Origin: an uncultured Myxococcia bacterium
GTDB lineage: Bacteria > Myxococcota_A > UBA9042 > PHBI01
NCBI GenBank assembly: GCA_942493285.1
Contig: OW818691.1
Location: 8,030,532-8,094,531 of the forward strand
DNA: 64,000 bases
Direction: 5' to 3'
Part shown: positions 1 through 64,000 of the stretch, in pieces
Position numbering within the stretch: the stretch's first letter is position 1
How the letters are laid out: each line of letters opens with the position of its first letter
Program-made: the position numbers and the translations under genes
The notes under the pieces: model-generated
Seen by the model: the letters and a program-made list of their open reading frames with translations, nothing else
Told to the model about the DNA's origin: nothing
Database searches by the model: none

Positions 1-2486
1 GGGCGCAGATCGATCGTATCGGCGACGTGTCGGGTGAGGTCACCGTCGACCGCAACAGCGGGGCCATCAGCTTCACCGCCGCGGTCGGCGACTTCAACAT
101 GCCAACCGTCGCCTACAACGGCGGCGGGATGTCGCTCGCCGTGAACAACGGCGTGCGTATGACAGGCGCGTCGATCACCGGCACGGCCGAGGTCGACCCG
201 GCGCTCTTGACCGGTGGCCGCCCCGAGAACCCGATGCGCTCGCTGCGGATCTCCGAGCTTCGTGTGGCACGTGTCGCGGGCTCCGGGATCCGCTTCAGCA
301 ACCCGTCGGCCGGCCAACGTGTGGACCTTCAGCGCGGCTACCTCGAAGACATTCGTGTCCGTAATCTCGATGCGATGACCGGCGCTGGCGACTTCCATCT
401 CGGGGCCGCCGGGGTCGAAAATCTCAACCTCGCCGTGACCCAGGGATTGACCGGGTCGGGTGGCCAGCGGGTCATTCGCGCCAACGCTTCGGCGCGGATC
501 TCGGGCGTCGACGTGAGCCGCGCCAACAACGGCCGCATGACGTTTGCAGTGGCGAACGCGAGCATGTCCGGCACCGGCGGGATGAGCGAGACGAATGCCG
601 CCGGCACCACCACGACCGACGTCAGCGGGCGCGCCAACGCGCAGGTCGGCGGCATCCGTGGGACCGTCGGCGCAGACGGTTCGGCGTCCGCCAGCGCGTC
701 GAGTGCCAGCCTCGATGCACACGTCGAAGGTTCGTCGGGCGGCAACCGTGTGTCGGTCGACGCCACCGCACAGGTCACGGGCATGTCGGGGAGCCGCGCG
801 GCCAACGGCAACGTGTCGGCCAATCTCGGCTCGGGCAACGCGCGGGTCTCCGGCAGCGTCGGCACGGCGGCCGGCAACGCGGCTTTCAACCTCGACCTGT
901 CGAACCTCGGCGCGGGTGTCGAGGTCACGAGCACCGGCTTCTCGGCCAACGTCTCCATCGGCTCGGTCGGGTTGTCGAACACGTCGTTTTCGGGCAGCGG
1001 CCTAGAGGTCGCATTGGGGCGCGGCGGTCGGCTCAACGGGCTACGTGTGCGGGTCAGCGCCATCACCGACCAGCGTGGCGTGCGCCGCCTCACCATCCAG
1101 GAGCTCGTCGCGACCCGCATGCAGGTCCAGGACGCGCGGGTGCGCTGGGGCGACTACGAGCTGCACCTGCCAAGCGGCCACATCGACGGCATCAACGTCT
1201 CGGGGCTCACCCTCGAGGCGGGCGCCAACGGGCTCGTGCCGACGGGCGGCAGTGTCGGTGTCCAACAGATCGCCATCGACCGGCTGCAGGCCAACGTCGG
1301 TCGCGACCTGCAAGCACATGCCGGGCGCTTCGCTGCAACCGGGTTCTCGCTCGACCTGCTCGGCAACGAACGGGTCTCGTTCCGGCTCGCCGAAATCGAC
1401 GCCCGAGCGGTCGGTGCGCGCGGGCCGAACGGGCAAGCCGAGCTCGCATGGCTCAACGCACGCGGCATCAGCATGGATGGCGCGGGAGGCAGCGGCGACG
1501 TGCGGGTGGGCTCGGCGACGTTCGGGTTGAACGCGTCGGGCCAGGCCAATAGCGGGACGATTCCCGGGGCGGCCGCGACCACGGCGACCGGTGTGCGCAA
1601 ACGCTGGGAGCTGCCGTTCCTCGATCGGCTCACGGGTGAGGTCGGGCTCTCCATTCCGTTGGCGGGCGACAATGTCGCAGGTGCCCTGGTGGTGCAGAAC
1701 GGGCGCGCGCGGCTCGGCCCGACCATCAACTCGATCCACCTGCCCCACGAACAGTATTGGGGATGGGCCCCGCCCTGGCTCGTGCGCCGCATGATCGTCG
1801 AGACCGCCGGCTACATCGTCGACGCCTTCAATCCGGAGTTCGCGCGCCTGCGTCCACGCGTCGAAGCGTGGCTCGCCAGCGACGGCTCGGCAACGGCGGC
1901 CCGGCCGTCGATCGACATCAATGCGCAGGCCATGTCGTCCCAGCTCGTATCGAGCATGGGGCGGTGGTCGGCCGCCATCGACGTCGCCTCGCCGACGGGG
2001 GCAGGCGTCCTGCGCACGGCTCAGGATGCGGTCGCGACGTGGCTCACCGAGCACGACCCGCTCAACCTCTACGAGTCGGACGAGGCGGCGCGGGCGTCGG
2101 CCCAGTCGATGCGCGAGCAACAAGCGGCGCGTCGTTCGCAGCAGCTCGTCGATTGGATCCGCGGAGTCGGCCTGAACATCGGGCTCACCGGTGACGGGCC
2201 GCTGCACGGCTATCAGCAGCCGCCGTCGGCCGCCGAGACGCGCTGGCTCACGTCCAATGCGAGTGCGCGGGTGTCGGCTCAAGGCACGCTCGCGCGCCAG
2301 ATCAACCTCGGGCTCATGACGACGCTGGCAGGCCTCCAGGTCGACATGGGTCAGATGCAGATGACGGCCGAGCGGGCGACGCTGGATGCGACCGCGGGCG
2401 CCGGCATGGCGAGCTCGGGGACGGCGCGGGGCGAGGCTGGGATGACCGGCTCGGCCTCTGGGATCTCGTTGCGCGTGCGCCGCTGA
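1..2486 (+). CDS. Large Gly/Ser/Ala/Asn-rich hypothetical protein, 5'-partial (reading frame open to window start; first in-frame GTG at 27). Possibly an extracytoplasmic beta-rich or AsmA/TamB-like fragment.
   Basis: 819-codon ORF with strong GC3 bias and no stop upstream in frame to position 3. Low-complexity G/S/A/N/T-rich translation; no catalytic motif recognised. Confidence 0.55.
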   Translation, partial: AQIDRIGDVSGEVTVDRNSGAISFTAAVGDFNMPTVAYNGGGMSLAVNNGVRMTGASITGTAEVDPALLTGGRPENPMRSLRISELRVARVAGSGIRFSNPSAGQRVDLQRGYLEDIRVRNLDAMTGAGDFHLGAAGVENLNLAVTQGLTGSGGQRVIRANASARISGVDVSRANNGRMTFAVANASMSGTGGMSETNAAGTTTTDVSGRANAQVGGIRGTVGADGSASASASSASLDAHVEGSSGGNRVSVDATAQVTGMSGSRAANGNVSANLGSGNARVSGSVGTAAGNAAFNLDLSNLGAGVEVTSTGFSANVSIGSVGLSNTSFSGSGLEVALGRGGRLNGLRVRVSAITDQRGVRRLTIQELVATRMQVQDARVRWGDYELHLPSGHIDGINVSGLTLEAGANGLVPTGGSVGVQQIAIDRLQANVGRDLQAHAGRFAATGFSLDLLGNERVSFRLAEIDARAVGARGPNGQAELAWLNARGISMDGAGGSGDVRVGSATFGLNASGQANSGTIPGAAATTATGVRKRWELPFLDRLTGEVGLSIPLAGDNVAGALVVQNGRARLGPTINSIHLPHEQYWGWAPPWLVRRMIVETAGYIVDAFNPEFARLRPRVEAWLASDGSATAARPSIDINAQAMSSQLVSSMGRWSAAIDVASPTGAGVLRTAQDAVATWLTEHDPLNLYESDEAARASAQSMREQQAARRSQQLVDWIRGVGLNIGLTGDGPLHGYQQPPSAAETRWLTSNASARVSAQGTLARQINLGLMTTLAGLQVDMGQMQMTAERATLDATAGAGMASSGTARGEAGMTGSASGISLRVRR

Positions 2487-2514
2487 CGTCGCAGTCCAAA
2501 GGACCTTCGTCGCG

Positions 2515-3933
2515 TCAACCGCGCAGGCCCGAGGCGGCCTCGGCGACCATCATGTAGCCGATGATCCGCTCGTCGGGCTTGGCCAACGTATGTGCCATCG
2601 CGAGCGTCTCGACGGGGTCCGCCAATGCCATCGAGCGCAGCGTCCGCGCGAGCCAGGGGGCTTCGACTTGGGCCTTCAACGAGCGCTTCGCCTCGGCCGT
2701 GAAGAGCGACGCGTTACGCTCGGGGACACTCAGGCACGACTCGGCGAGCGCCGATGCGACCAGCGCGCGTGCGCCTCCGAGCGGCCACCTCGCGGTCTGC
2801 TCCGAGATGAGTGTCATAGCCGCAGAGCGGTCGGACTGGGGCAGCGCTTCGATTGACGAGGCCGCCTCGAAGACGAGGTGGGTGCGCTCGCTCGGGTCCT
2901 TCAGGAGCTTACGATCACCGACCAGTTGTTCGAATGTCTCGGTCCAACGTGTGAGCCCGAGTCGCGCCGCCCCGAGCAGGACGAGGCGATAGAGTCGCAC
3001 CCGCGCATCGACTTCGAGGGCCGTCGCGAGCGCTTTGTATACACGTTGCGATGCCGCCTGCGCGGCCGTCCGGTCGCCGGTCACGGCCCAAATCCCAAAG
3101 AGCTGCGCGTCCAGCGCGCCCGGCCACAGCGGCTCGTTCCTGACCTCGGGCTCGGTGCTTTTCGCGAGCGTCGCGACGGCGTCGAGGTCGAGCCCTATCG
3201 GCGAAGCGATCGCCAACTCGAACAGCGCGTGCATCCGCAACGCGGGCAGTCGGATCGTCTCCACCACCTCGAGGCACGGCGAGTCGAGGTGCGACTTCAC
3301 GATGGTCACCCGCACCTGGTCGAGCCCGATGTCGCCCTGCGTGTCCGCCGTATCGCGCAGTCGCTCCGGCCCGCTGAGCCCCGGGCCTGCGGCGAGGGCC
3401 GCTGCCGCTTCAGGGTCAACGTCGGCAAAGAGCTCGGTCACAAAGGCGTTTGCCAGAGTCGGCTGCGAAGGCACTCCCCACTGCACGGCCAGCTCGAGCG
3501 CGCGCTGCACCTTCAGGTCCCGCACCCCGATCGTCTTTATTCGGGACGCCGCGTCATCGCCGGCCCAGACCGCGAGCGCCAGCTCCGCCGACCGCAGTGC
3601 AGACGGCTCTGCATTCTCATGAGCCGGCAGACCTCCCAGGTGGCGCTTCACGGCAGCGGACATCCGACCCGAAGGTGCGGCACCCCGCAGCGGACGGCCC
3701 GCGGGTACACGAAGCGCCGATGCCGCATACGCCAGGGCACGTGTGACAGCCGACGTGTCGAGACCCGCCCAGTCGTTTTCGACTTCATCGAGCGCCGCGT
3801 CGCCCAATACACGCAGCCGAGTGCCGAGCTGTCTCAGGCTCATCCGCGAGGCGCGGCCTTCGACCGTGTCTGCCTCGGCCAGCGCCGCGAGTGCCACACC
3901 TGCGATGTTCGTTGCTGGGGTTTCGCCATTCAT
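2515..3933 (-). CDS. Hypothetical protein (472 aa), Ala/Leu-rich, probably alpha-helical repeat
   Basis: Long ORF with high GC3 and convergent arrangement with the upstream gene. No recognisable motif. Confidence 0.5.
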   Translation of the reverse strand: MNGETPATNIAGVALAALAEADTVEGRASRMSLRQLGTRLRVLGDAALDEVENDWAGLDTSAVTRALAYAASALRVPAGRPLRGAAPSGRMSAAVKRHLGGLPAHENAEPSALRSAELALAVWAGDDAASRIKTIGVRDLKVQRALELAVQWGVPSQPTLANAFVTELFADVDPEAAAALAAGPGLSGPERLRDTADTQGDIGLDQVRVTIVKSHLDSPCLEVVETIRLPALRMHALFELAIASPIGLDLDAVATLAKSTEPEVRNEPLWPGALDAQLFGIWAVTGDRTAAQAASQRVYKALATALEVDARVRLYRLVLLGAARLGLTRWTETFEQLVGDRKLLKDPSERTHLVFEAASSIEALPQSDRSAAMTLISEQTARWPLGGARALVASALAESCLSVPERNASLFTAEAKRSLKAQVEAPWLARTLRSMALADPVETLAMAHTLAKPDERIIGYMMVAEAASGLRG

Positions 3934-4019
3934 GGACGCATCCTAACCCAAAGCGCGCGACCTGGCCCCAATCACGTCGCTCGCTTGACCTCGCTGACCA
4001 AACGTCCCACATCAAGACC

Positions 4020-4565
4020 ATGGAATCTCTCGAGCTCACCGTGAACCTCGCGCCTGCACTCGCAACCCCCGGGATGCGGGTCGGCGTGGTCTATCGCCGC
4101 TGGGATGGCGCGCCCATCGAACGCCTCGCGGTCGCCGCCGAGCCAGGCACATCCATGGTCGTGCCCGAGCCGGAGGTCGAGGTCCGCACGGAGCTTCCGG
4201 TCGAGCTCGGCGGGCCCTGGTCTTTCGCGCTGGGCTACCTCGTCGTCATCGACCCGACCCTCTCGGCCGAGCGTGACACGACCGACCCGCTCAAAGCGAT
4301 CCGGTTTGCCGCCCCCGACCGCCGGGTCCTCTGGACGTCGGGCCCGTTCCCGGCAGAGGCCTTTGCGCGTATGGCCTCGGACCCGAGCTTGTCACCGGCC
4401 GAGGTCGCCGCCCTGGCCGACCAGCTCGCCGCGTTTTTGCCCGGCCTCATGCTCGCGCGGACGACGCTCAGGCGCCGTTCACTCGTCGGCTTCGAACGAC
4501 TCGACACGGCCACGCTCGAGCTCGGGCTGGTCGATTCGGGGGCCTGGCCGCCGACCTGGTTCTGA
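4020..4565 (+). CDS. Hypothetical protein (181 aa; start chosen at MESLELTVN)
   Basis: ORF 3891..4565, internal ATG at 4020 chosen to avoid overlap with the convergent upstream gene. GC3-biased. Confidence 0.45.
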   Translation: MESLELTVNLAPALATPGMRVGVVYRRWDGAPIERLAVAAEPGTSMVVPEPEVEVRTELPVELGGPWSFALGYLVVIDPTLSAERDTTDPLKAIRFAAPDRRVLWTSGPFPAEAFARMASDPSLSPAEVAALADQLAAFLPGLMLARTTLRRRSLVGFERLDTATLELGLVDSGAWPPTWF

Positions 4566-4634
4566 AGCCGACGACGGTCCGAGCAGCGGTGCGGCTCGCG
4601 GCAGGCCCGCCCGAGCGATTGCAGAATCGATTGT

Positions 4635-6983
4635 TCAGACGACGATGGTCGGAAGGGTCGGCTCGAGGATGTACCCGCCGTCGCTTCGGATCAGCACGCT
4701 CGCAAGGCCCATCTTCCGAAGGGTCCCAATAGCCGTGTAGACCCGGTCGGCCGCAGCTTCGGTGATGAGCCGCTCGCCGGGCCAGCCAGCCGCCGCGAGG
4801 TCATTCGTCGTCGCCGCGATGCCGGGACGCGCAAGCCGCAGGTCTATCAGATATGAGAGGACACGCCGCAGTGGGGGCCGCGTCTTGAGGTCGACGCGCG
4901 GGCCCCCAGGTGGCTCGAACCAGTAGGCCCCCACGCCCACCTGGAGCGTGCCCTGGGCCGACGTGGACCCGACACCCGGGAGGGCGTCGAGTCGTTCACG
5001 GACCTGGCCCAACGTGCGTTGGCGCCCGGCGTTCATCGCCAGTGCCATGGCCTCTTCGAGCAGGGTTCGCGCCAGACTTGACTGGCCGCGGAGCCGAGCG
5101 ATTTCGGCGCGGACGAGGTGGACCTCGACGGTCGCCTGTTGATCACCGACGAGCCGCGCGAGCCCGTCTGCTTCCATGGCCGAGGCCTCCGCCAAACCCA
5201 TGTCGCCGCACGACACCGCGCAGGTGGCTTCCCGGGTCAGGATCTTGGTTCTCAGGAGGGGATCGCCGATGCGCACTGCCAGGTCTCGAGCTTGCGCAAA
5301 GCGCAAGAGCGCCGTTTCATGGTCGCCGCGCTCGACGGCGGCGAACGCGAGATTGGTGACGGCCAGCGTTTCGATTCGCAGGGCGCCACAGAACCGCGCG
5401 GCACCTAGCGCTTCGAGGTACGAGGTGTGTGCCTCTTCGACCCGGCCCGTCATGAGAGCCGCCGAGCCATAGTGGAGCGCTGCCCAGGCCGCGAGGACTG
5501 CAACGCCCTTCGCCTGTGCGGCGACCTCTCGGCACAGTACCAGCGCGCGCTCCCCGCGGTTGGATTCCCGGTCGATGGCGCTCATGACGAGAGAGGCCTC
5601 GAGTTGGTCGCGCTCACTGCCGAATTTCCTGGCACATTCGATGAGTGCAAGGGTGTCGGCCTCGGCCTCGGCGAGTCGACCCTGCAGGTAACGAAGGCGT
5701 GCCCTCGCGTTCATCAAGCGCACGACGCCGCGCCCGCTCATGTCACTCTCGGCCGGACCCATGGCACGTCCGAGCGCACGGCTCAGGATAGCATCGGCGG
5801 CCTCGCCGTTGCGGCCCGACAAGTGGCAGGCGAGTGCCAGGGCAAGCGGCACGAGGTGTTCGAGGTCACCGCTCGCGAACGCGTCGTCGTGTGCGGCGAA
5901 CAGGTCGTCGGCCAGTCGTTCGAAGGTGGCCCGGGCCCGGCTCGGGTCACCATCGAGCAGGTCGGGCAGGGCGGCCTCACACTCGGCCGCGAGCACTTCG
6001 CGATGCCGTTCGTGGTCGGACTCGTCCTGGAGCGATGCTGCAAAGCAGCGCACGGCGTCGTAGAGGCGAAAACCCTCGGCCACGAGTGACGACGCCACGA
6101 GGCGCTCGAGACCCGCGACGGTGTCCACGAGGGTGCGGCCGGAGAGGCGCGTTGCGAGGTCGAGGTCGAAGCGACCGGCCACGGTCGAGAGGCGCACGAG
6201 CAGGTTGCGGTCGGGCAGGGTGAGGCGGTCGAAGGACCAGGCGACCGTATCTGCAAGGCTGTGGTGGCGAGGCTCGGCGTCGACCGTCTCACGTTTGAGC
6301 GCAAGCAGGGTCGACGGTGCGCTCGTGAGGTGCTCGGCCAGGTCGAGGTGGGCGTGACTCGCGTACAGCTCGATGGCCAGCGGTAGGCCGTCGAGGCGGG
6401 CGACGAAACGTGTGTCCAGGTCGGCCACCAGGTCCGGACGGCGTGCCCCGACACAGCGCTCGAAAAGGGCCTTCGCGTCTTCCACGTTCAGGCCGCCGAG
6501 TGGGATGACCTGCTCCACCGCGAGGTCGAGTGGGCGGCGCGAGGTCGCGAGCCAGACTGCATCGGGACACGCCTCGAGCCAATCGGCGAGCCTGCGTCTG
6601 AGCGCAAAGGCGTCGTCGCGCGCGACATCGAGCCCATCGGCAGCGTCGAGCACGGTCAGGGTCCGTCCACGGGCCGCGAGTCGCTCGGCGAAGGTGTGTC
6701 GGTTGGATGCGCCCAGAGCGATGGCGATGGCGTCCAGCGCCGCGAGCAGGTCTCTACGCGGGCCGAGGTCGACCCAGGCGACCCCACCCGGAAAGCAGTC
6801 GCCCAGGTTCGCCGTGACCGCGCGTGCGAGCGTCGACTTGCCGACCCCACCCGGGCCGACGAGCGTCACGAGTCGCCCCGTTTCCGACAGCACCGCGGCG
6901 CGTGTGCGGTCGAGCTCCTGGCGACGGCCGATGAGCGGAAGGACCATGGTCGACCCTTCGCAGGTCGCCCTCGCCGCGGTCAA
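4635..6983 (-). CDS. STAND-type NTPase (P-loop/NB-ARC-like) with TPR-like helical repeats and a C-terminal OmpR/PhoB-type winged-helix DNA-binding domain; putative transcriptional regulator
   Basis: Walker A GPGGVGKSTLAR near the N-terminus and Walker B-like LTVLDAADG. The long Ala/Leu-rich middle region is TPR-like. The C-terminus LRRVLSYLIDLRLARPG...AAADRVYTAIGTLRKMGL...LIRSDGGYILEP matches the trans_reg_C wing motif (RLRkKl...i.tvrg.GY.l). Confidence 0.7.
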   Translation of the reverse strand: MTAARATCEGSTMVLPLIGRRQELDRTRAAVLSETGRLVTLVGPGGVGKSTLARAVTANLGDCFPGGVAWVDLGPRRDLLAALDAIAIALGASNRHTFAERLAARGRTLTVLDAADGLDVARDDAFALRRRLADWLEACPDAVWLATSRRPLDLAVEQVIPLGGLNVEDAKALFERCVGARRPDLVADLDTRFVARLDGLPLAIELYASHAHLDLAEHLTSAPSTLLALKRETVDAEPRHHSLADTVAWSFDRLTLPDRNLLVRLSTVAGRFDLDLATRLSGRTLVDTVAGLERLVASSLVAEGFRLYDAVRCFAASLQDESDHERHREVLAAECEAALPDLLDGDPSRARATFERLADDLFAAHDDAFASGDLEHLVPLALALACHLSGRNGEAADAILSRALGRAMGPAESDMSGRGVVRLMNARARLRYLQGRLAEAEADTLALIECARKFGSERDQLEASLVMSAIDRESNRGERALVLCREVAAQAKGVAVLAAWAALHYGSAALMTGRVEEAHTSYLEALGAARFCGALRIETLAVTNLAFAAVERGDHETALLRFAQARDLAVRIGDPLLRTKILTREATCAVSCGDMGLAEASAMEADGLARLVGDQQATVEVHLVRAEIARLRGQSSLARTLLEEAMALAMNAGRQRTLGQVRERLDALPGVGSTSAQGTLQVGVGAYWFEPPGGPRVDLKTRPPLRRVLSYLIDLRLARPGIAATTNDLAAAGWPGERLITEAAADRVYTAIGTLRKMGLASVLIRSDGGYILEPTLPTIVV

Positions 6984-7017
6984 TATTCATCCAGGTTCGT
7001 TCCGGCGGCCGGGCCGA

Positions 7018-8853
7018 TCACGGCGCCTCGTCGCCCCACAGGTCGGTGGTGCCAAACCAGTATTGGACCGCCTGCGGCCGCATCGTGAACTTGAGCGGAA
7101 GGCTCCGCTCGATGCAGCTCAAGTCGAGCTCGGCCCTCGGGTCGGCGATGAACTGGACGAAGAGCTCCATGCCACACGAGGTCGTCGGGTCGTCGATGAG
7201 CTGGCCCTGGCCGAGCACGCTGTGGCCATGGCCCGGGAGCTCGAGGTAGTGCTGATGCTCAGCGGTCAGGTGGTCGACGATGCGGCGCGCGTAGGTCGGG
7301 GGTGTGGCCGGGTCATAGTCGGCGTTCATCGCCAGGATAGGCAGGTCGCTCTTGAACCAGCGCCCCGCGAGCGGCTCGGTGTAGCGCGGCCAACCGGCGG
7401 TCTGCCAACGCGCATTGTTCGACACGCCGCGGCACGAACGTGTGCCGGCCCAGCGCTCGGCGAGCTCTTCCGGGCTCGGGTCGGCCGGCTCCCACATCTC
7501 GGAGATCAAGATGTTGATCGCCAGCGGGAACGAGTAGCCAAGCGTCCCGTCGGCCTGGAAGGGCGGGCCTGGCGTGGGCACGGATCCCGACATCGCACCC
7601 GGGTCGAAGCCGAAGTTGCGCTCATAGATTTTGCGCACGAAGGTCACATCGTCCGGGTCGCAGCGCAGGTAGCGTCGCACCAGGGCGGGGACGCCGCGGC
7701 GGGCACCGTAGTGGAACATCATGATGCCGAGGTTGGTGCGCAACAGGAGCACGTCGGTCTCGGGGTCGGGGGTGATGGGGCAGTGGCCGGCGGCGACCTG
7801 GACGAACAGCTTGCCGAGGGCTTCCCACGGGCCGAGCTCGGGGCTGAACCGGGTGCTGCAGTCGGGGTCGGTCTCGCAGTTGGCGAGTATTCGTTCGGCC
7901 TCGGCATTCTCCCAGAGGTCTTGCTCCGACAGGAAGCAGTCGTCCGCGCTGCAGATCGAGTCGAAGACGACCGCGTCGACGAGCCCGCTCGGGTCGCCCG
8001 CATCGTCGAGGGCGTGGGCCAGCAGGAGGTAGCGGTTGGCGAGATAGGTGCCGTACGAGACGCCCAGGAACACGACTTCGTCGGTGGCCGGATGGACTGC
8101 CTGAACGAGGCCGACGAGGTCGCGGGCGGCCTGGGTGGTCGAGAAGTGGGCGAGCTTGTCGGCGCCCCAGGTCTGCACCACCGAGTCGCGGCAATAGGGC
8201 CATTCGCCTTCGGTGACCTGGACGCCACCTTGTGAGAACGGGGCTTCCTGGGTGGGGCAGCCGAGCCGGGTCGAGCGTCCTGTCCCGCGGTGGTCTGGCA
8301 TATAGATGTCGAGGCCCGGGTCGCGGCGCGCCAAGACGAGGGCGGTGGCCTCTGCGTCTGAGCCCGCTTGTCCGGGGCCTCCCATGAGGAACCACATCGC
8401 GCGGCGCGGGGCGTCCGGTTCGCCCGGTGCGACCGGTGCGACCTGATTCTGGCCTCGCAGGCGCTTCACGAACAGCGAGATGGACTCGCCGTCGGGGGCC
8501 TTCCAATCGAGCGGGACCTGGACCTCGGCGCACTCGACACGCGGGTCGTTTGCCCCGACGATGGTGTTGCATGGCGTCCATGTGACGGTCGGTGCGGGCG
8601 CTACCATCGGGTCGACCGGGAGCGCGACCTCGACGTCACCATCGGCAGTCGTATCCGAGGCCTCGAGCCCGTCGTCATCGGGCGTGGCGTTCGTTTCGGG
8701 CGTGTCGCCCATTTCCAGCGTGTCGCCCGTCTCTAACGCGTCGTTCGAATCGGGCGTGTCCGAGCTTCGTTCGGCATCGGCGCAACCGCCAAAGAGGACC
8801 AGGGCAATGAGGAGTCTTCGCATGCCCCGAGCATCGTTGCCGGCTCGGCCCAA
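7018..8853 (-). CDS. Secreted alpha/beta-hydrolase lipoprotein, peptidase S33 (prolyl/tripeptidyl aminopeptidase)-like
   Basis: Signal peptide with lipobox (MRRLLIALVLFGGC). Asp/Glu/Thr-rich linker. GxSxG nucleophile elbow GVSYGTY and an overall alpha/beta-hydrolase pattern with C-terminal His. Confidence 0.7.
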   Translation of the reverse strand: MGRAGNDARGMRRLLIALVLFGGCADAERSSDTPDSNDALETGDTLEMGDTPETNATPDDDGLEASDTTADGDVEVALPVDPMVAPAPTVTWTPCNTIVGANDPRVECAEVQVPLDWKAPDGESISLFVKRLRGQNQVAPVAPGEPDAPRRAMWFLMGGPGQAGSDAEATALVLARRDPGLDIYMPDHRGTGRSTRLGCPTQEAPFSQGGVQVTEGEWPYCRDSVVQTWGADKLAHFSTTQAARDLVGLVQAVHPATDEVVFLGVSYGTYLANRYLLLAHALDDAGDPSGLVDAVVFDSICSADDCFLSEQDLWENAEAERILANCETDPDCSTRFSPELGPWEALGKLFVQVAAGHCPITPDPETDVLLLRTNLGIMMFHYGARRGVPALVRRYLRCDPDDVTFVRKIYERNFGFDPGAMSGSVPTPGPPFQADGTLGYSFPLAINILISEMWEPADPSPEELAERWAGTRSCRGVSNNARWQTAGWPRYTEPLAGRWFKSDLPILAMNADYDPATPPTYARRIVDHLTAEHQHYLELPGHGHSVLGQGQLIDDPTTSCGMELFVQFIADPRAELDLSCIERSLPLKFTMRPQAVQYWFGTTDLWGDEAP

Positions 8854-8891
8854 CGCATCCGAAACTTCCCAAAATCACCGGTCGCACCCGT

Positions 8892-11129
8892 TCAGGAAGG
8901 CGGCCCGCCCCGTCGAACCATCACCGTCCGCAGCTCGGACGTATAGTGCCCGCCGGGACCGCGCAGCCAACACTGTTCTGGCGCGGGCCACATCTCCGAC
9001 AACGTCAGCGTCTCGCCGCGCCCGAGCGACCAGAGCGCCAGCGCCATCGAAATCCCCGACCACCAGTCGATGAGGATCGGCTTCGGCTCGCTCTCCACCC
9101 GCATGAACATGAAACGCGGCACGTGCTCAACCGCCAGCCCCGAAACCCTGGCCAACGCCCCCGCGACATCACCTGCCGACTTCACCTCGTCGGGCTTCAA
9201 TACGAACCGCCGCCGATGCACGACGAGCCCCCCGTAGCTGAGCCGCGGCAACGCCTCGACCGGTCGCCAGTCGGGCCCGGCGAGCCAACTCCCGAGGTCG
9301 AGCGTCGCCACCGAATACACAGGCGAGGCCTGATGCAGCCGCGCCGTCCGCGTCAGCGGCGCGACGTCGATCATGTTGGCCACATCGACCACATTGGCCA
9401 CATTGGGCACATCGGCGATCTCATTCATATGACTCGGCACGACAAACGCGAGGCCTTCCCCACTCGCCCCTCTCGAATAGACCGCGAGCTCCGCCAGCGT
9501 CCCGCGCCGCTCGGGTGGCTCTTTGGCCAGCCCCGACAACTCGAGCCCGACTGCACCCAGGTCCACCCCGACCGAGATGAAGCTGTGGTCCCAGCTCACC
9601 GGGAAGGCCGCCTTCGCCGGCGCCGTCAGCCCTTCCAAGAACCGCGCGCTCGCCGCCACAACCTCATCGCATGCGGCCAACGGCGGCAACAGACACCCGG
9701 TCAGGTGTGGAAGGTGATGCGCCTCTGCCAGAATGAACCTCGTTTCGTGTGCAGTCGGGTCAGCCGCCACCATGAAGTCCGGGTTCGCGTACGCCGTCCC
9801 GACCTTCGCACCCAGCCCACCAAGCAACCTTCCGACCTCGGCCGATACCTCGAGCCGCGCCTCGACCTCACCGGCCGCGATGACCCGATCGACCTGTGCC
9901 CGCAGCTCAGTCTTGATCCCCTTCAAGGCCTCACGAATGACCCGCGCTTCAGCCGGCGCCGCCAGCTCCAACGCCATCGGGTCTTTCGCTATCTCGGCCA
10001 GCACCTCGCGCCACAAGACGGGCTCATCCCTCGAGCTCTCCCACGTGCGTTCGAACCACGCGGCGAACGTCAGCCGCTCGGCCAGCTGGTTCAACAACGA
10101 CAGCTCGAGAAACGGCCCCGCCACGGTCTGCAGCTCCGCCGTCCACACCTTCGGAAACCCGATGACCGTCCCCGTCCGATCGGCCTGCTCATGCAGCGGC
10201 GTCCGGCTCGCATAGAACTCACCTTCATGCCGCGACGGCGCCTCACCGAGCATCGCCGTCAGCTCGGCCTCATGCGCTGCCAGCATCGCCCGCCTTTCAT
10301 CGGGCTTGCCAGCGGTCGCCTCGAACGCCGCGCGCCCCTCTTCGAGCCGCATGAAACGCCCAATCCAAGCCTCCCGCTCCGCCGACTCCGGCGCCGACCT
10401 CAGCACCGCCACCGCCGCCCCGACCGGGTCGACGAGCCCGCTCGGCAAATAATCCGGCCCGACCACCTCGGGCTCTCCCGACCGCTTGAACCCACGCCCG
10501 CCCGGCTCCCACACGACACCATCCGCATCGGCCCCCGGCGCCCGCCGAAACGCCCTTTCAATCCCCGGCCACAACCCCGCCGCGACGAGGTCCTCGACGG
10601 CCGTGCTCAACAGCTTCTCCACCAACCACTGCGTCGAGAACGCGCGCCGCCCAGCCTCGACCGGCAACACCGTCCCGGCATCGAAGTCGACCTCGAAGCT
10701 CCCCGCGGCCACCGCCCCAAAGAAGCTCGTCGAGTCGTTCTTCGCCGTCAGCCGCTGCAGAAACCGCCACAGGACCCGCTCACGTTTCTTGTCCTGCGCG
10801 TTGCGTCGCCCGGCCTCCGCATGTGCCCGCCACCCATCGAAGTTGCGGTCCACGAGTGGTGCTGACGTCATCAACGCCTCACGCGCGCCGGGATCACCGA
10901 GCGCCTCGAAAAGCCGCCGCCGCTCGTCCGCGACCCGCCCCGCATCCCCTGGGTCGGCCATCCCATCGAACGCCGCGACCCCTGCCATCCGCTCGACCGG
11001 AAACCCCGTCGCGCGCAGCAGAAAATACGGAAAGAATGTCCACGATCCAGGTCCCGACATCTGTCCCTCGTCGCTCGCCGAACGTGTCCGGCTCATCAGC
11101 GCCCACTCACTCGCGCCCCGACTGCTCAA
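8892..11129 (-). CDS. Lanthipeptide dehydratase (LanB) family protein with the N-terminal glutamylation domain only; the elimination domain is truncated after about 55 residues (small-LanB / PEARL-like)
   Basis: N-terminal WTFFPYFLLRATGFP matches the LanB f..vlRtPllP motif. RLTAKNDSTSFFGAVAAGSF matches the conserved RxxTPFGLFSSVGIGSF segment of SpaB/NisB. Near the C-terminus VPRFMFMRVESEPKPILIDWW matches the VRHFFMRYRDPKPHIRLRF start of Lant_dehydr_C, but the ORF ends about 55 aa later. Confidence 0.7.
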   Translation of the reverse strand: MSSRGASEWALMSRTRSASDEGQMSGPGSWTFFPYFLLRATGFPVERMAGVAAFDGMADPGDAGRVADERRRLFEALGDPGAREALMTSAPLVDRNFDGWRAHAEAGRRNAQDKKRERVLWRFLQRLTAKNDSTSFFGAVAAGSFEVDFDAGTVLPVEAGRRAFSTQWLVEKLLSTAVEDLVAAGLWPGIERAFRRAPGADADGVVWEPGGRGFKRSGEPEVVGPDYLPSGLVDPVGAAVAVLRSAPESAEREAWIGRFMRLEEGRAAFEATAGKPDERRAMLAAHEAELTAMLGEAPSRHEGEFYASRTPLHEQADRTGTVIGFPKVWTAELQTVAGPFLELSLLNQLAERLTFAAWFERTWESSRDEPVLWREVLAEIAKDPMALELAAPAEARVIREALKGIKTELRAQVDRVIAAGEVEARLEVSAEVGRLLGGLGAKVGTAYANPDFMVAADPTAHETRFILAEAHHLPHLTGCLLPPLAACDEVVAASARFLEGLTAPAKAAFPVSWDHSFISVGVDLGAVGLELSGLAKEPPERRGTLAELAVYSRGASGEGLAFVVPSHMNEIADVPNVANVVDVANMIDVAPLTRTARLHQASPVYSVATLDLGSWLAGPDWRPVEALPRLSYGGLVVHRRRFVLKPDEVKSAGDVAGALARVSGLAVEHVPRFMFMRVESEPKPILIDWWSGISMALALWSLGRGETLTLSEMWPAPEQCWLRGPGGHYTSELRTVMVRRGGPPS

Positions 11130-11138
11130 CCGCCCAAC

Positions 11139-12518
11139 TCAATCGCGCCCTTCACCGCGCTCCTCGAGCGCCCGCTTCAGCGTCCCCTTGAAGATGTCAC
11201 TGCCCACCTTCTCGAGGAACTTCCACCGTCTGAGCTCCACCCGCCGCTCGACCTCGGCCGGCGTCAGCTCGAGGCTCGTCACATGTTTGCCCACCTTCGA
11301 AAAGACATGCACCCGATGCTTCGGCCCGAGCACCACGACCGTGTCCTTGTGGTCGTCCCGAAAGAACCGCCCCTCACCCGCGGCCAGCGCATCCGCCACC
11401 GCCAAGGCCGTCGGCCGCTCTCCGCTCTGATGGCGCTCCTGCGCGTGTAAGGTCCTGTAATCACGGCTCTTCAGGACCCGCAGCACATCCCCACGCAGCC
11501 GCGTCAAGAGCTGCATGACCGGCTCATCGAGCTCGAAGTTCCCACCTTGGCGATGCGCCAATGCCGCCCGCCGCCCGAGCGCATCCACCCGCCCACGCGT
11601 CGCTCGTAACACCTTACGAAACGCCTCCGCCGGGCTCGTAGCGTCACTCGTCGCCGCCACCTCGGCGATGTCACCAACCGGCATGCCAATCACATTGAGC
11701 CGCATCCGCCGCGTCACCCCACCACGCGAATCGGGCTCGGTCGTCTCGACGATCTGCAGCGTCAGCGCCACCCGCTCCTCACGCGACCGGACCACGAAGT
11801 CTCGCGGCACGAGCCCGACCACGACCTGCCCCAACAGCCGATACGCCAGCCGCCCGCGATGGAACTCCGGCGACATCCCCGCATCGAGCTCGTGCGCATA
11901 GATGACCAGCGCCAACACCTCGGGCGAGTCCCCGAACAGGCGATCCACCCGCGGCTCCTGCCGCGCCAGACACAGGTTTGGAAAGCTCACCCACTCGGGC
12001 TTTCCATTGGCTGCATATCCCGCAAATACCTCGGTCGGCTTGCCCGGCCGCGAGTAGACCGACTCGGGCTGGTCGGTGAAGAAGCAGTAGACCGCCCCCT
12101 CGTTGAAGCTCGCGTGGTCGCGCTGCGCCACCTTCAGGTAGTCCCGCAGGTGCGTCACGAGGGCCGCCGCCCGAGCCTCAGACCGCCCCAGCACCAGCGG
12201 CACCAGCGTCGCCTCGGCGGCCAGCTCCACGGTCTTCGCGCCGACCCCCTCCTCGCGCGCAACCTTGGCGACCAACGCATCGATCGCCCGATAAGCCGCC
12301 TCCGCCAGCTCGGCCGCGCTTGTATTCGCAGCTCGACCCGGCCCGCGATCCCCAGACGCCCGCTCCGCTCGGACATCAACCGTGCGCATCGGCGCCTCGA
12401 CCGCACCCACGCCTTCGCCCGTCGCCCCCGCTGCAATCCCAGCCCCAGGGCCCTTCTTCTTTCTTCGCCGCCGCCGCTTTCGCGGCACCTCGGTCGGGCT
12501 CGGGTCGGTCTCACTCAT
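11139..12518 (-). CDS. Hypothetical protein (about 460 aa) with a poly-basic N-terminal tract (RKRRRRRKKKGPG); function unknown
   Basis: ORF 11139..12725. The start at 12518 (MSETDPS) is preceded by a purine-rich SD-like GGGGGA, but alternative upstream ATGs exist at 12575 and 12725. The stop is 10 bp upstream of the LanB-like start, on the same strand. Confidence 0.55.
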   Translation of the reverse strand: MSETDPSPTEVPRKRRRRRKKKGPGAGIAAGATGEGVGAVEAPMRTVDVRAERASGDRGPGRAANTSAAELAEAAYRAIDALVAKVAREEGVGAKTVELAAEATLVPLVLGRSEARAAALVTHLRDYLKVAQRDHASFNEGAVYCFFTDQPESVYSRPGKPTEVFAGYAANGKPEWVSFPNLCLARQEPRVDRLFGDSPEVLALVIYAHELDAGMSPEFHRGRLAYRLLGQVVVGLVPRDFVVRSREERVALTLQIVETTEPDSRGGVTRRMRLNVIGMPVGDIAEVAATSDATSPAEAFRKVLRATRGRVDALGRRAALAHRQGGNFELDEPVMQLLTRLRGDVLRVLKSRDYRTLHAQERHQSGERPTALAVADALAAGEGRFFRDDHKDTVVVLGPKHRVHVFSKVGKHVTSLELTPAEVERRVELRRWKFLEKVGSDIFKGTLKRALEERGEGRD

Positions 12519-12651
12519 GGCGGACGAACGTAATCCCCCCGCGTCCGCTTGAACAGGCCTGCCCCGTGCGCCCATACTGTGACCAGGCCGGCGCACCACG
12601 CCCGCCAACACTCGCAGCCGCGACCCCACGCCCCTACACCAAGGACCCGCC

Positions 12652-13725
12652 ATGGTGGCCCGCCTCGTCGAGACAGGATTCCGCGCCCAGAAGACCGCCC
12701 AGGCCCTCATCGCCGGCGTCTTCATGCGGGTCTTCCATCAGTTCCTATCAGCGAACCTCCCGCTCCCGAGCGCCGCCGAACGTAAAGCCCTCCAGCGCCG
12801 CTTCCGCACCCTGCTCACCGATGAGATCGACCACGTCCGCGCGGGCCGCTACCCGGAAAAGGTCCTCTTTCAGACCAACCTGCTCGAAACCCTACGCGCC
12901 CTCCCCGACGGCGTCATCGAGATGCCACGTGTCATCCTACGCGCCCGAAAGAACCGCTACGACGACCTGCCCGACCACGCCACCCGGCCAAATCCGACCG
13001 ACCTCTCACGGTTCCCACGCTACTACCGCCGCAACTTCCACTGGCAGTCCGACGGCTGGTTTTCTGACGAGTCCGCCAAACGTTACGACGCCGGCGTCGA
13101 CCTCCTCTTTGGAGGCACCACCGACATCATGCGCCGCATGATCGTCCCCGCCGTCGCCGCCTCCATCGCCAACACCTCTTCCCCTCGTGTCCTCGACATC
13201 GCGACCGGCACCGGCCGCTTCCTGGCCCAGCTCAACCTCGCCGCCCCGACCGCGCGCCTCTACGGCCTCGACCTCTCGCCCCATTACCTCAAGTTCGCCC
13301 GCACCTCGCTCGCCCATCTGGAAGACCTCTCGCTCGTCGCCGAAAACGCCGAGTCGATGCCCTTTGCCGACCAGACCTTCGACGCCGTGACGTCGGTCTT
13401 CCTCTTCCACGAGCTCCCTTCAGACGCCCGCCGCAACGTGGTCCGCGAAGCCTTCCGCGTGGTCCGCCCGGGCGGCCTCTTCGCCGTCCTCGACTCGGCC
13501 CAGCTCGACTCCGCGCCCGACATCGCCTTCTTTCTCGAGTCCTTCCCGAAGCTCTATCACGAGCCCTACTACAAGGGTTATCTACGCGACCCGCTGCCAT
13601 CTCTCCTCGCGGAGTGCGGCTTCGAGATCGTCGCCGACCGCGACCACTTCGTGTCACGCGCCGTCATCGCGCGCCGCCCCGCGTCCCCCGAGTCATCCGC
13701 GTCCCTCGAGTCAGCCGAATCATAA
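12652..13725 (+). CDS. Class I SAM-dependent methyltransferase
   Basis: Motif I VLDIATGTGRF, post-I acidic LYGLDLS, motif II/III region FDAVTSVFLFHEL...RPGGLF. About 150-aa N-terminal extension before the Rossmann fold. Confidence 0.8.
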   Translation: MVARLVETGFRAQKTAQALIAGVFMRVFHQFLSANLPLPSAAERKALQRRFRTLLTDEIDHVRAGRYPEKVLFQTNLLETLRALPDGVIEMPRVILRARKNRYDDLPDHATRPNPTDLSRFPRYYRRNFHWQSDGWFSDESAKRYDAGVDLLFGGTTDIMRRMIVPAVAASIANTSSPRVLDIATGTGRFLAQLNLAAPTARLYGLDLSPHYLKFARTSLAHLEDLSLVAENAESMPFADQTFDAVTSVFLFHELPSDARRNVVREAFRVVRPGGLFAVLDSAQLDSAPDIAFFLESFPKLYHEPYYKGYLRDPLPSLLAECGFEIVADRDHFVSRAVIARRPASPESSASLESAES

Positions 13726-14870
13726 TGCCGACCCCGATCACCACCGACACCCTCATCGTCGGCGCCGGCCCCTCGGGTCTCGCCGTCTCCGCTTGCCTGA
13801 AACACGCGGGCCACCCCCACCTGCTGCTCGAACGTGAGCCGACGCTGGCGTCCACCTGGCGCCGCCACTACGACCGACTCCACCTCCATACGGCCAAACA
13901 GTACAGCCACCTCCCGCATCACCCGATGCCGGACCACTTCCCGACCTACCCGTCTCGCGAACAGGTCGTCGCCTACCTCGACGAATATGCCAAAGCCCTC
14001 GAGCTCGAGCCCCGGCTCGGCGTTGCAATCACCCGCGCCGACTACACCTCCAACCACTGGCACCTCGAAGCCGCCGACACGACCACCTATCGCGCGCGCC
14101 ACCTCGTCGTCGCGACCGGCTACAATGCGACGCCCGTGACCCCGACCTGGCCCGGCCTCGACGCCTTTGCCGGCTCAGTCCTCCACTCGTCGACCTACAA
14201 GAACGGCGCCGACTTCGCAGGCCAATCGGTCCTCGTCGTCGGCTCTGGCAACTCGGGCGCCGAGATCGCCATCGACCTCTGGGAACACGGCGCCCGCCCC
14301 GCCATGGCCTTTCGTAGCCCCGTTCACGTCGTCCCTCGCGACGCCTTCGGCCTGCCATCCCAGACGCTGGCCATCGCCATGTCCCACCTCCCCTCCAAGC
14401 TTGCCGACAAGCTCTCGCTCCCGCTTCGCGACTTCGTCATCGGCGACCTCTCCAAATGGGGAATCCATCGCCCCAAAGCCGGCCCGGTCGAGCTCCTCGA
14501 GACCCGCGGCCGTGTCCCGCTCATCGACATCGGCACCATCGCCCTCATCAAACAAGGGGCGATCACCGTCTTCCCAAACATCTCGAAGATCGAACCATCG
14601 GCTGTCCACTTCGTTGATGGCCGCACCCAGACCTTCTCAGCCATCGTGCTCGCCACCGGCTACAAGACCAACCTGCGCAGCTGGCTCAACCCGCCGTCGA
14701 CCGCGCTGGACGACCGCGACCTCCCGAGGGTCCACGGCAAGGACGCTGGCCACCACCTCTACTTCCTCGGCTTCCGCAACCCGACGACCGGCAACCTGCG
14801 CGAGATCCACCTCGAAGCCAAACGCATCGCCGCATCCATCACGAAGGCTCCGCTCCATGCCCGGGTTTGA
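13725..14870 (+). CDS. Flavin-containing monooxygenase (class B FMO-like)
   Basis: FAD GxGxxG (GAGPSG) at the N-terminus, NADPH GxGxxG (GSGNSG) in the middle, and the FMO-identifying FxGxxxHxxxY motif (FAGSVLHSSTY). The ATG at 13725 overlaps the methyltransferase stop (ATAATG). Confidence 0.8.
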   Translation: MPTPITTDTLIVGAGPSGLAVSACLKHAGHPHLLLEREPTLASTWRRHYDRLHLHTAKQYSHLPHHPMPDHFPTYPSREQVVAYLDEYAKALELEPRLGVAITRADYTSNHWHLEAADTTTYRARHLVVATGYNATPVTPTWPGLDAFAGSVLHSSTYKNGADFAGQSVLVVGSGNSGAEIAIDLWEHGARPAMAFRSPVHVVPRDAFGLPSQTLAIAMSHLPSKLADKLSLPLRDFVIGDLSKWGIHRPKAGPVELLETRGRVPLIDIGTIALIKQGAITVFPNISKIEPSAVHFVDGRTQTFSAIVLATGYKTNLRSWLNPPSTALDDRDLPRVHGKDAGHHLYFLGFRNPTTGNLREIHLEAKRIAASITKAPLHARV

Positions 14871-15918
14871 CGCGGCGATCTGGCGCCACTGGCACCCGGT
14901 CCTCCTCGACCAGGACCTCGGCACCCGCCCCAAATCCGTGATGCTCCACGGCCAAGAGCTCGTGCTCTACCGCGCCCCATCGACCAACTCCGTCCACGCG
15001 CTGCACAACGTCTGTCCCCATCGCCGCGCTCGCCTCTCGGACGGCTGGGTGCAACCCCATGTCGCCGGCGCCCGCCTGGTCTGCCCCTACCACGGCTTCC
15101 AGTTCGCCCCCGACGGCCGCGGCGAGAGCCCCGGCACGCCGTCCGTCAAGCTCAACTGCACCTCGTTCGAGACCCGGCAGGCCTACGGCGCCATCTGGCT
15201 TCGTGCCCGCCCGACCTCCACCAACGACCCACAGGCCCCCGCCTCAGAGCCGACCGACTTCCCCGCCCTCGGCCTCCCCGGCTTCACCCAGGTCGCTTCG
15301 ATGAGCCACCTCATCGAGGCCCCGCTCGAGGTCGTCGTCGACAACTTCTGCGAGGTCGAACACACCCCGACGACCCACGCCCTCTTCGGCTACGACGCCG
15401 CGTCACTGCCCGACGTTCGTGTCACTCTCGAGTGCACCGACACAACGGTCCGCGTCGTCAACGAGGGCCGCCAGAAACCAATCCCTCGCCTCATCGAGCG
15501 GGCTTTTGGCATCCACACGGGCGACACCTTCATCGACGACTGGACGGTCCACTTCTCGCCCGTCCATATCGTCTACGACCAGTGGTGGCGCGACCCCACG
15601 ACCGAGGCCCCGCGGCCAATCCGCGTCCACCTCGGCGTCTTCTTCGTACCCGTCGACAACGACCAGACCCGACTCTACACCTTCGCCTTCAGCAACCGCC
15701 CACCGTCGCTCCTCGACCCGCTCTTGCGACCTCTCCTGCGCCGCATCGTCAACCACGAAGTCGTCCTCGACCAACGCCGGATCGAGCGCCTCGCCGACAC
15801 CAACCCCGACCTGCGCGGCACGCGCCTCGGCCGCTTCGACGCCGCTCTGCGCGAACACCGCAAGCGCATCGAACACATCTACCGTATGAGGCGCAACGAC
15901 CCCGGGTCTCCCGGCTGA
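14857..15918 (+). CDS. Rieske [2Fe-2S] non-haem iron oxygenase, alpha-subunit-like (VanA/PaO-type, single-component architecture)
   Basis: Rieske CxH...CxxH (CPHRRARLSDGW...CPYHGFQF) and a mononuclear iron ExxHx4H motif (EVEHTPTTH). The start at 14857 (MPGFDAAIW) overlaps the FMO 3' end by 14 nt; the longer ORF-track version (14167) is an antisense/overprinted extension. Confidence 0.75.
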   Translation: MPGFDAAIWRHWHPVLLDQDLGTRPKSVMLHGQELVLYRAPSTNSVHALHNVCPHRRARLSDGWVQPHVAGARLVCPYHGFQFAPDGRGESPGTPSVKLNCTSFETRQAYGAIWLRARPTSTNDPQAPASEPTDFPALGLPGFTQVASMSHLIEAPLEVVVDNFCEVEHTPTTHALFGYDAASLPDVRVTLECTDTTVRVVNEGRQKPIPRLIERAFGIHTGDTFIDDWTVHFSPVHIVYDQWWRDPTTEAPRPIRVHLGVFFVPVDNDQTRLYTFAFSNRPPSLLDPLLRPLLRRIVNHEVVLDQRRIERLADTNPDLRGTRLGRFDAALREHRKRIEHIYRMRRNDPGSPG

Positions 15919-15965
15919 CACTCCCGTCGTGTGCCTCGGTCTTGCGCAATCGTGTTGACTCCATG

Positions 15966-15995
15966 TGCGTAGCCAACTACGTAGTTGCCTACGCA
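15966..15995 (+). promoter_or_regulatory. 30-bp near-perfect palindrome TGCGTAGCCAACTACGTAGTTGCCTACGCA, candidate MarR operator overlapping a -35-like TTGACT (15955-15960)
   Basis: 28/30 positions self-complementary; immediately upstream of the marR start (16019). Confidence 0.5.
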
Positions 15996-16018
15996 ACGGA
16001 CACGGAGCGAGCCGACCC

Positions 16019-16558
16019 ATGAGACAAACACCTGGACGCACGCCCCGCTCACCCGCCGCGCGCGACTACCTCGCCTCGCTCGGTGCGCTGGCCTTGACCG
16101 CTCGCCTCAAGCGCCTGACCGACCGTCTCATGCACGACGCGCGCTCGCTCTACGAAGAGCTGGGTCTCGGCATCGAGCCCAACTGGCACCTCGTCTTCCT
16201 GCTCCTCGAAGAGCACGACACCATGACGGTCACCGAGATCACCGCGGCACTCGGCGTCGCCCACCCCTCGGTCGTCGCCATCACGACGAGAATGGTCGAA
16301 CGCGGCTACCTGAAGCAGCTCGCAAACCCCACCGACGGCCGCAGTAAACGCCTCCGGCTCACCGCCAAGGGGGGCTCCAAGCTCGCCGCCGCAAAACCCA
16401 TCTGGGAGGCGAGTCGCCTGGGCCTCGAAGGCCTCCTCACCGAGACGGGGGTCGACGTCCTGGCACTCGTCACGGCACTCGAGACCGCACTCGACCACCG
16501 GGGCTATCGCGAGCGCACGCTCGAGGCTCAGGACACCTCGACCCGAGACGACGCATGA
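16019..16558 (+). CDS. MarR-family transcriptional regulator
   Basis: Winged-HTH MarR core (TVTEITAALGVAHPSVVAITTRMVERGYL...DGRSKRLRLT). Start taken at MRQTPGRT, immediately downstream of a 30-bp palindromic operator. Confidence 0.75.
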   Translation: MRQTPGRTPRSPAARDYLASLGALALTARLKRLTDRLMHDARSLYEELGLGIEPNWHLVFLLLEEHDTMTVTEITAALGVAHPSVVAITTRMVERGYLKQLANPTDGRSKRLRLTAKGGSKLAAAKPIWEASRLGLEGLLTETGVDVLALVTALETALDHRGYRERTLEAQDTSTRDDA

Positions 16559-17073
16559 CACTCGTCATCCGCCCCGCCACACCAGATGACTTCGCCGCCA
16601 TCTGGCCCATCTTCGCCGCCATCGTCCGTCAGGGCGAGACCTACGCCTACGATCCTGAGACCACCATCGAACAAGCACACACAATCTGGATGGCGCCAAC
16701 CAACCAGACCTTCGTCGCCCAACGCTCCACCAACATCGTCGGCAGCTACATCCTGAAGCCCAACCAACTCGGCCTCGGCAACCACGTCGCCAACGCCGGC
16801 TTTATGGTCGACCCCAACGCCCACGGTCAGGGCATCGGCCGCACCATGGTCGAACACTGCCTGCATGAAGCCCGGGCCCAAGGCTATCGAGCCATGCAGT
16901 TCAACCTCGTCGTCGCCACCAACGTCGGGGCCGTCGCCCTGTGGCAATCGGTCGGCTTCGACATCGTCGGCACCCTCCCAGGCGCCTTTCGCCACCCACG
17001 CCTGGGCTACGTCGACGCCCACATCATGTTTCGCTCGCTGCTCGACCTCGACCCGCAGGACACCTCTATATGA
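16555..17073 (+). CDS. GNAT-family N-acetyltransferase
   Basis: About 170 aa with a GNAT fold and the acetyl-CoA binding motif (GQGIGRTMV). ATGA overlap with the marR stop. Confidence 0.75.
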   Translation: MTLVIRPATPDDFAAIWPIFAAIVRQGETYAYDPETTIEQAHTIWMAPTNQTFVAQRSTNIVGSYILKPNQLGLGNHVANAGFMVDPNAHGQGIGRTMVEHCLHEARAQGYRAMQFNLVVATNVGAVALWQSVGFDIVGTLPGAFRHPRLGYVDAHIMFRSLLDLDPQDTSI

Positions 17074-17594
17074 CGCCAAAGCCCCTCAGCCCCGACAACC
17101 CCGACAACCCCATCAACCCGATCAACCCGAGCAACCCGGACAACCCCATCAACCCGATCAACCCGGACAACCCCATCAACCCGGACAACCCCATCAACCT
17201 CATCAACCCCGACAACCCCATCCACCCCGACAACCTGATCAGGCCCATCAACCTCGCCGACAAGCTCGCCCAGTTCCAAGACCACTGGGCCCCACGCACG
17301 GTAGCCCGCGTCAACGACTACGACGTGCGCCTCGTCAAAGCCCACGGCGAGTTTGCCTGGCACTCCCACGCCGACACCGACGAGCTCTTCCTCGTCCTCG
17401 CCGGCACCCTCCACATCACCCTCGAATCGGGCACCGTCACCCTCAATCCCGGCGAGCTCCACGTCGTCCCCCGCGGCACCCGCCACCGTCCCTGGTCCGA
17501 ACACGGCGCAGAGCTCCTCCTCTTCGAACCCTCCACCGTCATCAACACGGGCGACACCCCCGGCGCCCTCACCGCTCCCCGCCGCGAGCTCTGA
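17070..17594 (+). CDS. Cupin-domain protein with an N-terminal (P-D-N-P-I-N)n hexapeptide repeat tract
   Basis: Cupin_2 motifs G(X)5HXH...(HSHADTDELFLVLAG...PRGTRHRP). The N-terminus is encoded by an 18-bp tandem repeat. ATGA overlap with the GNAT stop. Confidence 0.65.
   Translation: MTPKPLSPDNPDNPINPINPSNPDNPINPINPDNPINPDNPINLINPDNPIHPDNLIRPINLADKLAQFQDHWAPRTVARVNDYDVRLVKAHGEFAWHSHADTDELFLVLAGTLHITLESGTVTLNPGELHVVPRGTRHRPWSEHGAELLLFEPSTVINTGDTPGALTAPRREL
17088..17262 (+). repeat. Tandem 18-bp repeat (aaccccatcaacccggac, about 9 copies) encoding (PDNPIN)n
   Basis: Visible periodicity in the sequence; in frame with the cupin ORF. Confidence 0.8.
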
Positions 17595-17861
17595 CCCAGC
17601 CGCCCACCCGTCGGGCTTGACCGGCCAGTTCACATTGCCACCTCGCCGCCGCTCGCCCCCGCCGCCCCTCACATCCGCCGATCTCGAACCCGCAGAACCT
17701 CTTCCGCAAAGGCCATGCGCGTTGACATGACGGAGTTCCAGGGGCTATTCGACATGCCAACTTCGTTTCGGTCGACATCACCGCAGACGGATAGCCCACA
17801 CCACGGAGCCTCGCCTCAAACCGCGTCGCTCCTTCGGAAGTCACCTCGGGGGAGGGTCGTC

Positions 17862-18659
17862 ATGGTCTTCATCACCACCCAGACTACGCCGCGCGCAGTT
17901 CGGCTGGCCATGGCTTGCCTGGTGCTGGTCGCGGCAGGGTGCGGCGACGACGACAAGCGCCCGTTCGGCTCGTCCTGCGGCAGTGACGAGCAATGCGAAG
18001 GTGGTCTCTGCGTTGCACAGGTCTGCATCGACCCCGCCGGCGACGAAGACACAGATGGGCTCACCAACGGCCTCGAACGTCAGCTCGGCTCCGACGTGTT
18101 CGCTGCCGACACGGACGGTGACCTCATCGCCGACCGCGACGAGCTAGGCCCCGACTTCGCCCTCACCGACACCGACGCCGACACCATCCCCGACATCCTC
18201 GAGAGCGCAACGGGCGACACGGACGCCGACTGCATCACCGACCAGTACGATGCCGCCAACGACGTCCCCGACAACGATAAATCCCCTATGCTCTCGGTGG
18301 TTTGCCGGCGCGGCGGCATATGTCAGACCCAGCTCGCAGGGCTCGCCGTCGACTGCTCGACCGGCACCGCGGCCTGCGACTACTCCGGCATCACCGGCTT
18401 CGCCGACCCCGAAGCCGTCTGCGATGGGCGCGACGAGAACTGCGACGGCAGCATCGACGAAGCCTTCGCGGGCCAGGCTTGCGACACGACCGCCCGCCCA
18501 TGGCTCGCCCCCGGCAACGGCACCTACGCAGCCGGCAGCACCCGGTATCGCGCAGCACTCGGGTTTGGCCCGGTGCCCTCCAACATCGCGACCTCACCCC
18601 GCTATCGGGTCGAGGTCGGATTCTCACCTTCTCTTCTCTCGACCGAGGTCAGCCGATGA
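17862..18659 (+). CDS. Lipoprotein with thrombospondin-type-3-like calcium-binding Asp repeats and a Cys-rich CxxRDENCDG putative metal-binding motif
   Basis: Signal/lipobox MVFITT...LVLVAAGCGDDD. DTDGD/DTDAD/DxDxD repeats. The CDGRDENCDGSIDE motif is typical of myxobacterial surface proteins. Confidence 0.65.
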   Translation: MVFITTQTTPRAVRLAMACLVLVAAGCGDDDKRPFGSSCGSDEQCEGGLCVAQVCIDPAGDEDTDGLTNGLERQLGSDVFAADTDGDLIADRDELGPDFALTDTDADTIPDILESATGDTDADCITDQYDAANDVPDNDKSPMLSVVCRRGGICQTQLAGLAVDCSTGTAACDYSGITGFADPEAVCDGRDENCDGSIDEAFAGQACDTTARPWLAPGNGTYAAGSTRYRAALGFGPVPSNIATSPRYRVEVGFSPSLLSTEVSR

Positions 18660-20368
18660 ACCGCTTGTCCATCGCAGCCTGTGCCCTTCTCGCAGGGCTC
18701 ACCCAACTCGCGACCCAGTCCCCCGTCCGCGCCGAGGTTCCCAACCTCATCGCGATTCACGGCGTCTTGAGCGAGATCGACGGGACTCTCGTCGAAGGTG
18801 AGACCGACCTCACGCTCCTGCTCTACGCGGGACCGTTCGAAACGACTCCGATCTGGACGGAAGAGCGCACGGGCGACGACCGCGTCGAGCTTCAGCGAGG
18901 CTACTTCTCGCTCTATCTCGGCGAAGTCGCGCCACTCGACCCGACCATCATCGCCACCGCAGACGAGCTCTGGCTCGCGCTCAAGGTGGGCGACGACGAC
19001 GAGATGACACGTATCCGCTTCCCGTCCGTGCCCTACGCATTCGTGGCCAGCGACGTGCGTGGCGACATCCATCCACGCTCTATCACCGTCGATGGCAAAC
19101 CCATCATCGACTCGGCCGGCCGATGGGTCGGCGAGACCAGCGGCGTCGAAGGTCCTCGCGGCGAACCCGGCGAATCAGTCGTCGCTCTGAGCCTCGGCAC
19201 TGGTGATCCCGACTGCCCCAACGGTGGCTCACGCTTCGAGGTCGCCGGCGCATTCACATACGCCTGCAACGGCGAAACCGGGCCTCAGGGCATCCAGGGC
19301 GAGGTCGGTCCACAAGGCCCCGCGGGCCCCGACAACATCACGACCATCACGGCCGGCACCGGCCTCACGGGAGGGGGCTCGACACCCACGGTCTCCATCG
19401 GCATCGCCGATCTGGGGGTCGGAGCCGTTCAGCTCGCCGCAAACGCCGTCACCACTGCCAAGGTCAGCGACCTCGCCATCACCGACGCAAAGCTCGGGCT
19501 CAACGCCGTGACGACGACCAAGGTTGCCGACCTCGCCATCACCGACGCCAAGCTCGCAGCCAATGCGGTCACGACCGCGAAGGTCAACAATCTCGCCATC
19601 ACCGATGCCAAGCTCGCGCTCAACGCGGTGACGACGACAAAGGTCACCGACCTGGCCATCACCGATGCCAAGCTCGCGCTCAACGCGGTGACGACGACGA
19701 AGGTCGCCGACCTGGCCATCACCGATGCCAAGCTCGCGCTCAACGCAGTGACGACGACGAAGGTCGCCGACCTGGCCATCACCGATGCGAAGCTCGCGCT
19801 CAACGCGGTGACGACGACGAAGGTCGCCGACCTGGCCATCACCGACGCGAAGCTCGCTGCCAACGCCGTGACGACCGTGAAGATCAACAACCTCGCGGTG
19901 ACCGAGGCCAAGCTCGCCAACGGCGCCGTGGCCAACGCCAAGCTTGCGGCGAATGCGGTGACGACGGACAAGATCGCCGACGGCTCCATCACGCTGAGCA
20001 AGACCAAGCTGCCGTCGGCCACGGTCATCGGCTCGACCGAGAACGGTGTGTCGACGTGGTTCGCCACTCAGACCGTGACGCTCGGTGCCGACGATTCCTG
20101 CATCGTCGCGGTCACCGCCAGCACCACCGAGAACGCGTCCTTCCGGGTCCGGCCGGTCCTTCGACTCGGCGCGAACACCGTCTCGCTCAACAGCTTCGGT
20201 CACTCTTCCAGCGTCTCCAGCTCTGCAGGCCAGGACTTCTTCGGTGGGCGCGCCGCTTCGACCACTGCCGTCCTGACCCCAACGGCCGCCGGCAACTGGC
20301 AGGTCGGTTGTGAGATCCCCTTCAACCCGACGACCATCGAATGCGCCGTGAGCTACATCTGCCATTGA
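18656..20368 (+). CDS. Secreted collagen-like/repeat protein: signal peptide, short G-X-Y collagen triple-helix segment, then 9 tandem 20-aa repeats (NAVTTTKVADLAITDAKLAL)
   Basis: Signal peptide MNRLSIAACALLAGLTQLA. GETGPQGIQGEVGPQGPAGP G-X-Y run. 60-bp tandem repeats about 19435-19980, almost identical at the DNA level. ATGA overlap with the upstream gene. Confidence 0.7.
   Translation: MNRLSIAACALLAGLTQLATQSPVRAEVPNLIAIHGVLSEIDGTLVEGETDLTLLLYAGPFETTPIWTEERTGDDRVELQRGYFSLYLGEVAPLDPTIIATADELWLALKVGDDDEMTRIRFPSVPYAFVASDVRGDIHPRSITVDGKPIIDSAGRWVGETSGVEGPRGEPGESVVALSLGTGDPDCPNGGSRFEVAGAFTYACNGETGPQGIQGEVGPQGPAGPDNITTITAGTGLTGGGSTPTVSIGIADLGVGAVQLAANAVTTAKVSDLAITDAKLGLNAVTTTKVADLAITDAKLAANAVTTAKVNNLAITDAKLALNAVTTTKVTDLAITDAKLALNAVTTTKVADLAITDAKLALNAVTTTKVADLAITDAKLALNAVTTTKVADLAITDAKLAANAVTTVKINNLAVTEAKLANGAVANAKLAANAVTTDKIADGSITLSKTKLPSATVIGSTENGVSTWFATQTVTLGADDSCIVAVTASTTENASFRVRPVLRLGANTVSLNSFGHSSSVSSSAGQDFFGGRAASTTAVLTPTAAGNWQVGCEIPFNPTTIECAVSYICH
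19435..19980 (+). repeat. Tandem 60-bp repeat x9; the central five copies are nearly identical at the nucleotide level
   Basis: Repeated ctcgcgctcaacgcggtgacgacgacgaaggtcgccgacctggccatcaccgatgccaag units; in frame. Confidence 0.85.
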
Positions 20369-20736
20369 GTACCGTCGTCATTCTCTCGCTCGCGGTCTTC
20401 GCCTGCGGCTGCAATTCCGCCTCGCCCAACGCGGCGATGGCGCCTGCCTTCGCCTTGGCTTGTGCCTCGACGGACACGCCGACCGAATCCACGTTCCACT
20501 GCGTGCGCACCGACACCCGCAATGGCGACGTGCGCCTCATCGACCTCGACCGCGTCCCTATCACCTCGGGCTCGTCGCGCGCTGGCGACGAGGAGTCCGG
20601 CACCTATCAGACCTTCTGCGACGCCACGACCACATCCCAGACCTCAGACCTGCGCTGCGTGCGTCTCCACACCCGCACCGGTGAGGTCGTCGTGCTCGCC
20701 CTGGCCGAGCTCCCCCGGTGGCCGACCTCTCCGTGA
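20341..20736 (+). CDS. Small lipoprotein (131 aa)
   Basis: Lipobox LAVFACGC after a hydrophobic h-region; GC3 bias. The start is uncertain because it overlaps the 3' end of the preceding gene by 28 nt. Confidence 0.5.
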   Translation: MRRELHLPLSTVVILSLAVFACGCNSASPNAAMAPAFALACASTDTPTESTFHCVRTDTRNGDVRLIDLDRVPITSGSSRAGDEESGTYQTFCDATTTSQTSDLRCVRLHTRTGEVVVLALAELPRWPTSP

Positions 20737-22340
20737 CGCCCGACCACGCTTCGCCCCTGCCTGTCCGCCTCGTCGAGCGATGGCAGGCTTGGCTCCTCCT
20801 GGCTCTGCCGCTCGTGTGGGCGACGCTCGTCCTGTCGGACAACTACTTCACCGACCCGGACAGCTACCTGCACTTCGGCGTCGCCCGCCGCATCGTCGAG
20901 CAGGGTTGGGTCCACACCTTCGAGTGGCTGCCACACACGACGCTACACGACCCCTTCCCCAACATGTACATCGGCCAGCATCTCCTGTTGGCGCCCCTGT
21001 CGCTCCTCTTCGACCCAGAGCTCGGCCTCCGCCTGTCGATCCTCATGCTGAGCAGCCTCAGCACCCTGTCACTCCACCTCGTCCTGAAGCGCAACGGCGT
21101 GACCTTCACCGCCCCGTGGGTGGTTCTCGGCCTGCTCTCCTGCCCGGTGGCCCTGTCGTATTCGGTGTTCCTCAAGGGCGCGACGACTTTCCTCATCCTC
21201 CTCCCCTGGTTCATCGACGCCGTCTGGCGCGCGCACGAACCCACGACTCTCACCAACTGGCGACGATTCCTCCACGGCCCCTGGCGCGTCTATCTGCTCG
21301 CCTGGCTCAGCGTCTATGTCTACGTCGGCGCCACGGTCCTGCTCGGCTTCGTCTTCACCCACCTCGTCGTCGCACGGGTCTGGAACGGGCGCTGGGACCT
21401 GCGACCCCTCGCTGCGACCCTGCTAGGCCTCCTCACCGGGATGCTCCTCAACCCGTCCTGGCCGGCCCACTGGGAGTACGTCGCGCGTGAGCTCCTCACG
21501 GTCTTCAACCGCGACCCGAACCTCGTCCCAGGTGAGTTCCGCGGCGCCGAGTGGGCCATCCTCACGACCGACATGCTGGTCCGGCTCGTCGGCCCCGCAC
21601 TCCTCGTCTGGGCCGCACTCCTGCTGACAAACCTGCGCCTCGGCGCGCGCCTCGACGCCAAGTCGGTGAGCGGTGCCATCGCCTCTCTGGGTCTCCTCTT
21701 CCTGGGGCTGCTCTCGGGCACCAAGCTCATCCAGCTCTTCGTCTTCGTGTCCGTCCTCACGCTCCCACTCATCGCCGGCCAGCTCACCTCGACCCTGCGA
21801 ACCGACCCCCAGCTCCGGCTCTCGCCGCGCGGACTTCACCTCGTCACGGCCCTCGCCCTCGCCTTCGGAATCGGCACCAGCGCGTTGTCCTACTCGACGC
21901 TTCGCACCGAGCTCGCCGAGCCCTACGTCGCCAGACCAACCGACTATCGCGACCTCGCCGAATGGTTCGTCGAGCGCACCGGCCCACGAGAGATGGTCGT
22001 CGCCCCATGGGACGTCATGCCCGGCCTGTTCCTGTTCGGGACCGACCAACGCTTCATGGCCGGCTACAACGTCCAGTTCCTGCGCGACCACGACGAGCAG
22101 CGATTCAACGCCTATGTCTTCTTTCAGCGCGGCCAGGTCGCCGACCCTGAAGCCACGATGGTCCGATTCTTCGACGGCGCGCGCTTCGTCATCGTGCACC
22201 GGGTGCCGCGCTCCGCCGGCGAATCGCTCCTCACCGAACGCCTGGCCGAACGCCGAACCCACTTCGTCGAGCTGGCCTCGCCGAGCAACCTCTGGCGTAT
22301 CTTCCGCCGCCTGCCGAGCGCTGGTGAGGGCCTGCCGTGA
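20718..22340 (+). CDS. Polytopic membrane glycosyltransferase, GT-C fold (ArnT/PMT/GT39-83-like), putative
   Basis: 540 aa with at least 10 predicted TM helices. The first periplasmic loop carries an acidic DxD-like DPDSY motif after TM1, as in ArnT/PMT enzymes. It is immediately followed by, and overlaps, a GT2 polyprenyl-phosphate glycosyltransferase gene. Confidence 0.55.
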   Translation: MADLSVTPDHASPLPVRLVERWQAWLLLALPLVWATLVLSDNYFTDPDSYLHFGVARRIVEQGWVHTFEWLPHTTLHDPFPNMYIGQHLLLAPLSLLFDPELGLRLSILMLSSLSTLSLHLVLKRNGVTFTAPWVVLGLLSCPVALSYSVFLKGATTFLILLPWFIDAVWRAHEPTTLTNWRRFLHGPWRVYLLAWLSVYVYVGATVLLGFVFTHLVVARVWNGRWDLRPLAATLLGLLTGMLLNPSWPAHWEYVARELLTVFNRDPNLVPGEFRGAEWAILTTDMLVRLVGPALLVWAALLLTNLRLGARLDAKSVSGAIASLGLLFLGLLSGTKLIQLFVFVSVLTLPLIAGQLTSTLRTDPQLRLSPRGLHLVTALALAFGIGTSALSYSTLRTELAEPYVARPTDYRDLAEWFVERTGPREMVVAPWDVMPGLFLFGTDQRFMAGYNVQFLRDHDEQRFNAYVFFQRGQVADPEATMVRFFDGARFVIVHRVPRSAGESLLTERLAERRTHFVELASPSNLWRIFRRLPSAGEGLP

Positions 22341-23146
22341 GGTCCTCTTCGACGTCCCATGCAACCCCTCTCCGCGCGCTCCACCTCAGCATCATCGTCC
22401 CTGCGTACAACGAGGCGGCGCGACTTCCCACGACCCTCACCAGACTCGCATCGTGGTCGCATTCGCAGGTGTTCGCGCCAGGTCCAGGCTCTCCATCAGC
22501 CATCGAAATCATCGTCGTCGACGACGGCTCTCGTGACGCCACGACGAGCGTCGCGCTCCATCATCCGGCTCGCGCAAGCCTCGTCAACGCCTCGTCCCGA
22601 CTTGCGTTTCGTTTGATTCGCCTGCCCTTCAATCGCGGCAAAGGGGCTGCCGTGAAGGCCGGCGTCACCGCCGCGCGCGGCGATGTCATCCTGTTCTGCG
22701 ATGCCGACCTCTCGACACCCATCGAGCACTATCTCGACCTCGTGGCCGCGCTCTCGACCGACACCCCAATCGCCATCGGGACGCGCACACTGCCATCGTC
22801 CACCGTAGAGCTCGACCGACCTCCACACCGCGTAGCCATGAGCCGCGTCTTCAACCGAGTCGCGCGCCTCGCCACCGGAGTCCAGGTCTCCGATGCCCTG
22901 TGTGGCTTCAAGCTCTTCGAACGCAGAGCAGCCCACGCCGTCTTCGCGTCCCTCCAGACCCAGGGCTTCGCCTTCGACGTCGAGCTCCTCTCAGTCGCCC
23001 AGCGTCTCGGCCTCACCGTTGCCGAGGTCCCTATCACCTGGCGTCACGACCCACGCTCGACGACGCGCCCGTTTCGGGACGCCTTCATCGCGCTCCGCGA
23101 CCTCGGCCGGATGTTTCACCGACGCCTCCGTCCCGATCGACACTAA
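22337..23146 (+). CDS. Family 2 glycosyltransferase, polyprenyl-phosphate sugar transferase type (DPM1/ArnC-like)
   Basis: LSIIVPAYNEA, DDGSRD and FCDADL(S) motifs of GT2 with a DxD. GTG start overlapping the upstream stop (GTGA). Confidence 0.8.
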   Translation: MRSSSTSHATPLRALHLSIIVPAYNEAARLPTTLTRLASWSHSQVFAPGPGSPSAIEIIVVDDGSRDATTSVALHHPARASLVNASSRLAFRLIRLPFNRGKGAAVKAGVTAARGDVILFCDADLSTPIEHYLDLVAALSTDTPIAIGTRTLPSSTVELDRPPHRVAMSRVFNRVARLATGVQVSDALCGFKLFERRAAHAVFASLQTQGFAFDVELLSVAQRLGLTVAEVPITWRHDPRSTTRPFRDAFIALRDLGRMFHRRLRPDRH

Positions 23147-23233
23147 GGCCGACACCCTTCATTGACGCCTTTGGGGTCGCGGTCGTCCCGCCGCCGCATG
23201 ATTCAATGCGACGCTTCGCGGATCCCCCTCGCC

Positions 23234-25183
23234 TCACTCCGCGACGGTGACCGGGACAGTGAAGCTCTCGTCCATCGCCAACACCTTCGCCTGCCAGTCG
23301 CGCCCCGTGTAGGTGTGCCGCGCGCGGATCTGAATGGTCGTTTCCCCAGCGGCCCGAAGGGCTTCGAGGTCGACCTGCGTCCCATCGAAGACCATGGTCT
23401 TGAAGCGGCCGGCATAGGTGTTGGTGATGTCGGCCCCGGCAGTCGGGAAGGCGAATCCGTAGGTTGGAATGACCAACCGCTTCGCGATCCCGTCTTCGAC
23501 CCCCACGAACTCCCAGCGGAACTCGATCGAGTTCTTCTTCGTCAAGGTCGCCGTCAGACCTGCCACCGTCAGGACGTCGGGAAATGCCGCGATTTCCACG
23601 AAGTCCAACACCCCATTGCGGTCGAGGTCACCAAAGCCCATCTCCGCCCAGGCGACCTCGTCGCCCGGGTGTGGTGGACCCGACAACATGTTGCCCATCA
23701 GCTCGAGCGGATATTGCAGCTGCCCCGCCAGATCGAGATACAGGTCACGCGCCCCATACGAATGTGCCAGCTCATGTGCAATCAGATAGGCGTTGTACGG
23801 CGACCAGATGGCCATGTGCCCCTTCTCGAAATACAACCCGCCGAACCCCCAGAAGTCCATCGACGGTGCCGACACGATGAGCTTGTCATATCCCTCGAGC
23901 ATCGGGCACCCGCGGGCCGCAAGCCATGCGTCGAGCTCCCGCGAATAGTCCGACCAATAGTTCGCCCCGGTCAGGAAGTCGCTCGCCTGGACGCCGCCCG
24001 TGACGATCCACTCGAAGTCCACGACCTCGCGCCCGGCGCGCCGCATCCCCAGGTCCGCATACCAGCTCTCGATAGTAGCGAAGTCGATCTCGTCTTTGAC
24101 ATCCTCGAACCGGTTCTCGCACGGGTCCTCGAACTGCGTGTGGCTGTCGACCAGCACCAACCGGATCCGCTGATTGCCAATTGGCAGTCCGTTGGCAGAC
24201 CCGAGCCAAGGCACCTGATTGACACACTTGCCATCGACACACGCTCCGTCCGTGCACTCGGCATCGCTGCAGCACATGGCCCCCGGAAAGAAGACTCCGT
24301 CGCAACACACCGCGCTGAAGTAGCTCTGGCTCGGCGTCTCACACTCCCCCGCGCACCACGTCGCCGGGAAGTGATACTGCCCACAGCTCACCGCCTCGGT
24401 GTCCGGAAACAACACCGCCGCTCGCGGCTCGAAGATATTGTCGACCTCGTCGGTCCCTTCCAGACGCGTCCCGAAGACCAGCGTGACGATGATGTCGCCG
24501 CCCGCCGAGAACACCGTCGGTCGCTGCGCGGTGAGCGTCGCGGTCAAGGTCACGGACGCATTCGCCGCAAGCTGGAAGCCCTCTGTGTCGGCCCAGGTCG
24601 CATCCGCCAGGAGCCACGTCTGCGGGTTCTTCCATCGGAACGGCACATTCAGCTCGGCGTTCGTCTTGTTCACCAGCCGAACCTCGAACGGATACGTCTC
24701 ACCGACCACGGCCTCATCGGGTGCCGAGATGACCTGCACCTCGTGGGTCCCGAAGTCGGTGGTCAAGGTCGCCTCACCCGTGCTGAGCCGATGGCACACC
24801 CCGAGCTTCACCTCACCCTTACACCGCAGGACGTCATCGACCGGCATGCACCGACCCGGGCACAACCCCGCTCCATCGAGCAGCATGTTGCACGCCTCGA
24901 GGTCCTGACACACTCGCGGCTCGACGACCTCTGCCTCCGCGTCGTCGGCGCCGTCCACCCCGTCCAACCCATCCACCCCGTCCGCCCCGTCAGGCCCCAC
25001 CGCGTCGCCATCATCGCCGTCCTCGGCCGCGTCGCCGTCAACCGGCCCGACCCCGTCGTCCGTGTCCACGCCATCCGCCAATGCGTCCCGCGGCCCTTCG
25101 CCCTCGTCCCCACCACATGCGGGGCCGACCGACACAACCATCGACAACGACAACAAGAACAGCGGCACGAGCGACTTCATGGC
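23234..25183 (-). CDS. Secreted lipoprotein, putative zinc metallopeptidase (HExxH) with Asp/Gly-rich linker and Cys-rich region
   Basis: Signal/lipobox MKSLVPLFLLSLSMVVSVGPACGG. A DGxDG acidic low-complexity linker. HELAHSYG zincin-like motif. Many Cys pairs. Confidence 0.6.
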   Translation of the reverse strand, partial: AMKSLVPLFLLSLSMVVSVGPACGGDEGEGPRDALADGVDTDDGVGPVDGDAAEDGDDGDAVGPDGADGVDGLDGVDGADDAEAEVVEPRVCQDLEACNMLLDGAGLCPGRCMPVDDVLRCKGEVKLGVCHRLSTGEATLTTDFGTHEVQVISAPDEAVVGETYPFEVRLVNKTNAELNVPFRWKNPQTWLLADATWADTEGFQLAANASVTLTATLTAQRPTVFSAGGDIIVTLVFGTRLEGTDEVDNIFEPRAAVLFPDTEAVSCGQYHFPATWCAGECETPSQSYFSAVCCDGVFFPGAMCCSDAECTDGACVDGKCVNQVPWLGSANGLPIGNQRIRLVLVDSHTQFEDPCENRFEDVKDEIDFATIESWYADLGMRRAGREVVDFEWIVTGGVQASDFLTGANYWSDYSRELDAWLAARGCPMLEGYDKLIVSAPSMDFWGFGGLYFEKGHMAIWSPYNAYLIAHELAHSYGARDLYLDLAGQLQYPLELMGNMLSGPPHPGDEVAWAEMGFGDLDRNGVLDFVEIAAFPDVLTVAGLTATLTKKNSIEFRWEFVGVEDGIAKRLVIPTYGFAFPTAGADITNTYAGRFKTMVFDGTQVDLEALRAAGETTIQIRARHTYTGRDWQAKVLAMDESFTVPVTVAE

Positions 25184-25260
25184 AACCTCGGGGCGAAGGC
25201 GGGAGCCTCTACCGGAAACCACCCCTCGAGTCACGCCCTCGCTGCGAATCGCTACGAAGC

Positions 25261-28200
25261 TCAGCCCGGGTCCTTCGGCCGACGCACACGCGCGCGCTCC
25301 GTCGGAGGCTCCTCGCTCGGCTTCACCGTCGCTCCGCCGACCCCACCCAGCAGCGCCAACAGCTCCCGCGTGAGGGCCGTCGTCTCGTCGAGGTTCTTCG
25401 TCGCCGCCCGCGCCACCGGGATCAACGCGTCGCGCAACACCTCGTTCTGATGGGCGAAGAACGCGCTCAGGTCCGGCGCCGCCACCTCGACCTTCACGTC
25501 CGGGACCCGCACCATCGGCTGCGGAACCGCCGGTGGTGTCGCCACGGCCGCCGCCTTCGCCGCCGTCCCAACCGGCGCCGCCCCCGACGGCGCCACTCCT
25601 CCGCTCACCGTCAATGGTCGCCTCAACGCCTCACGCAACGACGCGATCGCCTTACCCAACTCGCTCACGGCCTCGGCCATCCGCTGCCCCGTCTCGTCGG
25701 CCGCGCCCACGCCCACGCCTGCGCCCGCGCCCGCGCCCACGCCAGCGCCTGCGCCCGCGCCCACGCCAGCGCCCGCGCCCACGCCCGCGCCTGCGCCCAC
25801 GCCCGCCTCCGCCCTCGCTCGGTCGACCCGCTCGGCTTGCGCCTCTTGCGCCGCGACCACCTTCTGCGCCGCCTCGACCAGCGCCCCACGAATCGACCCC
25901 AGCTCACGCCCCATCAAAGACAACTGGCCGGTCACCCGCGTCGCCGGGTCATCCTCCTTGCCGCCGAGCTGGTTACGCCGCACATACTCGCCCTTGATGG
26001 CCTCCCAGCGCTCCTTCTCGGCGCCCTTCAGCGTCCCGCGCAATTCCTTGAGCTTCAAGATATTCGCTTCCGCCCCGGTCGTCAGCGTCTGCGCCTCGCC
26101 CTGGTAATGCCCGTCCAACAACCGCTCGAGCTCGTCGGGCGTCAGCGCCGCCACGACCTTCTCGGCCAGCTTGTTCATGTTGCGGTAGCTGCCCTGCAGC
26201 TTGAAGGGCGGCTCCGTCCGGTAAGCATCCGCAGTCGCCGCCGACGCGATGTACTGCAGGTTGACCGCCAGCAGGACCTCCTGGCACCGGATCAACAGCT
26301 TGAAGATCGAGAGAATCTCGCTCAGCTCCGCCGCCGAGTACCCGTGGCTCAGGTCGGTCGTCGCCACCTGCTCGCCCTTCGCCATCCGGATGAGCTTCAG
26401 AATGTCCCCCGCGTCGCGCGCCGCCAGCGGCGCCAACACCGAGTTCGCCGTCAACGAGTTCTCCAGATAGCTCAGTGCAAAGGCCTCCTTCTTGCCGTCG
26501 AGAATATCGCCAAGGTTGTAGATGTCGGCGCGATTGGCCAACATATCCGGGATCTTGAACGCCTCGCCGCCCTCGGTATAGGGGTTGCCCGCCATGACCA
26601 CACAGAACTTGCGGCCACGCATGTCGTAGGTCTTGGTCCGCCCCCGCCACACACCTTCGATCTTACGCTGCCCGTCGCACAGCGAGATGAACTTCTGCAG
26701 GAACTCCGGATGGGTGTGCTGGATGTCGTCGACCAGCAGCATCACGTTGTTGCCCATCTCGAGCGCAAAGTTCAGGCGTTCGATCTCCTGGCGCGCCGTC
26801 GCGTTCGGCGCCTCCTGCGGGTCCAACGACCGCACATCGTGTCCCAGGGCCGGCCCATTGACCTTCACGAAGACCATGCCGAGTCGGCTCGCGACGTACT
26901 CCATGAGCGTCGTCTTGCCGTAGCCCGGCGGCGAGATGAGCAACAGGAGCCCCATCAGGTCGGTACGCTTCGCGTCGCCCGCGGCGCCGATCTGCTTGGC
27001 CAGGTTCGCCCCGATGAGCGGCAGGTACACCTCGTTCAACAACTGGTTGCGCACGAAGCTCGACAAGATCTGCGGCTTCACCTCGTGGATGCGCAGCTCA
27101 CGTTTGCGCCGCTCGATGAGCCCGGTTAGCAGGTCTCGAAACGCCCGATACCGCGGCACATGATAGGCCCGATAGCTCGAAATCCGAGACAACAGCTCGT
27201 CGAGCCGCACCTCCAACTTGCGCTCGACGACCCGCCCATGCTGGCCGAGCAACCCGTCGACGCTGCCTCTCACCCGTGCCTGGCTCGTCTCTCGCGACAG
27301 GCCCGGCGTCACACACACGACGGCCGCCTCGAACCGATAGGGCCCGAACCTCTCCGGCTCGATGGCCGCGACCGCGTCCACCCAGCTCTTCGCCAGCGCC
27401 AGCCGCCCGGCGACATCCCCATCCAGCGCTCTCAGCTCGTCGTCGAGCCGCGGATTCTCCCGCCGCACCTTGTCGACGAGCTGGTCGCTCTCGCCAGTCG
27501 TCGTGAAGTAGACCGGCTCACGCCCGAGCTCAACGACCAGGAACCGCGTAGCCTCGTCGACCACCGCCTGCACCGCCAAGGCCGAGATCCCGATCTCACG
27601 ACACCACTCACCGACCTTCGCCGCGATCTCTGCCGCCAGCGTCGCCCCGCCCGTCGCCAGGGCCGAGCTCGCGCCCGTCGCCCGACTCGCCCCCAGATGC
27701 GCCAGGCTCACGGCTCGCCGCTGCGCAAACTTCGCCGCCGCCGTCTCGCCCTGATGGTGCCACCACAGAGCCGCCAGCGCCCTCGAGTCAGCCGAGAACC
27801 GTAGCCGCCCGGCCGTCTTCATCATGTCGATGAGCACCGCCAGGATCTTCGTCGCGTCCGCATCATGCAGCCCACGCTCATAACCTTCGCTGTACCGCTC
27901 GTTGGCCACCCCACGCACGAGCTCGAGCAAGGTCTTGCCCTCGCCGCGCTCCGCCGCGAGCAACTCCGCCATGGTCGGCGCTTTCGGCACCCCCAGCTCG
28001 GCGTCCAGAAAGATGCTCGCCGCCAGGAACTCCGCCCGATAGACCTCACTCGTCTCGCTCACCAGCGTCTGGTCCCAGAGCGCCCGCGACTCCACCACGA
28101 CCGGGTCGTCGACCGCCTCGTAATAGTCCGTTCCGGTCAGGTGCAGCGCCAGCCCACCGTCGCGCGGCACGACCGTCATCTCGAAGCTCTGCGTGTTCAC

Positions 28201-30852
28201 GAGAAAGCGGTGCCGCCCGAACTTGATGATGTCGGCGCCGTCTTCGAACAGCTCGAGCTTGTCGCGCAACCCGCGCAACCCGTCTTGTTTCGCGGCCTTG
28301 AGGCGCGAGCCGACCTCGTCGCTCTTCACCGAGTCGCCGAGCTCCAACAGCTGGTCGGCCAGCTGCCGCAGCTTTTGCACCATCGCATCGGCCGCGAAGT
28401 ACGCGTTGAGCTCGTCCTCGCTCTTGAAGGTCCGCGACCGCCTCACGACCCCTTCGATGATCCGTTTGCTCGCCTCGACGAGGTTGGCGACCTTCTTCTG
28501 CTTCTGGTCGAGTAGCGCCTGCTTCTTCGCCGCGAAGGCCTCGTAGACCTCCTCACGTTTCCCCTGCAGGTCTCTGACGAAGACCTCGTGCTCCGAGAAG
28601 CGCCCCTCGAGCTCTTCGAGCTGTACCATGAGGCGCGACAGCCCGGTGTCACACGCCTCGGGTGTCTCGCTCATCGCGAGAGCGGTGCCTGTAGCCTGCC
28701 CGAAGAGCCGGAACTGCGCTGCGAACTCGGCCTTGTCCTCCGCCTGCCCGAGCTCGCTCTTGCGGTTGTTGATCTCGGCCCGCACCCGGTTCATGTGCCC
28801 GAAGGTCTCGGACAACCCTTCGAGGATTTGTGTCCGCACGGTCGGGTCGTCCACCTGCAGGGTCGAGATGGTCTCGCTCAACACCTCCAGACCACGCGCC
28901 AGGTCTTCGATGCCCTTGCGGGTCGGCTCGAGGTCGCTGACCTTCTTGGCCTTCACCCCGACCCCGAGGATCTCATCGAGCTTCTTGCCGAACGGCGCCA
29001 ATGCGTCGTTCTTCGACAAGAAGACAACAGCCGCCTTCGACACCGCGTCGAACAGCTCGCTTGTCTTCTTCTCGAGCCCGTCGATGGCTTTCAGGTCGAT
29101 GTAGCGCACCTCGCGCAACGAGATGAGATGACCCCGCTGTGACCGCAGCGCGCTCATCCCCAGCATAAACCTGTCGATGTCCTTCCAGTGCTGATAGTCG
29201 GTCTTCTTCTCGAGGTCCGCCTGGCTCGCCTGCGCCTCCTTCAACGCGGCTTCCGCACGCGACTTGTGCGCCAGGACCTTTTCGAACTCGTCGATGATCT
29301 GCTCGACGTTCTGGCGGATCTGCACCAGCACGCTCGCCAGGTCCTCACACTCCTCGCGGCCAAGCCAATGGAAGCTGTCCACCATCCGCGTCTGGTGGCT
29401 GACGATGTCCTCGAAGCGTTCACGCGACGGCTCTGGGTGCCGCACCCGCGCGACCAGAGCAAAGCTCTCCGAGATCCCACGCACCAGGTCCGCGTTGCCG
29501 ACCTTGCTCAGAAAGCTCCCGTCCCCCTTCTGGCTCGCCGCAAACTCGGGCGAACAGAACGGGGTCCTCCACACCTGCACCGGGTGCACCCGCACCGCCT
29601 CGTGGCCGACGTGCCGCAAGACAACCATGCGCCCATCGGGAAACAAGCTGTACCCGTCACACGCGATGGGGTTCTGCACCTCGCGCCGAATCAGGTTGTA
29701 CGGAAACAGCAGATAGTCGCCCGTGCCACGATGGTGAAAGACGTAGAGCACGTCCTCGCCGTTGGGGGCCGAGATCTGGCGCTTGAACTCGAGGTCGCTG
29801 ACGTCGAGCTCGAAGAGCTTGTACTCGCCCGTTTGCAAGTAGTAGCCGCCAGGAAACAAAATCCCCTGGTCCTCGGGCAGCGCCACACACGCCTGTCCGA
29901 TGGCGTCGATCCGCACCACCGACTTCGCCCGCGTATTGTAGACGAGGTGCCGATAGGCGGTCTCCCGAAATGGTTTGATTCTCAAGAGAATCAGCGTCCC
30001 CACCTCGGCCCAGCTCAGCTCCATGTCGTCGAGCGACTGGTTCTTGTCCTCGACCGGCTCCGCGTAGATCCCGCGCCCCGACTCGGTATTGTCCTCGACC
30101 TTGATGGTGAGGTCGCCGCCCAACGTCTCGACGAAGACCTTGTCGCGCACCGAGATGTGCGGGAAGCGCCCACGACGCTGGTCTTCACGCACCGACCGCG
30201 TCCACGCGAATGAGTGCGAGCTCGGATAGACGTGGTCGCGTTCCCCTCGATTGTCGAGATAAGTCGCGAGTCCATCCGGGGTCAGTTGCCAGCGCAGGAC
30301 CTTGATGTCGCGATAGGTCGCGCCCACCTGGAAGACCGCCAACAGCTTGTCGGTCTTACGCAACTGGATGAGGCGTGTGTCCTTGTAGTACTTGCGCAGC
30401 TCATCGAATTCACGCTGGAAGTTCGCTCCCGAAAACAGCCCGGCGTTGACCTCGTTCGGGTTCACCTCCGAGAAGTCGAAGCCTCCGACCTGGCCTTCCG
30501 ACGCCTCGACTTCCGCGAAGCGGTGCATCGTGAAGACGTCGCTCAGCGTGAACTCGGTCCTCAGCCCCAGATAGACCGTGTAGCCGACGAGCAGGTGGTC
30601 GCCGAGCGCCACGACATCGGCCGGGATGCAGTTGTTCTCGGTGCGGATCCGCTCGTTGCCGATGACCTGCAGCTCGGTCCCACCGAAGGTCGCCTTACGC
30701 CGCTCGTTGAGGCGCCCGGCGCGATTCGACAGCTCGTCAGCGAGCCCATCGAGCCGCCGCTTGAGGACCTCATAGTTGCCGGTCGCCAGCGCCGAGTCGA
30801 CCTCGGTCTTCGCTGTCTTGCCGGTGCTGCCGGTGCTGGGAGGAGTCGCCAT
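25261..30852 (-). CDS. Giant (1863 aa) multidomain protein with a MoxR/AAA_5-type ATPase domain, long coiled-coil regions and a Gly-Ala dipeptide repeat; function unknown
   Basis: Walker A SPPGYGKTTLMEYVA, Walker B MLLVDDIQ, and sensor-1/AAA_5 signature VVMAGNPYTEGGEAFKIPDMLANRA (compare atqNP..g...Lp.AL.DRF). The large N-terminal region (about 520 aa) and C-terminal region are unrecognised. A (GA)n/(GVGAGA)n tract precedes the C-terminus. It lies 4 bp downstream of the flotillin gene on the same strand. Confidence 0.75.
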   Translation of the reverse strand: MATPPSTGSTGKTAKTEVDSALATGNYEVLKRRLDGLADELSNRAGRLNERRKATFGGTELQVIGNERIRTENNCIPADVVALGDHLLVGYTVYLGLRTEFTLSDVFTMHRFAEVEASEGQVGGFDFSEVNPNEVNAGLFSGANFQREFDELRKYYKDTRLIQLRKTDKLLAVFQVGATYRDIKVLRWQLTPDGLATYLDNRGERDHVYPSSHSFAWTRSVREDQRRGRFPHISVRDKVFVETLGGDLTIKVEDNTESGRGIYAEPVEDKNQSLDDMELSWAEVGTLILLRIKPFRETAYRHLVYNTRAKSVVRIDAIGQACVALPEDQGILFPGGYYLQTGEYKLFELDVSDLEFKRQISAPNGEDVLYVFHHRGTGDYLLFPYNLIRREVQNPIACDGYSLFPDGRMVVLRHVGHEAVRVHPVQVWRTPFCSPEFAASQKGDGSFLSKVGNADLVRGISESFALVARVRHPEPSRERFEDIVSHQTRMVDSFHWLGREECEDLASVLVQIRQNVEQIIDEFEKVLAHKSRAEAALKEAQASQADLEKKTDYQHWKDIDRFMLGMSALRSQRGHLISLREVRYIDLKAIDGLEKKTSELFDAVSKAAVVFLSKNDALAPFGKKLDEILGVGVKAKKVSDLEPTRKGIEDLARGLEVLSETISTLQVDDPTVRTQILEGLSETFGHMNRVRAEINNRKSELGQAEDKAEFAAQFRLFGQATGTALAMSETPEACDTGLSRLMVQLEELEGRFSEHEVFVRDLQGKREEVYEAFAAKKQALLDQKQKKVANLVEASKRIIEGVVRRSRTFKSEDELNAYFAADAMVQKLRQLADQLLELGDSVKSDEVGSRLKAAKQDGLRGLRDKLELFEDGADIIKFGRHRFLVNTQSFEMTVVPRDGGLALHLTGTDYYEAVDDPVVVESRALWDQTLVSETSEVYRAEFLAASIFLDAELGVPKAPTMAELLAAERGEGKTLLELVRGVANERYSEGYERGLHDADATKILAVLIDMMKTAGRLRFSADSRALAALWWHHQGETAAAKFAQRRAVSLAHLGASRATGASSALATGGATLAAEIAAKVGEWCREIGISALAVQAVVDEATRFLVVELGREPVYFTTTGESDQLVDKVRRENPRLDDELRALDGDVAGRLALAKSWVDAVAAIEPERFGPYRFEAAVVCVTPGLSRETSQARVRGSVDGLLGQHGRVVERKLEVRLDELLSRISSYRAYHVPRYRAFRDLLTGLIERRKRELRIHEVKPQILSSFVRNQLLNEVYLPLIGANLAKQIGAAGDAKRTDLMGLLLLISPPGYGKTTLMEYVASRLGMVFVKVNGPALGHDVRSLDPQEAPNATARQEIERLNFALEMGNNVMLLVDDIQHTHPEFLQKFISLCDGQRKIEGVWRGRTKTYDMRGRKFCVVMAGNPYTEGGEAFKIPDMLANRADIYNLGDILDGKKEAFALSYLENSLTANSVLAPLAARDAGDILKLIRMAKGEQVATTDLSHGYSAAELSEILSIFKLLIRCQEVLLAVNLQYIASAATADAYRTEPPFKLQGSYRNMNKLAEKVVAALTPDELERLLDGHYQGEAQTLTTGAEANILKLKELRGTLKGAEKERWEAIKGEYVRRNQLGGKEDDPATRVTGQLSLMGRELGSIRGALVEAAQKVVAAQEAQAERVDRARAEAGVGAGAGVGAGAGVGAGAGAGVGAGAGAGVGVGAADETGQRMAEAVSELGKAIASLREALRRPLTVSGGVAPSGAAPVGTAAKAAAVATPPAVPQPMVRVPDVKVEVAAPDLSAFFAHQNEVLRDALIPVARAATKNLDETTALTRELLALLGGVGGATVKPSEEPPTERARVRRPKDPG
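25700..25815 (-). repeat. Hexa/dodecanucleotide tandem repeat encoding a (G-A/G-V-G-A) tract within the giant ATPase gene
   Basis: gcgcccacgcc(c/a)gcgcctgcgcccgcgcccacgcc periodicity on the plus strand. Confidence 0.75.
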
Positions 30853-30856
30853 GGAC

Positions 30857-33154
30857 TCAATCGCCGAGCTTGAGCTCTTCGATACCGAGCGCCTTCAGGT
30901 CGGCGACGATCTTGTCGAGCTTCTTCTTCGTCGTGGAATCGGCCCCACTCGCGAGCTTCGCCATGAGCGCCGCGATGGACACATCTTTCAACGTCTCGGT
31001 CGTGATGGCCGGCCGCGACAGGACCTCCTTCACGTCGTTCGCCAGAGAAGCTTGACCTTCGAGATAATCCTTGGCGACCGCCTTGACCGTCTTGCTGTTG
31101 TCGACCACCCCGTCGATGGTGCGGCCGACCGTGACCGCCTTGATGAAGCGGTCGAAGAACTGCCCGTCGCCACCCACGATCTGGATGTTCGCTGCCCCGA
31201 AAGCCTCGGCCAGGACCTTGGCCTGCGACTCCGCGATGTGCTGCTGGACACGAATGGTCTCGAGCTCGACGGCCTTGTCCTTGTCGAGCCGCAGCCGGAA
31301 CTCCTCGTGTTCACGACCGACCCCGTCGAGCGCCTTCATCGCCGCGCCCTTCTCGGCGATGCCCGCCGCCTCCGCCAGGAGCTTCTGCTTGATGCCCTCG
31401 GCCTCGGCCAACCCACGCCGCTCGATGGCGCCCGCGTCGGCGAGCTTCACCGCGGCCTCGGCCATGCCCTTCTCCTTCATGCCCTCGGCCTCGGCCAGGC
31501 CCTTGGTGCGGATGCCCTCAGCCTCGGCGACCAGGGTCTCACGTGTTGCCTTGGCCTGCGCCAGCCCCTCGGCCTCGATGCCCTGGGCGGCGGCCATTCG
31601 TTTCTCACGCACGACGTTCGCCTCGGCGAGCCCACGCTTCTCGATGATGGAGGCTTCCGCATCCAACACCTTCACCTTGGCGAGCCCGTGCTTCTCCTCG
31701 CCCTCGGCCCGTACCTTGGCCTTCTCGAGCTCGACCTTGGCCTCTGCCAGCCCGAGCTTCTCGGTGGCGACCGCGTCGGCCTCCTTCACCTTGACCCGCG
31801 CCAACCCTTCGGCCGCCTGCTCGGCCTGCACACCTTCGGCCTTACGGATCTTGGCCGTCGCCTCCTTGTCTGCCACCGTCAGCTCGGCATCCGCCATCGT
31901 CAGCTTCTCACGCGCCGAGAACTTCGCGACCTCCTCGCTCGCCTCGGCGGCCTTGATAGTCTTGACGAGCTTCTCTTGCGCCTCGGCCTCGGCCGCGATG
32001 ACCCGCACGCTCTTGTCGCGCGTGGCACCCGCTTCGGCCTGTACGTCTTTGATACGCTCCTGCTCGACGGCCACGTCCCGGTCGACGACGACACGCATAC
32101 GGATGACGTCGGCGATCTCCTTCTTCTGGATCTCGAGCTCCTTCTCCTTGGCGATCCGCATGAGCTCGACCTCACGCTCACGCGCGATCGACTCGAGGTC
32201 CCGGTCCTTGGTGACCCGTTCGTTCTCGATGGCGACGATACGCTCACGGTTCTTCTGGGCGACCTCGATCTGGCGCTGCTTGTTGGCCTCGGCGACCTGC
32301 ACCTCTTCCTCGGCCTTGATCTGCGCCAGCGCCGAGCGCTTGGCCTCCTCGGCCTGCACGCTCTGAGTCTCGGCCTGCTCACGCGCCTGCATCGTCTGGA
32401 TCTCGCGCTGCTGCTTGGCGCGCGCGTCGGCCTCCTGACGTTGCAGCGCCAGGATCGCCTCCTCGGCCTCGGTGTTCTCTTTGGTGACGGCCTTTCGTTC
32501 GGTCTGCTTGAACTGGTTCGTCTGGATGTTCTGGAAGCTCGTCAGCTCGGTGATCTTCCGAATACCTTGAGCATCAAGGATATTGGCCGGGTCCATGTGT
32601 TCGATGGAGGTCTGCTCGAGGTAGTCGATGGCCGCATCCTGCAGGACATATCCATTGAGGTCGCCGATGACCTCGATGATCTCGTCCTTGAACATGTGCC
32701 GCTTCTCGTACAGCTCCTCGAAGTCCATCCGCTTGCCGACCGTCTTCAACGCCTCGGAGAAACGCGGCAGGAACAAGTCTTCGAGCGTGTGCTGGTCGGA
32801 TGCGCGCCTGACCCCGATGGTCTGCGCGACCTGCAGCACCGCGTCCTTGGTCTTGTTGACCCGCACGTAGAAGCTGACCTTGATGTCCGCGCGGATATTG
32901 TCGCGGCAGATGAGGCCGTCATTCGCGCGCCGCTCGAGCGTGATGGTCTTGAGCGAGATGTCCATGACCTCCGACCGGTGGATGATCGGCAAGACCACAG
33001 CCCCCGTGAAGTAGACGTCCGGCTCGTCGCGCATCCGATTGACGATGAGGGCCTGGCCCTGGTCGACCTTCTTATAGAAGCGCGCCCACATGACGAGGAT
33101 CGCGAAGATGAAGAAGAAGACGATGGCGATGATGATGAGAATCATGGGGTCCAA
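30857..33154 (-). CDS. Flotillin-family SPFH/band-7 protein (FloT/YqiK-like) with a very long Glu/Ala-rich coiled-coil C-terminal region
   Basis: N-terminal TM helix (MDPMILIIIAIVFFFIFAILVMWARF). SPFH core (QALIVNR...VVLPIIHRSEVMDISLKTITLER...). EA-repeat coiled coil (GLAEAEG... repeats) typical of flotillins. Confidence 0.85.
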   Translation of the reverse strand: MDPMILIIIAIVFFFIFAILVMWARFYKKVDQGQALIVNRMRDEPDVYFTGAVVLPIIHRSEVMDISLKTITLERRANDGLICRDNIRADIKVSFYVRVNKTKDAVLQVAQTIGVRRASDQHTLEDLFLPRFSEALKTVGKRMDFEELYEKRHMFKDEIIEVIGDLNGYVLQDAAIDYLEQTSIEHMDPANILDAQGIRKITELTSFQNIQTNQFKQTERKAVTKENTEAEEAILALQRQEADARAKQQREIQTMQAREQAETQSVQAEEAKRSALAQIKAEEEVQVAEANKQRQIEVAQKNRERIVAIENERVTKDRDLESIAREREVELMRIAKEKELEIQKKEIADVIRMRVVVDRDVAVEQERIKDVQAEAGATRDKSVRVIAAEAEAQEKLVKTIKAAEASEEVAKFSAREKLTMADAELTVADKEATAKIRKAEGVQAEQAAEGLARVKVKEADAVATEKLGLAEAKVELEKAKVRAEGEEKHGLAKVKVLDAEASIIEKRGLAEANVVREKRMAAAQGIEAEGLAQAKATRETLVAEAEGIRTKGLAEAEGMKEKGMAEAAVKLADAGAIERRGLAEAEGIKQKLLAEAAGIAEKGAAMKALDGVGREHEEFRLRLDKDKAVELETIRVQQHIAESQAKVLAEAFGAANIQIVGGDGQFFDRFIKAVTVGRTIDGVVDNSKTVKAVAKDYLEGQASLANDVKEVLSRPAITTETLKDVSIAALMAKLASGADSTTKKKLDKIVADLKALGIEELKLGD

Positions 33155-33257
33155 GACGCACCTCGGATTCAGGGTCGGACATCGTTAGCCTCACCCGCCC
33201 CCACGCGCAAGAGCACCCCATCGACAAGCACTCGCCCCGGCTCTACAGTCCCTCGCC

Positions 33258-33974
33258 ATGGACCTCTTCACCGAGCTCATGGCCATGCCGACCGGCATCT
33301 TCACGGTCCTGCTTGGCCTCGTCATCCTCTACTGGGTGCTCTTCCTCATCGGCAGCCTCGACCTCGATGCCCTGGGTGGCGCGGATGGCGCGGCCGAAGG
33401 TGCCCTGGGTGGCGCGGATGGCGCGGCCGAAGGAGCCGCCGAGGGTGCCGCCGAAGGTGCCATGGAAGGCGGCGCCGAGGGCGCGGTCGAAGGCGCCACC
33501 GGCCTCCTCCACGCGCTCAAGCTGCGGTCCGTTCCGGCCACGGTCGCCGTCTCGTTCTTCGTCTTCCTGGGCTGGATCTCGAGCTACCTCGCGCTCAAGC
33601 TGCTCGGCCCCGTTCTGCCCGACATGCTGGCTCAGCTCGTCGTCTTCGTCCTCGCCTTTGCCGGCGGCCTCTTCGGCGCCTCACTCGCCGTGCGCCCGTT
33701 CGCGAAGCTCTTTGTCGACCACAAGGTCACGCGCCTGAAAGACCTCGTCGGCCGTGTCGTGACCATCACCACGGGTCGCGTCGACGAGCGCTTCGGACAG
33801 GCGAGCTGCGACACAAGCGCCAGCCTCATCCTCGAGGTCCGCGCGAAGAAGGGCTCACCCCTCAAACGCGGCGATGCAGGCCTCCTCATCGACTACGACG
33901 AAGAGACCCGCAGCTTTACCGTGGAGCCGGCCGACGCGCTGCTCGTCGAGACCCGCCACCTGTCGTCGAAGTAG
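33258..33974 (+). CDS. NfeD/YqiJ-like membrane protein (N-terminal TM helices, G/A/E-rich linker, C-terminal OB-fold)
   Basis: Hydrophobic N-terminus, an internal 33-bp duplicated repeat encoding LGGADGAAEGA, and a C-terminal beta-barrel segment VGRVVTITTGRVDERFGQASCD...LILEVRAKKG as in NfeD short homologues that partner with flotillins. Divergent from the flotillin gene. Confidence 0.65.
   Translation: MDLFTELMAMPTGIFTVLLGLVILYWVLFLIGSLDLDALGGADGAAEGALGGADGAAEGAAEGAAEGAMEGGAEGAVEGATGLLHALKLRSVPATVAVSFFVFLGWISSYLALKLLGPVLPDMLAQLVVFVLAFAGGLFGASLAVRPFAKLFVDHKVTRLKDLVGRVVTITTGRVDERFGQASCDTSASLILEVRAKKGSPLKRGDAGLLIDYDEETRSFTVEPADALLVETRHLSSK
33370..33440 (+). repeat. 33-bp direct duplication (ctgggtggcgcggatggcgcggccgaaggtgcc) within the NfeD-like gene linker
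   Basis: Two adjacent, nearly identical copies followed by degenerate GAEG-encoding units. Confidence 0.7.
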
Positions 33975-34035
33975 CCACGACGGAAAGGGCATTCAGACCT
34001 GTCTGACCTGCCTGACCTGTCTCTCCTGCTGGAGA

Positions 34036-35391
34036 TCAGGGCCGGTGGTCTTCGATCCAGGCGCGGTAGTCACCACCGTAGCCGACGGCCTCCCAGCGGC
34101 TCGTGACCCAGCTCTTGATGCGAGCGACGACCTCGTCCGAGAGCAGCTCGTGGTCGAGGGCAGACTCGATGGTCGCGGCGATCTCTTCACGCGCTGCCGC
34201 ATGCGCCGCCTCGACCTCCGCGTCGAGCTCCGCGTCACTCGCGGGCGTCCCGTCGGCCAGACCCAGCCGCGCCTCGACCAGCCGCCCCATCACCTTCTTC
34301 GAGTTCTTGCGCGACTCGACGATATTTCCCTTGCCGGTCAGAACGTTACCGAGTCCGTAGACGTCGGATTCGGAGTCGAGCTTGCCCGTCTCCCAGTCCT
34401 TCCACCGGTAGAGCTCGCCCTTCATTGGGACGCCCGGGAGTGCCTCGGGGATGGAACCGATCGAGCTCACGACCAACGGCGTTTCCACGTCCAGCACCTC
34501 GTCGGTCGCGACCAGCTTGCCATCGACAAAGGCATTCTTCTGGAACCGCACACCCGTCAGGTGCAGGCCCGTCGGGTCGGTCAGCGGCGCCAACGGCGAC
34601 GCGAGCGGCACGAACTTCACGAGGTACTTTTCGAGCACCTTCGTCAGCAGCTTCACGCGTGTCTGCTCGAGCTTGGCCATACGTGCGGCGTTGCCCTCGT
34701 CGGACGACACGAGCGGCATGTCCTCGGCGCGTCGCCGGTAGAAAAGCGTCGCCCCCTTGAGGCCGAGCTCCTCGGCGGTGAGCCCATGGTCGGCCAGGAT
34801 CTTCGGCAGCCCCTCGTGCTCCATGTGCTCCGCGTCGACCTCGATCCCCCGCTCACGTAGGGCCCGACCGTAGAGGTCGAAGTTGATGATCTTCACGCAG
34901 TCGATCGACGCGAGCCCGCCACCGATCACGATGGCGCCATCGGGGATCTCATACGAGGCGCCGCGATAGTCACGGTCCGTCTGGTGGTTGAACCAGTAGA
35001 CGAACGGATTCTGGTACACGAGCCCCCGCCCGTTGAACGCGTCGATGGCGGCCGGCTGCGGGCGGTCGCGCCAGGCACCGTTGGCGAGCACGACGGCCGA
35101 CAGGCCGAGCCCCTTCGTAAAGGTATCCCACTCCACATCACGCCCGAGCTTCGTCTTCGGCACGAACATGATGTTCGGATGCGAGAGGTTCTCGTCGATC
35201 TTCGCGTATTCCTTGTTGCGCAACGCCACATGCCAGCGGGGAAGCCCATCTTCGATCTTGCCGTAGGGTCGCTCGTTCTGCTCGAGCACGATGACGAGTG
35301 CGCCGCGTTGGGCGGCGATGACCGCTGCTTCCGAGCCCGAGACGGCTCCGCCGAGGATTCCGATGACGTGGTTGGGCATGGGCTGCTCCAT
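34036..35391 (-). CDS. FAD/NAD(P)-binding oxidoreductase (adrenodoxin-reductase/GltD-like two-Rossmann protein)
   Basis: N-terminal dinucleotide-binding HVIGILGGAVSGSEAAVIAAQRGALVIVLE and a second GG-rich site AIVIGGGLASIDC; 451 aa. Confidence 0.6.
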   Translation of the reverse strand: MEQPMPNHVIGILGGAVSGSEAAVIAAQRGALVIVLEQNERPYGKIEDGLPRWHVALRNKEYAKIDENLSHPNIMFVPKTKLGRDVEWDTFTKGLGLSAVVLANGAWRDRPQPAAIDAFNGRGLVYQNPFVYWFNHQTDRDYRGASYEIPDGAIVIGGGLASIDCVKIINFDLYGRALRERGIEVDAEHMEHEGLPKILADHGLTAEELGLKGATLFYRRRAEDMPLVSSDEGNAARMAKLEQTRVKLLTKVLEKYLVKFVPLASPLAPLTDPTGLHLTGVRFQKNAFVDGKLVATDEVLDVETPLVVSSIGSIPEALPGVPMKGELYRWKDWETGKLDSESDVYGLGNVLTGKGNIVESRKNSKKVMGRLVEARLGLADGTPASDAELDAEVEAAHAAAREEIAATIESALDHELLSDEVVARIKSWVTSRWEAVGYGGDYRAWIEDHRP

Positions 35392-35426
35392 GGGTTACGG
35401 CGCTCCGGCCGTGGGTCGGCCGCGTC

Positions 35427-36449
35427 CTATCGGGTTTGCTCCCAGAAGTGAAGCCATTGCGAAACGACCGCCGCGCGCTCCGGGATACACGCCGGCCCGA
35501 GTCGCCCCAGCATGAGTCCCAACGCCGGGTCATCGATGAGCGAGAGCGCAGCCTCGACCATCGCCGAGGCCTCTTGTGGCACGAACAAGGCCGCGTCGCT
35601 CGCCACCTCACGATGGGCCGGAATGTCCGTCGCAACGGTCGGACAACCGGCCGCGAGCGCCTCCATCAATGCCAGCCCGCAGGTCTCGAGGCGGCTTGGC
35701 GCAAGGTAGACCGCCGCCTGCCGATACAGCTCGGCGAGCTTCTCGGCATCGAGCCAACCGACAAACGCAAAGCGCTCGTGTGCACCCTCGGGCAGGCGTT
35801 CCCGAAACGACTTCAGCCACCGTCGCTCGTACTTCGGGTGGTCCGGAAGGCCGCCCGCGATGACCACACGTATCCCTGGCCTCGCCATGAGCAGGGACGC
35901 GACCACGTCCACCAGCAGGTCGGTGCCTTTCAGCCGATCGAAACGCCCGACGGCGAGCACCATCGGAGAAACTTCAGACGGGTAGGGGGGCCGATCGCCG
36001 CAGAGGGTCGACATCGGCGGCACGAGCGGCAGCGTCACGAGCCTCGACGCAAGGTCGGCCACCTCGGGGTGGTCCTCACACAGCATGTCGCGCGCCGCGG
36101 TGGTCGCCACCGTCAGCCGGTCCGCACGTGTCAAGAGCGCCGTCTGCGCGGTCTCGCTGCGTGTCGACTCCGCGCCTCGCAGCCGATTCTGCCGTCGCTG
36201 CAGCACATGAATCGACTTCACGAGGCGCGGCCCGTCGCCCGTTGCCATGAGCCCCGACGGCTCCTCCCACGCGAGCGCATGATGCAGGTGGACCACGTCG
36301 AGCTCGCTGAGCTCAGCCGCCGTCAGCGTCGACACCAACCGATGCGCCGGGTCGAGCGCCGCGATGTCGGCTGCCGCCGTGCTGACCCCTCCGCGGGCAT
36401 GGGCCCGCACGTTCGCCCGGTAGCTCGGCACCACATGTGCGACCCGCAC
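35427..36449 (-). CDS. Family 4 (GT-B, glycos_transf_1) glycosyltransferase
   Basis: C-terminal GT4 signature ...FVGWLDAEKLAELYRQAAVYLAPSRLETCGLALMEALAAGCPTVATD (EX7E-like). Confidence 0.75.
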   Translation of the reverse strand: MRVAHVVPSYRANVRAHARGGVSTAAADIAALDPAHRLVSTLTAAELSELDVVHLHHALAWEEPSGLMATGDGPRLVKSIHVLQRRQNRLRGAESTRSETAQTALLTRADRLTVATTAARDMLCEDHPEVADLASRLVTLPLVPPMSTLCGDRPPYPSEVSPMVLAVGRFDRLKGTDLLVDVVASLLMARPGIRVVIAGGLPDHPKYERRWLKSFRERLPEGAHERFAFVGWLDAEKLAELYRQAAVYLAPSRLETCGLALMEALAAGCPTVATDIPAHREVASDAALFVPQEASAMVEAALSLIDDPALGLMLGRLGPACIPERAAVVSQWLHFWEQTR

Positions 36450-36455
36450 CGCGAC

Positions 36456-37034
36456 TCAGTGAAGGGCCGGGCGGAGCGGCGTCGTGCTGGCGATCTCCGC
36501 TTCGATGTCGAGCACTTCGTCGAGCCGGGCCTGCACGACTTCGGCCGGAAAGTAGAGTCTCGCCAACCGCAGGTAGTGACCGTGATGGCGTGCCTCGGAG
36601 CGCTCGAGGTCGAGGTAGAATGCCTTGAGCGGGTCGCTCTCCGGCAGCGCCTGCGCGACCAGCGCAAACCGTTCGCAACCTCGGGCCTCGATGATGCTGA
36701 AGACCACGAGCCGGTCGAGCAGGTACTCGTCCACGTCGCGCTTGCGCAACAACGAGAACATCCGCTTCATGTAGGGGTCGGGCGTGTCCCAGCCCAGGGG
36801 CTGGCCGCGTTCCTTGAGGATGACCCACACCGCCCGGAAGTGTTCGAGCTCCTCTTCGGCGATCTCGATCGCCAGGTCGACCAGCTCCGTCCGGGTCGGG
36901 TAGTTCGCCGCCAACATGAGCGCGGACTGGCTGACCTTACGTTCGTTCGCCGCGTGGTCCTGCAGGAATACCTCGAAGTTCGAGAGAACTCCCGTGACCC
37001 ATTCCGGCGGTGTGTCCCAGCGCAGACCCAACAT
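36456..37034 (-). CDS. miaE: tRNA-(ms2io6A37)-hydroxylase MiaE (ferritin-like diiron)
   Basis: About 192 aa. Motifs EELEHFRAV ... FSIIEARGCERFALVA ... YLDLERSEARHHGHYL match the MiaE diiron ExxH ligand pattern and IEARSCERF segment. Confidence 0.75.
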   Translation of the reverse strand: MLGLRWDTPPEWVTGVLSNFEVFLQDHAANERKVSQSALMLAANYPTRTELVDLAIEIAEEELEHFRAVWVILKERGQPLGWDTPDPYMKRMFSLLRKRDVDEYLLDRLVVFSIIEARGCERFALVAQALPESDPLKAFYLDLERSEARHHGHYLRLARLYFPAEVVQARLDEVLDIEAEIASTTPLRPALH

Positions 37035-37105
37035 GCTGGCCCCTTAGCAATCGCCAGCCGGCCCGGCAAGCCCGACGTCACCCCTCGTACCAGCTCGTCA
37101 TCTCG

Positions 37106-38365
37106 TCATGGCGCCACTGGGGCGACGTGGAACCACCGCTCCCAATCGCGCTTCGTGACCCACATCGTAAACGACGCCGTCGCGCGCATCGACGTGAGCT
37201 CACGCTCCGTTGGGACCGTGATGCGTCGGGTCGATCGGCCCGTCGCGAAGTCGGCGACCAACATGCCCTGGTTCGTGATGAAGCCCATGACCTTGCTCCC
37301 CTGACCGGCCACACGCGGCTCTTCGCCGTCCGCCATCGGGAGCTCCCATCGGGTCCTGCCGGTCATCGGGTCGATGGTTCCATAGACGAAGCCGGTCTTG
37401 CCACCGCGGGCCGGGCGCGCGAAAGCGCCGCCTTCCGAACCGAAAGCCGAGACCTCTTCCTCGCGTAGGGGACGCGTCCAGAGCTCCTTGCCGTTCGAGA
37501 GGTCCCATCCTACCTGCATACCTTCGGACGGCTCGCCGATGACCGCTCCCCCGCTCGGGACGACCTCGTACGAGTAGCCCTCGAACGGCGTCGTCCACAG
37601 TGGCGCGAGGGATTGCAGGCCGTCGCCCTTGGGCTTTCGAGACAGTCGCTGAGCGACGAGCCTGCGCTCCTTGTCGAGCCCCGGCAGGCCGACGCGGCGG
37701 GGCGCCTCGTCAGGATCAAGGGACAGGACGATGGTCTTCTCGACCTTGCCCGGCGGGTCCTGGACGAGGAGTGCAAGCGGGCCCTTCGGGGTCGCGGCGA
37801 CCGCCTCGAGCACGGCACCCCCGACGTTGAACCGTTCGAGGAGGTTGCCGGTCTTCGCGTCGAGGACGGCGACCTCCTCGTTGTCGATGCTCGTGGCGAC
37901 AACGCCCTGGGCGCCGGCCGTGATGTAGAGGTTACGCGAATCGGTGAAGCGCCAACGCTCGTTGCCGGAGGCGAGGTCCACGGCCATGATGGAGTTGCGG
38001 CTCTTACATACGATGCTGTCGTCGACCACGAACGGCTGGGTGTGGGCGTCGAAGTCGGGGCAGGTGTGCGCGCGCGTCCAGAGGACCTGCCCCTTGGCAT
38101 CGTAAGCCTGCCAGACGGCGGGTTGTTCGGCAGACGGGCCCTCGGTCATGACGACCGTGACGTCGTCGGTCCCCGTCATATAGGTCTCGAACGCGTAGAG
38201 CGTGTCGGGCAGGTCCGCCGGGCGGGTAATCGGAGTCTCCTGGGGGAGCGAAGGCGGAGTGGGCTCGGCCTTCGCGGCCGCCGTTGGCACGGTGGCCATG
38301 ATGGCCATCGTGCCCATCGCGGTCGGGGCGAACAGAATCGAAGCAGCAGAGGCGAGGAGGCGCAT
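37106..38365 (-). CDS. Secreted PQQ/beta-propeller repeat protein (BamB-like fold), function unknown
   Basis: Signal peptide MRLLASAASILFAPTAMGTMAIMATVPTAAA. Repeated VLW/ERW/ELW beta-propeller motifs (GQVLWTR, GNERWRF, GKELWTR, GRTRWEL). Confidence 0.6.
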   Translation of the reverse strand: MRLLASAASILFAPTAMGTMAIMATVPTAAAKAEPTPPSLPQETPITRPADLPDTLYAFETYMTGTDDVTVVMTEGPSAEQPAVWQAYDAKGQVLWTRAHTCPDFDAHTQPFVVDDSIVCKSRNSIMAVDLASGNERWRFTDSRNLYITAGAQGVVATSIDNEEVAVLDAKTGNLLERFNVGGAVLEAVAATPKGPLALLVQDPPGKVEKTIVLSLDPDEAPRRVGLPGLDKERRLVAQRLSRKPKGDGLQSLAPLWTTPFEGYSYEVVPSGGAVIGEPSEGMQVGWDLSNGKELWTRPLREEEVSAFGSEGGAFARPARGGKTGFVYGTIDPMTGRTRWELPMADGEEPRVAGQGSKVMGFITNQGMLVADFATGRSTRRITVPTERELTSMRATASFTMWVTKRDWERWFHVAPVAP

Positions 38366-38656
38366 GGTGTGCTCCTTGGGTGATGCGGGGTCGGCGGTGC
38401 CGCCTCGAAGCGAGGCTGGGGACCGGGTGGGAGACGAATGGCTGCGGCTGGTTTACAAACTCGAGCTCGCTCCGACGGACCCTGTATTCTGGCTGTTCTC
38501 AGCCGGACACGCTTGCGCTCGCAATCTGAGACGCGCAGGGGGTCAGTTTGCGACCCAGGCTCAAAGCGGGTCGATTACGGATGCAACCGTCTGTTCCAGT
38601 CTCTTGTCCCCCGCCTCGAACGGCCGCGCCCGCGATCGGGAATGAACGATTTCCGC

Positions 38657-38671
38657 TGGCACGGACCTTGC
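38657..38671 (+). promoter_or_regulatory. Candidate sigma-54 (-24/-12) promoter TGGCAC-N5-TTGC
   Basis: Exact match to the consensus spacing: tggcac ggacc ttgc. It sits in a 600-bp divergent intergenic region. Confidence 0.4.
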
Positions 38672-38682
38672 GATGTCAAATG

Positions 38683-38771
38683 CCTGCGTGTGGTGGTTCC
38701 TCCCTTGTTTCGGCATGTGTTGCGAAGGGAGTTGGCTCGCGGGGTGCTCAGCGCTCCGCGAGTTTTTTTTT
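38683..38771 (+). ncRNA. Candidate small RNA or transcribed leader (about 90 nt) from the sigma-54 promoter to the intrinsic terminator
   Basis: Predicted start about 12 bp after the -12 element. Stem-loop 38701-38730 (tccctt..aaggga). A CCUCCC motif. Terminator hairpin plus T9 at 38735-38771. No ORF. Confidence 0.3.
38735..38771 (+). terminator. Rho-independent terminator (7-bp GC stem ctcgcgg/ccgcgag, then TTTTTTTTT)
   Basis: gctcgcggggtgctcagcgctccgcgag followed by nine T residues, which is very unusual in a ~70% GC background. Confidence 0.55.
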
Positions 38772-38972
38772 GCCCGAGCACGATGCCTTGGAGGCATGAC
38801 GACCGGCCACGTAGTCGGCCTCGCTCGTTCAACGGGCTTCGAGGCGCCCTGATCGCCAGGGTTACGCGCCATCACTCGACGAGGCGGGTGCGTACCTGCT
38901 TTCGCACTTCGGAATGGACATCCGCTTCGGATGTTCCTATGGGAGCGCGCGTGTCGGCCGACCTCGGAGACT

Positions 38973-40310
38973 ATGCACGACCCCGGTTCTCAGCTCCAAC
39001 CCTTGCCCCTCAAAGACCCGCCGCACGGCCCAGGTGACGTCGTCGACTACAATGTCGACGCGCCAAAGCCGCGTTCGCCCACGGGCTCGCATGAGGTGCC
39101 CCCCCGCTCTGGCGGACGCGTCTGGCCATGGCTCGTCGTGGTCGCAGCCCTGCTCGGCTGCGTCTACTCGGCGCTCTCCACCCACAGCTTCATCCTGCGG
39201 CTCGACGGCCAGACCCATGCGGTCGCCTGCGCCATTCTGCCAGGTGACGCCGACCAGTCGACGGGCTGCGTCACAGCACTTCTATCGCCCTACAGCTCGG
39301 TGTTCCGCGCGAGCATGTGGGGTGGCATCCCCATCAGCCTGCCGGCCTTTGGTGTCTTCGCCTTCATCGCGGCATTCGCCGCATGGGTGGGCCTGAAGCG
39401 GGACCGCATGCGGGTCGACACGGGCTTCCTCTTGTTGGCGACGCTCCTCCCCGTCGGGGCCAGCGCGTTCTTCGCCTACATCTCGGCCACCCGGCTCGGC
39501 GAGTTCTGCTCGACGTGTGTCGGCATCTACATCGCGTCGGGGCTCGGCTTCCTCTTCGCGTTGATCGCCCACATCCGAACGCAGCCGACCCCCGACGGCG
39601 TCGGTCGCTGGGGACGCTGGTTCCTGTGGTTCTTCGAGGGCGCCGCCATCGTCGGCACGCTGGTATTGCTCTACATCATGCTCGCGCCGAGCGACCGAGA
39701 GAGCGTCGCACGTGGCTGTGGTGAGCTCGTGAAGCGTGAGGACGAGGCGCAGATCCTCTTGAAGAAGCGCGACTCGACCGAGGCCGTCCCGGGTGTCTCG
39801 AAGGTCTCGGCCCTGGTGGTCGTCGACCCGCTCTGCCCATCCTGCAAAGGCCTCGACGAGCGCCTCTTCGCGAGCGGGCTCGGTGCGCGGCTCGACCTCG
39901 ACGTGTTGTTGTTCCCGCTCGACTCCAAGTGCAATTGGATGGTGAAGAGCTCGCCGCATCCCGGGGCCTGCCTCGTCAGCGAGGCGATGTTGTGCGCGCC
40001 CGAGTCGGCGCATCGTGTCCTCGAATATGCGTACGCCGACCAGGAGCGACTCCTCGAGCTCGGCAAGACCAACGAGTCGGCGCTCAAGGCCGACCTCGAG
40101 CAGAAGTTCCCCGATGTGAAGGGGTGCGTCGGAAGTGCGGCGGCCAAAGCCAAGGTCAACAAGAGCCTTCGGTTTGCGGTCGCCAACGCGATGCCGGTCA
40201 TGACGCCCCAGCTCTTCGTGGCGGGCAGCCGCATATGTGACGAGGACACCGACCTCGGGCTCGAGTTCACGCTGACGCGGATGCTCGACCGTTCCAGTCC
40301 GGTTCAGTGA
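38973..40310 (+). CDS. Vitamin K epoxide reductase (VKOR) homologue fused to a periplasmic thioredoxin/DsbA-like domain (DsbB-analogous disulfide oxidase)
   Basis: Polytopic N-terminal domain with a loop Cys pair and the active-site CSTC (CxxC) in a TM helix. C-terminal soluble domain with CPSCK (CxxC) in a thioredoxin-like context. Confidence 0.75.
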   Translation: MHDPGSQLQPLPLKDPPHGPGDVVDYNVDAPKPRSPTGSHEVPPRSGGRVWPWLVVVAALLGCVYSALSTHSFILRLDGQTHAVACAILPGDADQSTGCVTALLSPYSSVFRASMWGGIPISLPAFGVFAFIAAFAAWVGLKRDRMRVDTGFLLLATLLPVGASAFFAYISATRLGEFCSTCVGIYIASGLGFLFALIAHIRTQPTPDGVGRWGRWFLWFFEGAAIVGTLVLLYIMLAPSDRESVARGCGELVKREDEAQILLKKRDSTEAVPGVSKVSALVVVDPLCPSCKGLDERLFASGLGARLDLDVLLFPLDSKCNWMVKSSPHPGACLVSEAMLCAPESAHRVLEYAYADQERLLELGKTNESALKADLEQKFPDVKGCVGSAAAKAKVNKSLRFAVANAMPVMTPQLFVAGSRICDEDTDLGLEFTLTRMLDRSSPVQ

Positions 40311-40318
40311 GGTAAGTC

Positions 40319-41011
40319 ATGGGTGCGATGAGCTATGTGTCACACCTGGTTCCGCTGGCGATCGCGCTGGCGGTGCCGGCGGTGATGGTGTCGGGTTGGT
40401 TGTCGGACGCCGAGGCGCGCCTCGCTGTGGAAGAGCCGCGGCAGAGCAAGGCCATCACCGCGACGGTCGCCGAAGAGGGCTACTGCACGGTCGACCTGAA
40501 GCGCATCGTGCGGCGCATCGCGGGCGCCTGCGGGTTGCTCGGCGAGCAGGGACGCGGCTGTCGTCCAGCCGACGCGACCAAGGTCGTGTCGCTCCAGGGC
40601 GAGGAGTTCAACGCGCTCTTCCTGCCGCTGCAGGACCGCGTCCGCATCATCCAATATGACATGGGCAAGTCCGAGCTCGACGAAGGCGCACTTCGCGCCG
40701 TCGAAGAGGCGTGGGCGGACCGCGGCGGGGCGAGCTTCTTCTTCGTCGTCTCGCGGGCCTCACCCGAGGGTTCGACCGACAAGAACCGCGAGCTGTCGGA
40801 GGCGCGCGCCAAAGCCGTCCTCGACCACCTGATGAAGCGGTTCAACGACCCGGACATCGAGCGACAGGTCGGCCTGCTCTGGCTTGGCGAAGAGTTCGCC
40901 CAGCTCGAGGACAAATTCTGCGACTGGAAACGCAGCCGCACGGGGGAAAAATGCGACGCCAAGGAAATCAATCGGAGCGCGTTCATCGCATGGATCGACT
41001 GCGCAATCTAA
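40319..41011 (+). CDS. OmpA-like (peptidoglycan-associated C-terminal domain) protein with signal peptide
   Basis: Signal peptide MSYVSHLVPLAIALAVPAVM. OmpA_C-like FFFVVSRASPEGSTDKNRELSEARAKAV (NxxLSxxRA motif). Confidence 0.6.
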   Translation: MGAMSYVSHLVPLAIALAVPAVMVSGWLSDAEARLAVEEPRQSKAITATVAEEGYCTVDLKRIVRRIAGACGLLGEQGRGCRPADATKVVSLQGEEFNALFLPLQDRVRIIQYDMGKSELDEGALRAVEEAWADRGGASFFFVVSRASPEGSTDKNRELSEARAKAVLDHLMKRFNDPDIERQVGLLWLGEEFAQLEDKFCDWKRSRTGEKCDAKEINRSAFIAWIDCAI

Positions 41012-41598
41012 GCCTCTCCGGCGCGCTCGTCGGTCTCGTCGGCCTGTTGGGGCTGCCCGCTTGCAGCAAGGGCGACAAGCCCGCCCCGCAGGTCGAGATG
41101 CCACGCACGGTGAGTGTCGGCGGCGAGGCGGACCCGACCGCGCTCAAGACCTTCTGCGACAAGTCGTGGGACGCCGGGGCCATGCCCTTTGGCGACGGTC
41201 CGCGCCTGAAGGAGCCCGCCAAGGCCGAGACGGGAACGTGGCGCTGGGTCAACTTCTGGGCGACCTGGTGCGCGCCCTGCCTCGAAGAGATGCCGATGCT
41301 CGGGCGCTGGCGCGACGGCCTCAACAAAGAGGGCGCCCCCTTCGCACTCGAGCTGTGGAGCGTCGACGAGGACGAGGCGAAGCTTCGCCAAAGGGTCCAG
41401 CAGGGATTGCCCTCGACCGTGAAGTGGGTCGACGGACCCGAGGCGCTGTCCGAGTTCCTCGGCAAGCTCGGGCTCGACCCGGACTCGATGTTGCCGGTCC
41501 ACATGCTCGTCGACGCGAAGAACAACCTGCGATGCGTTCGCATCGGGGCGGTTCACGAGAACGACTATGGCACCATCCGCAAGCTCATCGGCCGCTGA
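40990..41598 (+). CDS. Thioredoxin-like lipoprotein, TlpA/ResA-type thiol:disulfide oxidoreductase
   Basis: Lipobox LGLPACSKG. Active site WATWCAPC (WCxxC). The start at MDRLRNLS lies inside a longer ORF-track call. Confidence 0.7.
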   Translation: MDRLRNLSLSGALVGLVGLLGLPACSKGDKPAPQVEMPRTVSVGGEADPTALKTFCDKSWDAGAMPFGDGPRLKEPAKAETGTWRWVNFWATWCAPCLEEMPMLGRWRDGLNKEGAPFALELWSVDEDEAKLRQRVQQGLPSTVKWVDGPEALSEFLGKLGLDPDSMLPVHMLVDAKNNLRCVRIGAVHENDYGTIRKLIGR

Positions 41599-41652
41599 AG
41601 ACGGGCACGTTCCACAAGCTCATCGGACGGTGAATCGCCCGACGATGTCGGG

Positions 41653-41985
41653 TCACCTTCCGAACTTGTCGGGGCGTAAGACCTCGATGTCCGCGAGGTA
41701 GATCACCATCGCGTAGTCCGGGTAGAACCGTTGCCGCAAGTGCCCGACGATGCGGGTCGCGACTGCGGTGTCGCAGATCACCTCGATGCGGATGTTGGCG
41801 TTCTGCTCCCAGCTCGAGGTGCGGTGGCCCTGGGCTCCGAGCCCACGCGCCTCGGTGATCGTATAGCCGCGTGCGCCGAGGGTCTCGAGGTCGTGTGTGA
41901 GCTCACGCTCGACGATGGCCTCGGTGATGATGGTCACGAGCTTACGCGGATGGGTCGTCAGCGGTTCAGCCATAGAGCGATTCAA
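41653..41985 (-). CDS. sbtB: SbtB-like P-II-fold signalling protein
   Basis: 110 aa. KLVTIITEAIVERELTHDLETLGARGYTITEARGLGAQG...IRIEVICDTAVATRIVGHLRQRFYPDYAMVIYLADIEVL aligns along its length with cyanobacterial SbtB/GlnB-like proteins. It overlaps the 3' end of the upstream permease gene. Confidence 0.75.
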   Translation of the reverse strand: MNRSMAEPLTTHPRKLVTIITEAIVERELTHDLETLGARGYTITEARGLGAQGHRTSSWEQNANIRIEVICDTAVATRIVGHLRQRFYPDYAMVIYLADIEVLRPDKFGR

Positions 41986-42904
41986 CCAGCCGATGGTAGA
42001 GCGGAATCCCGAAGATGACGTTGAAAGGGAACGTGATGGCGAGCACCGCGGTGAGGCTCATGGCCGGGTTGGCCTGAGGCACGGCTGTGCGCATGGCGGC
42101 CGGGGCCGCGATGTACGACGCACTGGCAGCCAGGGTGGCGAGCAGGACCGCGCCACCGACCGACAGGTCGAGCGCCATCGCGACCAGGGCGCCAATGCAC
42201 GCGAACGCGATCGGGATGACGATGGCGAAGGCCGCGAGGAACAGTCCATATCGAAGGAAGCCTCCGAGCTGCGAGGCCGCGATGAGACCCATCTCGAGGA
42301 GGAAGAGGGCGAGCACTCCTTTGAACAGGTCGAAGAAGAGTGGGGTGATGGGCTTGATTCCGACGGGGCCGCTGAGCCATCCGATGATGAGGCCACCCAG
42401 GAGGAGCAGGATGCCGCGGCCGAGGAAGACCTCGCGCAACAGGTGAGGCCACGAGGTGCGTGAGGTGCGACCCTTCGCGAGCACGATGCCAACGAGGATG
42501 GCCGGGACCTCGAGGATGACGAGGAAGAGGGAGAGCGACGGCTCGTGGGGGATCTGTGCCCGCGTCAGGTAGGCGATGGCGACCGCGAAGGTGGCGACGC
42601 TGACCGAGCCGTAGTGCGCGGAGATCGACGCTGCGTCCATTCGAGGCAGACGGCCGATGTAGCGCAGGATGCCGAAGGCGATGAGCGTCAGCCCGATGCC
42701 GAGCCCGATGATGACGACCACGTCGAGAGCGAGGCCGGGGGCCGGCTGACGTGCGAGCTCGACGCCGCCCTTGAGGCCGATTCCGAGCAGCAGGAGCGCG
42801 CTCAAGAACTCGTAGATCGCCGTCGGCAATCGGAGCTCCGCACGGGCGAGCCCGGCGAGGAGGCCGAAGACGAAGAAGTAGACCGACGGGTCGAGGCTGC
42901 TCAC
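41966..42904 (-). CDS. sbtA: SbtA-family (Sbt_1/DUF897) sodium-dependent bicarbonate transporter-like permease
   Basis: About 10 TM. Conserved IGLKGGVEL (compare IGLTGGMAI). The C-terminal AASASYIAAPAAMRTAVPQANPAMSL closely matches SbtA AASSSDISGPPTLRAGIPSANPSAYI. Confidence 0.75.
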   Translation of the reverse strand: MSSLDPSVYFFVFGLLAGLARAELRLPTAIYEFLSALLLLGIGLKGGVELARQPAPGLALDVVVIIGLGIGLTLIAFGILRYIGRLPRMDAASISAHYGSVSVATFAVAIAYLTRAQIPHEPSLSLFLVILEVPAILVGIVLAKGRTSRTSWPHLLREVFLGRGILLLLGGLIIGWLSGPVGIKPITPLFFDLFKGVLALFLLEMGLIAASQLGGFLRYGLFLAAFAIVIPIAFACIGALVAMALDLSVGGAVLLATLAASASYIAAPAAMRTAVPQANPAMSLTAVLAITFPFNVIFGIPLYHRLVESLYG

Positions 42905-42940
42905 TGGTAGGCGTTCTCGGAGGTGCCCAGGTGCGGACGG

Positions 42941-46093
<3,153 letters not shown>

Positions 46094-46104
46094 CGGCTAT
46101 CCCC

Positions 46105-47265
46105 TCAGGCTGCTTTCTGGTGGCGGTGATGGCGCAGGTCGCTGACGAACCGATCGAATAGGTGCGACAGGTCGTGGGGACCGGGGCTCGCCTCGGGGTG
46201 GCCCTGGAACGAGAAGACCGGCAACGACACGTGCTCGACGCCCTGGTTGGTGCCATCGAAGAGCGAGACGTGGGTCTCGCGCAGCACGCTCGGCAGGCTC
46301 GCGCGGTCGACCGCGAAGCCGTGGTTCTGGCTCGAAATCAGGACGCGGCCGCTGCCGAACTCCTTGATCGGGTGGTTCGCGCCGTGGTGGCCGAACTTCA
46401 TCTTGGAGGTCTTTGCCCCGAGCGCCAGGCACAACATCTGGTGGCCGAGACAGATCCCGAAGACCGGCATGCCGGTCGCGACGATCTTCGCGATGGCGTC
46501 GTGCGCGTAGGTCACGGCCGCCGGGTCGCCCGGGCCGTTTGCCAGGAAGACGCCATCGGGTCGCAGCGACAGGACACGTGATGCCGGCGTCTCGGCCGGG
46601 ACGAGCGTCAGGCGGCAGCCGCGATCGACGAGCAAACGCAGGATGTTACGTTTCACTCCGTAATCGTAGGCCACGACGTGCGGCGCATCGCTCTCGTGCT
46701 CGAGCTTCGCCGTCGACCCGTCGCCGAGCCAGCGGATGGACCCCTTCTCCCACGCCGTCGCCTCGGGCAGCGTCACGACCTTGGCCAGGTCCGCGCCGTT
46801 GAGGCCGGCGAACATTCGCGCCCGGTCGATGGCGGTGTCGGGGTCGAGCGTGCGGCGCGCCACGAGGCAACCATTCTGGGCTCCACGCTCGCGCAGGATG
46901 TGGGTCAGGTGCCGCGTGTCGATGCCGGCGAGTGCAACGATCCCAGAACGACTGAGGTACTTGTCGAGCGGCTCACGCGAGCGCCAGTTGCTCGTCACGC
47001 GGGGCAGGTCACGAATCACGAGCCCGGACACCTGAGGGCCAGCGGCCTCGTCATCTTGCGGAGTGATGCCGGTATTGCCGATATGCGGCGCCGTGAGGGT
47101 CACGATTTGCTGGTGGTAGCTCGGGTCGGACAGGATTTCCTGATAGCCGGTCATCGAGGTGTTGAAGACGACCTCACCGACCGAGAAATCCTCGGCACCG
47201 ATCGAAACGCCATGCAGAACGGTGCCATCGGCCAACGCCAGGAGCCCCGGAACTCTAACAGCCAT
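46105..47265 (-). CDS. carA: Carbamoyl-phosphate synthase small (glutamine amidotransferase) subunit
   Basis: CPSase_sm N-domain and class I GATase with catalytic GICLGHQ Cys and C-terminal His/Glu. Start chosen at MAVRVPG. Confidence 0.9.
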
Positions 47266-47650
47266 GAGCCACACCCCGAATCCGAATGACGCCAAACACG
47301 CCAGGTGGGCTCACCCGCACACGCCTTGCGCTTCGGCGGATCAAGACCCCGAGCCCGGCGGCGCCTTAGCGCTTCCACCGCAAAAAACCAAGCGGAAAGG
47401 CGGGTCGCCACCCGTGTCAGGCCTCGGCCCGGGCCGCTTCACAGGTCGCCCCGTCGCCCTGTCGTCCCGTCGCCGCGCCCAGAACCCGATGTCTTGAACG
47501 GCGGGAATCTCCCAAGCGGTTGACAACTTCCTGGGACCGGAATCGAATCAACTCCGACCTTTCCGACCAGGGGGCCCTGCCGACCTCTGGTCCCGCGCCA
47601 CCGCTGAGCCACGCAGCGCAGCGGGGCGCTACCCTTGCATCGAGCCGTCC

Positions 47651-49432
47651 ATGCGCAACACACCATCCATCCGGGTGCCGGCCTCCGTCCGATCGCTCGG
47701 GCCGATCCTCGGGGGCCTAGTCCTCACGGCCATCGGCGGCGCCGCCCTCGCCAACCCGCTCTCCTATTCGCCTTACGACCTCGCCCGCGGCGAGCTCTAC
47801 CTTCCCGAAGACGTCGCGGCCGAGGACGACGAAGCGGCCACCCTCGTCATCCCTGGCGCGGTCGGCGGATGTGTCGTCGCGGTCGGCGGGGGCGCGATGA
47901 TCTCCAACGGACCCGGCACCTGTCCGGCGCTCTGGGCCATGCCGGAGATCAAGGCCTTCACCGCGACCCTCACGGCAGCCGGCACGGACCACACGGTCCA
48001 GTTCGCACCCGCCGTCACGCCCCAATCCAAGTCGTTCTCGCTGAGCGGCGAGGCCGTGGTGATCCCCGCGGGTGTGCCGTCGCTGGTCGAAGTCGCCATC
48101 CTACGATGGGAGGGCTCCACCACTGCCCCCAAGCCCAGCGCCTGGGAGGTGGTCACGGTCGAGGACTCCACCATCCAGCTCGGCCAACCGACGGCAACCG
48201 TCGCCGCAGCCGCCGGCGGACGCTATCAGGTCTTCGGCTTCGACCCCGAAGCCGAAGAGTTCGCCGTCATGAGCTGGCAGGTCCTCGCTTCCGCCCCTGC
48301 CACCGCAACCGCTCAACCGACCCCGCCGCTCCCGCCCGCGCAGCCGGGCCAGCCGACCCAGCCGACCGCCACGAATCGGTTCACCATGACTCCGGTCCCG
48401 TCAGAGACCGGCCCCGAGAGCGTGGAGGTCGACGTCGAGGCCTCACTCGCCGCCGCCGACATCACCGGCTTCGCGCTCGCAGACCTGCCACCAGGCCAGC
48501 CCATCCCGGCCGAGCTCGCGTGTCCCCCGCGCCGCCTCCCACAGGACGACATGACCGTCGTCTGCGTGGACGCGACCGGACCGACGCTGCGCTACTGGCA
48601 GTCGCCCCGCACCCGCTACACCAAGCCCAACCGCAGCTTCTACGTGCACGTCGTCCATCGCGCCGAGCACCGCGCCTCGGTCGTGCTGGGCGGCACGATC
48701 GGCAGTTACGCACCTGGCTCACGCGGCCGCTTCATGTTGTCACAGCGCTCGGGCGAGGGCTTCAACCTCGAGGGCGACTCGGGCGCCAAGCCCGTCACCT
48801 ACTACGTCACCGCGCGCAACTTCGCCCCTCGTAAGCCCGGCTTCTCCCCGCTCGAAGTCCGTCTCCTCAACGGAAAGAACGAGCTCGTCGCCGACCCGCT
48901 CAAGATCGAGTTCTGGATCGAAGAGACCTTCTCTGGCGCCTTCCGCGTCGGCGTCGCCGGCATCGTCATGGGCAGCCTCGACGAACGTTACCGCGCTGAG
49001 ACCCGCCCCGGCAGCCAGCAACGCGAGATCGTGTCGAAGGGGCACTCCGCCATGGACCTCGACGTCCTCATCGGCTACTCGCCCTACCTCGACGCGGGTG
49101 GGCGCTCGGCGTCCGGCTGCGAGTCCGCCCCCTTCTGCTTCAACCCCTACTTCGGCCTGGGGCTCCTGTCCGCCTCGTCCGGAGGCGAGCTGCAGTGGCT
49201 GAAGTCCGTCCACCTCGGCGTCGAGTGGGAGCTGACCGAGGCCTTCGCCATCGGGCTCACCGCCAACCTGCGCCGCGTGGAGCGCCTCGCCCGCGGCTTC
49301 GAGCCCGGCTATCCAATCGATGGCGACGTTCCGACGGACGACAAGTTCGTCTTCGGCCTCGGCCTCGTCATCAATCTGAGCCCCGAATTCCTCAAGGTCG
49401 GCGCCTCCGGTGCCGCCGCCGTCCTGCGCTGA
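47651..49432 (+). CDS. Secreted hypothetical protein (593 aa), possibly beta-barrel/outer-membrane associated
   Basis: Signal peptide, Pro/Thr/Ala linker, and a C-terminal half with alternating hydrophobic patterns ending in aromatic-rich beta-strand-like segments. Confidence 0.55.
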   Translation: MRNTPSIRVPASVRSLGPILGGLVLTAIGGAALANPLSYSPYDLARGELYLPEDVAAEDDEAATLVIPGAVGGCVVAVGGGAMISNGPGTCPALWAMPEIKAFTATLTAAGTDHTVQFAPAVTPQSKSFSLSGEAVVIPAGVPSLVEVAILRWEGSTTAPKPSAWEVVTVEDSTIQLGQPTATVAAAAGGRYQVFGFDPEAEEFAVMSWQVLASAPATATAQPTPPLPPAQPGQPTQPTATNRFTMTPVPSETGPESVEVDVEASLAAADITGFALADLPPGQPIPAELACPPRRLPQDDMTVVCVDATGPTLRYWQSPRTRYTKPNRSFYVHVVHRAEHRASVVLGGTIGSYAPGSRGRFMLSQRSGEGFNLEGDSGAKPVTYYVTARNFAPRKPGFSPLEVRLLNGKNELVADPLKIEFWIEETFSGAFRVGVAGIVMGSLDERYRAETRPGSQQREIVSKGHSAMDLDVLIGYSPYLDAGGRSASGCESAPFCFNPYFGLGLLSASSGGELQWLKSVHLGVEWELTEAFAIGLTANLRRVERLARGFEPGYPIDGDVPTDDKFVFGLGLVINLSPEFLKVGASGAAAVLR

Positions 49433-49442
49433 GGTGAAGACT

Positions 49443-50558
49443 ATGAATCCTTGGTTTTCAAGTATCTCGCTTTCCATGATTCTTGGTCTTCTTCCCTTCG
49501 CGGCCTGCGACGACTCCGGGTCCGAACCCGCGAACGCCGACTGCCCGACCGAGGAAGGGCCTTTCACGCTCGACCAGTCGCGCATCTCCGGCTCGGTCGA
49601 GTACGACCCTCCCGACGAGCCGCTCGGCCGGGGCGACTCCCTCATCATTACAGGGACGGCCTTCCACGAAGACGGGCTCGCCATCCGTGAGGTGCGGGTG
49701 GCCGGTGCGCTCGCGACGCGCGACGCCTTCAACTTCGGCCGCTGGACCGCTACCGTCACCTACGAGGCGATCGTCTCAGCCGCACCGACCACGTCGCAGG
49801 GGCAGGTCCCGCTCGAGGCCGTCGCCGTCGACGCCTGCGGAGTCCGCTACCCGTTCACCACCTTCGTCGTGCCAGTCGACCCGACCCCGGACATCGACGT
49901 CGCGACGCTCACCGTCTCCATCGAGTACCCGCAGGAGCTCACCTTCATCGCCGCCAACGGCACGGCTCCGGCCATCATCAAGATCACCGGCACCGGCCGC
50001 GCCGTGGGCGCCGTCGTGAGCGTGCAGGTCGACAGTGGTGAGCTGCGCGGCCTCGACGAGGCGGGGCAGGTGGTCCTCGCAGGGGCCTCCGGCCAGCTCG
50101 AAAACGGTTCCGCCAGCCTCCTCTATTACGGCAACGCGGGCGGCACCGCGACCATCGTCGCGACCGTCGAGGACAAGCTCGCCGTGGGTCTCGTCCGGGT
50201 CGCAGCGGCGCCATCCCTGGCACCTCGCACGGCGACCCTCACGCCCGGCAGCTCGATGTCCATCGAGGTCTCTGGTGAGGGCGAGGTGACGTGTTCGGCC
50301 AGCGGGTCATCGGAGCTGGCGATCACGTGGGCCGAGGTGACCATCGACACCGAGCCGACTCTCATCGAGCCAGCCGAGGGTGGCGGCCGGGAGCTCCTCG
50401 CGACCGCGACCCTCGAGCCGACCGTCGACGAATCCGAGGTCGTCATGACCTGCACGGACGCCTTCGGCCAGACCGGCACCGGACGCTACCGGCTCGTCGC
50501 CGACCCGAGCGCCGCCGAGCCCGAGCCCGAGCCCGATCCCACGGAAGAGGTGCCCTGA
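49443..50558 (+). CDS. Lipoprotein with Ig-like (Big-type) beta domains, hypothetical
   Basis: Signal/lipobox MNPWFSSISLSMILGLLPFAAC. Repeated about 90-aa beta-rich units. Confidence 0.5.
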   Translation: MNPWFSSISLSMILGLLPFAACDDSGSEPANADCPTEEGPFTLDQSRISGSVEYDPPDEPLGRGDSLIITGTAFHEDGLAIREVRVAGALATRDAFNFGRWTATVTYEAIVSAAPTTSQGQVPLEAVAVDACGVRYPFTTFVVPVDPTPDIDVATLTVSIEYPQELTFIAANGTAPAIIKITGTGRAVGAVVSVQVDSGELRGLDEAGQVVLAGASGQLENGSASLLYYGNAGGTATIVATVEDKLAVGLVRVAAAPSLAPRTATLTPGSSMSIEVSGEGEVTCSASGSSELAITWAEVTIDTEPTLIEPAEGGGRELLATATLEPTVDESEVVMTCTDAFGQTGTGRYRLVADPSAAEPEPEPDPTEEVP

Positions 50559-50559
50559 C

Positions 50560-52395
50560 ATGCGGCCCGCGCGTCTCGCGACCACTGCCCTTCGCGCCCT
50601 TTGCGCCCTTTTCGCCCTTTGCGCCCTCGCAGCCGCGACCCTCATCGTCTTCGGCTTCACCGCGGACGCCCGCGCGAGCTGCGAGCACGTCAAGGGCGCC
50701 CCGGTCGCCGACGCGGACCACCCCTCGACCGAGCTCGTCGCCGGGGTCTGGCAGCGTGTCTTCAACGTCTTCGGAGCGCTCACCGGGCGCGCCACCTCAC
50801 TCGTCGTCCTGGCCGACTCAGCGCGCCTCCCCGACGGCAAACCGTTTGGCCCCAGCGCCTTCATCTGCCCGGCCCCAGTTGGCGAGACGCCCATCATCTA
50901 TGTGACCTGGCCGCTCATCGTGCGCGCCCAGAGCGACGCCCTCTACGACGTCGACTTCATCGCGCTCGTCGTCGGCCACGAGCTCGGCCACCGCGTCCGC
51001 GACCTCACCTTCGAAGGCCAACGCCAGACGGCCGAGGGCGGCCCCGAGATCGAAGGCCGCGCCGACCTGCACGGCGCCTTCTTCGCCGCGCTCGCGGGCT
51101 ACTCCACACGCCGCCTTGCTTGTGATTCGGCACTCGACACCTTTCTGGATGTCGAGGCCCACGTCGGTGAGCCCGCCCGCGCCAAGCGCCGCGAAAAGCT
51201 CGCCGAAGCGCTGCGCGCGTTCGACGTCTACGAGTCGCTCTACGAGGTCTCGACGGGCCTTCTCTTCGGCGACGTCCCACTCGCAAGAAAGCTGACCTCC
51301 TGGGTCGACAAACACCTCGCGCGCCGCCTCGAGCCCATCCCCGAGTTCAAGGTCCTGCAAGCCCTGGCGCTGCTCGCCGACATCGCCCCGACCTCGCCCG
51401 CCAGCCGCCTCATCACCATCGACGGCTATGCGTCCGCGGCGCACCTGAAGTGCACGGTCGTCTTCCCACAACACACCGCCTTCTTCGACGACCTGCTCGC
51501 CCAGGCCAACGCGCCCGACAAGCTCGTGGTCCGCGACGGCACGACCGAGATCCGCACCGCCATCGGGCTGTTACGCGAAGCCGAGCGCCTCGGTGCCAGC
51601 CCGCTCGCCGTCCGCTCCGCGCTCGCATGTGCCGAAGCCCATCTCGGCGATACCACCAAAGCCAAAGCCGAGCTGGACCAGGCCCGCAAGTTCGCCGCCG
51701 GCCGCCACCCGGCTGTGCTCGCGGCCCTCGACGCCAACGCCGCCTTCATCGACTGGGTCGGCTGGATGGCCGCCCATCCGGCCCCTGCCAAGGCAGCCTC
51801 CGAGGCCGACAAGAAGGCCTGGGCCAAGCTCGCCGCCGGCCAGGCTTCGACGGTTGAGAACCACCGCGCGTTGACCTCCTGGGTCGCCGGTCTCGCGACC
51901 TTCCCGAAGCTCCCGACCGCCGACAAGCCGGCACCCATGACCTGTAACGTGAAGCCGGCCGCGACGACTCCGGCGTCGGGCTGGGCCCGTTTCCCGACCC
52001 CACCCAAACGCCCCTCGGGCGTGGCCGGCGGGTGCCCCTGTGGCTGGCTCGAGCTCCACTTCCTCGACGACGACATGAGCCGGTCGGACCCCAATGACGG
52101 CGTTCGCACGTGTGTGCCGGCAGGGTGGGGCGCGGGCCTGCGTTGGGTCGACATGCGGCTGCCCATGGGCGGAGTTGATCTCACGACCGTCCTCATTGAA
52201 GGTGGCGACGCCTTCACCGGGTCGCTCGGCAACCTCGAGCGCTGGCACAAGACCTGCGACTCCCTCACCCACGAAGGCACATCCGACCGCGGGCTCACGA
52301 CCTGGCGCGGCGTGTGCCCAGCGCTCAACGCCCAGAGCGTCGTCCTCTTCGCCGACGACTGCCAGGTGCGCAAAGCGCTCGTCCGCGTGCAATGA
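50560..52395 (+). CDS. Secreted protein with HExxH motif (putative metallopeptidase-like), hypothetical
   Basis: Signal peptide (ALCALFALCALAAATLIVF). VGHELGHRV zincin-like motif. The rest is unrecognised. Confidence 0.5.
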   Translation: MRPARLATTALRALCALFALCALAAATLIVFGFTADARASCEHVKGAPVADADHPSTELVAGVWQRVFNVFGALTGRATSLVVLADSARLPDGKPFGPSAFICPAPVGETPIIYVTWPLIVRAQSDALYDVDFIALVVGHELGHRVRDLTFEGQRQTAEGGPEIEGRADLHGAFFAALAGYSTRRLACDSALDTFLDVEAHVGEPARAKRREKLAEALRAFDVYESLYEVSTGLLFGDVPLARKLTSWVDKHLARRLEPIPEFKVLQALALLADIAPTSPASRLITIDGYASAAHLKCTVVFPQHTAFFDDLLAQANAPDKLVVRDGTTEIRTAIGLLREAERLGASPLAVRSALACAEAHLGDTTKAKAELDQARKFAAGRHPAVLAALDANAAFIDWVGWMAAHPAPAKAASEADKKAWAKLAAGQASTVENHRALTSWVAGLATFPKLPTADKPAPMTCNVKPAATTPASGWARFPTPPKRPSGVAGGCPCGWLELHFLDDDMSRSDPNDGVRTCVPAGWGAGLRWVDMRLPMGGVDLTTVLIEGGDAFTGSLGNLERWHKTCDSLTHEGTSDRGLTTWRGVCPALNAQSVVLFADDCQVRKALVRVQ

Positions 52396-53258
52396 CCTCA
52401 CGCGGCACGGTCGTCTGCCTTCACGGCTTCCCTGACGGGCCGGCAACCTTCGACCCACTGCGCGAGCTCCTCGAGCGCGACGGATACGATGTCGTTACGC
52501 CCTACCTGCCGGGCCACCACCCGACGACCACCCACACCTTCGCGAGCCGCCGCCGCCAAGAAGGCACCCTGCTCGCGGCCGCCAACCAGCTCGCGCAGGA
52601 CCATCTCGCCCCACACCAGCGCGGCTCCGCGCCCATCCACCTCATCGGTCACGACTGGGGCGCCATCCTCGGCTTCGTCCTTGCCTCTCGATTTTCGAGA
52701 TACTTGACAACCTACACATCGCTCGCGATCCCGCCGCTCGTCGACCCACTCGGTGGCATCGCCCGTCACCCCGCAGCCATCCTCCGGTTCGACTATATCG
52801 CCGCCTTCCAGCTGCCATACCTCGGCGAGCGCCTCCTGACCTCGCGCCCGCTCCTGGACCGCCTCGCCCATCGCTGGTCGCCCACCCTCACGCTCCCGCG
52901 CACACTCACCGACGACGTCGACGCCCGTTACGCCGACCCGTCCGTCCGTCGCGAGGTCCTGGCCTATTACCGCGCGCTCTTCTCCCCGCGTGAGCTGACC
53001 GCCACCTGGCGACTGCTCGCCGCACCCCCAACCGTCCCGACCCTCGTCCTACACGGCGACAGAGACGGCTGTCTTCCCGCCGAGGCCTTTCCGACCGCAC
53101 TCGCCGCCGCCCGTCGCCGCACGACGACCTCACTGTCGCTCACGACCCTCCCCGGCATCGGCCACTTCCCCCAACTCGAAGCCCCCGCCGCGGTGCATCT
53201 CGCCTGGCGCACACACGTCGCCGCCGCTGCCTGCCCCGCCGCATCGCCGCCCACCTGA
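52392..53258 (+). CDS. Alpha/beta-hydrolase fold protein (epoxide hydrolase/haloalkane dehalogenase-like)
   Basis: VVCLHGFPDG (HGxP oxyanion), nucleophile elbow IGHDWGA (GxDxG), C-terminal LVLHGDRDG...GHFPQ. ATGA overlap with the upstream stop. Confidence 0.75.
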   Translation: MTSRGTVVCLHGFPDGPATFDPLRELLERDGYDVVTPYLPGHHPTTTHTFASRRRQEGTLLAAANQLAQDHLAPHQRGSAPIHLIGHDWGAILGFVLASRFSRYLTTYTSLAIPPLVDPLGGIARHPAAILRFDYIAAFQLPYLGERLLTSRPLLDRLAHRWSPTLTLPRTLTDDVDARYADPSVRREVLAYYRALFSPRELTATWRLLAAPPTVPTLVLHGDRDGCLPAEAFPTALAAARRRTTTSLSLTTLPGIGHFPQLEAPAAVHLAWRTHVAAAACPAASPPT

Positions 53259-53309
53259 TCGAGGTCGCGACTCTACCCAACCGTCGCGACAAGGCCCCGA
53301 GCCCCGCTC

Positions 53310-54665
53310 TCACCCAAGCCGCAGAGCCGTCGCATAGAACCCGTCCATCCCTTGCAGATGGGGGGCCGTGCGAAGCGAGAACCCGTCCTCGCTGGCGATC
53401 CCTTCGACCTTCGACTTGCCGAGGATCTCTTTGACGGAGATCCGGCTCAGCCGCGGCTCGAATGCCATGAGCTTCTCAATGACCTCTTCGTTCTCGGCCG
53501 CTAGGATCGTGCACGTCGCATAGACCAGCCGCCCGCCTTCCTTCAGCAGCGGCAGCGCCCGTTTCGCGATCCGCAGCTGCAGCTCGGGCAGCGCATCGAC
53601 ATAACTCTCGCTCATGCGCCATCGCGCCTCGGGGCTTCGCCGCATCGAACCGACACCCGAACACGGCGCGTCGACCAATACCCGGTCGGCCTTTCCAATC
53701 AGCGACTTCGCCTCGGACGGCAGGTCCCCTTCCGGGTCGATCGTCATCCAACGATGGCTTGTGACACCCGCCCGCCGCGCGCGCCGCGACAGCTCTTCGA
53801 GCTTGTGCTTCGCCATGTCCATGGCGACGAGCCGCCCCTTGTTCCGCATCAGTGCGCCAAGCGCCAACGTCTTGCCACCGGCCCCGGCGCACACGTCGAC
53901 CACCAACCCATGGACCGGCGGCGCCGTCAGCTCCGCGACCAACTGGCTCGCCTCGTCCTGCACCTCGAACAGACCATCGCGGAACTCCGGCAGCCCGAAT
54001 ACGTTCACACGAGCGTTCAGGGTGATCCCGTCGGTCGCCCACCTGGTCGCATTTGGCGCGAGCCCGTGCGGCGCGGTCGGCGAGGGTTCTCCCAGACGCT
54101 GAATCAGGTCCTCACGGTTTGTCTTGATACGATTCGCCCGGATCGTCAGCGGTGCGCGCGCATTGATCGAAGTCGCGAAGGCCGCCCCGTCCAACCCCGG
54201 CTCTTCGATGAGCCGACGCGCCAACCAGTTCGGCAACGAGTGTTCGAGCCCGAAACGCTCGACCGGATCCTCGATCAGCGCCATCGCCTCGCGTGTCCCC
54301 GCGACCGCGACCCAGTCCACATCGCGTCGCTCACCCGCCGCCTCGTCAGCAGTCAGCCCCTCGAAGACCACCCGATAAGCCAGCAGCTCGAGCAGTGCCC
54401 GCTCACGCGGCATCTCACGCCCGGGGTTCGACTCGTAGCTCGCGACCCCTCCGCGCAAAAGCGCCCAGTCGATGGCCCGCGCCTGCCGCACCATCGCGTA
54501 GAGCGTCTCGGCGACGATGCGTCGCTCGGCCGAGTGCAGCTTCTTGTTGGCGCGAAACGACTGCGACAGGCGCTCGCTCACGAAGCGCCAGTCAGCGCGG
54601 CTCATCGCCCACAGGTCCAGCAGGGTCTCTCGGATACGGGCTTCAGCGGGGCGGAACTCGGCCAT
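53310..54665 (-). CDS. rsmB: 16S rRNA (cytosine967-C5)-methyltransferase RsmB/Sun family
   Basis: N-terminal NusB-like domain. Methyltransferase core DVCAGAGGKT, DAPCSG (catalytic Cys), TCT (second Cys). Confidence 0.85.
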   Translation of the reverse strand: MAEFRPAEARIRETLLDLWAMSRADWRFVSERLSQSFRANKKLHSAERRIVAETLYAMVRQARAIDWALLRGGVASYESNPGREMPRERALLELLAYRVVFEGLTADEAAGERRDVDWVAVAGTREAMALIEDPVERFGLEHSLPNWLARRLIEEPGLDGAAFATSINARAPLTIRANRIKTNREDLIQRLGEPSPTAPHGLAPNATRWATDGITLNARVNVFGLPEFRDGLFEVQDEASQLVAELTAPPVHGLVVDVCAGAGGKTLALGALMRNKGRLVAMDMAKHKLEELSRRARRAGVTSHRWMTIDPEGDLPSEAKSLIGKADRVLVDAPCSGVGSMRRSPEARWRMSESYVDALPELQLRIAKRALPLLKEGGRLVYATCTILAAENEEVIEKLMAFEPRLSRISVKEILGKSKVEGIASEDGFSLRTAPHLQGMDGFYATALRLG

Positions 54666-54736
54666 GGCGGCGCCTTAGCAGGCTCGCCGCGTTCCGGCCA
54701 CACCTTCCCGCCATCGCCCGCCACCGACCCTCGGCC

Positions 54737-55783
54737 TCAGCTCGTCTGCTGCCTCGCCGCCTTGCGCCGCGCCCGGTACTTCGCGATGCCGGGCCACGCC
54801 AGGACCCCGATGGCGGCCACCACGACGAGCGCTCCGACCAGCTCGTAGCTGCTCGGACCCTCCCGCCCCTGGAAGACCATGAGCAGCAGCGTCGAGAAGA
54901 GCCCGGCCAGCACGCTCGAGGCCCGATTGACCGGCACCGTGTACGCGTTCTCGTGCGGCTCGAGCAGGATGAGCGCCCCGAAGATGCCGGTCCCCTGTGA
55001 GCACACACCGATCAAGAGCAGCAGCAACACCAGCATCGGGTCTTCCCAGACCCCGACGAACCCATAGGCCAGCTCACTGCCGAACTTGTTGTCCGCCACG
55101 GACGCGATGAGGGCCAGCACCACGAGCGCCATCGGTGTCCCGACCATCTGCTCCTCGACGAAGTAGGCGATGTCGTCCTCGCGGCTGCCCTTCTTGGCGA
55201 GCTTGGTCATCGCCATCAGCCGGAAGAAATAGGCGAGCAGATACAGCAAGATATCGATGGCCGCGACGATCGTCAGCTGCGAGCCGCCCTTCTCCGCGAA
55301 GCCGATGACGAGCGCCAGCAGCGCAAGGCCGGAGCCGGTCCAGGACCACCACGGAATCGAACTGAACTTGCGCCCCGTCGCGCGATCCACGACGGGCCCA
55401 ATCAGCAGCAGGCCGCCACGCATGAGCAGCATGGCGAAGATGATGGAGATGCCCTCGAACGTGTAGGCGAGCGTCGTGGTGGTCACGATGGCGGCCGTCG
55501 ACAAGCCGGACAAGAACGTCGCGAGCCGCGGAATCGGCACCGACAGGCTGCCGAGCTGCACATGGTGCGCGTACTTCCACCACCCCTTGACCGAGATGAA
55601 GATGAACATGCCGATGACCGACGCGAGGGTCGCCAGCGGCAGCATCGACGCGCCCGCCACCGGCTCGTGGTCCGCGAACCCGCTGCTGATCTGCTTGGTC
55701 AGGTAGGTGTAGGGGACGTACGAGGCGAAGTAGCCAAAGGCGAACCACCAGATACGATTGGGACGACCGGGGTGAGGGTCCAT
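54737..55783 (-). CDS. Integral membrane protein (about 10 TM; DMT/EamA-like or related), function unknown
   Basis: Hydrophobicity pattern with two similar halves; no diagnostic motif. Confidence 0.5.
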   Translation of the reverse strand: MDPHPGRPNRIWWFAFGYFASYVPYTYLTKQISSGFADHEPVAGASMLPLATLASVIGMFIFISVKGWWKYAHHVQLGSLSVPIPRLATFLSGLSTAAIVTTTTLAYTFEGISIIFAMLLMRGGLLLIGPVVDRATGRKFSSIPWWSWTGSGLALLALVIGFAEKGGSQLTIVAAIDILLYLLAYFFRLMAMTKLAKKGSREDDIAYFVEEQMVGTPMALVVLALIASVADNKFGSELAYGFVGVWEDPMLVLLLLLIGVCSQGTGIFGALILLEPHENAYTVPVNRASSVLAGLFSTLLLMVFQGREGPSSYELVGALVVVAAIGVLAWPGIAKYRARRKAARQQTS

Positions 55784-56011
55784 GCGTGCAGCGTCTCACC
55801 GACGCCCGGTTGTCACAACTGCGTTGCGGCCGCGCGAAGCTGGCGTGCCATCGGCTCGAAGTCCGAGGATCGGTCGCTCCATCACCTGGCGGTGCGCTAT
55901 CGCCCACCCTGTGTGTTTTACCACACGACTTGGTGTAGGATGGAGCTTCTCACAAGGGGGCCGACATCGTCCGGCCCCTTGAAAATGCTCGCCTGGCGGC
56001 ACAGCGCCGTT

Positions 56012-56027
56012 TGGCACGCATGCTGCT
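56012..56027 (+). promoter_or_regulatory. Candidate sigma-54 promoter (TGGCAC-N5-CTGCT), about 60 bp upstream of usp
   Basis: GG and GC dinucleotides at the correct -24/-12 spacing; the downstream operon encodes a sigma-54 EBP. Confidence 0.3.
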
Positions 56028-56086
56028 AATTCACGCCTTTTGAATAGCGGCCTCTTCGAAATCCGCAGACCACCCGAGAGGACCCC

Positions 56087-56553
56087 ATGCCCCGCAAATG
56101 GATTGTTGCCTTCGACTTCTCCGACGAATCCCGCCTCGCCCTCGAACGCGCCGCGACTCAGCTCTCGGCCCTCGGGGGTGACGAGGTCATCGTCGCCCAC
56201 ATCCACCGCCCGGTCTCGACCGGCTTCGGGGTCGAGTTTGCGGCCTTGTCCCCCGCCTTCCAGAACGTCGACCAGACCATCACCGAGAGCGCCGAGAAGA
56301 AGCTGGACGAAGAGCTCGCCGCCTTCCGCGTGCGCTTCCCGAAGGTGGCCTTCCGCGCCGTCATCGAGAGCGGCTATCCCCCTGACCATCTGGTGGACAT
56401 CGCCTCACGCGAAGACGTCGACCAGATCGTCATCGGCAGCCACGGGCGCAAAGGCCTCCAGCGTTTCTTCCTCGGCTCGGTCGCCGAACGGGTGCTCCGC
56501 TCGGCCGACCGCCCCGTCCTCATCGTCAAGAACACCCCGGGTGAGAACCAGTC

Positions 56554-56557
<4 letters not shown>
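56087..56557 (+). CDS. Universal stress protein (UspA family)
   Basis: About 156 aa; ATP-binding G-x2-G-x9-G(S/T) motif GSHGRKGLQRFFLGSVAERV. Confidence 0.8.
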
Positions 56558-57999
<1,442 letters not shown>

Positions 58000-58142
58000 A
58001 GGCTGGCACACGCAACGTCGGGCGGCCGCCCCCGCGCCAGGGGCGGGAGGCTCGCCCGAACGATCCGATCTGTCTCCATACGTTCTTGCTGCTCTGGGTC
58101 GAGACGCGTGGAGACTTCGCAACGCTACCTTTCAGCGGAGGC

Positions 58143-59249
58143 CTACTTCGGCAGGACCATCGTGAAGCGTGTCTCACCCTTCTGCGACGACACGTGCAGG
58201 CGGCCGTGATGCGCGTCGACGGCCTGCTTGACCACAGCGAGCCCAAGGCCCGTGCCCTTGATCTTGGTCGTGAAGAACGGCTTGAAGAGCTGCTCCTCCG
58301 AACCTTCGGGCAGGCCTGGTCCATCGTCTACGACGGCGATTGCCACCTCGCGGGGACCAGAGTTGATCTCGACCCGCACGTGTCCGATGACCTCGTCGTC
58401 CCGGATCTCATGGGGCTGGCGGGAACCCATGATGGCCTGCGCTGCGTTCATGACCAGGTTCAGCAGCGCTCGCCCCAGCAGCTCTGGGTCCGCCTCGATC
58501 GCGAGGTCCGGCCCCTCGATGTCGAACGACAGACCCTGGTGGTGCGGGGTGTCGCGAAAGAACATCGAGGCCTGCTCGACGATGTCGCGCACACTGCACA
58601 AACGGATGGCAGGGGGCCTCGGGCGGGCAAAGTCCAGGAGCCCCGAGAGCACTTCATCGAGGCCCTTCACCCGGGCGATGACGTCACGCAGGATCTGCAC
58701 CTCACGGCTCTCTTGTGGAAGGCGTGAGGCGATGACCTGGATGGCACCCGAGATGCCGGCCAGTGGGTTTCGCACCTCGTGCGCGATGACAGCCGCCATC
58801 TGTCCCAGCTGCGCCATGGTCTCCTTCGTGCGCAGGAGAGCTTCGACCCGCTTCTTCTCGGTGATGTCGTTGCGGATGGCCAGGTACTGCTCGGGCTTCC
58901 CGCTGGGTGTGAGCAGCGGGACGATGGTGGTGTCGACCCAGTAGACCGAGCCGTCCTTGGCGACGTTACGCAGCTCGCCGCGCCACACCCGCCCGTGCGC
59001 GATGGTCCGCCACAGGTCGCGGATGGTGTCCTTCGCGTGGTAGCCCGAGTTCAGGATCCGATGGTCCTGACCGATGAGTTCTTCGCGCGGGTATTTGCTG
59101 ATTTCGCAGAACTTATCGTTCGCGTAGGTAATCTTGCCGGACACGTCCGTCATGGCGACGATGCTCGACTGGTCGAGTGCGTATCGCAGCCGCTCCAGTA
59201 GCGCCTCGCTCCGCTCGAGAGCCTCCGTGGTCATGCGCAGGATCGTCAT
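58143..59249 (-). CDS. Cytoplasmic PAS-domain sensor histidine kinase
   Basis: PAS fold (IVAMTDVSGKITYANDKFCEI...). H-box IAHEVRNPL, N-box LLNLVMNAAQA, G1 DDGPGL, G2 GTGLGLAV. Convergent with the NtrC-family regulator gene. Confidence 0.85.
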   Translation of the reverse strand: MTILRMTTEALERSEALLERLRYALDQSSIVAMTDVSGKITYANDKFCEISKYPREELIGQDHRILNSGYHAKDTIRDLWRTIAHGRVWRGELRNVAKDGSVYWVDTTIVPLLTPSGKPEQYLAIRNDITEKKRVEALLRTKETMAQLGQMAAVIAHEVRNPLAGISGAIQVIASRLPQESREVQILRDVIARVKGLDEVLSGLLDFARPRPPAIRLCSVRDIVEQASMFFRDTPHHQGLSFDIEGPDLAIEADPELLGRALLNLVMNAAQAIMGSRQPHEIRDDEVIGHVRVEINSGPREVAIAVVDDGPGLPEGSEEQLFKPFFTTKIKGTGLGLAVVKQAVDAHHGRLHVSSQKGETRFTMVLPK

Positions 59250-59374
59250 TGCCCTTCCCTCTCATCTGCCGCGAGAGCGCGGTATCAAGCTAACGCTCCA
59301 TGAGATGTCAAGGGAAGCTCGTGTCGCTTCGTCACCACGGCGTGGCAACTCCCATCGTGAGCCCGGCCCCGCCC

Positions 59375-60115
59375 CTATTTGAGGAAGAGGTACGCCCCGA
59401 AGCCGAGCTCGTAGCGGCCCCACTTGAGGTAGGCGTCGCGCCACTTCCGACTGCGTTCGCGAATGGCCGCAGCGAACGGGTCGCCTGGATTGCCTCGCAG
59501 CCAACGCTCGACCGACCATGTGGTCTGGCTCTCGTAATGGTCGATCTCGTCGCGGGTCGCGGTGGTCATGTACATGGGGGTGAAGTCCTCCTTCACCCCG
59601 AGCGCGACGATCTGGTCGTGGGTCGCGTAGGTGTCTTCCCCGCACCCGAGGAACTCGAGGTAGTCGGGCTCGACCTCCTCATCGTTCCAATGCCACTCTC
59701 CGATCAACAGTTGCCCGCCCGTTCGAACCATGGCCCAGGCGCGCGCGAAGGTCTCGCGCAGGTCACCGAAGGGGCGCGAGCCGCAGCACACGATGAGGTC
59801 GTAGGTCTCGGGCTCGATGTCGAGCTCGTAGGCTTCACACTCGAGCAGCTTGGCGCGTTCGCCTTCGAGGCGCCCGGCGATCTCGGCCCGCATCGCCGCC
59901 TGGAAGAGCGGGGATGGTTCGATGGCGTCGCCGCTGCAGCCATAGCGCTCGAGGATACGGATGAAGAGCTCGCCTTTGCCCGCGGCCAGGTCGAGCACCT
60001 TGGCATCGGGTCCGAGCCCCAGATTGTCGATCAGGTAGTCGAGCTTCGGGCGCGACAGGGGGCAGAGGACCTCGTGCTCGGCATGGGCGATACTGTCGTA
60101 TTTGTACGCGTACAT
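59375..60115 (-). CDS. Class I SAM-dependent methyltransferase
   Basis: Motif I VLDLAAGKGEL, acidic GDAIE, motif II/III DLIVCCGS...GGQLLI. Start chosen at MYAYKY. Confidence 0.7.
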   Translation of the reverse strand: MYAYKYDSIAHAEHEVLCPLSRPKLDYLIDNLGLGPDAKVLDLAAGKGELFIRILERYGCSGDAIEPSPLFQAAMRAEIAGRLEGERAKLLECEAYELDIEPETYDLIVCCGSRPFGDLRETFARAWAMVRTGGQLLIGEWHWNDEEVEPDYLEFLGCGEDTYATHDQIVALGVKEDFTPMYMTTATRDEIDHYESQTTWSVERWLRGNPGDPFAAAIRERSRKWRDAYLKWGRYELGFGAYLFLK

Positions 60116-60184
60116 GAGCTGCCGGGGCTTCGGGAAGCGTCCGGACGATGGCACCGATCTCCATCGCTGTCGACAAAGCCGCAC

Positions 60185-60595
60185 AACGTCACGCCACTAG
60201 TGCCTTGACCGCGGCAGGATGACTCATGCCTCGCCGCCGTTCTGCGAACGTCGGGCGCTTCGCGCGTCCCGGCTCTAGCCCGATTGGACAGGGGGGGCAC
60301 CCCCTTCGACCCCCACGCCGCTTCGCGTCGCCCTGGCGCTTCGACCGGATCGAAGCGCTCCGGTCGAAGCACTAGTGCCTCGGCGCCACCATCTTGATTC
60401 GTCTATCACCGCGTCGAGGCACCAGGCTCGCCAAGGGCGGGCGGGGCTTGGGGCGCAGCCCCAATCCGATCGTCTAGTCCGCGGCTCGCCGAAGGCGACC
60501 GGCGCGAAGCGACGGGCAGACGTAGGTCACTACGTCTGCGCCGCAGCACTAGTCGCTTTCCTTACTGGGCGGTTTTCGTTATTCCCCCACGCGCC
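60185..60595. other. Structured 410-bp divergent intergenic region with three copies of the palindrome GCACTAGTGC(C) (60193-60204, 60368-60380, 60543-60556) and an 8-bp-stem hairpin (60517-60538)
   Basis: Direct reading of the sequence. ACTAGT contains the generally avoided CTAG tetranucleotide. No ORF or tRNA-like features. Confidence 0.5.
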
Positions 60596-61900
60596 ATGGG
60601 CTCGTTCACCTTGCTGCAGGACGGCCGCGTCCACTGCCCGCTCCACTCGCGGACAAACCCCACCGACCCCCCGGAACCCACCGACATCCTCGTCGCGGGT
60701 GGCCGGGTCGTCGCCATGGGGAGGCTTGCCGGCGTCGCGACTGGCCCCCTCAAAGAGCACGTGGAGGTGGTGGCACTCGATGGCCGCGCGGTCATCCCCG
60801 GGCTCGTCGACGCCCACGTCCACCTCGGCGGCGGAGGGGGTGAGGGCGGATTTCGCAGCCGCGTGCCACGCGTCGACCTGGCCGGGCTCGTCCGTCACGG
60901 CGTGACCTCGGTGGTCGGTGTGCTCGGCACCGATGGCGCCACCCGCACCATGCGTGACCTCGTCGCCTGCGCCTACGCCCTGCGCGAAGAAGGCCTCTCG
61001 GCCTGGTGCTACACGGGCAACTACCACGTCCCGGTCAAGACGCTGACGGGCTCCGTCAAAGACGACATCGTCTTCGTCGACCCGATCATCGGCGTCGGTG
61101 AGCTCGCCATCTCGGACCACCGCAGCTCGCAGCCGACCTTCGAAGAGGTCGTGCGCATCGCTTCGGAGGCCTACGTCGGCGGCCTCACGGCCGACAAGGC
61201 CGGGATCATGCACCTGCACCTGGGCGATGGTGTTCGCGGGCTCGAGCTCATCACGCGCGCACTCGCCGAGACCGAGCTCCCCGCTCGCATCTGGCAGCCG
61301 ACCCACCTCAATCGCAACCCGCGACTCTGGGACGAAGCCAAGTCGCTCGCTCGACGCGCCGACCCGCCGCGCTTCGACGTCACGGCCTTCCCGCCGGACG
61401 ACGACCCGTCGACGCTCATGGCCGGTGCCGCCGTGCTCGACTGGATCGCGTGTGGTCTTCCTTATGAGAGGCTGAGCGTCAGCTCCGATGGCGGGGGATG
61501 CCTGCCGGTCTTTGCCGACGGGCGCATGGTCGGCATGGGGGTAGGCAGCGCCTCGACCCTGATGGCGACCGTTCGCGACCTGGTGAAGGCGGGGATGCAG
61601 CTCGCGCAGGCCATCGCACCCGTGACGCTCCATCCCGCCGAGGCGCTTGGATTGTCGGCTCGAAAGGGCTGGATCGGCGTCGGCGCGGACGCAGATCTGG
61701 TGGTGCTCGACGGAACCGAGCATCGTGTGTCGCCCTGGCTCGTCATGGCGCGAGGCCGCGTGATGATGGCTGCGGGTGAGCTCACCGCGGCTGGGCTCGG
61801 CACCTTTGGTGGTGACTTGGCCCGACCCCATGCACGAGCGGCCACGCCCTCAGACCTGGAAGTAGCGGCGCCCCCCTCGCCGCCCAAGGAGACTCGATGA
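60596..61900 (+). CDS. iadA: Isoaspartyl (beta-aspartyl) dipeptidase, amidohydrolase superfamily
   Basis: Metal-ligand HxH (VDAHVHL), carboxylated-Lys region, and the length and topology of IadA. It is translationally coupled to cyanophycinase. Confidence 0.75.
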   Translation: MGSFTLLQDGRVHCPLHSRTNPTDPPEPTDILVAGGRVVAMGRLAGVATGPLKEHVEVVALDGRAVIPGLVDAHVHLGGGGGEGGFRSRVPRVDLAGLVRHGVTSVVGVLGTDGATRTMRDLVACAYALREEGLSAWCYTGNYHVPVKTLTGSVKDDIVFVDPIIGVGELAISDHRSSQPTFEEVVRIASEAYVGGLTADKAGIMHLHLGDGVRGLELITRALAETELPARIWQPTHLNRNPRLWDEAKSLARRADPPRFDVTAFPPDDDPSTLMAGAAVLDWIACGLPYERLSVSSDGGGCLPVFADGRMVGMGVGSASTLMATVRDLVKAGMQLAQAIAPVTLHPAEALGLSARKGWIGVGADADLVVLDGTEHRVSPWLVMARGRVMMAAGELTAAGLGTFGGDLARPHARAATPSDLEVAAPPSPPKETR

Positions 61901-62721
61901 GTCCGTCAAAGATCGATGGTGACGCCGAACGCGGCTATATCGTGCCCGTCGGCGGCGCCGAAGAGAAGATCCAGGACCCGCGAATCCTGAAACGTTTCGT
62001 AGAGTTGGCCGGCGGCGATCTGGCGCGGATCGCGGTCATCCCCACGGCGTCCGAGCTCAGCGACACGGGCCCACGCTACGTCCAGCTCTTCCGCGAGCTG
62101 GGCGCCGCGGCGTCCGTCGCGCTCCCCTTCTTCGAGCGCCACGACGCCGACCGTGTGGACCTGCTCGACCAGCTCGAGCGCGCGTCGGGTGTCTTCTTCA
62201 CCGGCGGCAACCAGCTCCGGATCGCGACCGTGCTGGGCGGGACGCCCGTTGCCCGCATCGTACGGCGCCTCAACGCGGCCGGGGCCATCGTCGGCGGTAC
62301 GTCGGCCGGCGCGGCGATCCTGCCCGAGCACATGATCGCCCATGGCGCCAGCGGGGCCACGCCGAGCGCCGGGATGTGCCAGCTCAGCCCCGGTCTCGGC
62401 TTGACGAACCGGGTCGTGGTCGACCAGCACTTCCGCCAGCGCGACCGCCTCGGCCGGCTGCTCACGGCCCTGGCCTACAACCCGTTCGCGATCGGGCTTG
62501 GCCTCGACGAGGACACCGGGGCCTTCATCGACCCCGAGAACGTGATGCACGTCATCGGCTCGGGCGCGGTCACAGTGGTCGACGTCTCGCGGCTCGGACA
62601 CTCCTCGATCGCCGAAGCCAACGCTGGCGAACCCATCTGCATGACGAACATCCGGATTCACATACTAACACATGGTGCCCGCTTCGACCTGCACCTGCGC
62701 GAAGCCCATCCGCCCGGATGA
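61897..62721 (+). CDS. cphB: Cyanophycinase (peptidase S51)
   Basis: S51 Ser nucleophile context IVGGTSAGAAIL and a conserved His/Glu region. ATGA overlap with iadA. Confidence 0.8.
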   Translation: MSPSKIDGDAERGYIVPVGGAEEKIQDPRILKRFVELAGGDLARIAVIPTASELSDTGPRYVQLFRELGAAASVALPFFERHDADRVDLLDQLERASGVFFTGGNQLRIATVLGGTPVARIVRRLNAAGAIVGGTSAGAAILPEHMIAHGASGATPSAGMCQLSPGLGLTNRVVVDQHFRQRDRLGRLLTALAYNPFAIGLGLDEDTGAFIDPENVMHVIGSGAVTVVDVSRLGHSSIAEANAGEPICMTNIRIHILTHGARFDLHLREAHPPG

Positions 62722-62870
62722 CCGGGCCCGTGGCGCGCCGATCCCCTTGCTACGGACCAGCCGGTTCAGAAAACCGGAACTTTCCGGGGCAGGTGGTGTC
62801 GACGGCCCCGCGACCGCCGATGCGGTTGCGCCATCCGAACCACTCCAGGACCACGGTCCTGGCCTTCGGG

Positions 62871-62898
62871 CTTGACCATCTCGGGTCGCCGTATATAG
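62871..62898 (+). promoter_or_regulatory. Sigma-70-like promoter (-35 TTGACC, 16-bp spacer, -10 TATAGT) upstream of the gene at 62954
   Basis: Near-consensus hexamers in a locally AT-richer stretch about 55 bp upstream of the ATG, with a GAAAGG SD-like element before the start. Confidence 0.4.
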
Positions 62899-62953
62899 TC
62901 CGGCCTCCCGTGGGGTCGAGGCATCGACACTCCAACCCGCGAAAGGTCACGGC

Positions 62954-64000
62954 ATGCGAACCGGACACATTCTAACGATTCTTGGTATCGCCCTCTATAT
63001 GGTGGGCGCACTGGCCATGCCCTGGCAGAGCTTCGAGCTCGCCGGCGTCTCTGCGACGAGCATCGAGGTGTCTGTCCTCGGGCAGGTCGCCGTCGCCATC
63101 GCCGGGCTCATCGCTCTGTCGAGCGCCTTTGGTCTGCTGTCGGGGCGGCGCGAGCTCACCGCACAGATCAACATCGGGCTTCTCGGCGTGATGTTCGTGT
63201 GGGTCGTCTACGCCAGCGCCAACTCGAGCTACGCGTACCAGCTCATGCAGTACGAAGAGGTCTCGATGTCGACGGGCTACCTGCTCGGCGTCTGGGGCGC
63301 GGTCATCGGCATCATGGGCACCCTGCTCACACTGACGACGCTGCCGGCCTGGGATGCGAGCTCGCCATTCCTGCGTGTCCTCACGATGCACAAGAACCGC
63401 GTCGTCGGGGATCGTATCCTTTATGAGCCCGGTCTGTTCTCGGTGGCCGAACACCACGGCAAGGGCGTCAACGACCCCACCACCGTCAGCATGCTCCCGC
63501 ACTTCCGCGTCACGCCCGAAGGCGACTGCGCCATCGGGTTCAACACGACGGTCGCTGGCAAGCCCGGCCGCCTCTCGTACGCAGCCAAGACGAAGACCAT
63601 CTCCGAGGTTGCCACCCGCGGCAGCAAGAGCGGTGGCGTCGCCTTCACGAGCTTCCCCTTTGGCGAGCGTGGCACGGTCGACCTCGGTGACACCCAGGTC
63701 ATGTTCCACTTCGTCGCCCCGGTGCCCGGCCACAGCCCGGCCCCTCTCCTCCAGAAGACGGAAGTCGGCGCCTTCGCGATGCTCTCGGGCGTCGTGATGG
63801 TTGGCCTGGCGCTGTTCCCCGTCCTCGGCTGGAGCGTCGACATCAAACGCACGCCCGTCTGCGAAGGCGGCAAGTGCGGCGGTGCCGTGGCCGAGGCTCA
63901 GAAGGAAGAGAAGATCGAGGTGGCCGAGGTCATCCCCGAGCCCGAAGCCGAAGTCGAGATGGAAGAAGACGTCTCGAAGAAGGCCGGCGGCGAAGAGGGC
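62954..64000 (+). CDS. Membrane protein, 3'-partial (runs off window end); N-terminal TM helices, C-terminal Glu-rich tail
   Basis: Open frame from ATG 62954 to the window end with strong GC3 bias. It is not in the ORF track because it has no stop. The antisense ORFs 62972..63733 and 63421..63873 are judged spurious. Confidence 0.55.
   Translation, partial: MRTGHILTILGIALYMVGALAMPWQSFELAGVSATSIEVSVLGQVAVAIAGLIALSSAFGLLSGRRELTAQINIGLLGVMFVWVVYASANSSYAYQLMQYEEVSMSTGYLLGVWGAVIGIMGTLLTLTTLPAWDASSPFLRVLTMHKNRVVGDRILYEPGLFSVAEHHGKGVNDPTTVSMLPHFRVTPEGDCAIGFNTTVAGKPGRLSYAAKTKTISEVATRGSKSGGVAFTSFPFGERGTVDLGDTQVMFHFVAPVPGHSPAPLLQKTEVGAFAMLSGVVMVGLALFPVLGWSVDIKRTPVCEGGKCGGAVAEAQKEEKIEVAEVIPEPEAEVEMEEDVSKKAGGEEG

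Follow-up and report, generated by a model that had tools for sequence, protein, structure and literature searches.

In our reading, the functional unit in this region is a two-gene operon, encoding a basic partner protein and a ligase with sequence features of the peptide aminoacyl-tRNA ligases (PEARLs), rather than a 13-kb gene cluster. Our analysis covered positions 4635–17594 of a 64,000-nt stretch of DNA from an uncultured Myxococcia bacterium; the whole stretch is referred to as the window. The pair lies back-to-back with a translationally coupled operon for a methyltransferase (MT), a flavin monooxygenase (FMO), and a Rieske oxygenase, in an old chromosomal neighbourhood of the Myxococcota. 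As a tentative reading, which we place ahead of the alternatives discussed below, the ligase, which has lost its recognition element, is dedicated to the partner protein as its likely substrate. Every ORF of an initial annotation of this region was recovered by GC3-based gene calling, and the domain families it named are backed by Pfam. Its description of the region as one accessory cluster of 13 kb fared less well: the outer genes are not conserved among related loci, and the core occupies an ancestral syntenic neighbourhood. The features are as follows.

4635–6983, minus strand: STAND NTPase (NB-ARC/NACHT P-loop and MalT-type TPR, OmpR-like C-terminal tail; Pfam, NCBIfam)
7018–8853, minus strand: probable lipoprotein alpha/beta hydrolase with a TAP-like C-terminus (Pfam)
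8892–11129 (ORF), corrected to 8892–11060, minus strand: PEARL-like ligase, 722 aa (AF2 fold, Foldseek, profile)
11139–12725 (ORF), corrected to 11139–12518, minus strand: partner ("basic") protein, 459 aa (no Pfam family)
12519–12651, no strand: divergent intergenic region of 133 nt between the basic-protein and MT genes (sequence)
12652–13725, plus strand: UbiE-like class I SAM methyltransferase (Pfam, NCBIfam)
13725–14870, plus strand: class B flavin-dependent monooxygenase (Pfam FMO-like and Pyr_redox_3)
14857–15918, plus strand: Rieske non-haem iron oxygenase of the VanA/DdmC/SxtT type (Pfam Rieske and VanA_C)
15965–16558, plus strand: MarR (Pfam)
16555–17073, plus strand: GNAT (Pfam)
17070–17594, plus strand: cupin (Pfam)

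For the ligase gene, the ATG at 11060 is the most probable start, because GAGGGA lies upstream and the resulting length is the same as that of the deposited protein P0001. For the basic protein we placed the start (MSETDP...) at 12518, since its homologues start likewise. The minus-strand genes are then separated by 78 nt (basic/ligase), 38 nt (ligase/hydrolase), and 34 nt (hydrolase/STAND). On the plus strand, the proposed translational coupling was confirmed by a TAATG junction between MT and FMO and by a 14-nt overlap between FMO and Rieske; the MarR and GNAT genes share 4 nt, as do the GNAT and cupin genes. Position 12519–12651 presumably holds the promoters of both the basic-protein gene and the MT gene.

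The ligase had been assigned to the LanB family, a call that misses the strict Pfam threshold but stands on fold, on a deeper profile, and by transitivity. Against Lant_dehydr_N (PF04738; cut-off 28 bits), the ORF scores 19.1 bits and the 722-aa form 18.1 bits, with residues 79–169 matching profile positions 2–90 of 649; an NCBIfam scan of the ligase returned no match. When the AF2 model (pLDDT 88, pTM 0.89) was compared with the PDB using Foldseek, every one of the best 11 matches was a LanB glutamylation domain (E 6e-19 to 6e-17, probability 1.00), with TbtB closest (6e-19) and GodF at 6e-17, followed by weak ATP-grasp matches (glutathione synthetase, RimK). A family (A3) profile of the ligase reaches TbtB at 1.4e-46, GodF at 6e-23, and MibB at 1e-20, and 41 of 46 aligned relatives match PF04738 (best 3e-37). 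The sister protein P0019, 39–42% identical to the window ligase (E 1.5e-115), scores 36.2 bits and so passes the cut-off. Judged by its predicted structure, the 722-aa ligase belongs to the LanB-glutamylation/PEARL fold.

The expected glutamylation-only architecture was borne out as well, since the glutamylation-domain fold comes without a SpaB_C/Lant_dehydr_C elimination domain: none was detected in the ligase, whose chain stops 11 residues past the Glu-x-Arg motif. The class I lanthipeptide dehydratases NisB, MibB, and MadB share the N-terminal glutamylation fold (TM-score 0.55–0.64, query-normalised), but the window ligase differs from them in having no C-terminal elimination domain and an ATP-type active-site signature, and LanC and LanA are missing. 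Close homologues are rare (only ~24 among 5.8 billion protein clusters), and all come from Myxococcota-type metagenome-assembled genomes (MAGs). Within the ligase gene, an in-frame 9-nt tandem repeat of 4.3 copies (9378–9416, minus strand; TRF) encodes the window-specific insertion ...VANVVDVANMIDVA..., with the corresponding loop (residues 549–558) modelled at low confidence (pLDDT <50); segment 540–570 comprises 31 residues here and 10–21 in relatives.

Across 46 aligned sequences, ligase residues D428, H448, R616, E709, and R711 are invariant and the F652 column is always Phe or Tyr (46/46); E446 and R606 are invariant as well. Clear purifying selection acts on the catalytic residues. In TglB, Asp542 and Arg803 are conserved in PEARLs only, with Tyr and Leu at these positions in split LanBs (PMC11117183). 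Motif context and spacing place D428, E709, and R711 as putative equivalents of TglB Asp542, Glu801, and Arg803, while an HMM alignment pairs R616 and F652 with TbtB Arg743 and Phe783; this TbtB alignment with the ligase family runs to the EMLPxP motif, not through the subsequent T-x-E-L-R motif. At the sequence level, the conserved residues appear to be of the PEARL (ATP-dependent) rather than the split-LanB type, in line with the original PEARL assignment. Known PEARLs carry a conserved Arg that binds the tRNA 3′-CCA end (Arg208 in BhaB) and an N-terminal one (Arg34 in BhaB, Arg10 in TglB). Judged by motif context and spacing, plausible counterparts are R103, invariant together with K107 in the motif YLQRFCAKND..SFFG, and the nearly invariant R16 in FLLRxxGFP.

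Known PEARLs (TglB, BhaB1/4/5/7, AmmB1–4) likewise have a LanB-glutamylation-type domain without an elimination domain. They would share with the window ligase the Asp, Glu-x-His, Arg/Phe adenine pair, and C-terminal Glu-x-Arg at the described positions of the ATP-grasp-like site; the invariant Arg of the R-x3-K...FFG helix is a plausible counterpart of their CCA-binding residue. Adjacent FMO and methyltransferase genes are a further parallel to several PEARL pathways. The window ligase differs from these enzymes in being too divergent for the Pfam cut-off (19 bits). It is also the smaller protein by ~100 aa, has a less extended N-terminus, and lacks the winged helix of the recognition element. 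Moreover, it has no short scaffold peptide gene but is encoded obligately behind the gene of a ~46-kDa protein, and its clade is confined to Myxococcota-type MAGs.

The winged-helix recognition element, ~40 aa in size, is deleted in all members of the paired ligase clade (17/17). Four of five aligned sister sequences do not show this deletion; the fifth, P0020, is short (603 aa) and has a larger gap there. A scaffold or precursor peptide gene, which the initial annotation had not recognised either, cannot fit: the widest intergenic gap within 4635–17594 is 133 nt, which leaves no space for it, and relatives show no conservation of the corresponding gaps (281 nt in L001, 105 nt in L003, 207 nt in L023). 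Beside the pair, no conserved space or ORF was found in L001, L003, L021, or L022. The reported absence of YcaO and LanC was reproduced, as the scanned window genes contained no SpaB_C, YcaO, LanC, or precursor gene.

The partner protein is arginine-rich (459 aa, ~46 kDa; pI 10.3 for the 11139–12725 ORF) and falls into no Pfam family. Its N-terminus is a disordered tail bearing PRKRRRRRKKK, and this poly-Arg tail is kept across the family. The folded core matches no known fold or solved chain, including NisB, MibB, and MadB. One loop, RRTxHAxERHxSGERPT, is invariant yet modelled with low confidence, and the C-terminus forms a conserved amphipathic helix followed by a short acidic tail that varies in length and sequence. 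The family is about three times the size of the ligase clade, and L005, L006, L023, and L024 contain a member but no ligase; the basic protein therefore has a function of its own.

In all nine contexts (9/9), the ligase gene immediately follows the basic-protein gene. The two overlap by as much as 4 nt or stand up to about 115 nt apart, with stop and start codons overlapping in L001 and L003. These are not nine independent events, because the paired loci could share one ancestral insertion. The gene downstream of the pair differs in nearly every locus (window, L001, L003, L015, L021, L022). A core of five genes recurs in independent MAGs at about 55–65% identity and with different flanks, and therefore not by chance. 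Co-localisation in relatives, which had been put forward as a test of the cluster, thus holds for the basic-protein and ligase genes and often for MT-FMO-Rieske, but not for the outer genes. L001, L003, L022, and L023 have flanking genes in common (Usp, sigma-54 response regulator, RsmB/F, PAS kinase, Dicty_CTDC, MscL, cadherin), which partly recur in the window at 53–62 kb and therefore point to vertical inheritance. The syntenic L023 cleanly lacks the ligase, and the genomic contexts of sister-clade ligases are unrelated.

Among the oxidative and methylating genes, the methyltransferase carries a ~140-aa N-terminal extension and belongs to a large family (more than 1159 homologues at E<=1e-20) that is mostly unlinked to the ligase/basic-protein system. 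Its gene adjoins the basic-protein gene in the window, L001, L003, and L023. Against the PDB, the FMO product matches 8z12 (1.6e-41) and the Rieske product DdmC (1.6e-12); the Rieske gene is absent from L003. Whereas L023 combines the basic gene with MT-FMO-Rieske but has no ligase, L021 has the ligase without the trio, and neither L021 nor L022 has MT or FMO near its pair. MT-FMO-Rieske thus tracks the basic-protein gene, not the ligase gene, and is a frequent but dispensable neighbour.

The outer genes are specific to the window. Homologues of the hydrolase, STAND, MarR, GNAT, and cupin genes were found in none of the related loci (tblastn for the last three), not even in L015, whose ligase is 92% identical. 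The hydrolase has an N-terminus (MRRLLIALVLFGGC) that looks like a lipoprotein signal, and its gene is probably co-transcribed with the ligase here (38-nt gap), although it lies outside the conserved unit. At about 8.87 kb, the ligase/hydrolase junction, the GC3 strand skew flips sharply, which suggests recent juxtaposition.

In the mechanism that we tentatively favour, the ligase would act as a peptide aminoacyl-tRNA ligase. It would phosphorylate a carboxylate with ATP (Asp428, Glu446, His448, Glu709, Arg711), bind the 3′-CCA end of an aminoacyl-tRNA via Arg103, Arg616, and Phe652, and then join the amino acid to that carboxylate through an amide bond. The likeliest substrate would be the co-expressed partner protein, engaged via its C-terminal amphipathic helix and flexible tail, and MT, FMO, and Rieske might tailor the appended residue, a weaker link. 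BhaB and TglB are reported to do without the substrate segment that binds the recognition element; they recognise a C-terminal helix and tail instead, and eGFP, MBP, and lysozyme are extended when fitted with a 14-mer tag (PMC11962472). A partner protein ending in a helix and tail would thus be a feasible substrate. Against the mechanism stand the variable C-terminal tail, the occurrence of the partner family without the ligase, the possible origin of all paired loci in one insertion, and the separate occurrence of the trio (L023) and the ligase (L021).

Alternatively, the ligase could act on a small-molecule carboxylate that MT, FMO, and Rieske produce or alter, leaving the basic protein an accessory role, for example as a tRNA or nucleic-acid binder via its poly-Arg tail. 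PEARLs acting on non-ribosomal (NRPS-derived) products are documented (PMC11212132), the three enzymes resemble tailoring enzymes of small molecules, and MT-FMO-Rieske adjoins the pair in three of four assessable contexts (window, L001, L003). The missing recognition element and the conserved poly-Arg tail would also fit. However, the pairs of L021 and L022 without MT or FMO, the trio and basic gene of L023 without a ligase, and the very large, mostly unlinked methyltransferase family speak against this route, which we regard as unlikely. We give a similarly low probability to the view that the genes are coupled by nothing beyond co-transcription, as the inherited synteny of one Myxococcota lineage, with the ligase substrate encoded elsewhere. 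The shared flanking genes, the clean absence of the ligase from L023, and the unrelated contexts of the sister clade agree with such a view. Yet the pair stays adjacent although both flanks change repeatedly, its genes overlap at the stop/start codons in two loci (L001, L003), recognition-element loss coincides with pairing, and selection preserves the catalytic residues.

Considerably less probable is the original proposal that all of 4635–17594 forms one RiPP/PEARL-type cluster with an unrecognised short scaffold peptide, which the ligase would extend, MT, FMO, Rieske, GNAT, and cupin would tailor, and the S33-like peptidase would release under control of STAND and MarR. Co-transcription of the basic-protein, ligase, hydrolase, and STAND genes is plausible from their common strand and short gaps, the ligase fold and residues fit a PEARL, and known PEARL pathways do use flavoenzymes, methyltransferases, and a releasing protease. 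As a generic RiPP cluster, however, the region has no precursor within its gaps of at most 133 nt, a deleted winged helix, a protease and regulators missing (as are GNAT and cupin) at every related locus, and only MT, FMO, and Rieske partly co-conserved; YcaO, LanC, and SpaB_C were not found among the scanned window genes, and the skew flip points to a recent join. Least probable is a glutamylation-only or split-LanB enzyme (thiopeptide/pyritide type) that esterifies Ser/Thr via Glu-tRNA on the way to dehydration, the elimination step falling to the basic protein as a novel partner: the split LanB TbtB is the best structural match, TbtB and GodF (thiopeptide, goadsporin) share the stand-alone glutamylation-type domain and the Arg/Phe/Glu triad, and the upstream partner is roughly elimination-protein-sized, but Asp428 and Arg711 stand in place of the reported Tyr and Leu, the ligase has no recognition element, the basic-protein model is unlike any solved structure, including the elimination-domain chains, and separate elimination protein, YcaO, cyclase, and precursor genes were not found.

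PEARLs have been proposed to descend from ATP-grasp enzymes. If the partner protein is indeed the substrate, the ligase would be a functional analogue of the ATP-grasp tailing ligases, such as RimK on ribosomal protein S6 or tubulin tyrosine ligase; these use free amino acids rather than aminoacyl-tRNA and have no sequence-level relationship to the window ligase. In this myxococcal clade, a protein-sized scaffold would then replace the short precursor peptide, and the ligase may attach amino acids to an entire protein.

Genes were called from third-position G+C (GC3) in the window (G+C ~68%). The calls recovered every ORF named in the initial annotation and corrected the starts of the two central genes, which encode a LanB-like enzyme resembling peptide aminoacyl-tRNA ligases (PEARLs), hereafter the ligase, and a basic partner protein.

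Genes of the locus, with family assignments from Pfam outside the central pair
4635-6983, minus strand: NB-ARC/NACHT (STAND) NTPase with TPRs
7018-8853, minus strand: alpha/beta hydrolase with TAP-like C-terminus and lipoprotein-like N-terminus
8892-11060, minus strand: LanB-like ligase, 722 aa (corrected start)
11139-12518, minus strand: basic protein, 459 aa (corrected start; longer ORF up to 12725, pI 10.3)
12652-13725, plus strand: UbiE-type methyltransferase
13725-14870, plus strand: class B flavin monooxygenase (FMO)
14857-15918, plus strand: Rieske/VanA_C oxygenase
after the Rieske gene, plus strand: MarR, GNAT and cupin genes, in that order

The translational coupling proposed for the methyltransferase, FMO and Rieske genes was borne out by a common TAATG at the first junction and a 14-nt overlap at the second; MarR/GNAT and GNAT/cupin each overlap by 4 nt. 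In NCBIfam and the PDB, the similarities of the three coupled enzymes are generic to tailoring enzymes (UbiE-like, ArsO-like at half length, DdmC/SxtT). The largest gap in this gene-dense region measures 133 nt (12519-12651), in agreement with the earlier statement that no precursor or scaffold peptide gene was recognised, and the spaces around the pair are not conserved in relatives. Neither tRNA genes nor Rfam families were found within the window.

With the Pfam model Lant_dehydr_N, the ligase scored 19.1 bits (cut-off 28), with ~90 residues covered. NCBIfam gave zero matches, and the PDB none by phmmer, by the immediate-family profile (A1) or through a related protein, P0024, used as a bridge sequence. 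The proposed LanB assignment thus stayed below threshold at the level of Pfam, but was upheld by fold and by deeper profiles. An AlphaFold2 model built with 22 homologues (pLDDT 88, pTM 0.89) had LanB glutamylation domains as its top 11 Foldseek matches in the PDB, led by the split LanB TbtB (6e-19) and followed by MadB, MibB, NisB and GodF; ATP-grasp enzymes came next, as weak matches. Among 1.84 billion representatives searched with HMMER, the ligase family is small (~20 representatives above 350 bits) and occupies the periphery of a large superfamily whose members measure ~800 aa (3624 matches at E<=1e-3). PF04738 is matched by 41 of 46 aligned family members, and the broader profile from this 46-sequence alignment (A3) matched TbtB (1.4e-46), GodF (6e-23) and MibB (1e-20) in the PDB; only this profile reached TbtB, whereas searches with the ligase sequence and A1 did not. 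A sister protein, P0019, scores above the Pfam cut-off. Taken together, the structural model, the HMMER searches, PF04738 in relatives, the A3 profile and P0019 place the ligase within the LanB-glutamylation/PEARL superfamily, as a very divergent member that has no elimination domain.

TbtB residues Arg743, Phe783 and Glu851 are common to all these enzymes (PMC11117183), and further hallmarks comprise a Glu-x-Arg pair (Glu813 and Arg815 in the PEARL BhaB), a conserved His, an N-terminal Arg and a CCA-binding Arg (PMC11962472). Invariant columns of the 46-sequence alignment include R103, K107, D428, H448, R606, R616, E709 and R711, and R16 and E446 are nearly invariant. HMM alignment to TbtB equates R616 with Arg743 and F652 with Phe783 once a 3-residue tag offset is corrected; because it ends at TbtB residue 840, just short of the T-x-E-L-R motif, the Leu-for-Arg substitution was taken from PMC11117183. 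Judged by motif and spacing, D428 would correspond to Asp542 of the PEARL TglB and E709-x-R711 to its Glu801-x-Arg803, and on this putative correspondence we filed the ligase as PEARL-like in mechanism, as far as residues tell. It departs from PEARLs in two tested features of membership, a scaffold peptide gene and a Pfam-level match, both of which it lacks, and its architecture is not described in the published PEARL work searched.

Positions 240-390 of the broad profile match winged-helix proteins (ArsR/Lrp, PqqD, PbtF) and represent the RiPP recognition element that LanB-type enzymes contain. The three helices of this winged helix are missing in the ligase clade of the window: the spacing from W145 to L205 is 51-62 residues in 17/17 members, compared with mostly ~95-115 (range 75-117) in the sister sequences P0019 and P0021-P0023 and in ~800-aa relatives. 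We placed less weight on this deletion because the element appears vestigial in BhaB and TglB, where recognition operates through a C-terminal helix plus tail (PMC11962472). Tagging eGFP, MBP and lysozyme with 14 residues is sufficient for their extension by a PEARL (PMC11962472).

Ligase-like clusters number only 24 of 5.8 billion. In every close-clade context (the window and related loci L001, L003, L008, L015, L016/17, L018, L021 and L022), the basic gene lies immediately upstream of the ligase gene, at spacings from a 4-nt overlap up to ~115 nt, and the gene downstream of the ligase differs in almost every locus (hydrolase, 247-aa ORF, cadherin, M10 peptidase, redoxin). The basic gene also occurs without a ligase in L005, L006, L023 and L024, with L023 syntenic to L003 minus the ligase; as candidates for a cryptic ligase, the ORFs after unpaired basic genes in L024 (674 aa) and L006 (303 aa) were rejected (hhalign probability <1%). 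The methyltransferase-FMO-(Rieske) operon runs divergently to the basic gene in the window, L001, L003 (without Rieske) and L023, and is absent from L021, L024, L005 and L006; methyltransferase and basic genes also lie together on five short contigs, the methyltransferase family having >1159 members. The co-localisation proposed initially therefore persists in relatives for the basic-ligase pair and often for the methyltransferase-FMO-Rieske genes, but not for the hydrolase, STAND, MarR, GNAT and cupin genes, which occur in none of the related loci. This includes L015, whose ligase is 92% identical and whose two downstream genes are unrelated to the window's neighbours, so that the claim of a single ~13-kb cluster was overstated. 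What is conserved is an operon of two genes, one for the partner protein and one for the PEARL-like ligase that lacks a recognition element; the methyltransferase-FMO-Rieske operon often lies next to the partner gene but is dispensable. Sister-clade ligases (37-42% identity) reside elsewhere, in tandem pairs, beside 2OG oxygenase/HAD/glycosyltransferase genes or beside PhoD. The tandem LanB-like genes are translationally coupled in L010 (3425-7725) and L012 (7995-12304); a precursor gene was not obvious in these two contexts or in that of the distant relative P0247.

The locus had also been labelled accessory, and here the synteny points the other way: in L001, L003 and L023 a common block of Usp, sigma-54 response regulator, RsmB/F, PAS kinase and amidohydrolase genes abuts the module, directly at the methyltransferase-FMO operon, marking the neighbourhood as ancestral. 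In the window, the block (RsmB/F methyltransferase, Usp, sigma-54 response regulator, PAS histidine kinase, methyltransferase, amidohydrolase; 53310-61900) lies ~38 kb from the module with part of it inverted, which is evidence of rearrangement within the ancestral neighbourhood. A strong strand asymmetry independent of gene orientation covers ~8870-22000 (weaker to ~34000, with a second patch at 47600-54700). On the plus strand, GC3 skew ranges from -0.39 to -0.69 in the minus-strand ligase and basic genes, whose own coding strand has G3 far above C3, and is equally negative in the plus-strand methyltransferase, FMO, Rieske, MarR, GNAT and cupin genes. Its sign flips sharply near 8.87 kb, at the ligase/hydrolase junction, which may mark a rearrangement breakpoint; homologous loci carry only a faint version.

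The partner protein belongs to an uncharacterised, arginine-tailed family (alignment A2) conserved in Myxococcota and some Planctomycetota. It comprises a disordered N-terminal poly-Arg/Lys tract, a loop (RRTxHAxERHxSGERPT) that is invariant across the family and of low confidence in the model, a small C-terminal beta domain and, at the very end, an amphipathic helix with a short acidic tail that varies. The zinc-knuckle-like CxxCx4CxH motif of distant members (YCFxCxSxxCxH) has degenerated to YCFFTDQPESVYS in the window's clade. Among paired partner proteins, neither the C-terminal residue nor tail length follows a pattern. P0247 (1503 aa), a candidate basic-ligase fusion, proved to be a radical-SAM/LanB-like fusion without the basic protein. 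A defence-system or phage origin of the pair was rejected, as PADLOC and PHROGs returned nothing for it and homologues are absent from the viral contigs searched.

We tentatively favour, with somewhat less than even confidence, a PEARL-like ligase without recognition element that is paired with the partner protein as its likely substrate. The ligase would activate a carboxylate with ATP, and an amino acid from aminoacyl-tRNA would then be ligated to it; the most likely substrate would be the partner, via its C-terminal helix and tail. The ligase is always accompanied by the partner, which itself is frequently found with no ligase, an asymmetry that fits a modifier-substrate relationship. Against this model count the variable tail of the partner, its evident existence apart from the ligase, the indirect residue mapping and the chance that the paired loci share one ancestral event. 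The ligase might instead act on a small molecule and the partner serve as accessory factor, which we consider unlikely. Inherited synteny with functional coupling absent is about equally unlikely. The 13-kb RiPP cluster first proposed does contain a LanB relative beside oxidative genes, yet with its outer genes confined to the window and no precursor gene it is improbable. Split-LanB-type glutamylation, with TbtB as best structural match and predicted PEARL-like residues, is slightly less probable still.

Several further features of the window deserve mention. Several coding regions contain short tandem repeats that keep the frame, with units of 9, 18 or 27 nt, and an unusually high proportion of the long, well-supported (high-GC3) ORFs are without a Pfam family.

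Tandem repeats and ORFs without a Pfam family
8678-8728: repeat, N-terminal linker of hydrolase
9378-9416: repeat, window-specific loop insertion in ligase
13679-13717: repeat, C-terminal tail of methyltransferase
17090-17253: repeat, ~16 copies, NPDNPINPI-type, N-terminal region of cupin ORF
27-2486, 2515-3933, 3891-4565, 20718-22340, 23234-25234, 30857-33154 and 47651-52395: ORFs without a Pfam family, among them a run of three plus-strand genes at 47.6-52.4 kb

A 688-aa plus-strand ORF (18302-20368) has a collagen-like G-x-y stretch and a 60-nt (20-aa) repeat (AITDAKLALNAVTTTKVADL) present in 7.6 copies; its matches are to phage tail-fibre PHROGs (best 3.8e-32), with none to a Pfam family. 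Upstream, ORF 17715-18659 is acidic and lipoprotein-like with a weak MopE motif. The minus-strand gene at 25261-30852 encodes a protein of 1863 aa that combines DUF3686 ('ATPase involved in DNA repair', E 5e-190) with DUF7902 and an AAA domain; ORFs of 765 and 666 aa without family match follow it. A MiaE tRNA-(ms2io6A)-hydroxylase homologue (36456-37034, minus strand; E 1e-43) adjoining a GT4 glycosyltransferase gene is another tRNA-linked gene, probably unrelated to the ligase finding.

For genome mining, these results mean that the ligase subfamily escapes Pfam and NCBIfam thresholds, and that a naive reading of LanB, oxidases, peptidase and regulator leads to over-called cluster boundaries. 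To our knowledge, the substrates of every PEARL characterised to date are short ribosomal scaffold peptides or small non-ribosomal products, and we know of whole-protein extension only with engineered tags. The unusual core pairing offers a directly testable case of whether natural PEARL chemistry acts on a whole protein: a natural clade from which the recognition element has been lost and whose genes are linked to that of a single protein of unknown fold. That the clade is a natural protein-tailing PEARL, adding amino acids to a protein post-translationally in a ribosome-independent, tRNA-dependent manner, is a speculative reading that we hold to be unlikely; if it is true, oxidation and methylation of the appended residue might fall to the neighbouring FMO, Rieske oxygenase and methyltransferase. 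It would also give the first functional handle on the arginine-tailed basic-protein family.

Follow-up and report, generated by a model that had tools for sequence, protein, structure and literature searches.

Three classes of LanB-like enzymes are distinguished. [quoted passage not shown] LanB-B is the split form, in which the elimination protein is separate. LanB-C comprises the PEARLs, which have no elimination domain, require ATP, and possess extra conserved residues for phosphorylating a carboxylate of the substrate (PMC11962472; PMC11212132).

Examples for the LanB-A class are NisB, MibB, MadB, and SpaB, which carry a PF14028 domain of approximately 280 residues and have LanC and LanA neighbours. 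The LanB-B proteins TbtB (PDB 6EC7/6EC8) and GodF (PDB 9JHQ) have been solved, and both are without an elimination domain; a separate PF14028 protein accompanies them in thiopeptide or goadsporin clusters. The PEARLs include TglB of Pseudomonas syringae, BhaB, the AmmB enzymes, and SinB1/B2. They are stand-alone glutamylation-like domains of approximately 810–850 amino acid residues. Some PEARLs reportedly act on small molecules directly (sinefungin SinB1/B2), and published work suggests that the winged-helix RiPP recognition element (RRE) may already be dispensable in PEARLs.

The residues described for TglB are Asp542, Glu564, Glu801, and Arg803, together with a conserved His in place of Asn283 of glutathione synthetase (PMC11117183). 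Glu801 and Arg803 are required for the phosphorylation step (PMC11962472; PMC11117183), Arg10 is essential (PMC12945691), and Glu564 is non-essential (PMC11117183). The PEARL lineage has been proposed to derive from tRNA-independent ATP-grasp ligases (PMC11117183). Ligases of this kind, such as glutathione synthetase and glutathionylspermidine synthase, lack the tRNA-binding N-terminal half, and they have no detectable sequence similarity to the protein described here.

The window, meaning the whole 64-kb stretch of DNA that was analysed, contains one LanB-like gene (Table 1). It is probably a divergent member of the PEARL (LanB-C) class in Myxococcota, unannotated in all sources. This placement draws on profiles of the family, on bridging sequences, and on a predicted structure. 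Like the PEARLs, the window protein stands alone as a glutamylation-like domain, lacks the elimination domain, and ends in a similar way at the C-terminus. Every ATP-site and carboxylate-binding residue published for TglB aligns with it, and it shows structural echoes of the ATP-grasp type. Unlike the PEARLs, it is approximately 100 residues shorter, with the winged-helix RRE segment deleted, and it falls below the PF04738 threshold; its gene comes from Myxococcota, has no scaffold peptide gene beside it, and is paired with a gene for a 400-residue protein, here called X. Neither the domain nor the neighbours typical of LanB-A were found in the window. In contrast to TbtB and GodF, the locus has neither a PF14028 partner nor a RiPP cluster.

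Table 1. Positions of the LanB-like gene, its sequence elements, and its neighbours within the window.
Feature	Position	Strand	Remarks
PEARL-type (LanB-C-like) gene, 722 aa	8892..11060	(-)	mechanical ORF reaches TTG 11129
N-terminal motif FFPYFLLRATGFP with R16	10998..11036	(-)	R in 157/170; aligns with TglB Arg10
RFLQRLTAKNDSTSFFG motif: R103, K107, N108, G115	10716..10766	(-)	common to LanB glutamylation domains (TbtB YVARAAVKTSPYSTF)
Site of the missing winged-helix (RRE-like) segment	10446..10535	(-)	28 residues vs median 70 in relatives
D428 ... E446-A-H448	9717..9779	(-)	TglB Asp542, Glu564, His566; ATP-grasp-like Mg/ATP site
VPRFMFMRVESEPKPILIDWW, residues 647-667, K660/P661 invariant	9060..9122	(-)	TbtB/GodF alignment, PF04738 mapping
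E709-L-R711 in the HYTSELRTV terminal strand	8928..8936	(-)	TglB Glu801/Arg803; E and R each in 167/170
Lipoprotein-type TAP-like alpha/beta hydrolase (Abhydrolase_1)	7018..8823	(-)	~68 nt after the PEARL stop
Gene X, ~400-460 aa, polybasic N-terminal tract	11139..12521	(-)	start codon uncertain; upstream of the PEARL-type gene
Methyltransferase, FMO-like flavin monooxygenase, Rieske/VanA_C oxygenase	12583..15918	(+)	divergent from X-PEARL

A complete LanB-like gene

The minus-strand open reading frame 8892-11129 has 745 codons and begins with TTG. The likely true start is instead the ATG at 11060 (MSGPGSW), which has GAGGGA ahead of it and gives the 722-residue form. Residues are numbered on this form, except where ORF residues are stated. 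The frame, taken from a sequence-only reading of this DNA, is real: its codon-position GC of 0.70/0.52/0.82 is the pattern of genuine genes in the window (GC approximately 68%). The 722-residue form is identical to the NCBI-derived protein P0001.

Homology to LanB is real but remote on these sequence comparisons. The Pfam model Lant_dehydr_N (PF04738) matches the window protein over ORF residues 79-169 only (E 4e-4), and the score of 19.1 bits lies below the curated gathering threshold of 28 bits. Fifteen of 21 family members match the same model, with a best E-value of 5.6e-10. Three bridging homologues (P0104, P0119, and P0185) match it end to end with 104-119 bits, and via these the model spans residues ~55-675 of the window protein. 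When 1.84 billion representatives were searched with a profile, 3582 relatives were recovered, 829 of them with E<=1e-30.

Among PDB sequences, searches with the single sequence and with a close-family profile gave no match. A broader profile of 42 sequences was required; it matched TbtB with an E-value of 3.4e-34, the C-terminal stretch scoring best. The comparison table with solved and known proteins gives unlabelled figures of 19.0 for TbtB, 17.1 for MadB, 17.0 for GodF, 16.9 for MibB, and 14.9 for NisB. The window protein has no match in NCBIfam or PADLOC. Its fold and homology are those of the LanB glutamylation domain.

The sequence-only reading had quoted three motifs, VPRFMFMRVESEPKPILIDWW, FFPYFLLRATGFP, and TSFFGAVAAGSF, and all are found in the translation. 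It was also right that the stop lies 55 residues past VPRFMFMRVESEPKPILIDWW (ORF residues 670-690) and that the next gene downstream, a match to Pfam Abhydrolase_1/TAP-like, is an unrelated hydrolase. It further took VPRFMFMRVESEPKPILIDWW to be the start of an elimination domain like that of SpaB, a likeness that no HMM reproduced. When the last ~120 residues are used as a profile, they match TbtB 732-840 (E 8e-16) and GodF 744-848 (E 1e-9). In this C-terminal alignment, PRFMF...EPKPILID stands opposite GIPTRSFVRAW...ARKPLFLDLANP of TbtB and GLPAEIYVAQ...RKKPQWVHFEHP of GodF. Through the bridging homologues, VPRFMFMRVESEPKPILIDWW falls at positions ~623-643 of the 649 in the PF04738 model. Weak alignments place the same element at ~660-703 of MadB and up to ~667 of NisB, within the glutamylation domains. 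The Pfam model Lant_dehydr_C (PF14028) does not match the window protein. When its last 76 or 119 residues are taken alone, they match no Pfam family even at E<=10. On these alignments, VPRFMFMRVESEPKPILIDWW is part of the C-terminal subdomain of the glutamylation/PEARL domain and not of an elimination domain.

The position of the C-terminus is a family trait. Database searching yielded 23 homologues, 565-767 residues long, from independent genomes and metagenomes, most of them covering at least 95% of the query. Seventeen of the 21 that were aligned end 0-6 residues past the R716 column. The last 70 residues are the best conserved of all (66% mean pairwise identity vs 54% overall, 21 aligned). 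Among the best 150 of the 3582 relatives, which are mostly 700-890 residues long, the end of the profile meets their own C-termini. After the R711 column the relatives have a median of 10 further residues, and the window protein has 11.

Because this end point is conserved across homologues, a recent truncation or a sequencing indel is excluded as its origin. The sequence-only reading had also considered a frameshifted remnant of the elimination domain. None was found: the intact hydrolase gene fills the other frames, so the downstream DNA hides no such remnant, and an elimination-domain match is absent both downstream of the gene and from the ~30 larger ORFs scanned in the window. The gene is complete, conserved, and not truncated. 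Of the two alternatives that had been offered, recent truncation thus falls, and the evidence favours the other, an enzyme that naturally lacks the elimination domain and probably depends on aminoacyl-tRNA.

Putative catalytic residues and the winged-helix segment

Conservation was counted over 170 sequences aligned to the family HMM. R16, D428, E446, H448, E709, and R711 of the window protein share columns with R10, D542, E564, H566, E801, and R803 of P0218, an 814-residue “lantibiotic dehydratase” from Pseudomonas protegens/idahonensis with numbering identical to TglB; P0218 is taken as the TglB orthologue because of its genus and because these six numbers coincide, rather than by comparison with a sequence named TglB. 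D428, H448, E709, and R711 each occur in 165-167 of the 170 sequences. The E446 column holds E or D in 144, a variability that fits the non-essential Glu564 of TglB. The residues common to LanB glutamylation domains are retained as well: R103 occurs in 165 sequences, K107 in 163, and N108 in 164. The window protein therefore has the aligned equivalents of the PEARL-specific ATP and phosphorylation residues and of the carboxylate-binding Arg.

The ExR pair is invariant here and unaligned in TbtB and GodF. The alignment to those two proteins stops at “SEMLPGP” and does not cross the ExR strand, which fits the loss of ATP dependence in LanB-A and LanB-B. Since E709-x-R711 lies in the last conserved strand, two of the predicted catalytic residues come from the supposed stub. 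Being short does not make this LanB homologue a damaged dehydratase: its “stub” holds the Glu and Arg of the ATP site, by which PEARL chemistry is defined. The fold, the homology, the conserved length, the presence of the aligned residues, and the absence of an elimination domain are established here.

The window protein differs from most relatives between G176 and L205. This interval measures 26-31 residues in the 18 members of the window's clade, vs at least 50 residues in 128 of 136 relatives (median 70). The segment in the relatives resembles wHTH domains of the ArsR/Lrp type. From its position and this resemblance, it is probably an RRE. Because the stretch is so short compared with the relatives, the RRE helices appear to have been deleted in the window's clade, and the window protein has no winged-helix RRE. 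Given that the RRE may be dispensable in PEARLs and that small-molecule PEARLs exist, its loss fits a substrate without a leader.

Protein X and the proposed function

Gene X pairs with the PEARL-type gene in the window and in five related loci (L001, L005, L012, L016, and L017), and X is the sole constant neighbour in the close clade. The X family comprises 57 proteins, and those with a source name come from Myxococcota or “Deltaproteobacteria” MAGs. They share a conserved core of approximately 370 residues and a conserved C-terminal helix, followed by a variable tail. X has no match in Pfam, NCBIfam, or PADLOC and no fold match.

An obligate partnership was rejected in one direction, X being found without a LanB-like gene in L008, L009, and L010. 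Dependence within the pair is one-way at most. In the MAG JACKFA01, X (L008) and a LanB-like gene (L015) lie on different contigs. The latter homologue is split at L015 7080-10171 into overlapping ORFs, 7080-9425 for the N-terminal part and 7955-10171 for the C-terminal part, and may reflect a frameshift, a pseudogene, or an assembly error.

No peptide substrate is apparent from the surroundings of the gene. Pfam scans of ~30 ORFs across the 64 kb gave no hit to PF14028, LanC, NRPS, or any further RiPP machinery, and related loci have no PF14028 or RiPP precursor beside the homologues. An azoline-forming enzyme is absent from the ~30 scanned ORFs and from the positions next to homologues, no tRNA gene lies in the window, and no recognisable tailoring set of the pearlin type was found. 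ORFs of 25-130 residues between 3 and 20 kb of the window were compared with seven related loci, and no conserved scaffold or precursor peptide emerged; all the small-ORF matches are shadow frames of large conserved genes. Since small-molecule PEARLs without a scaffold are known, the absence of a scaffold peptide does not exclude membership in the PEARLs.

The protein is probably a complete and functional stand-alone ligase of the PEARL type, dependent on ATP and aminoacyl-tRNA, as judged from sequence comparison and the predicted structure. Its chemistry, its use of ATP and tRNA, and everything said here about its substrate are inferred, the mechanism by analogy with TglB and BhaB. In this model, D428, E446, H448, E709, and R711 would form an ATP-grasp-like pocket that binds ATP and Mg2+. 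The carboxylate of the substrate, held by R16 and R711, would be phosphorylated. The amine of the aminoacyl-tRNA would then attack the acyl phosphate. Finally, the tRNA ester would be hydrolysed and the extended product released. The ~75 C-terminal residues would act as the native C-terminal subdomain, giving two of the catalytic residues.

Because the clade is without the helices of the RRE and its neighbourhood holds no conserved precursor peptide, a RiPP precursor with a leader is less likely as the substrate than a small molecule or protein X, encoded alongside. A tentative extension of the model, possible though not favoured, is that the RRE was discarded and the enzyme works with or on X. 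In such a leaderless variant, a carboxylate of X itself, with its conserved C-terminal helix and variable tail, might be extended or amidated. Alternatively, the polybasic N-terminus of X could recruit the tRNA or the substrate. If true, the leaderless PEARL and X would form a two-protein system for tRNA-dependent modification that has no relation to the pathways of RiPPs or NRPSs.

Current interest in PEARLs concerns the formation of peptide bonds without the ribosome and the labelling of proteins at the C-terminus. The clade described here is a Pfam-subthreshold group of putative PEARLs in Myxococcota, with no leader-binding domain, no scaffold peptide, and a constant partner X. As far as sequence and predicted structure indicate, a compact PEARL lacking the RRE and having a new type of substrate would be a useful lead for genome mining and enzymology.

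Another explanation for the same observations is a diverged LanB/PEARL fold that makes no use of tRNA. Such a protein could, for example, work together with X as an ATP-grasp-like ligase for a substrate that is not a peptide, or could serve X in a structural or regulatory role. The loss of the RRE, the constant coupling to X, the lack of a precursor or tRNA gene nearby, and the proposed origin of PEARLs from tRNA-independent ligases (PMC11117183) are all consistent with it. Nevertheless, the tRNA-side residues of LanB/PEARL proteins (R103, K107, N108, and others) are conserved to the same degree as those of the ATP site, which argues for retained use of aminoacyl-tRNA, and X is also found without a PEARL-type gene. 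This explanation is rather unlikely.

A third model is that of a split class I dehydratase similar to TbtB and GodF (LanB-B). Such an enzyme would glutamylate Ser/Thr of a peptide from Glu-tRNA, with its elimination protein encoded elsewhere. The ~30 window ORFs and the neighbours of homologues offer none of the proteins expected with it (PF14028, LanC, an azoline-forming enzyme, or a precursor). The PEARL ATP-site residues are kept, including the terminal ExR where TbtB and GodF do not align, and the RRE, with which split LanBs bind the leader, is missing through deletion. Hence this model is improbable.

The weakest explanation, a full-length LanB recently truncated or frameshifted by pseudogene formation or a sequencing indel with the loss of ~200 elimination-domain residues, has in its favour only that the motif looks by eye like the FF.RY.DP.PH.RLR element of SpaB_C, and the shared C-terminal end, its high conservation, the intact gene downstream, and the lack of a Lant_dehydr_C match on the isolated segment make it exceedingly improbable.

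Other genes and composition of the window

The hydrolase gene downstream of the PEARL-type gene is intact and has normal codon bias. The ~68-nt gap between the two genes contains no terminator-like site. The hydrolase adjoins the PEARL-type gene only in the window and in its closest relative, L017, and its membership of the X-PEARL unit is doubtful. Directly downstream of the hydrolase, at 4635-6983 (-), is a STAND-type NTPase with an NB-ARC/NACHT P-loop and C-terminal TPR repeats. The order of hydrolase and STAND gene is the same in L017.

On the other side of X, the methyltransferase and FMO genes recur beside the X-PEARL pair in L001, L005, and L017, and the Rieske gene recurs in L001 only. 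All three are absent in L016, and they were therefore rejected as obligatory partners. A tailoring role is possible, but their recurrence could also be a matter of synteny only. The three ORFs overlap as listed (e.g. 13614-14870 with 14167-15918), and their true starts are uncertain. Between 15.9 and 18.3 kb there is no ORF with convincing codon bias.

Distant members of the LanB-like family occur in unrelated contexts, with tandem paralogues in L003 and with 2OG oxygenase, HAD, and glycosyltransferase genes in L006. The tandem paralogues, at L003 7995-12304 and also in L004 and L014, belong to a distant clade and overlap by 4 nt. In L003, the upstream copy (669 residues) is without the wHTH segment, and the downstream copy (767 residues) has it.

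The composition of the window switches abruptly near 8.9 kb, the region concerned being 8900-18000. The GC skew of the + strand is approximately +0.04 to +0.09 at 7-9 kb and -0.2 to -0.31 at 9-18 kb. At codon position 3, the PEARL-type and X genes on the (-) strand prefer G (+0.41 and +0.38), vs a preference for C in the hydrolase and STAND genes on the same strand (-0.26 and -0.19). The methyltransferase, FMO, and Rieske genes on the + strand have a strong preference for C (-0.50 to -0.54). The five-gene block accordingly shares a bias that is specific to the strand rather than to gene orientation.

Further along the window, 25261-30894 (-) encodes a giant protein of 1877 residues, in which DUF3686 (“ATPase involved in DNA repair”, E 5e-190) is accompanied by DUF7902 and another AAA domain. 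The ORF that comes next has 775 residues and no Pfam match, and it overlaps the gene of the giant protein by ~38 nt.

Follow-up and report, generated by a model that had tools for sequence, protein, structure and literature searches.

Gene content of the locus

The window analysed here is a 64,000-nucleotide stretch from the genome of an uncultured Myxococcia bacterium. Between positions 25,261 and 33,974 it contains three protein-coding genes and one intergenic region:

25261–30852, minus strand: gene for a giant AAA+ ATPase of 1863 aa, soluble/cytoplasmic and without a transmembrane (TM) segment; a member of the DUF3686 family
30857–33145, minus strand: gene for a YqiK-type flotillin of 762 aa; the open reading frame (ORF) extends over 30857–33154, with the probable ATG at 33145
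33146–33257: divergent intergenic region of 112 bp between the yqiJ-like and flotillin genes
33258–33974, plus strand: gene for a YqiJ/YuaF-like membrane protein of 238 aa, divergent from the flotillin gene

An earlier note on this DNA had described three ORFs on these strands, a 4-bp gap between the flotillin and ATPase genes and a divergent YqiJ-like gene, and the locus is laid out exactly so. The flotillin stop codon (TGA, 30857–30859) is followed by four nucleotides (30853–30856) and then by the ATPase start codon, an ATG at 30852. The GC content at third codon positions (GC3) is 0.87–0.89 in all three ORFs, which supports their being real genes.

The promoters of the yqiJ-like and flotillin genes presumably both lie within 33146–33257. 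This region holds a single sigma70-like match (33221–33249, plus strand), which is no better than expected by chance, and scans of the locus for terminators and sigma70-like sites likewise remained at chance level. A sigma54 -24/-12 site upstream of the flotillin gene, as in Pseudomonas aeruginosa, was sought at 33146–33257 and not found. The chromosomal surroundings in the window are ordinary, with carAB, rsmB, miaE and glycosyltransferase genes nearby. The possibility that a 666-aa HExxH lipoprotein-like gene just downstream (23234–25234) belongs to the operon as a fourth gene was rejected because no homologue stands beside the ATPase gene in the 80 loci surveyed below or in the two closest relatives.

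The flotillin and the YqiJ-like protein

TM prediction identifies the flotillin and the YqiJ-like protein as membrane proteins. From its N-terminus, the flotillin comprises a TM anchor (aa 1–26), an SPFH/band-7 domain and a long coiled coil rich in Ala and Glu; its C-terminal region is of flotillin type. Pfam Band_7 gave no match in it at E ≤ 0.1, and the assignment was therefore made only through homology to Escherichia coli YqiK (BLASTP, 29% identity over 437 aa, E = 9e-38; hhalign, 99.9%), which covers aa 1–420 and extends over the SPFH domain and coiled coil. The NCBIfam model FloT matched collinearly, but its score of 18 bits falls far below the cut-off of 700, indicating that the window flotillin is not a FloT equivalog. 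Searching the sequences of the PDB with the flotillin, even as a profile of 25 sequences, returned no solved relative.

The YqiJ-like protein has three hydrophobic segments and a loop rich in Gly, Ala and Glu, and its C-terminal part is soluble and NfeD-like. Its assignment is based on the three hydrophobic segments and on a profile-to-sequence hhalign match to E. coli YqiJ (94.7%, E = 6e-8) spanning TM2–3 and the C-terminal domain. Pfam YqiJ_N scored 14 bits in this protein against a cut-off of 23, and only one of 24 homologues matched it at E < 0.01.

Domain organisation of the ATPase

The ATPase was divided into the following parts, all encoded on the minus strand:

aa 40–495, nt 29368–30735: DUF3686 domain, with an N-terminal long helix followed by about 30 beta-strands, beta-propeller-like in the structure model
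aa 520–860, nt 28273–29295: coiled-coil/helical region, including DUF7902
aa 860–1290, nt 26983–28275: conserved middle region, with a small beta unit, an all-alpha domain (about 250 aa) and a long helix that connects to the AAA+ module
aa 1295–1660, nt 25873–26970: the only AAA+ module, including a helical lid and an extension (from Pfam, motifs and model)
aa 1310–1315, nt 26908–26925: Walker A motif, GYGKTT
aa 1372–1376, nt 26725–26739: Walker B motif, LLVDD
nt 26614–26667: predicted pre-sensor-1 beta-hairpin (from the structure model)
aa 1420–1424, nt 26581–26595: sensor-1 motif, MAGNP
aa 1438–1443, nt 26524–26541: candidate Arg-finger motif, LANRAD
aa 1661–1863, nt 25264–25872: variable C-terminal tail, with a poly(Gly-Ala/Val) tract, a linker rich in Ala and Pro, and a short helix that is conserved

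The N-terminal domain matched Pfam DUF3686 (PF12458) over the entire profile (positions 1–448 of 448; score 632.3 bits, cut-off 25, E = 5e-190). In the structure model this region is predicted to fold as a beta-propeller, with helices from aa 435 onward, and it carries an invariant RTENNC motif at aa 70–75. DUF7902 (PF25472) follows at aa 616–699 (nt 28756–29007; E = 7e-22). The N-terminal 500 or so residues, which had been considered unrecognised, thus correspond to a Pfam family, with a second one behind it. The middle region was modelled with pLDDT values mostly above 90, and its all-alpha domain contains an invariant EGYERGxHDxD motif (aa 989–999).

A confident model was obtained for the AAA+ fold, and among its matches are the hexameric motors RuvB, NorQ, ClpX and Lon and those of MCM type. 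Every residue of the Walker A, Walker B, sensor-1 and candidate Arg-finger motifs is invariant (n = 20 sequences). The Walker B motif ends in D-D and not in the canonical D-E, suggesting that hydrolysis might be slow or regulatory. All motifs quoted in the earlier note (GYGKTT, LLVDD, AGNP...ANRA and the poly(Gly-Ala) tract) were located in the protein.

The C-terminal tail is missing from the Actinomycetota and Enterobacterales versions of the protein. Its poly(Gly-Ala/Val) tract (aa 1683–1717, nt 25702–25806) corresponds to a tandem repeat in the DNA (25701–25806), and its helix (aa 1795–1836, nt 25345–25470) bears a 'LIPV/L' motif found in several phyla; residue P1812 is invariant. An unrecognised C-terminal region had been put at 400–500 aa; the poorly conserved part measures only about 200 aa (1661–1863).

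Conservation of the gene neighbourhood

The survey covered the loci of 80 relatives of the ATPase, the top-scoring ones among at least 568, so that linkage to flotillin might be missing in more distant members of the family. These loci cover Myxococcota, Actinomycetota, Gammaproteobacteria, Planctomycetota and Acidobacteriota, and ATPase identity across phyla among these best 80 is 44–55%. A flotillin homologue lies upstream of the ATPase gene and on the same strand in all 79 loci with upstream DNA, an adjacency far beyond chance. The two genes are separated by at most 150 bp in 60 of 75 loci, and overlap by 4 bp in many. A YqiJ homologue stands beside the flotillin gene, on the same strand, in 74 of the 80. 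Linkage of the orthologues to flotillin or SPFH genes was what the earlier note had proposed to look for, its absence being taken to speak against the proposal; in this best-scoring sample the linkage is consistent (79/79).

Further neighbours are confined to proteobacterial loci, with DUF2170 in 18, PspA in 17 and a PLD-type hydrolase in 10 of the same best 80. In Gamma- and Betaproteobacteria, a pair consisting of a CesT/Tir-like protein (DUF2170, YjfI) and PspA (YjfJ) precedes the three genes, and the hydrolase gene often follows them; the order in Pseudomonas loci is DUF2170–PspA–YqiJ–flotillin–ATPase–PLD. One locus (L064) has an NYN and HepT pair inserted within the operon.

The closest relative of the window locus (L082; 59% identity) shares its divergent yqiJ arrangement. 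The inversion of yqiJ in this lineage implies that the gene is not co-transcribed with the flotillin and ATPase genes. Neither DUF2170 nor PspA_IM30 matched any window ORF scanned.

Relation to a published operon and to the P. aeruginosa bac cluster

A comparative-genomics paper (Ravi et al., mSystems 2024; PMC11237479) describes an operon encoding a band-7/flotillin protein, a YqiJ/YuaF protein and an AAA+ ATPase with a beta-propeller and a coiled coil. According to that paper, it occurs in a form with the CesT/Tir-PspA pair and as widely distributed 'related abbreviated operons' without it. The three proteins, their domain architectures and the order from flotillin to ATPase are the same in the window. 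The window differs from the full operon described there in having no adjoining CesT/Tir-PspA pair and no PLD gene, and, together with its closest relative, in its inverted, divergent yqiJ. With no DUF2170 or PspA in the scanned window ORFs, the window represents the 'abbreviated' form.

An experimentally studied counterpart, which represents the longer, proteobacterial form, is the 'biofilm-associated cluster' bacABCDEF of P. aeruginosa (PA3732–PA3727; PA14_16140–16200) (PMC2587700; PMC10948618). RT-PCR showed co-transcription from bacD through PA14_16190 (bacE) to bacF, and the products of these genes are jointly up-regulated in a bacA mutant (PMC10948618). Reported phenotypes of bac concern biofilm, swarming and rhamnolipids, and PA3728–PA3732 are up-regulated upon phage infection. 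In our comparison BacC corresponds to the YqiJ-like protein, BacD to the flotillin and BacE (PA3728) to the DUF3686 ATPase. BacE was equated with the ATPase from the synteny of six other Pseudomonas-group loci, the mapping of published primers and a table entry listing PA3728 as 'ATPase'. The bacD/bacE primers map to Pseudomonas flotillin ORFs with 0–1 mismatch and to the DUF3686 RTENNCIA codons; the reverse primer matches only with one indel allowed. The P. aeruginosa operon comprises six genes, and a sigma54 promoter has been proposed for it; the window has three genes and no sigma54 site upstream of them.

The bac papers do not name BacD a flotillin or BacE an AAA+ ATPase (PMC2587700; PMC10948618), and the available parts of the comparative-genomics paper make no mention of the bac operon (PMC11237479). 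The ATPase had been put forward as undescribed. This part of the proposal falls, since the operon is described in PMC11237479 and is the co-transcribed bacC–bacD–bacE of P. aeruginosa (PMC10948618). The operon in the window is already known, as a published membrane-stress module of the BacC–BacD–BacE type.

Possible roles of the ATPase

The most likely role of the ATPase, judged from gene context and analogy, would be to remodel assemblies of flotillin, PspA or both at the membrane, driven by ATP. We consider it reasonably probable, on the same grounds, that the locus is an 'abbreviated' three-gene membrane-stress module in which the ATPase remodels flotillin assemblies at the expense of ATP. 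In favour of it are the homologies and architectures of the three proteins, their conserved and tight linkage, co-transcription and co-regulation in P. aeruginosa, and an AAA+ motor with invariant motifs. Against it stand the D-D of Walker B, the lack of a PspA gene among the scanned window ORFs, the inverted yqiJ and a survey made up of the best-scoring 80 relatives. In such a module, the flotillin, together with its YqiJ partner, would oligomerise on the membrane's inner face. The ATPase would be recruited via the propeller, the coiled coils or the C-terminal tail and would oligomerise through its AAA+ module, and ATP hydrolysis would assemble, remodel or disassemble the flotillin assemblies. 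Where PspA is present, PspA/ESCRT-III-like assemblies may be further targets during envelope stress. A membrane-associated, chaperone-like ATPase, as previously suggested, thus stands as the best reading, with the ATPase as conserved operon partner of flotillin and a YqiJ/NfeD-like protein, though not as an undescribed one.

The earlier note had assigned the ATPase a MoxR/AAA_5 core, and a corresponding role would be that of a MoxR-type chaperone of the RavA/NorQ/CbbQ kind, which inserts a cofactor into, or matures, a membrane complex with flotillin as a mere scaffold. In fold searches, NorQ and CbbQ (both MoxR) gave the best target-normalised TM-scores among the best-covered matches (0.53–0.57), the NP...IPDMLANRAD motif spacing resembles that of AAA_5/MoxR proteins, and the model predicts the pre-sensor-1 hairpin, a helix-2 beta-insert not being evident in it. 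The fold comparison is the only one to rank MoxR proteins this high. AAA_5 itself scored 21.7 bits, below the Pfam gathering cut-off of 22, AAA_3 (MoxR proper) had no match in the ATPase at E ≤ 0.1, and classical AAA (PF00004) scored higher, at 29.9 bits (cut-off 21.2), with a match confined to aa 1303–1393. Foldseek E-values are non-discriminating, at about 1e-5 alike for RuvB, Ycf2/FtsHi, ClpA and NorQ, and a PDB sequence search placed Rpt3, p97 and RuvB nearest, with no solved relative beyond the P-loop region. The label 'MoxR/AAA_5-type' is therefore weakly supported. A MoxR-type chaperone is an unlikely reading, considering also that MoxR proteins have nothing corresponding to the N-terminal extension of 1300 residues and that no VWA domain was present among the scanned window ORFs or the conserved neighbour clusters of the surveyed loci. 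Given the weak label, the missing VWA partner is no anomaly.

Databases suggest yet another role. The ATPase has more than 6137 homologues of the same architecture under the NCBI family name 'DNA repair ATPase', and Pfam describes PF12458, which stands at the N-terminus of proteins of about 1600–1900 aa where these are full length (728 clusters at 50% identity), as 'ATPase involved in DNA repair'. A true repair ATPase, its adjacency to flotillin incidental to function, would agree with these names and with a weak, P-loop-level similarity to RuvB. That similarity is generic to AAA+ proteins (19–22 bits against cut-offs of about 280–300) and extends equally to proteasomal, p97, Clp, Lon and MoxR ATPases. 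Pfam detected no nuclease, helicase or DNA-binding domain in the protein, and the conserved neighbours in the surveyed loci include no repair gene, only genes of membrane and PspA systems. A literature search found no paper on DUF3686, PF12458 or flotillin with 'DNA repair ATPase', and no experimental support for the name. We regard a repair function as extremely improbable and the database name as probably a misnomer. The induction of PA3728–PA3732 by phage, the PLD/HKD-family gene that ends some proteobacterial versions and the NYN and HepT pair in locus L064 could point to an anti-phage or abortive-infection system, in which the ATPase senses infection and the SPFH and YqiJ proteins (with PLD) execute membrane or nucleic-acid damage. 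Induction by phage is, however, typical of envelope stress responses of the phage-shock type, and the P. aeruginosa phenotypes are those of biofilm, swarming and rhamnolipids. PADLOC matched the ATPase only at the P-loop level (E about 0.005–0.01) and the flotillin and YqiJ-like protein not at all. Considering also the ordinary chromosomal context described above and a vertically widespread rather than patchy distribution (44–55% identity across phyla in the best 80 of at least 568 relatives), a defence function appears very unlikely.

Remodelling of membrane assemblies is the reading we retain. A more specific version, which we offer tentatively and by analogy, is that the DUF3686 ATPase may be a functional bacterial counterpart of Vps4, dismantling or remodelling SPFH cages and/or PspA polymers after recruitment by the propeller or the 'LIPL' helix. 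The conserved operon context favours a role of this sort. According to a recent review, a regulator of PspA resembling Vps4 'appears absent in bacteria' (PMC7619361).

The window itself is one more example of a published operon. The ATPase belongs to a large family and is among the most highly conserved functionally uncharacterised proteins of its size. Over 6000 sequences are spread across at least five phyla, with P. aeruginosa, Xenorhabdus and Streptomyces among the bacteria that carry them, and the family's NCBI name is probably misleading. Joining the work on bac with the comparative genomics offers P. aeruginosa as an experimental system for the active remodelling of flotillin and PspA assemblies.

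Comparison with known systems

The E. coli genes yqiJ-yqiK are homologous to those for the small membrane protein and the flotillin of the window. E. coli has no ATPase gene 3' of yqiK, where sibD/ibsD lie instead, and the window flotillin is longer than YqiK by about 200 aa in its coiled-coil/C-terminal part. With the MoxR proteins NorQ, CbbQ and RavA, the window ATPase has in common a single AAA+ module and a similar spacing of sensor 1 and Arg finger; it differs in its huge N-terminal propeller/coiled-coil extension and the lack of a VWA partner.

FtsH with HflK/C is an AAA+ machine paired with an SPFH cage, and Vps4 acts on ESCRT-III. Classical AAA proteins such as Vps4 and FtsH have no pre-sensor-1 hairpin, unlike the window ATPase, in whose model one is apparent. 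Unlike those systems, the window ATPase also lacks an MIT domain, a protease domain and a TM anchor, and homology to Vps4 and FtsH reaches no further than the AAA+ core. What the window locus would share with Vps4/ESCRT-III and FtsH/HflK-HflC, by analogy, is their logic: an AAA+ motor genetically coupled to a membrane-scaffolding oligomer.

The ATPase, flotillin and YqiJ-like genes

The window has a G+C content of ~67%, and its best protein matches are to Myxococcota. Three of its open reading frames (ORFs) make up the module and are listed here together with a conserved segment of the ATPase:

25261–30852, minus strand: ATPase ORF, 1863 aa
25345–25470: conserved helix in the ATPase tail (aa 1795–1836), motif 'IE..LIP[LV]..', P1812 invariant
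30857–33154, minus strand: flotillin-like ORF; likeliest start ATG 33145, giving 762 aa that begin MILIIIAIVFFF
33258–33974, plus strand: YqiJ-like ORF, 238 aa

The ATPase ATG follows the stop codon of the flotillin gene after a gap of 4 nt. Because GC3 is 0.87–0.89 in all three ORFs, in high-GC DNA, we regard them as real genes. Their positions match those in the earlier note exactly, and the ATPase motifs reported there (GYGKTT, LLVDD, MAGNP, LANRAD) were all found, as was the poly(Gly-Ala/Val) tract, whose DNA is a tandem repeat built on a hexanucleotide.

Family and structure of the ATPase

The N-terminal region of about 500 aa, previously described as unrecognised, is a full-length match to Pfam DUF3686 (632 bits, E=5e-190), for which the Pfam text is 'ATPase involved in DNA repair'. 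DUF7902 matches aa 616–699, and the AAA module starts at about aa 1300. A database search returned more than 6137 homologues with this Pfam architecture, and NCBI labels many of these 'DNA repair ATPase'. When the first 520 aa were searched exhaustively, 728 clusters at 50% identity emerged; DUF3686 is nearly always N-terminal in them, and full-length members measure ~1600–1900 aa. Conservation of the protein is very high: mean column identity across 20 family sequences is 57%, with Walker A, Walker B (D-D), the sensor-1 Asn and a candidate Arg finger invariant. A search for hydrophobic segments in the ATPase found none.

Segments of the protein were modelled with AlphaFold from 56-sequence alignments. 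Residues 1–520 (pLDDT 87.7, pTM 0.84) form a long N-terminal helix, ~30 beta-strands and a helical bundle at the C-terminal end. Residues 860–1665 (pLDDT 85.4) comprise a small beta unit, an all-alpha domain of ~250 residues, one AAA+ alpha/beta core with a beta-hairpin ahead of sensor 1, and a helical lid with an extension. An EGYERGxHDxD motif in the all-alpha middle domain (window 27856–27888, aa 989–999) is invariant in 56/56 aligned homologues.

The AAA+ module had been labelled as MoxR/AAA_5-type. In Pfam searches AAA_5 fell narrowly short of its cut-off (21.7 against 22 bits), AAA_3 (MoxR proper) gave no match, and PF00004 scored higher at 29.9 bits. The solved proteins nearest in sequence are Rpt3, p97, Rix7 and RuvB. 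The AAA+ model matches RuvB, Ycf2/FtsHi, NorQ, ClpA, MCM, Lon and ClpX indistinguishably (E ~1e-5), the top target-normalised TM-scores (0.53–0.57) belonging to the MoxR proteins NorQ and CbbQ. On these Pfam scores, nearest solved sequences and fold matches, the label is not established; the protein is an AAA+ motor, probably of the pre-sensor-1-hairpin superclade.

The C-terminal tail has a poly-GA/GV tract (window 25702–25806) and a linker of variable, low-complexity sequence, and then the short conserved helix, which may be a tethered partner-binding peptide. The helix motif occurs in Myxococcota, Acidobacteriota, Planctomycetota and Pseudomonas/Methylomonas loci; the entire tail is absent from the ATPase versions of Actinomycetota and Enterobacterales.

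The flotillin-like and YqiJ-like proteins

Neither Pfam Band_7 nor PDB sequence searches recognised the flotillin-like protein. Compared directly with the annotated E. coli flotillin YqiK, it aligned at 29% identity over 437 aa in BLASTP (E=9e-38), hhalign scored the pair at 99.9%, and the two are clearly homologous. It has one N-terminal TM anchor. The YqiJ-like protein has three hydrophobic segments, and a 24-sequence profile of it matched E. coli YqiJ with 94.7% probability (E=6e-8). Its TM1–TM2 loop (window 33368–33501, aa ~38–82) is repetitive and rich in Gly, Ala and Glu ('GADGAAEGA…'), and the DNA behind it consists of tandem repeats of 12/33/36 bp; the tract of the closest relative is similar and longer.

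Conservation of the gene linkage

Patterns derived from the alignment of the ATPase were run against one genome per GTDB species, and the neighbours of the 80 best-scoring loci, out of at least 568 relatives, were analysed by tblastn and all-against-all ORF clustering. These 80 loci come from Myxococcota, Actinomycetota (Nonomuraea, Micromonospora, Streptomyces, Amycolatopsis and others), Gammaproteobacteria (Pseudomonas, Pseudoalteromonas, Xenorhabdus, Lysobacter, Methylomonas and others), a betaproteobacterium, Planctomycetota and Acidobacteriota.

In 79 of the best 80 loci the ATPase gene is preceded, on its own strand, by a flotillin homologue; the lone exception (locus L017) has no upstream DNA. 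The ATPase–flotillin association is thus real; orthologues unlinked to SPFH genes, which would have spoken against the pairing proposed in the earlier note, are not what the survey returned. The gap between the two genes is at most 150 bp in 60/75 of these loci, with frequent 4-bp overlaps, and inserts split the pair in two loci only. One insert (L064, 6892–9986) carries an NYN-domain gene and a HepT toxin-like gene, the other (L014, 4056–9351) OmpA/thrombospondin-repeat and other surface-protein genes.

In 74 of the best 80 loci a YqiJ homologue stands ahead of the flotillin gene in the same orientation. In the window and its closest relative (ATPase 73% identical) yqiJ is inverted, and hence divergent, a lineage-specific rearrangement. 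Among the same 80, DUF2170 (YjfI-like) and PspA/IM30 genes stand ahead of yqiJ in 17–18 proteobacterial loci, and a PLD-family gene follows the ATPase in 10.

Other features of the window

Two further genes, the first directly downstream of the ATPase, have the following positions:

23234–25234, minus strand: 666-aa HExxH lipoprotein-like protein
4635–6983, minus strand: 782-aa STAND-type NTPase, with weak NB-ARC/NACHT/AAA_16 matches

The 666-aa protein combines a lipoprotein-like signal (…VGPAC) with a linker rich in Asp and Gly, segments rich in Cys and a HELAH zinc-metalloprotease-like motif, and gave no Pfam match. It was considered as a module member and rejected, as no homologue of it adjoins the ATPase in the best 80 loci or in the closest two relatives. 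The STAND-type gene is flanked by large ORFs without Pfam matches (27–2486, 2515–3933, 8892–11129, 11139–12725). Co-directional large plus-strand ORFs of 314, 688 and 540 aa (17715–22340) and of 593, 382 and 611 aa (47651–52395) likewise have no Pfam matches and show good coding GC3. A perfect sigma54 -24/-12 consensus (TGGCACGGACCTTGC) occurs at 38657–38671 (plus), with a VKOR-domain gene (38931–40310) starting ~260 bp further downstream; the window also encodes an NtrC-type sigma54 activator (56554–57999). From 10001 to 32000 the plus-strand GC skew is steadily and strongly negative (-0.12 to -0.28), whatever the gene orientation.

Possible roles of the module

Beyond the demonstrated homologies, architecture, conserved tight operon and P. 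aeruginosa co-transcription and co-regulation, we infer that the soluble ATPase would be drawn to flotillin/YqiJ assemblies on the membrane and, in loci that have it, to PspA, with its propeller, coiled coils or C-terminal helix mediating the recruitment. There, as an AAA+ oligomer, it would remodel the flotillin/YqiJ (or PspA) assemblies under envelope stress, a role analogous to that in Vps4/ESCRT-III or FtsH/HflKC. That it specifically remodels flotillin or PspA polymers in the manner of a bacterial Vps4 is a tentative and rather unlikely proposal, and one that would be important if true.

Other readings carry a low probability. A true role in DNA repair is what the family's database names suggest, and neither literature searches nor conserved neighbours yielded support for that name. 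It is also improbable that the ATPase is a MoxR-type maturation chaperone, a reading that the NorQ and CbbQ scores favour and the missing AAA_3 match speaks against. Lytic phage infection induces PA3728–PA3732 in P. aeruginosa; an anti-phage system, for which PADLOC gave no meaningful match, is nevertheless an unlikely identity for the module.

Comparison with published operons

Ravi et al. (PMC11237479; mSystems 2024, preprint 2020) describe CesT/Tir-PspA operons that include band-7/flotillin, YqiJ/YuaF and an AAA+ ATPase containing a beta-propeller and a coiled coil, with a PLD hydrolase added in some Proteobacteria, and state that 'related abbreviated operons' of flotillin and YqiJ/YuaF, sometimes with the ATPase, 'are more widely distributed'. 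The window holds such an abbreviated form; E. coli keeps yqiJ-yqiK only, without the ATPase.

Going by gene order and primer matches in other Pseudomonas-group loci, the proteobacterial operon of six genes corresponds to the bac cluster of P. aeruginosa. Macé et al. 2008 (PMC2587700) defined this cluster as PA3729–PA3732, with PA3731 PspA-like, PA3730 a 23-kDa TM protein and PA3729 a 76-kDa protein. A 2024 study (PMC10948618) widened it to bacABCDEF, obtained an RT-PCR product at every junction, including bacD to PA14_16190 (bacE) and bacE to bacF, found the bac proteins raised 6- to 13-fold together when bacA was mutated, and put forward a sigma54 promoter. Of the bacD/bacE primer pair from that study, the forward primer is exact in the flotillin ORF of Aquipseudomonas alcaligenes and has one mismatch in four other Pseudomonas-group loci; the reverse primer corresponds, with one indel allowed, to codons of the DUF3686 signature RTENNCIA. 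It is by these primer matches, and by a review table in which PA3728 appears as 'ATPase', that the bac genes can be tied to the ATPase family.

The supposedly undescribed ATPase therefore has its architecture, operon and co-transcription already in databases and the literature (PMC11237479, PMC10948618), and for the flotillin–YqiJ–ATPase module as a whole family, architecture, operon and operon co-transcription are known. The idea of a membrane-microdomain-associated AAA+ chaperone, also raised in the earlier note, agrees with the published prediction.

Follow-up and report, generated by a model that had tools for sequence, protein, structure and literature searches.

Within the window, by which we mean the whole 64 kb stretch of DNA analysed here (GC content 67%), the region of interest is an intergenic gap of 607 bp (38366-38972). 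Upstream the gap is bordered by a gene for a PQQ-like β-propeller (lipoprotein) on the reverse strand (37106-38365), beyond which, on the same strand, lies a MiaE gene (36456-37034). On the other side a VKOR-family membrane protein is encoded on the forward strand, its gene starting at 38931 or 38973 and ending at 40310. A GGAGA ribosome-binding site precedes the ATG at 38973 and, in the loci of relatives, gene callers choose differing ATGs, in differing frames, across the block of DNA before the gene. A gene for a protein of 230 residues, to which no family could be assigned, is also found on the forward strand on the VKOR side. Further out on that side, a P-II-like gene, an SbtA-type transporter gene and carB/carA are carried by the reverse strand. 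The original prediction, made from the sequence alone, described a 600-bp intergenic region with a VKOR-thioredoxin gene some 200 bp downstream of the unit discussed below. The dimensions are accurate, but only the first part of the gene's description stands, since Pfam finds a VKOR domain and no thioredoxin domain.

The gap contains a sigma-54 type -24/-12 promoter, TGGCACGGACCTTGC, on the forward strand at 38657-38671, with its GG at 38658-38659 and its GC at 38670-38671. As originally pointed out, this is an exact TGGCAC-N5-TTGC element; it proves to be the only one in the 64 kb window, where 0.12 would be expected from shuffled sequences. When a single mismatch is allowed, six matches are found in the window against 3.2 expected, the window as a whole not being enriched. 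Among the 12 lineages in which the unit occurs (see below), 11 keep the promoter in the form TGGCAC-N5-(T/C)TGC, and the gap from the C of its -12 element to the invariant GCGTGTGG is always 13-14 nt. The spacer between the two (38672-38685, forward strand) retains this length while its letters vary freely. A functional -24/-12 promoter would be expected to show just this combination, with its distance fixed and the intervening letters free. The spacer also contains the predicted transcription start, which we infer to lie at around 38683, 12 nt past the C of the -12 element and just where conservation begins. The one lineage lacking the -24/-12 promoter (represented by L008, L009 and L019) retains the body of the RNA and the PQQ-like gene. 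That the host genome has a sigma-54 system can be seen from an NtrC-type enhancer-binding protein with a Sigma54_activat domain, which is encoded at 56554-57999. At 18 kb away, this is the nearest such gene.

The small non-coding RNA predicted to arise from this promoter would span 38683-38771 on the forward strand, with a length of around 86-89 nt. A 90-nt version (38682-38771) folds at -39.2 kcal/mol, with z = -3.07 relative to shuffled sequences, into a weak 5′ hairpin, a stem-loop (stem-loop 1) and a terminator. Near the 5′ end is a G/U-rich segment, GCGUGUGGUGGUUC (38686-38699, forward strand), which is identical in all 12 lineages and is a candidate seed or toehold. It is mostly unpaired in the centroid structure and according to the pairing probabilities, the short and weak 5′ hairpin being added by the minimum-free-energy and consensus folds. 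Stem-loop 1 (38700-38731, forward strand), with an energy of -11.5 kcal/mol when folded alone, is formed by pairing of CUCCCUU (38700-38706) with AAGGGAG (38725-38731) and encloses a weak inner helix of CGGC (38711-38714) with GUUG (38719-38722). This agrees with the stem-loop originally proposed at 38701-38730 with a CCUCCC motif in its 5′ flank, the outer stem now being delimited as 38700-38731 and the motif placed in its 5′ arm. There the CCUCCC, which resembles an anti-Shine-Dalgarno sequence, is sequestered by the 7-bp stem and not presented in a loop. All seven outer pairs of stem-loop 1 are invariant in 11 sequences, so that covariation speaks neither for nor against it. In two lineages U-G replaces C-G at an inner pair, and one pair of the stem-loop is broken in L021 (AAGGGCG).

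The terminator hairpin (38736-38762, forward strand) is formed by pairing of CUCGCGGGGUGC with GCGCUCCGCGAG around a UCA loop, with an energy of -24.2 kcal/mol. As called by a terminator scan, the hairpin extends over 38734-38764 and comprises nine GC pairs in a total of 14. Adjoining it at 38763-38771 (forward strand) is the U9 tract of the intrinsic terminator, which corresponds to the only stretch of at least seven T in the 64 kb, against 0.33 such runs expected. The GC hairpin and T9 originally placed at 38735-38771 are thereby recovered, and the suggestion that a T9 run would be improbable by chance is upheld. The comparison of lineages is particularly informative for this helix. Its six basal pairs (CUCGCG with CGCGAG) are invariant, the seventh is G-C or G-U and the upper stem is variable, with compensatory changes, in which both sides are altered, affecting four pairs. 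For the whole structure of 23 pairs, 99.6% of cells are paired, a figure that falls to 44-54% when the partners are slid by one to three columns. The covariation score exceeds those of all 500 shuffles, all of the covariation information coming from the terminator helix. The compensatory changes indicate that what is selected is the structure of an RNA or a single strand. Eight of the 12 lineages have T8-T9 as their U tract (TTTTTGTTT in L008), but it is degenerate in the other four (L007, L015, L012 and L010), where the hairpin may serve stability more than efficient termination. At the locus there is no forward-strand gene upstream which the terminator could serve.

Relatives of the unit were gathered from syntenic loci, identified via homologues of the VKOR protein, and by two scans for DNA patterns derived from the conserved core. 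Exact look-ups of the VKOR protein of the window, with either start, and of its MiaE protein gave no match. The VKOR homologues were found in metagenome-assembled genomes (MAGs) labelled Myxococcota or Deltaproteobacteria. The pattern scan of GTDB species representatives gave three matches to an exact 19-mer, all of them in MAGs, and that of metagenomes gave seven true matches plus one AT-rich false match. In all, the unit was recovered from 11 further distinct lineages of uncultured Myxococcota, making 12 carriers with the window. The MAGs GCA_016792665.1, GCA_020849745.1, JAXLYZ01 and WYBB01 are among those in which it occurs. Alignments show that the conserved block begins abruptly at 38686, with GCGTGTGG, and stops at the terminator. 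Over the first 47 nt of the RNA, every lineage shows 94-100% identity to the window. For the flanks (300 nt on the upstream side and 100 nt on the other) the figure is 55-65%, which we consider to be close to chance for GC-rich DNA under global alignment, except in the closest relative, L001, where the upstream figure is 80%. The VKOR proteins encoded at these loci are 95% identical at most and 52-54% at least. When 11 members were used to build a covariance model, each locus yielded a single copy, scoring 100-112 bits, and no second copy was found in the window. The conservation in relatives that was originally put forward as a check is thus found in 12 lineages, with boundaries at the predicted start and at the terminator. 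By the evidence of sequence comparison, the predicted RNA is an independent gene residing at the junction between MiaE-PQQ and VKOR.

Upstream of the promoter, DNA that is otherwise unalignable between lineages contains a recurrent motif. In the window, a candidate activator region (38496-38572, no strand assigned) contains the dyad GTCTCAA-N-TTGAGAC four times over, each copy imperfect and all of them phased. Those at 38518-38532 and 38540-38554 match best, while those at 38496-38510 and 38558-38572 are weaker. The four copies have a spacing of 22, 22 and 18 bp and are found around 110-190 bp before the predicted start. The dyad is perfect in L012 (GTCTCAAGTTGAGAC) and imperfect at the other loci. 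Each locus usually has two dyads, 22-35 bp apart, with centres between -94 and -232. Allowing up to four mismatches, 22 dyads lie between -240 and -90 at 11 loci, zones amounting to 1.66 kb, compared with six in the other 145 kb. The enrichment, around 320-fold, is a partly circular statistic, as these loci were themselves the source of the motif. Two variants bear on what the dyad serves. The PQQ-like gene has been lost in L016 while both dyads and promoter are kept; conversely, in the lineage of L008, L009 and L019 the dyads have been lost together with the -24/-12 promoter while the PQQ-like gene is kept. These variants tie the dyad to the sigma-54 promoter, not to the neighbouring PQQ-like gene. 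The dyad is a likely candidate site for an enhancer-binding protein, protein binding being predicted here from the pattern of conservation. No further sigma-54 promoters carrying the same dyad were found in the window and the relatives' DNA scanned. Upstream of the enhancer-binding protein gene at 56554-57999 the dyad is a different one, and for this reason the product of that gene is not proposed as the cognate activator.

Taken together, the conservation boundaries, the promoter in 11 of 12 lineages, the candidate activator sites upstream and the covariation in the terminator give strong computational support to the original prediction of a sigma-54-dependent small RNA of around 90 nt. We hold with good confidence that the locus contains an independently transcribed small RNA gene driven by sigma-54. 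The fuller explanation that we favour, a free-standing small RNA gene under sigma-54 control which acts in trans by pairing, is probably correct. While the boundaries of the unit, the retention of its promoter, the enrichment of the motif and the covariation of the stem come from sequence comparison, transcription itself, the identity of the activator, the action in trans and the pairing mechanism are what we infer.

In the favoured explanation, an NtrC-family enhancer-binding protein would bind the phased GTCTCAA-N-TTGAGAC dyads 110-190 bp upstream and, once bound, would activate sigma-54 RNA polymerase at TGGCACGGACCTTGC. Transcription would start near 38683-38686 and would end at the GC hairpin and U9 tract (38736-38771). 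The RNA would then act in trans, and without Hfq, on target mRNAs encoded elsewhere in the genome. As to how it might do so, GCGUGUGGUGGUUC runs straight into the CCUCCC, which resembles the anti-Shine-Dalgarno sequence of 16S rRNA. The 5′ end could therefore act as a toehold, from which pairing would invade stem-loop 1 as far as the CCUCCC and so cover ribosome-binding sites. This specific pairing mechanism is offered tentatively, and we would give it slightly less than an even chance of being right.

Potential targets were sought by calculating duplex energies of the 5′ 22-24 nt with both strands of the window and of the 4 kb flanking the RNA on each side in the 12 loci, and no convincing or recurrent site was seen there. 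The best matches have z of around -3 to -4, but they are not repeated at homologous positions, nor does any coincide with the start codon of a neighbouring gene. A target among the neighbours in cis was accordingly dropped, duplex matches in the window and within 4 kb either side in the 12 loci being at background level and non-recurrent.

A pairing seed does not normally require as many as 47 invariant nucleotides, which hints at a protein or ribosome partner. The same sigma-54-dependent RNA might thus bind a conserved macromolecule, either a regulatory protein or, via its Shine-Dalgarno-like and anti-Shine-Dalgarno-like sequences, the ribosome, rather than mRNAs. This alternative gains from the fact that the 47-nt 5′ end with stem-loop 1 holds its identity, even at positions that could covary freely, while the proteins encoded alongside fall to around 53%. 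The sequestration of the CCUCCC in a stem and the failure to find a local mRNA target point the same way, although the absence of a target from around 200 kb says little about the whole genome. Repeated protein-binding motifs, as found in sequestering RNAs, are not evident in the sequence, however, and the RNA is short and single-copy. We consider this alternative unlikely. In a more particular form, the RNA would dock on the ribosome or translation machinery, or on a lineage-specific RNA-binding protein, as a modulator switched by sigma-54 instead of as an mRNA-pairing small RNA. The 47 invariant nucleotides, far in excess of a pairing seed, contain the anti-Shine-Dalgarno-like CCUCCC paired to a Shine-Dalgarno-like GGGAG. 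We know of no such mode among the RNAs of Myxococcota that are under sigma-54 control, and we regard it as rather improbable.

The original prediction allowed, alternatively, that the sigma-54 transcript might be a terminating leader, or attenuator, of the VKOR operon, reading through when termination is relieved. The arrangement of the locus lends this some appeal. The RNA and the VKOR gene have the same orientation and are separated by only around 200 bp, and the unit adjoins the VKOR gene in 11 of the 12 lineages. Furthermore, the weak U tract of four lineages makes some read-through plausible. However, a second conserved block lies before the VKOR gene at 38888-38943. It consists of a dyad, GTGCG-N10-CGCAC (38888-38907), followed by TGGACA-N17-TATGGG (38915-38943). 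Both the dyad and the downstream block, in the form TGGACA-N17-TATGRN, are kept in all 12 loci examined for it, among them L006 which lacks the RNA, and the conservation is at the nucleotide level. From its consensus and its conservation, we would interpret this block as a regulated promoter of sigma-70 type. The stretch between the RNA terminator and the block is not conserved in sequence and varies in length from less than 50 to around 290 nt.

Gene order in relatives also bears on the relationship between the RNA and the VKOR gene. In the assembly JAEUKJ01 the two are found on different contigs, whose link to each other rests on MAG binning. One contig has the VKOR gene and its block next to a pirin gene, with no copy of the RNA (L006), and the other retains the RNA in its place by the PQQ-like and MiaE genes (L010). 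Near three VKOR loci of broken synteny (L022, L023 and L025) a search for the RNA unit found no copy. In addition, the folds give no sign of an alternative antiterminator pairing. The possession by VKOR of its own conserved, putative promoter block, together with the separation of RNA and VKOR gene in one MAG, argues against a leader or attenuator; that part of the original prediction is not borne out, and we judge it very unlikely to be correct.

That the region is a small protein gene, or a DNA element that is not transcribed (a repeat or a cluster of binding sites), is highly improbable, since the unit is single-copy and syntenic, which shows that it is not a dispersed repeat, and open reading frames in relatives are disrupted. 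The original prediction stated that no ORF was present; strictly, mechanical ORFs do cross the region, but none has the coding-type GC3 of real genes and none is conserved. For example, a Cys-rich ORF of 59 codons (38673-38852) was considered as a possible small peptide and rejected. Its frame gains a TGA in five lineages (L004, L007, L010, L012 and L015) and suffers 1-nt indels in four (L004, L011, L014 and L008), and its ATG lies upstream of the predicted transcription start, within the non-conserved spacer.

We conclude that the RNA is very likely a real and previously undescribed regulatory RNA of a familiar kind, a view based on comparative sequence analysis. Small RNAs that are activated via an enhancer-binding protein are already well established as a kind of element, and Myxococcota have very large repertoires of sigma-54 and enhancer-binding proteins. 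For the present family, a ready covariance model is supplied, and the consensus of the candidate activator sites may be used to seek the cognate regulator and its regulon in MAGs. The lineage in which the promoter has been swapped while the RNA has been kept illustrates how regulation by a small RNA can be rewired.

The relationship of the RNA to known families was assessed first with Rfam 15, as had been proposed with the original prediction. No known family matched at gathering thresholds across the whole window. Even with E-values of up to 10, applied to 600 nt around the site, the best hit was to TLS-PK4 with 19.6 bits against a threshold of 80, and nothing credible emerged. A literature search with the sequence of the RNA itself likewise returned nothing relevant.

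Similar designs are nevertheless known from other bacteria. Qrr1-4 of Vibrio are small RNAs of around 100 nt with -24/-12 promoters, at which the NtrC-type response regulator LuxO acts from upstream dyads; they end in an intrinsic terminator and pair with several mRNAs through a long, near-invariant 5′ region. The Qrr RNAs are Hfq-dependent and multi-copy, encoded beside luxO or elsewhere, whereas the new RNA is single-copy here and has no match in Rfam, Qrr included. Sigma-54 promoters under GlrR, NtrC or CbrB, along with Rho-independent terminators, are likewise found for GlmY and GlmZ of enterobacteria and for NrsZ and CrcZ of Pseudomonas. The new RNA is unrelated to these in sequence and structure, as judged by the lack of an Rfam match, has a different consensus for its candidate activator sites and belongs to a different phylum. 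CrcZ and GlmY act through protein sequestration, which offers a parallel to the alternative, discussed above, that the new RNA binds a protein.

As regards the C-rich motif, the closest comparison is with CcsR and the other ‘cuckoo’ RNAs, which contain CCUCCUCCC, and with RsaE/RoxS. In these families a C-rich motif of CCUCC type, which is complementary to Shine-Dalgarno sequences, blocks translation of several mRNAs, with no strict need for Hfq. We know of no sigma-54 dependence in either group. Their C-rich motifs, usually present more than once, lie in loops or are otherwise unpaired, unlike the single CCUCCC of the new RNA, which lies in the 5′ arm of an invariant stem.

Within the phylum, the only functionally characterised small RNA of Myxococcota that our literature searches turned up is Pxr, of which the original prediction had found the new RNA reminiscent. 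Pxr, a developmental small RNA of Myxococcus xanthus that other Cystobacterineae also have, is predicted to be transcribed from a sigma-54 promoter, upstream of which lies an enhancer region; its 5′ stem-loops are conserved, and the one at the 3′ end varies apart from a stem segment that is conserved and needed for accumulation (PMC5684412). It lies directly downstream of the gene for its sigma-54 activator, Mxan_1078 (pxrR), and processing gives rise to a long and a short form. According to one report, M. xanthus is without hfq (PMC5684412). Pxr is the evident analogue of the new RNA. Both belong to Myxococcota, both have highly conserved 5′ stem-loops and an upstream enhancer region (a candidate one in the new RNA), and the new RNA too combines a predicted sigma-54 promoter with several stem-loops, the 3′ one being variable but for a conserved segment. 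This is a resemblance of design, which does not itself argue for homology. The new RNA lies between PQQ-like and VKOR genes with no regulator gene nearby, and its hosts are uncultured lineages.

Shared design, predicted promoter, candidate enhancer region and phylum (PMC5684412) might still be taken to indicate a diverged homologue of Pxr. A Pxr query of 87 nt was rebuilt from the published Northern probe (PMC5568312) and deletion primers (PMC5684412). Local alignment of the new RNA with these 87 nt gave a score of 12, below the shuffle mean of 14.5, and 966 of 1000 shuffles scored at least as high. Homology is thus largely rejected at the sequence level, for the 87 nt compared. Moreover, the new RNA is not beside a gene for an enhancer-binding protein or a two-component gene pair, and Pxr is reported to have arisen within Cystobacterineae (PMC5684412). 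Homology to Pxr is extremely unlikely on these grounds, and the original comparison holds as an analogy, with neither sequence similarity nor a common genomic context behind it. The new RNA would then be a second, unrelated family of small RNA with a sigma-54 promoter in Myxococcota, for which the comparative evidence is unusually clean. Having no Rfam match, no similarity to Pxr and no relevant match in the literature, it is classed as a new family within a known kind.

In the lineage represented by L008 (4700-4740), L009 and L019, relatives' loci which carry the PQQ-like β-propeller gene, the RNA body is retained with 94% identity. Neither the -24/-12 promoter nor the dyads upstream of it survive in this lineage, which bears a weak sigma-70-like sequence, TGGCCA-N17-TACGTT, ending 6 nt upstream of GCGTGTGG. 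This arrangement suggests that the promoter was swapped and the 5' end of the predicted RNA preserved.

Right beside the start of the PQQ-like gene (window 38366-38440), GGGAGACGA is invariant in all four aligned loci, and it is found again at the same position in the remaining upstream regions of relatives. It is probably the ribosome-binding region of the PQQ-like gene seen on the opposite strand, lying outside the sRNA unit.

The VKOR operon, as read from sequence, has a conserved putative control block of its own at 38888-38943, ahead of the ATG at 38973. There, a dyad, GTGCG-N10-CGCAC, lies immediately 5' of a sigma-70-like promoter sequence, TGGACA-N17-TATGGG. The block is conserved in 12 loci, one of them without the sRNA. 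Conservation here is at the nucleotide level; the ATGs picked by gene callers differ, as do the frames. The ATG at 38973 is preceded by GGAGA and is probably the true VKOR start. In L006, a VKOR locus without the sRNA (MAG contig JAEUKJ010000088.1), intergenic tandem repeats of around 60 bp (ttctcatcggacgagatccgcgcttc...) occupy 3690-3890, on the far side of a pirin gene which itself lies upstream of VKOR.

A second sigma-54-type promoter in the window, TGGCACGCATGCTGC (56012-56026), lies 60 nt from a downstream universal-stress-protein gene (56087-56557). An NtrC-type enhancer-binding-protein gene (56554-57999) comes next, and convergent with it is a PAS histidine kinase gene (58143-59249, minus strand). 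The dyad at 55911-55926, GTGTG-N6-CACAC, differs from that of the sRNA. Together, 55911-57999 and 58143-59249 resemble a sigma-54 module under its own control, with no relation to the dyad of the sRNA.

Elsewhere, the minus strand of the window carries an NB-ARC/NACHT-like STAND ATPase ORF (4635-6983) and an ORF of 1863 aa (25261-30852); several other large window ORFs, among those scanned, gave no Pfam match. Also on the minus strand, at 41653-42904, a P-II-like gene and the end of a gene for an SbtA-type sodium-dependent bicarbonate transporter overlap. The pair, adjoined by carB/carA, is also kept in L001, the window's closest relative, and in L004, and resembles the SbtA/SbtB pairing of cyanobacteria.
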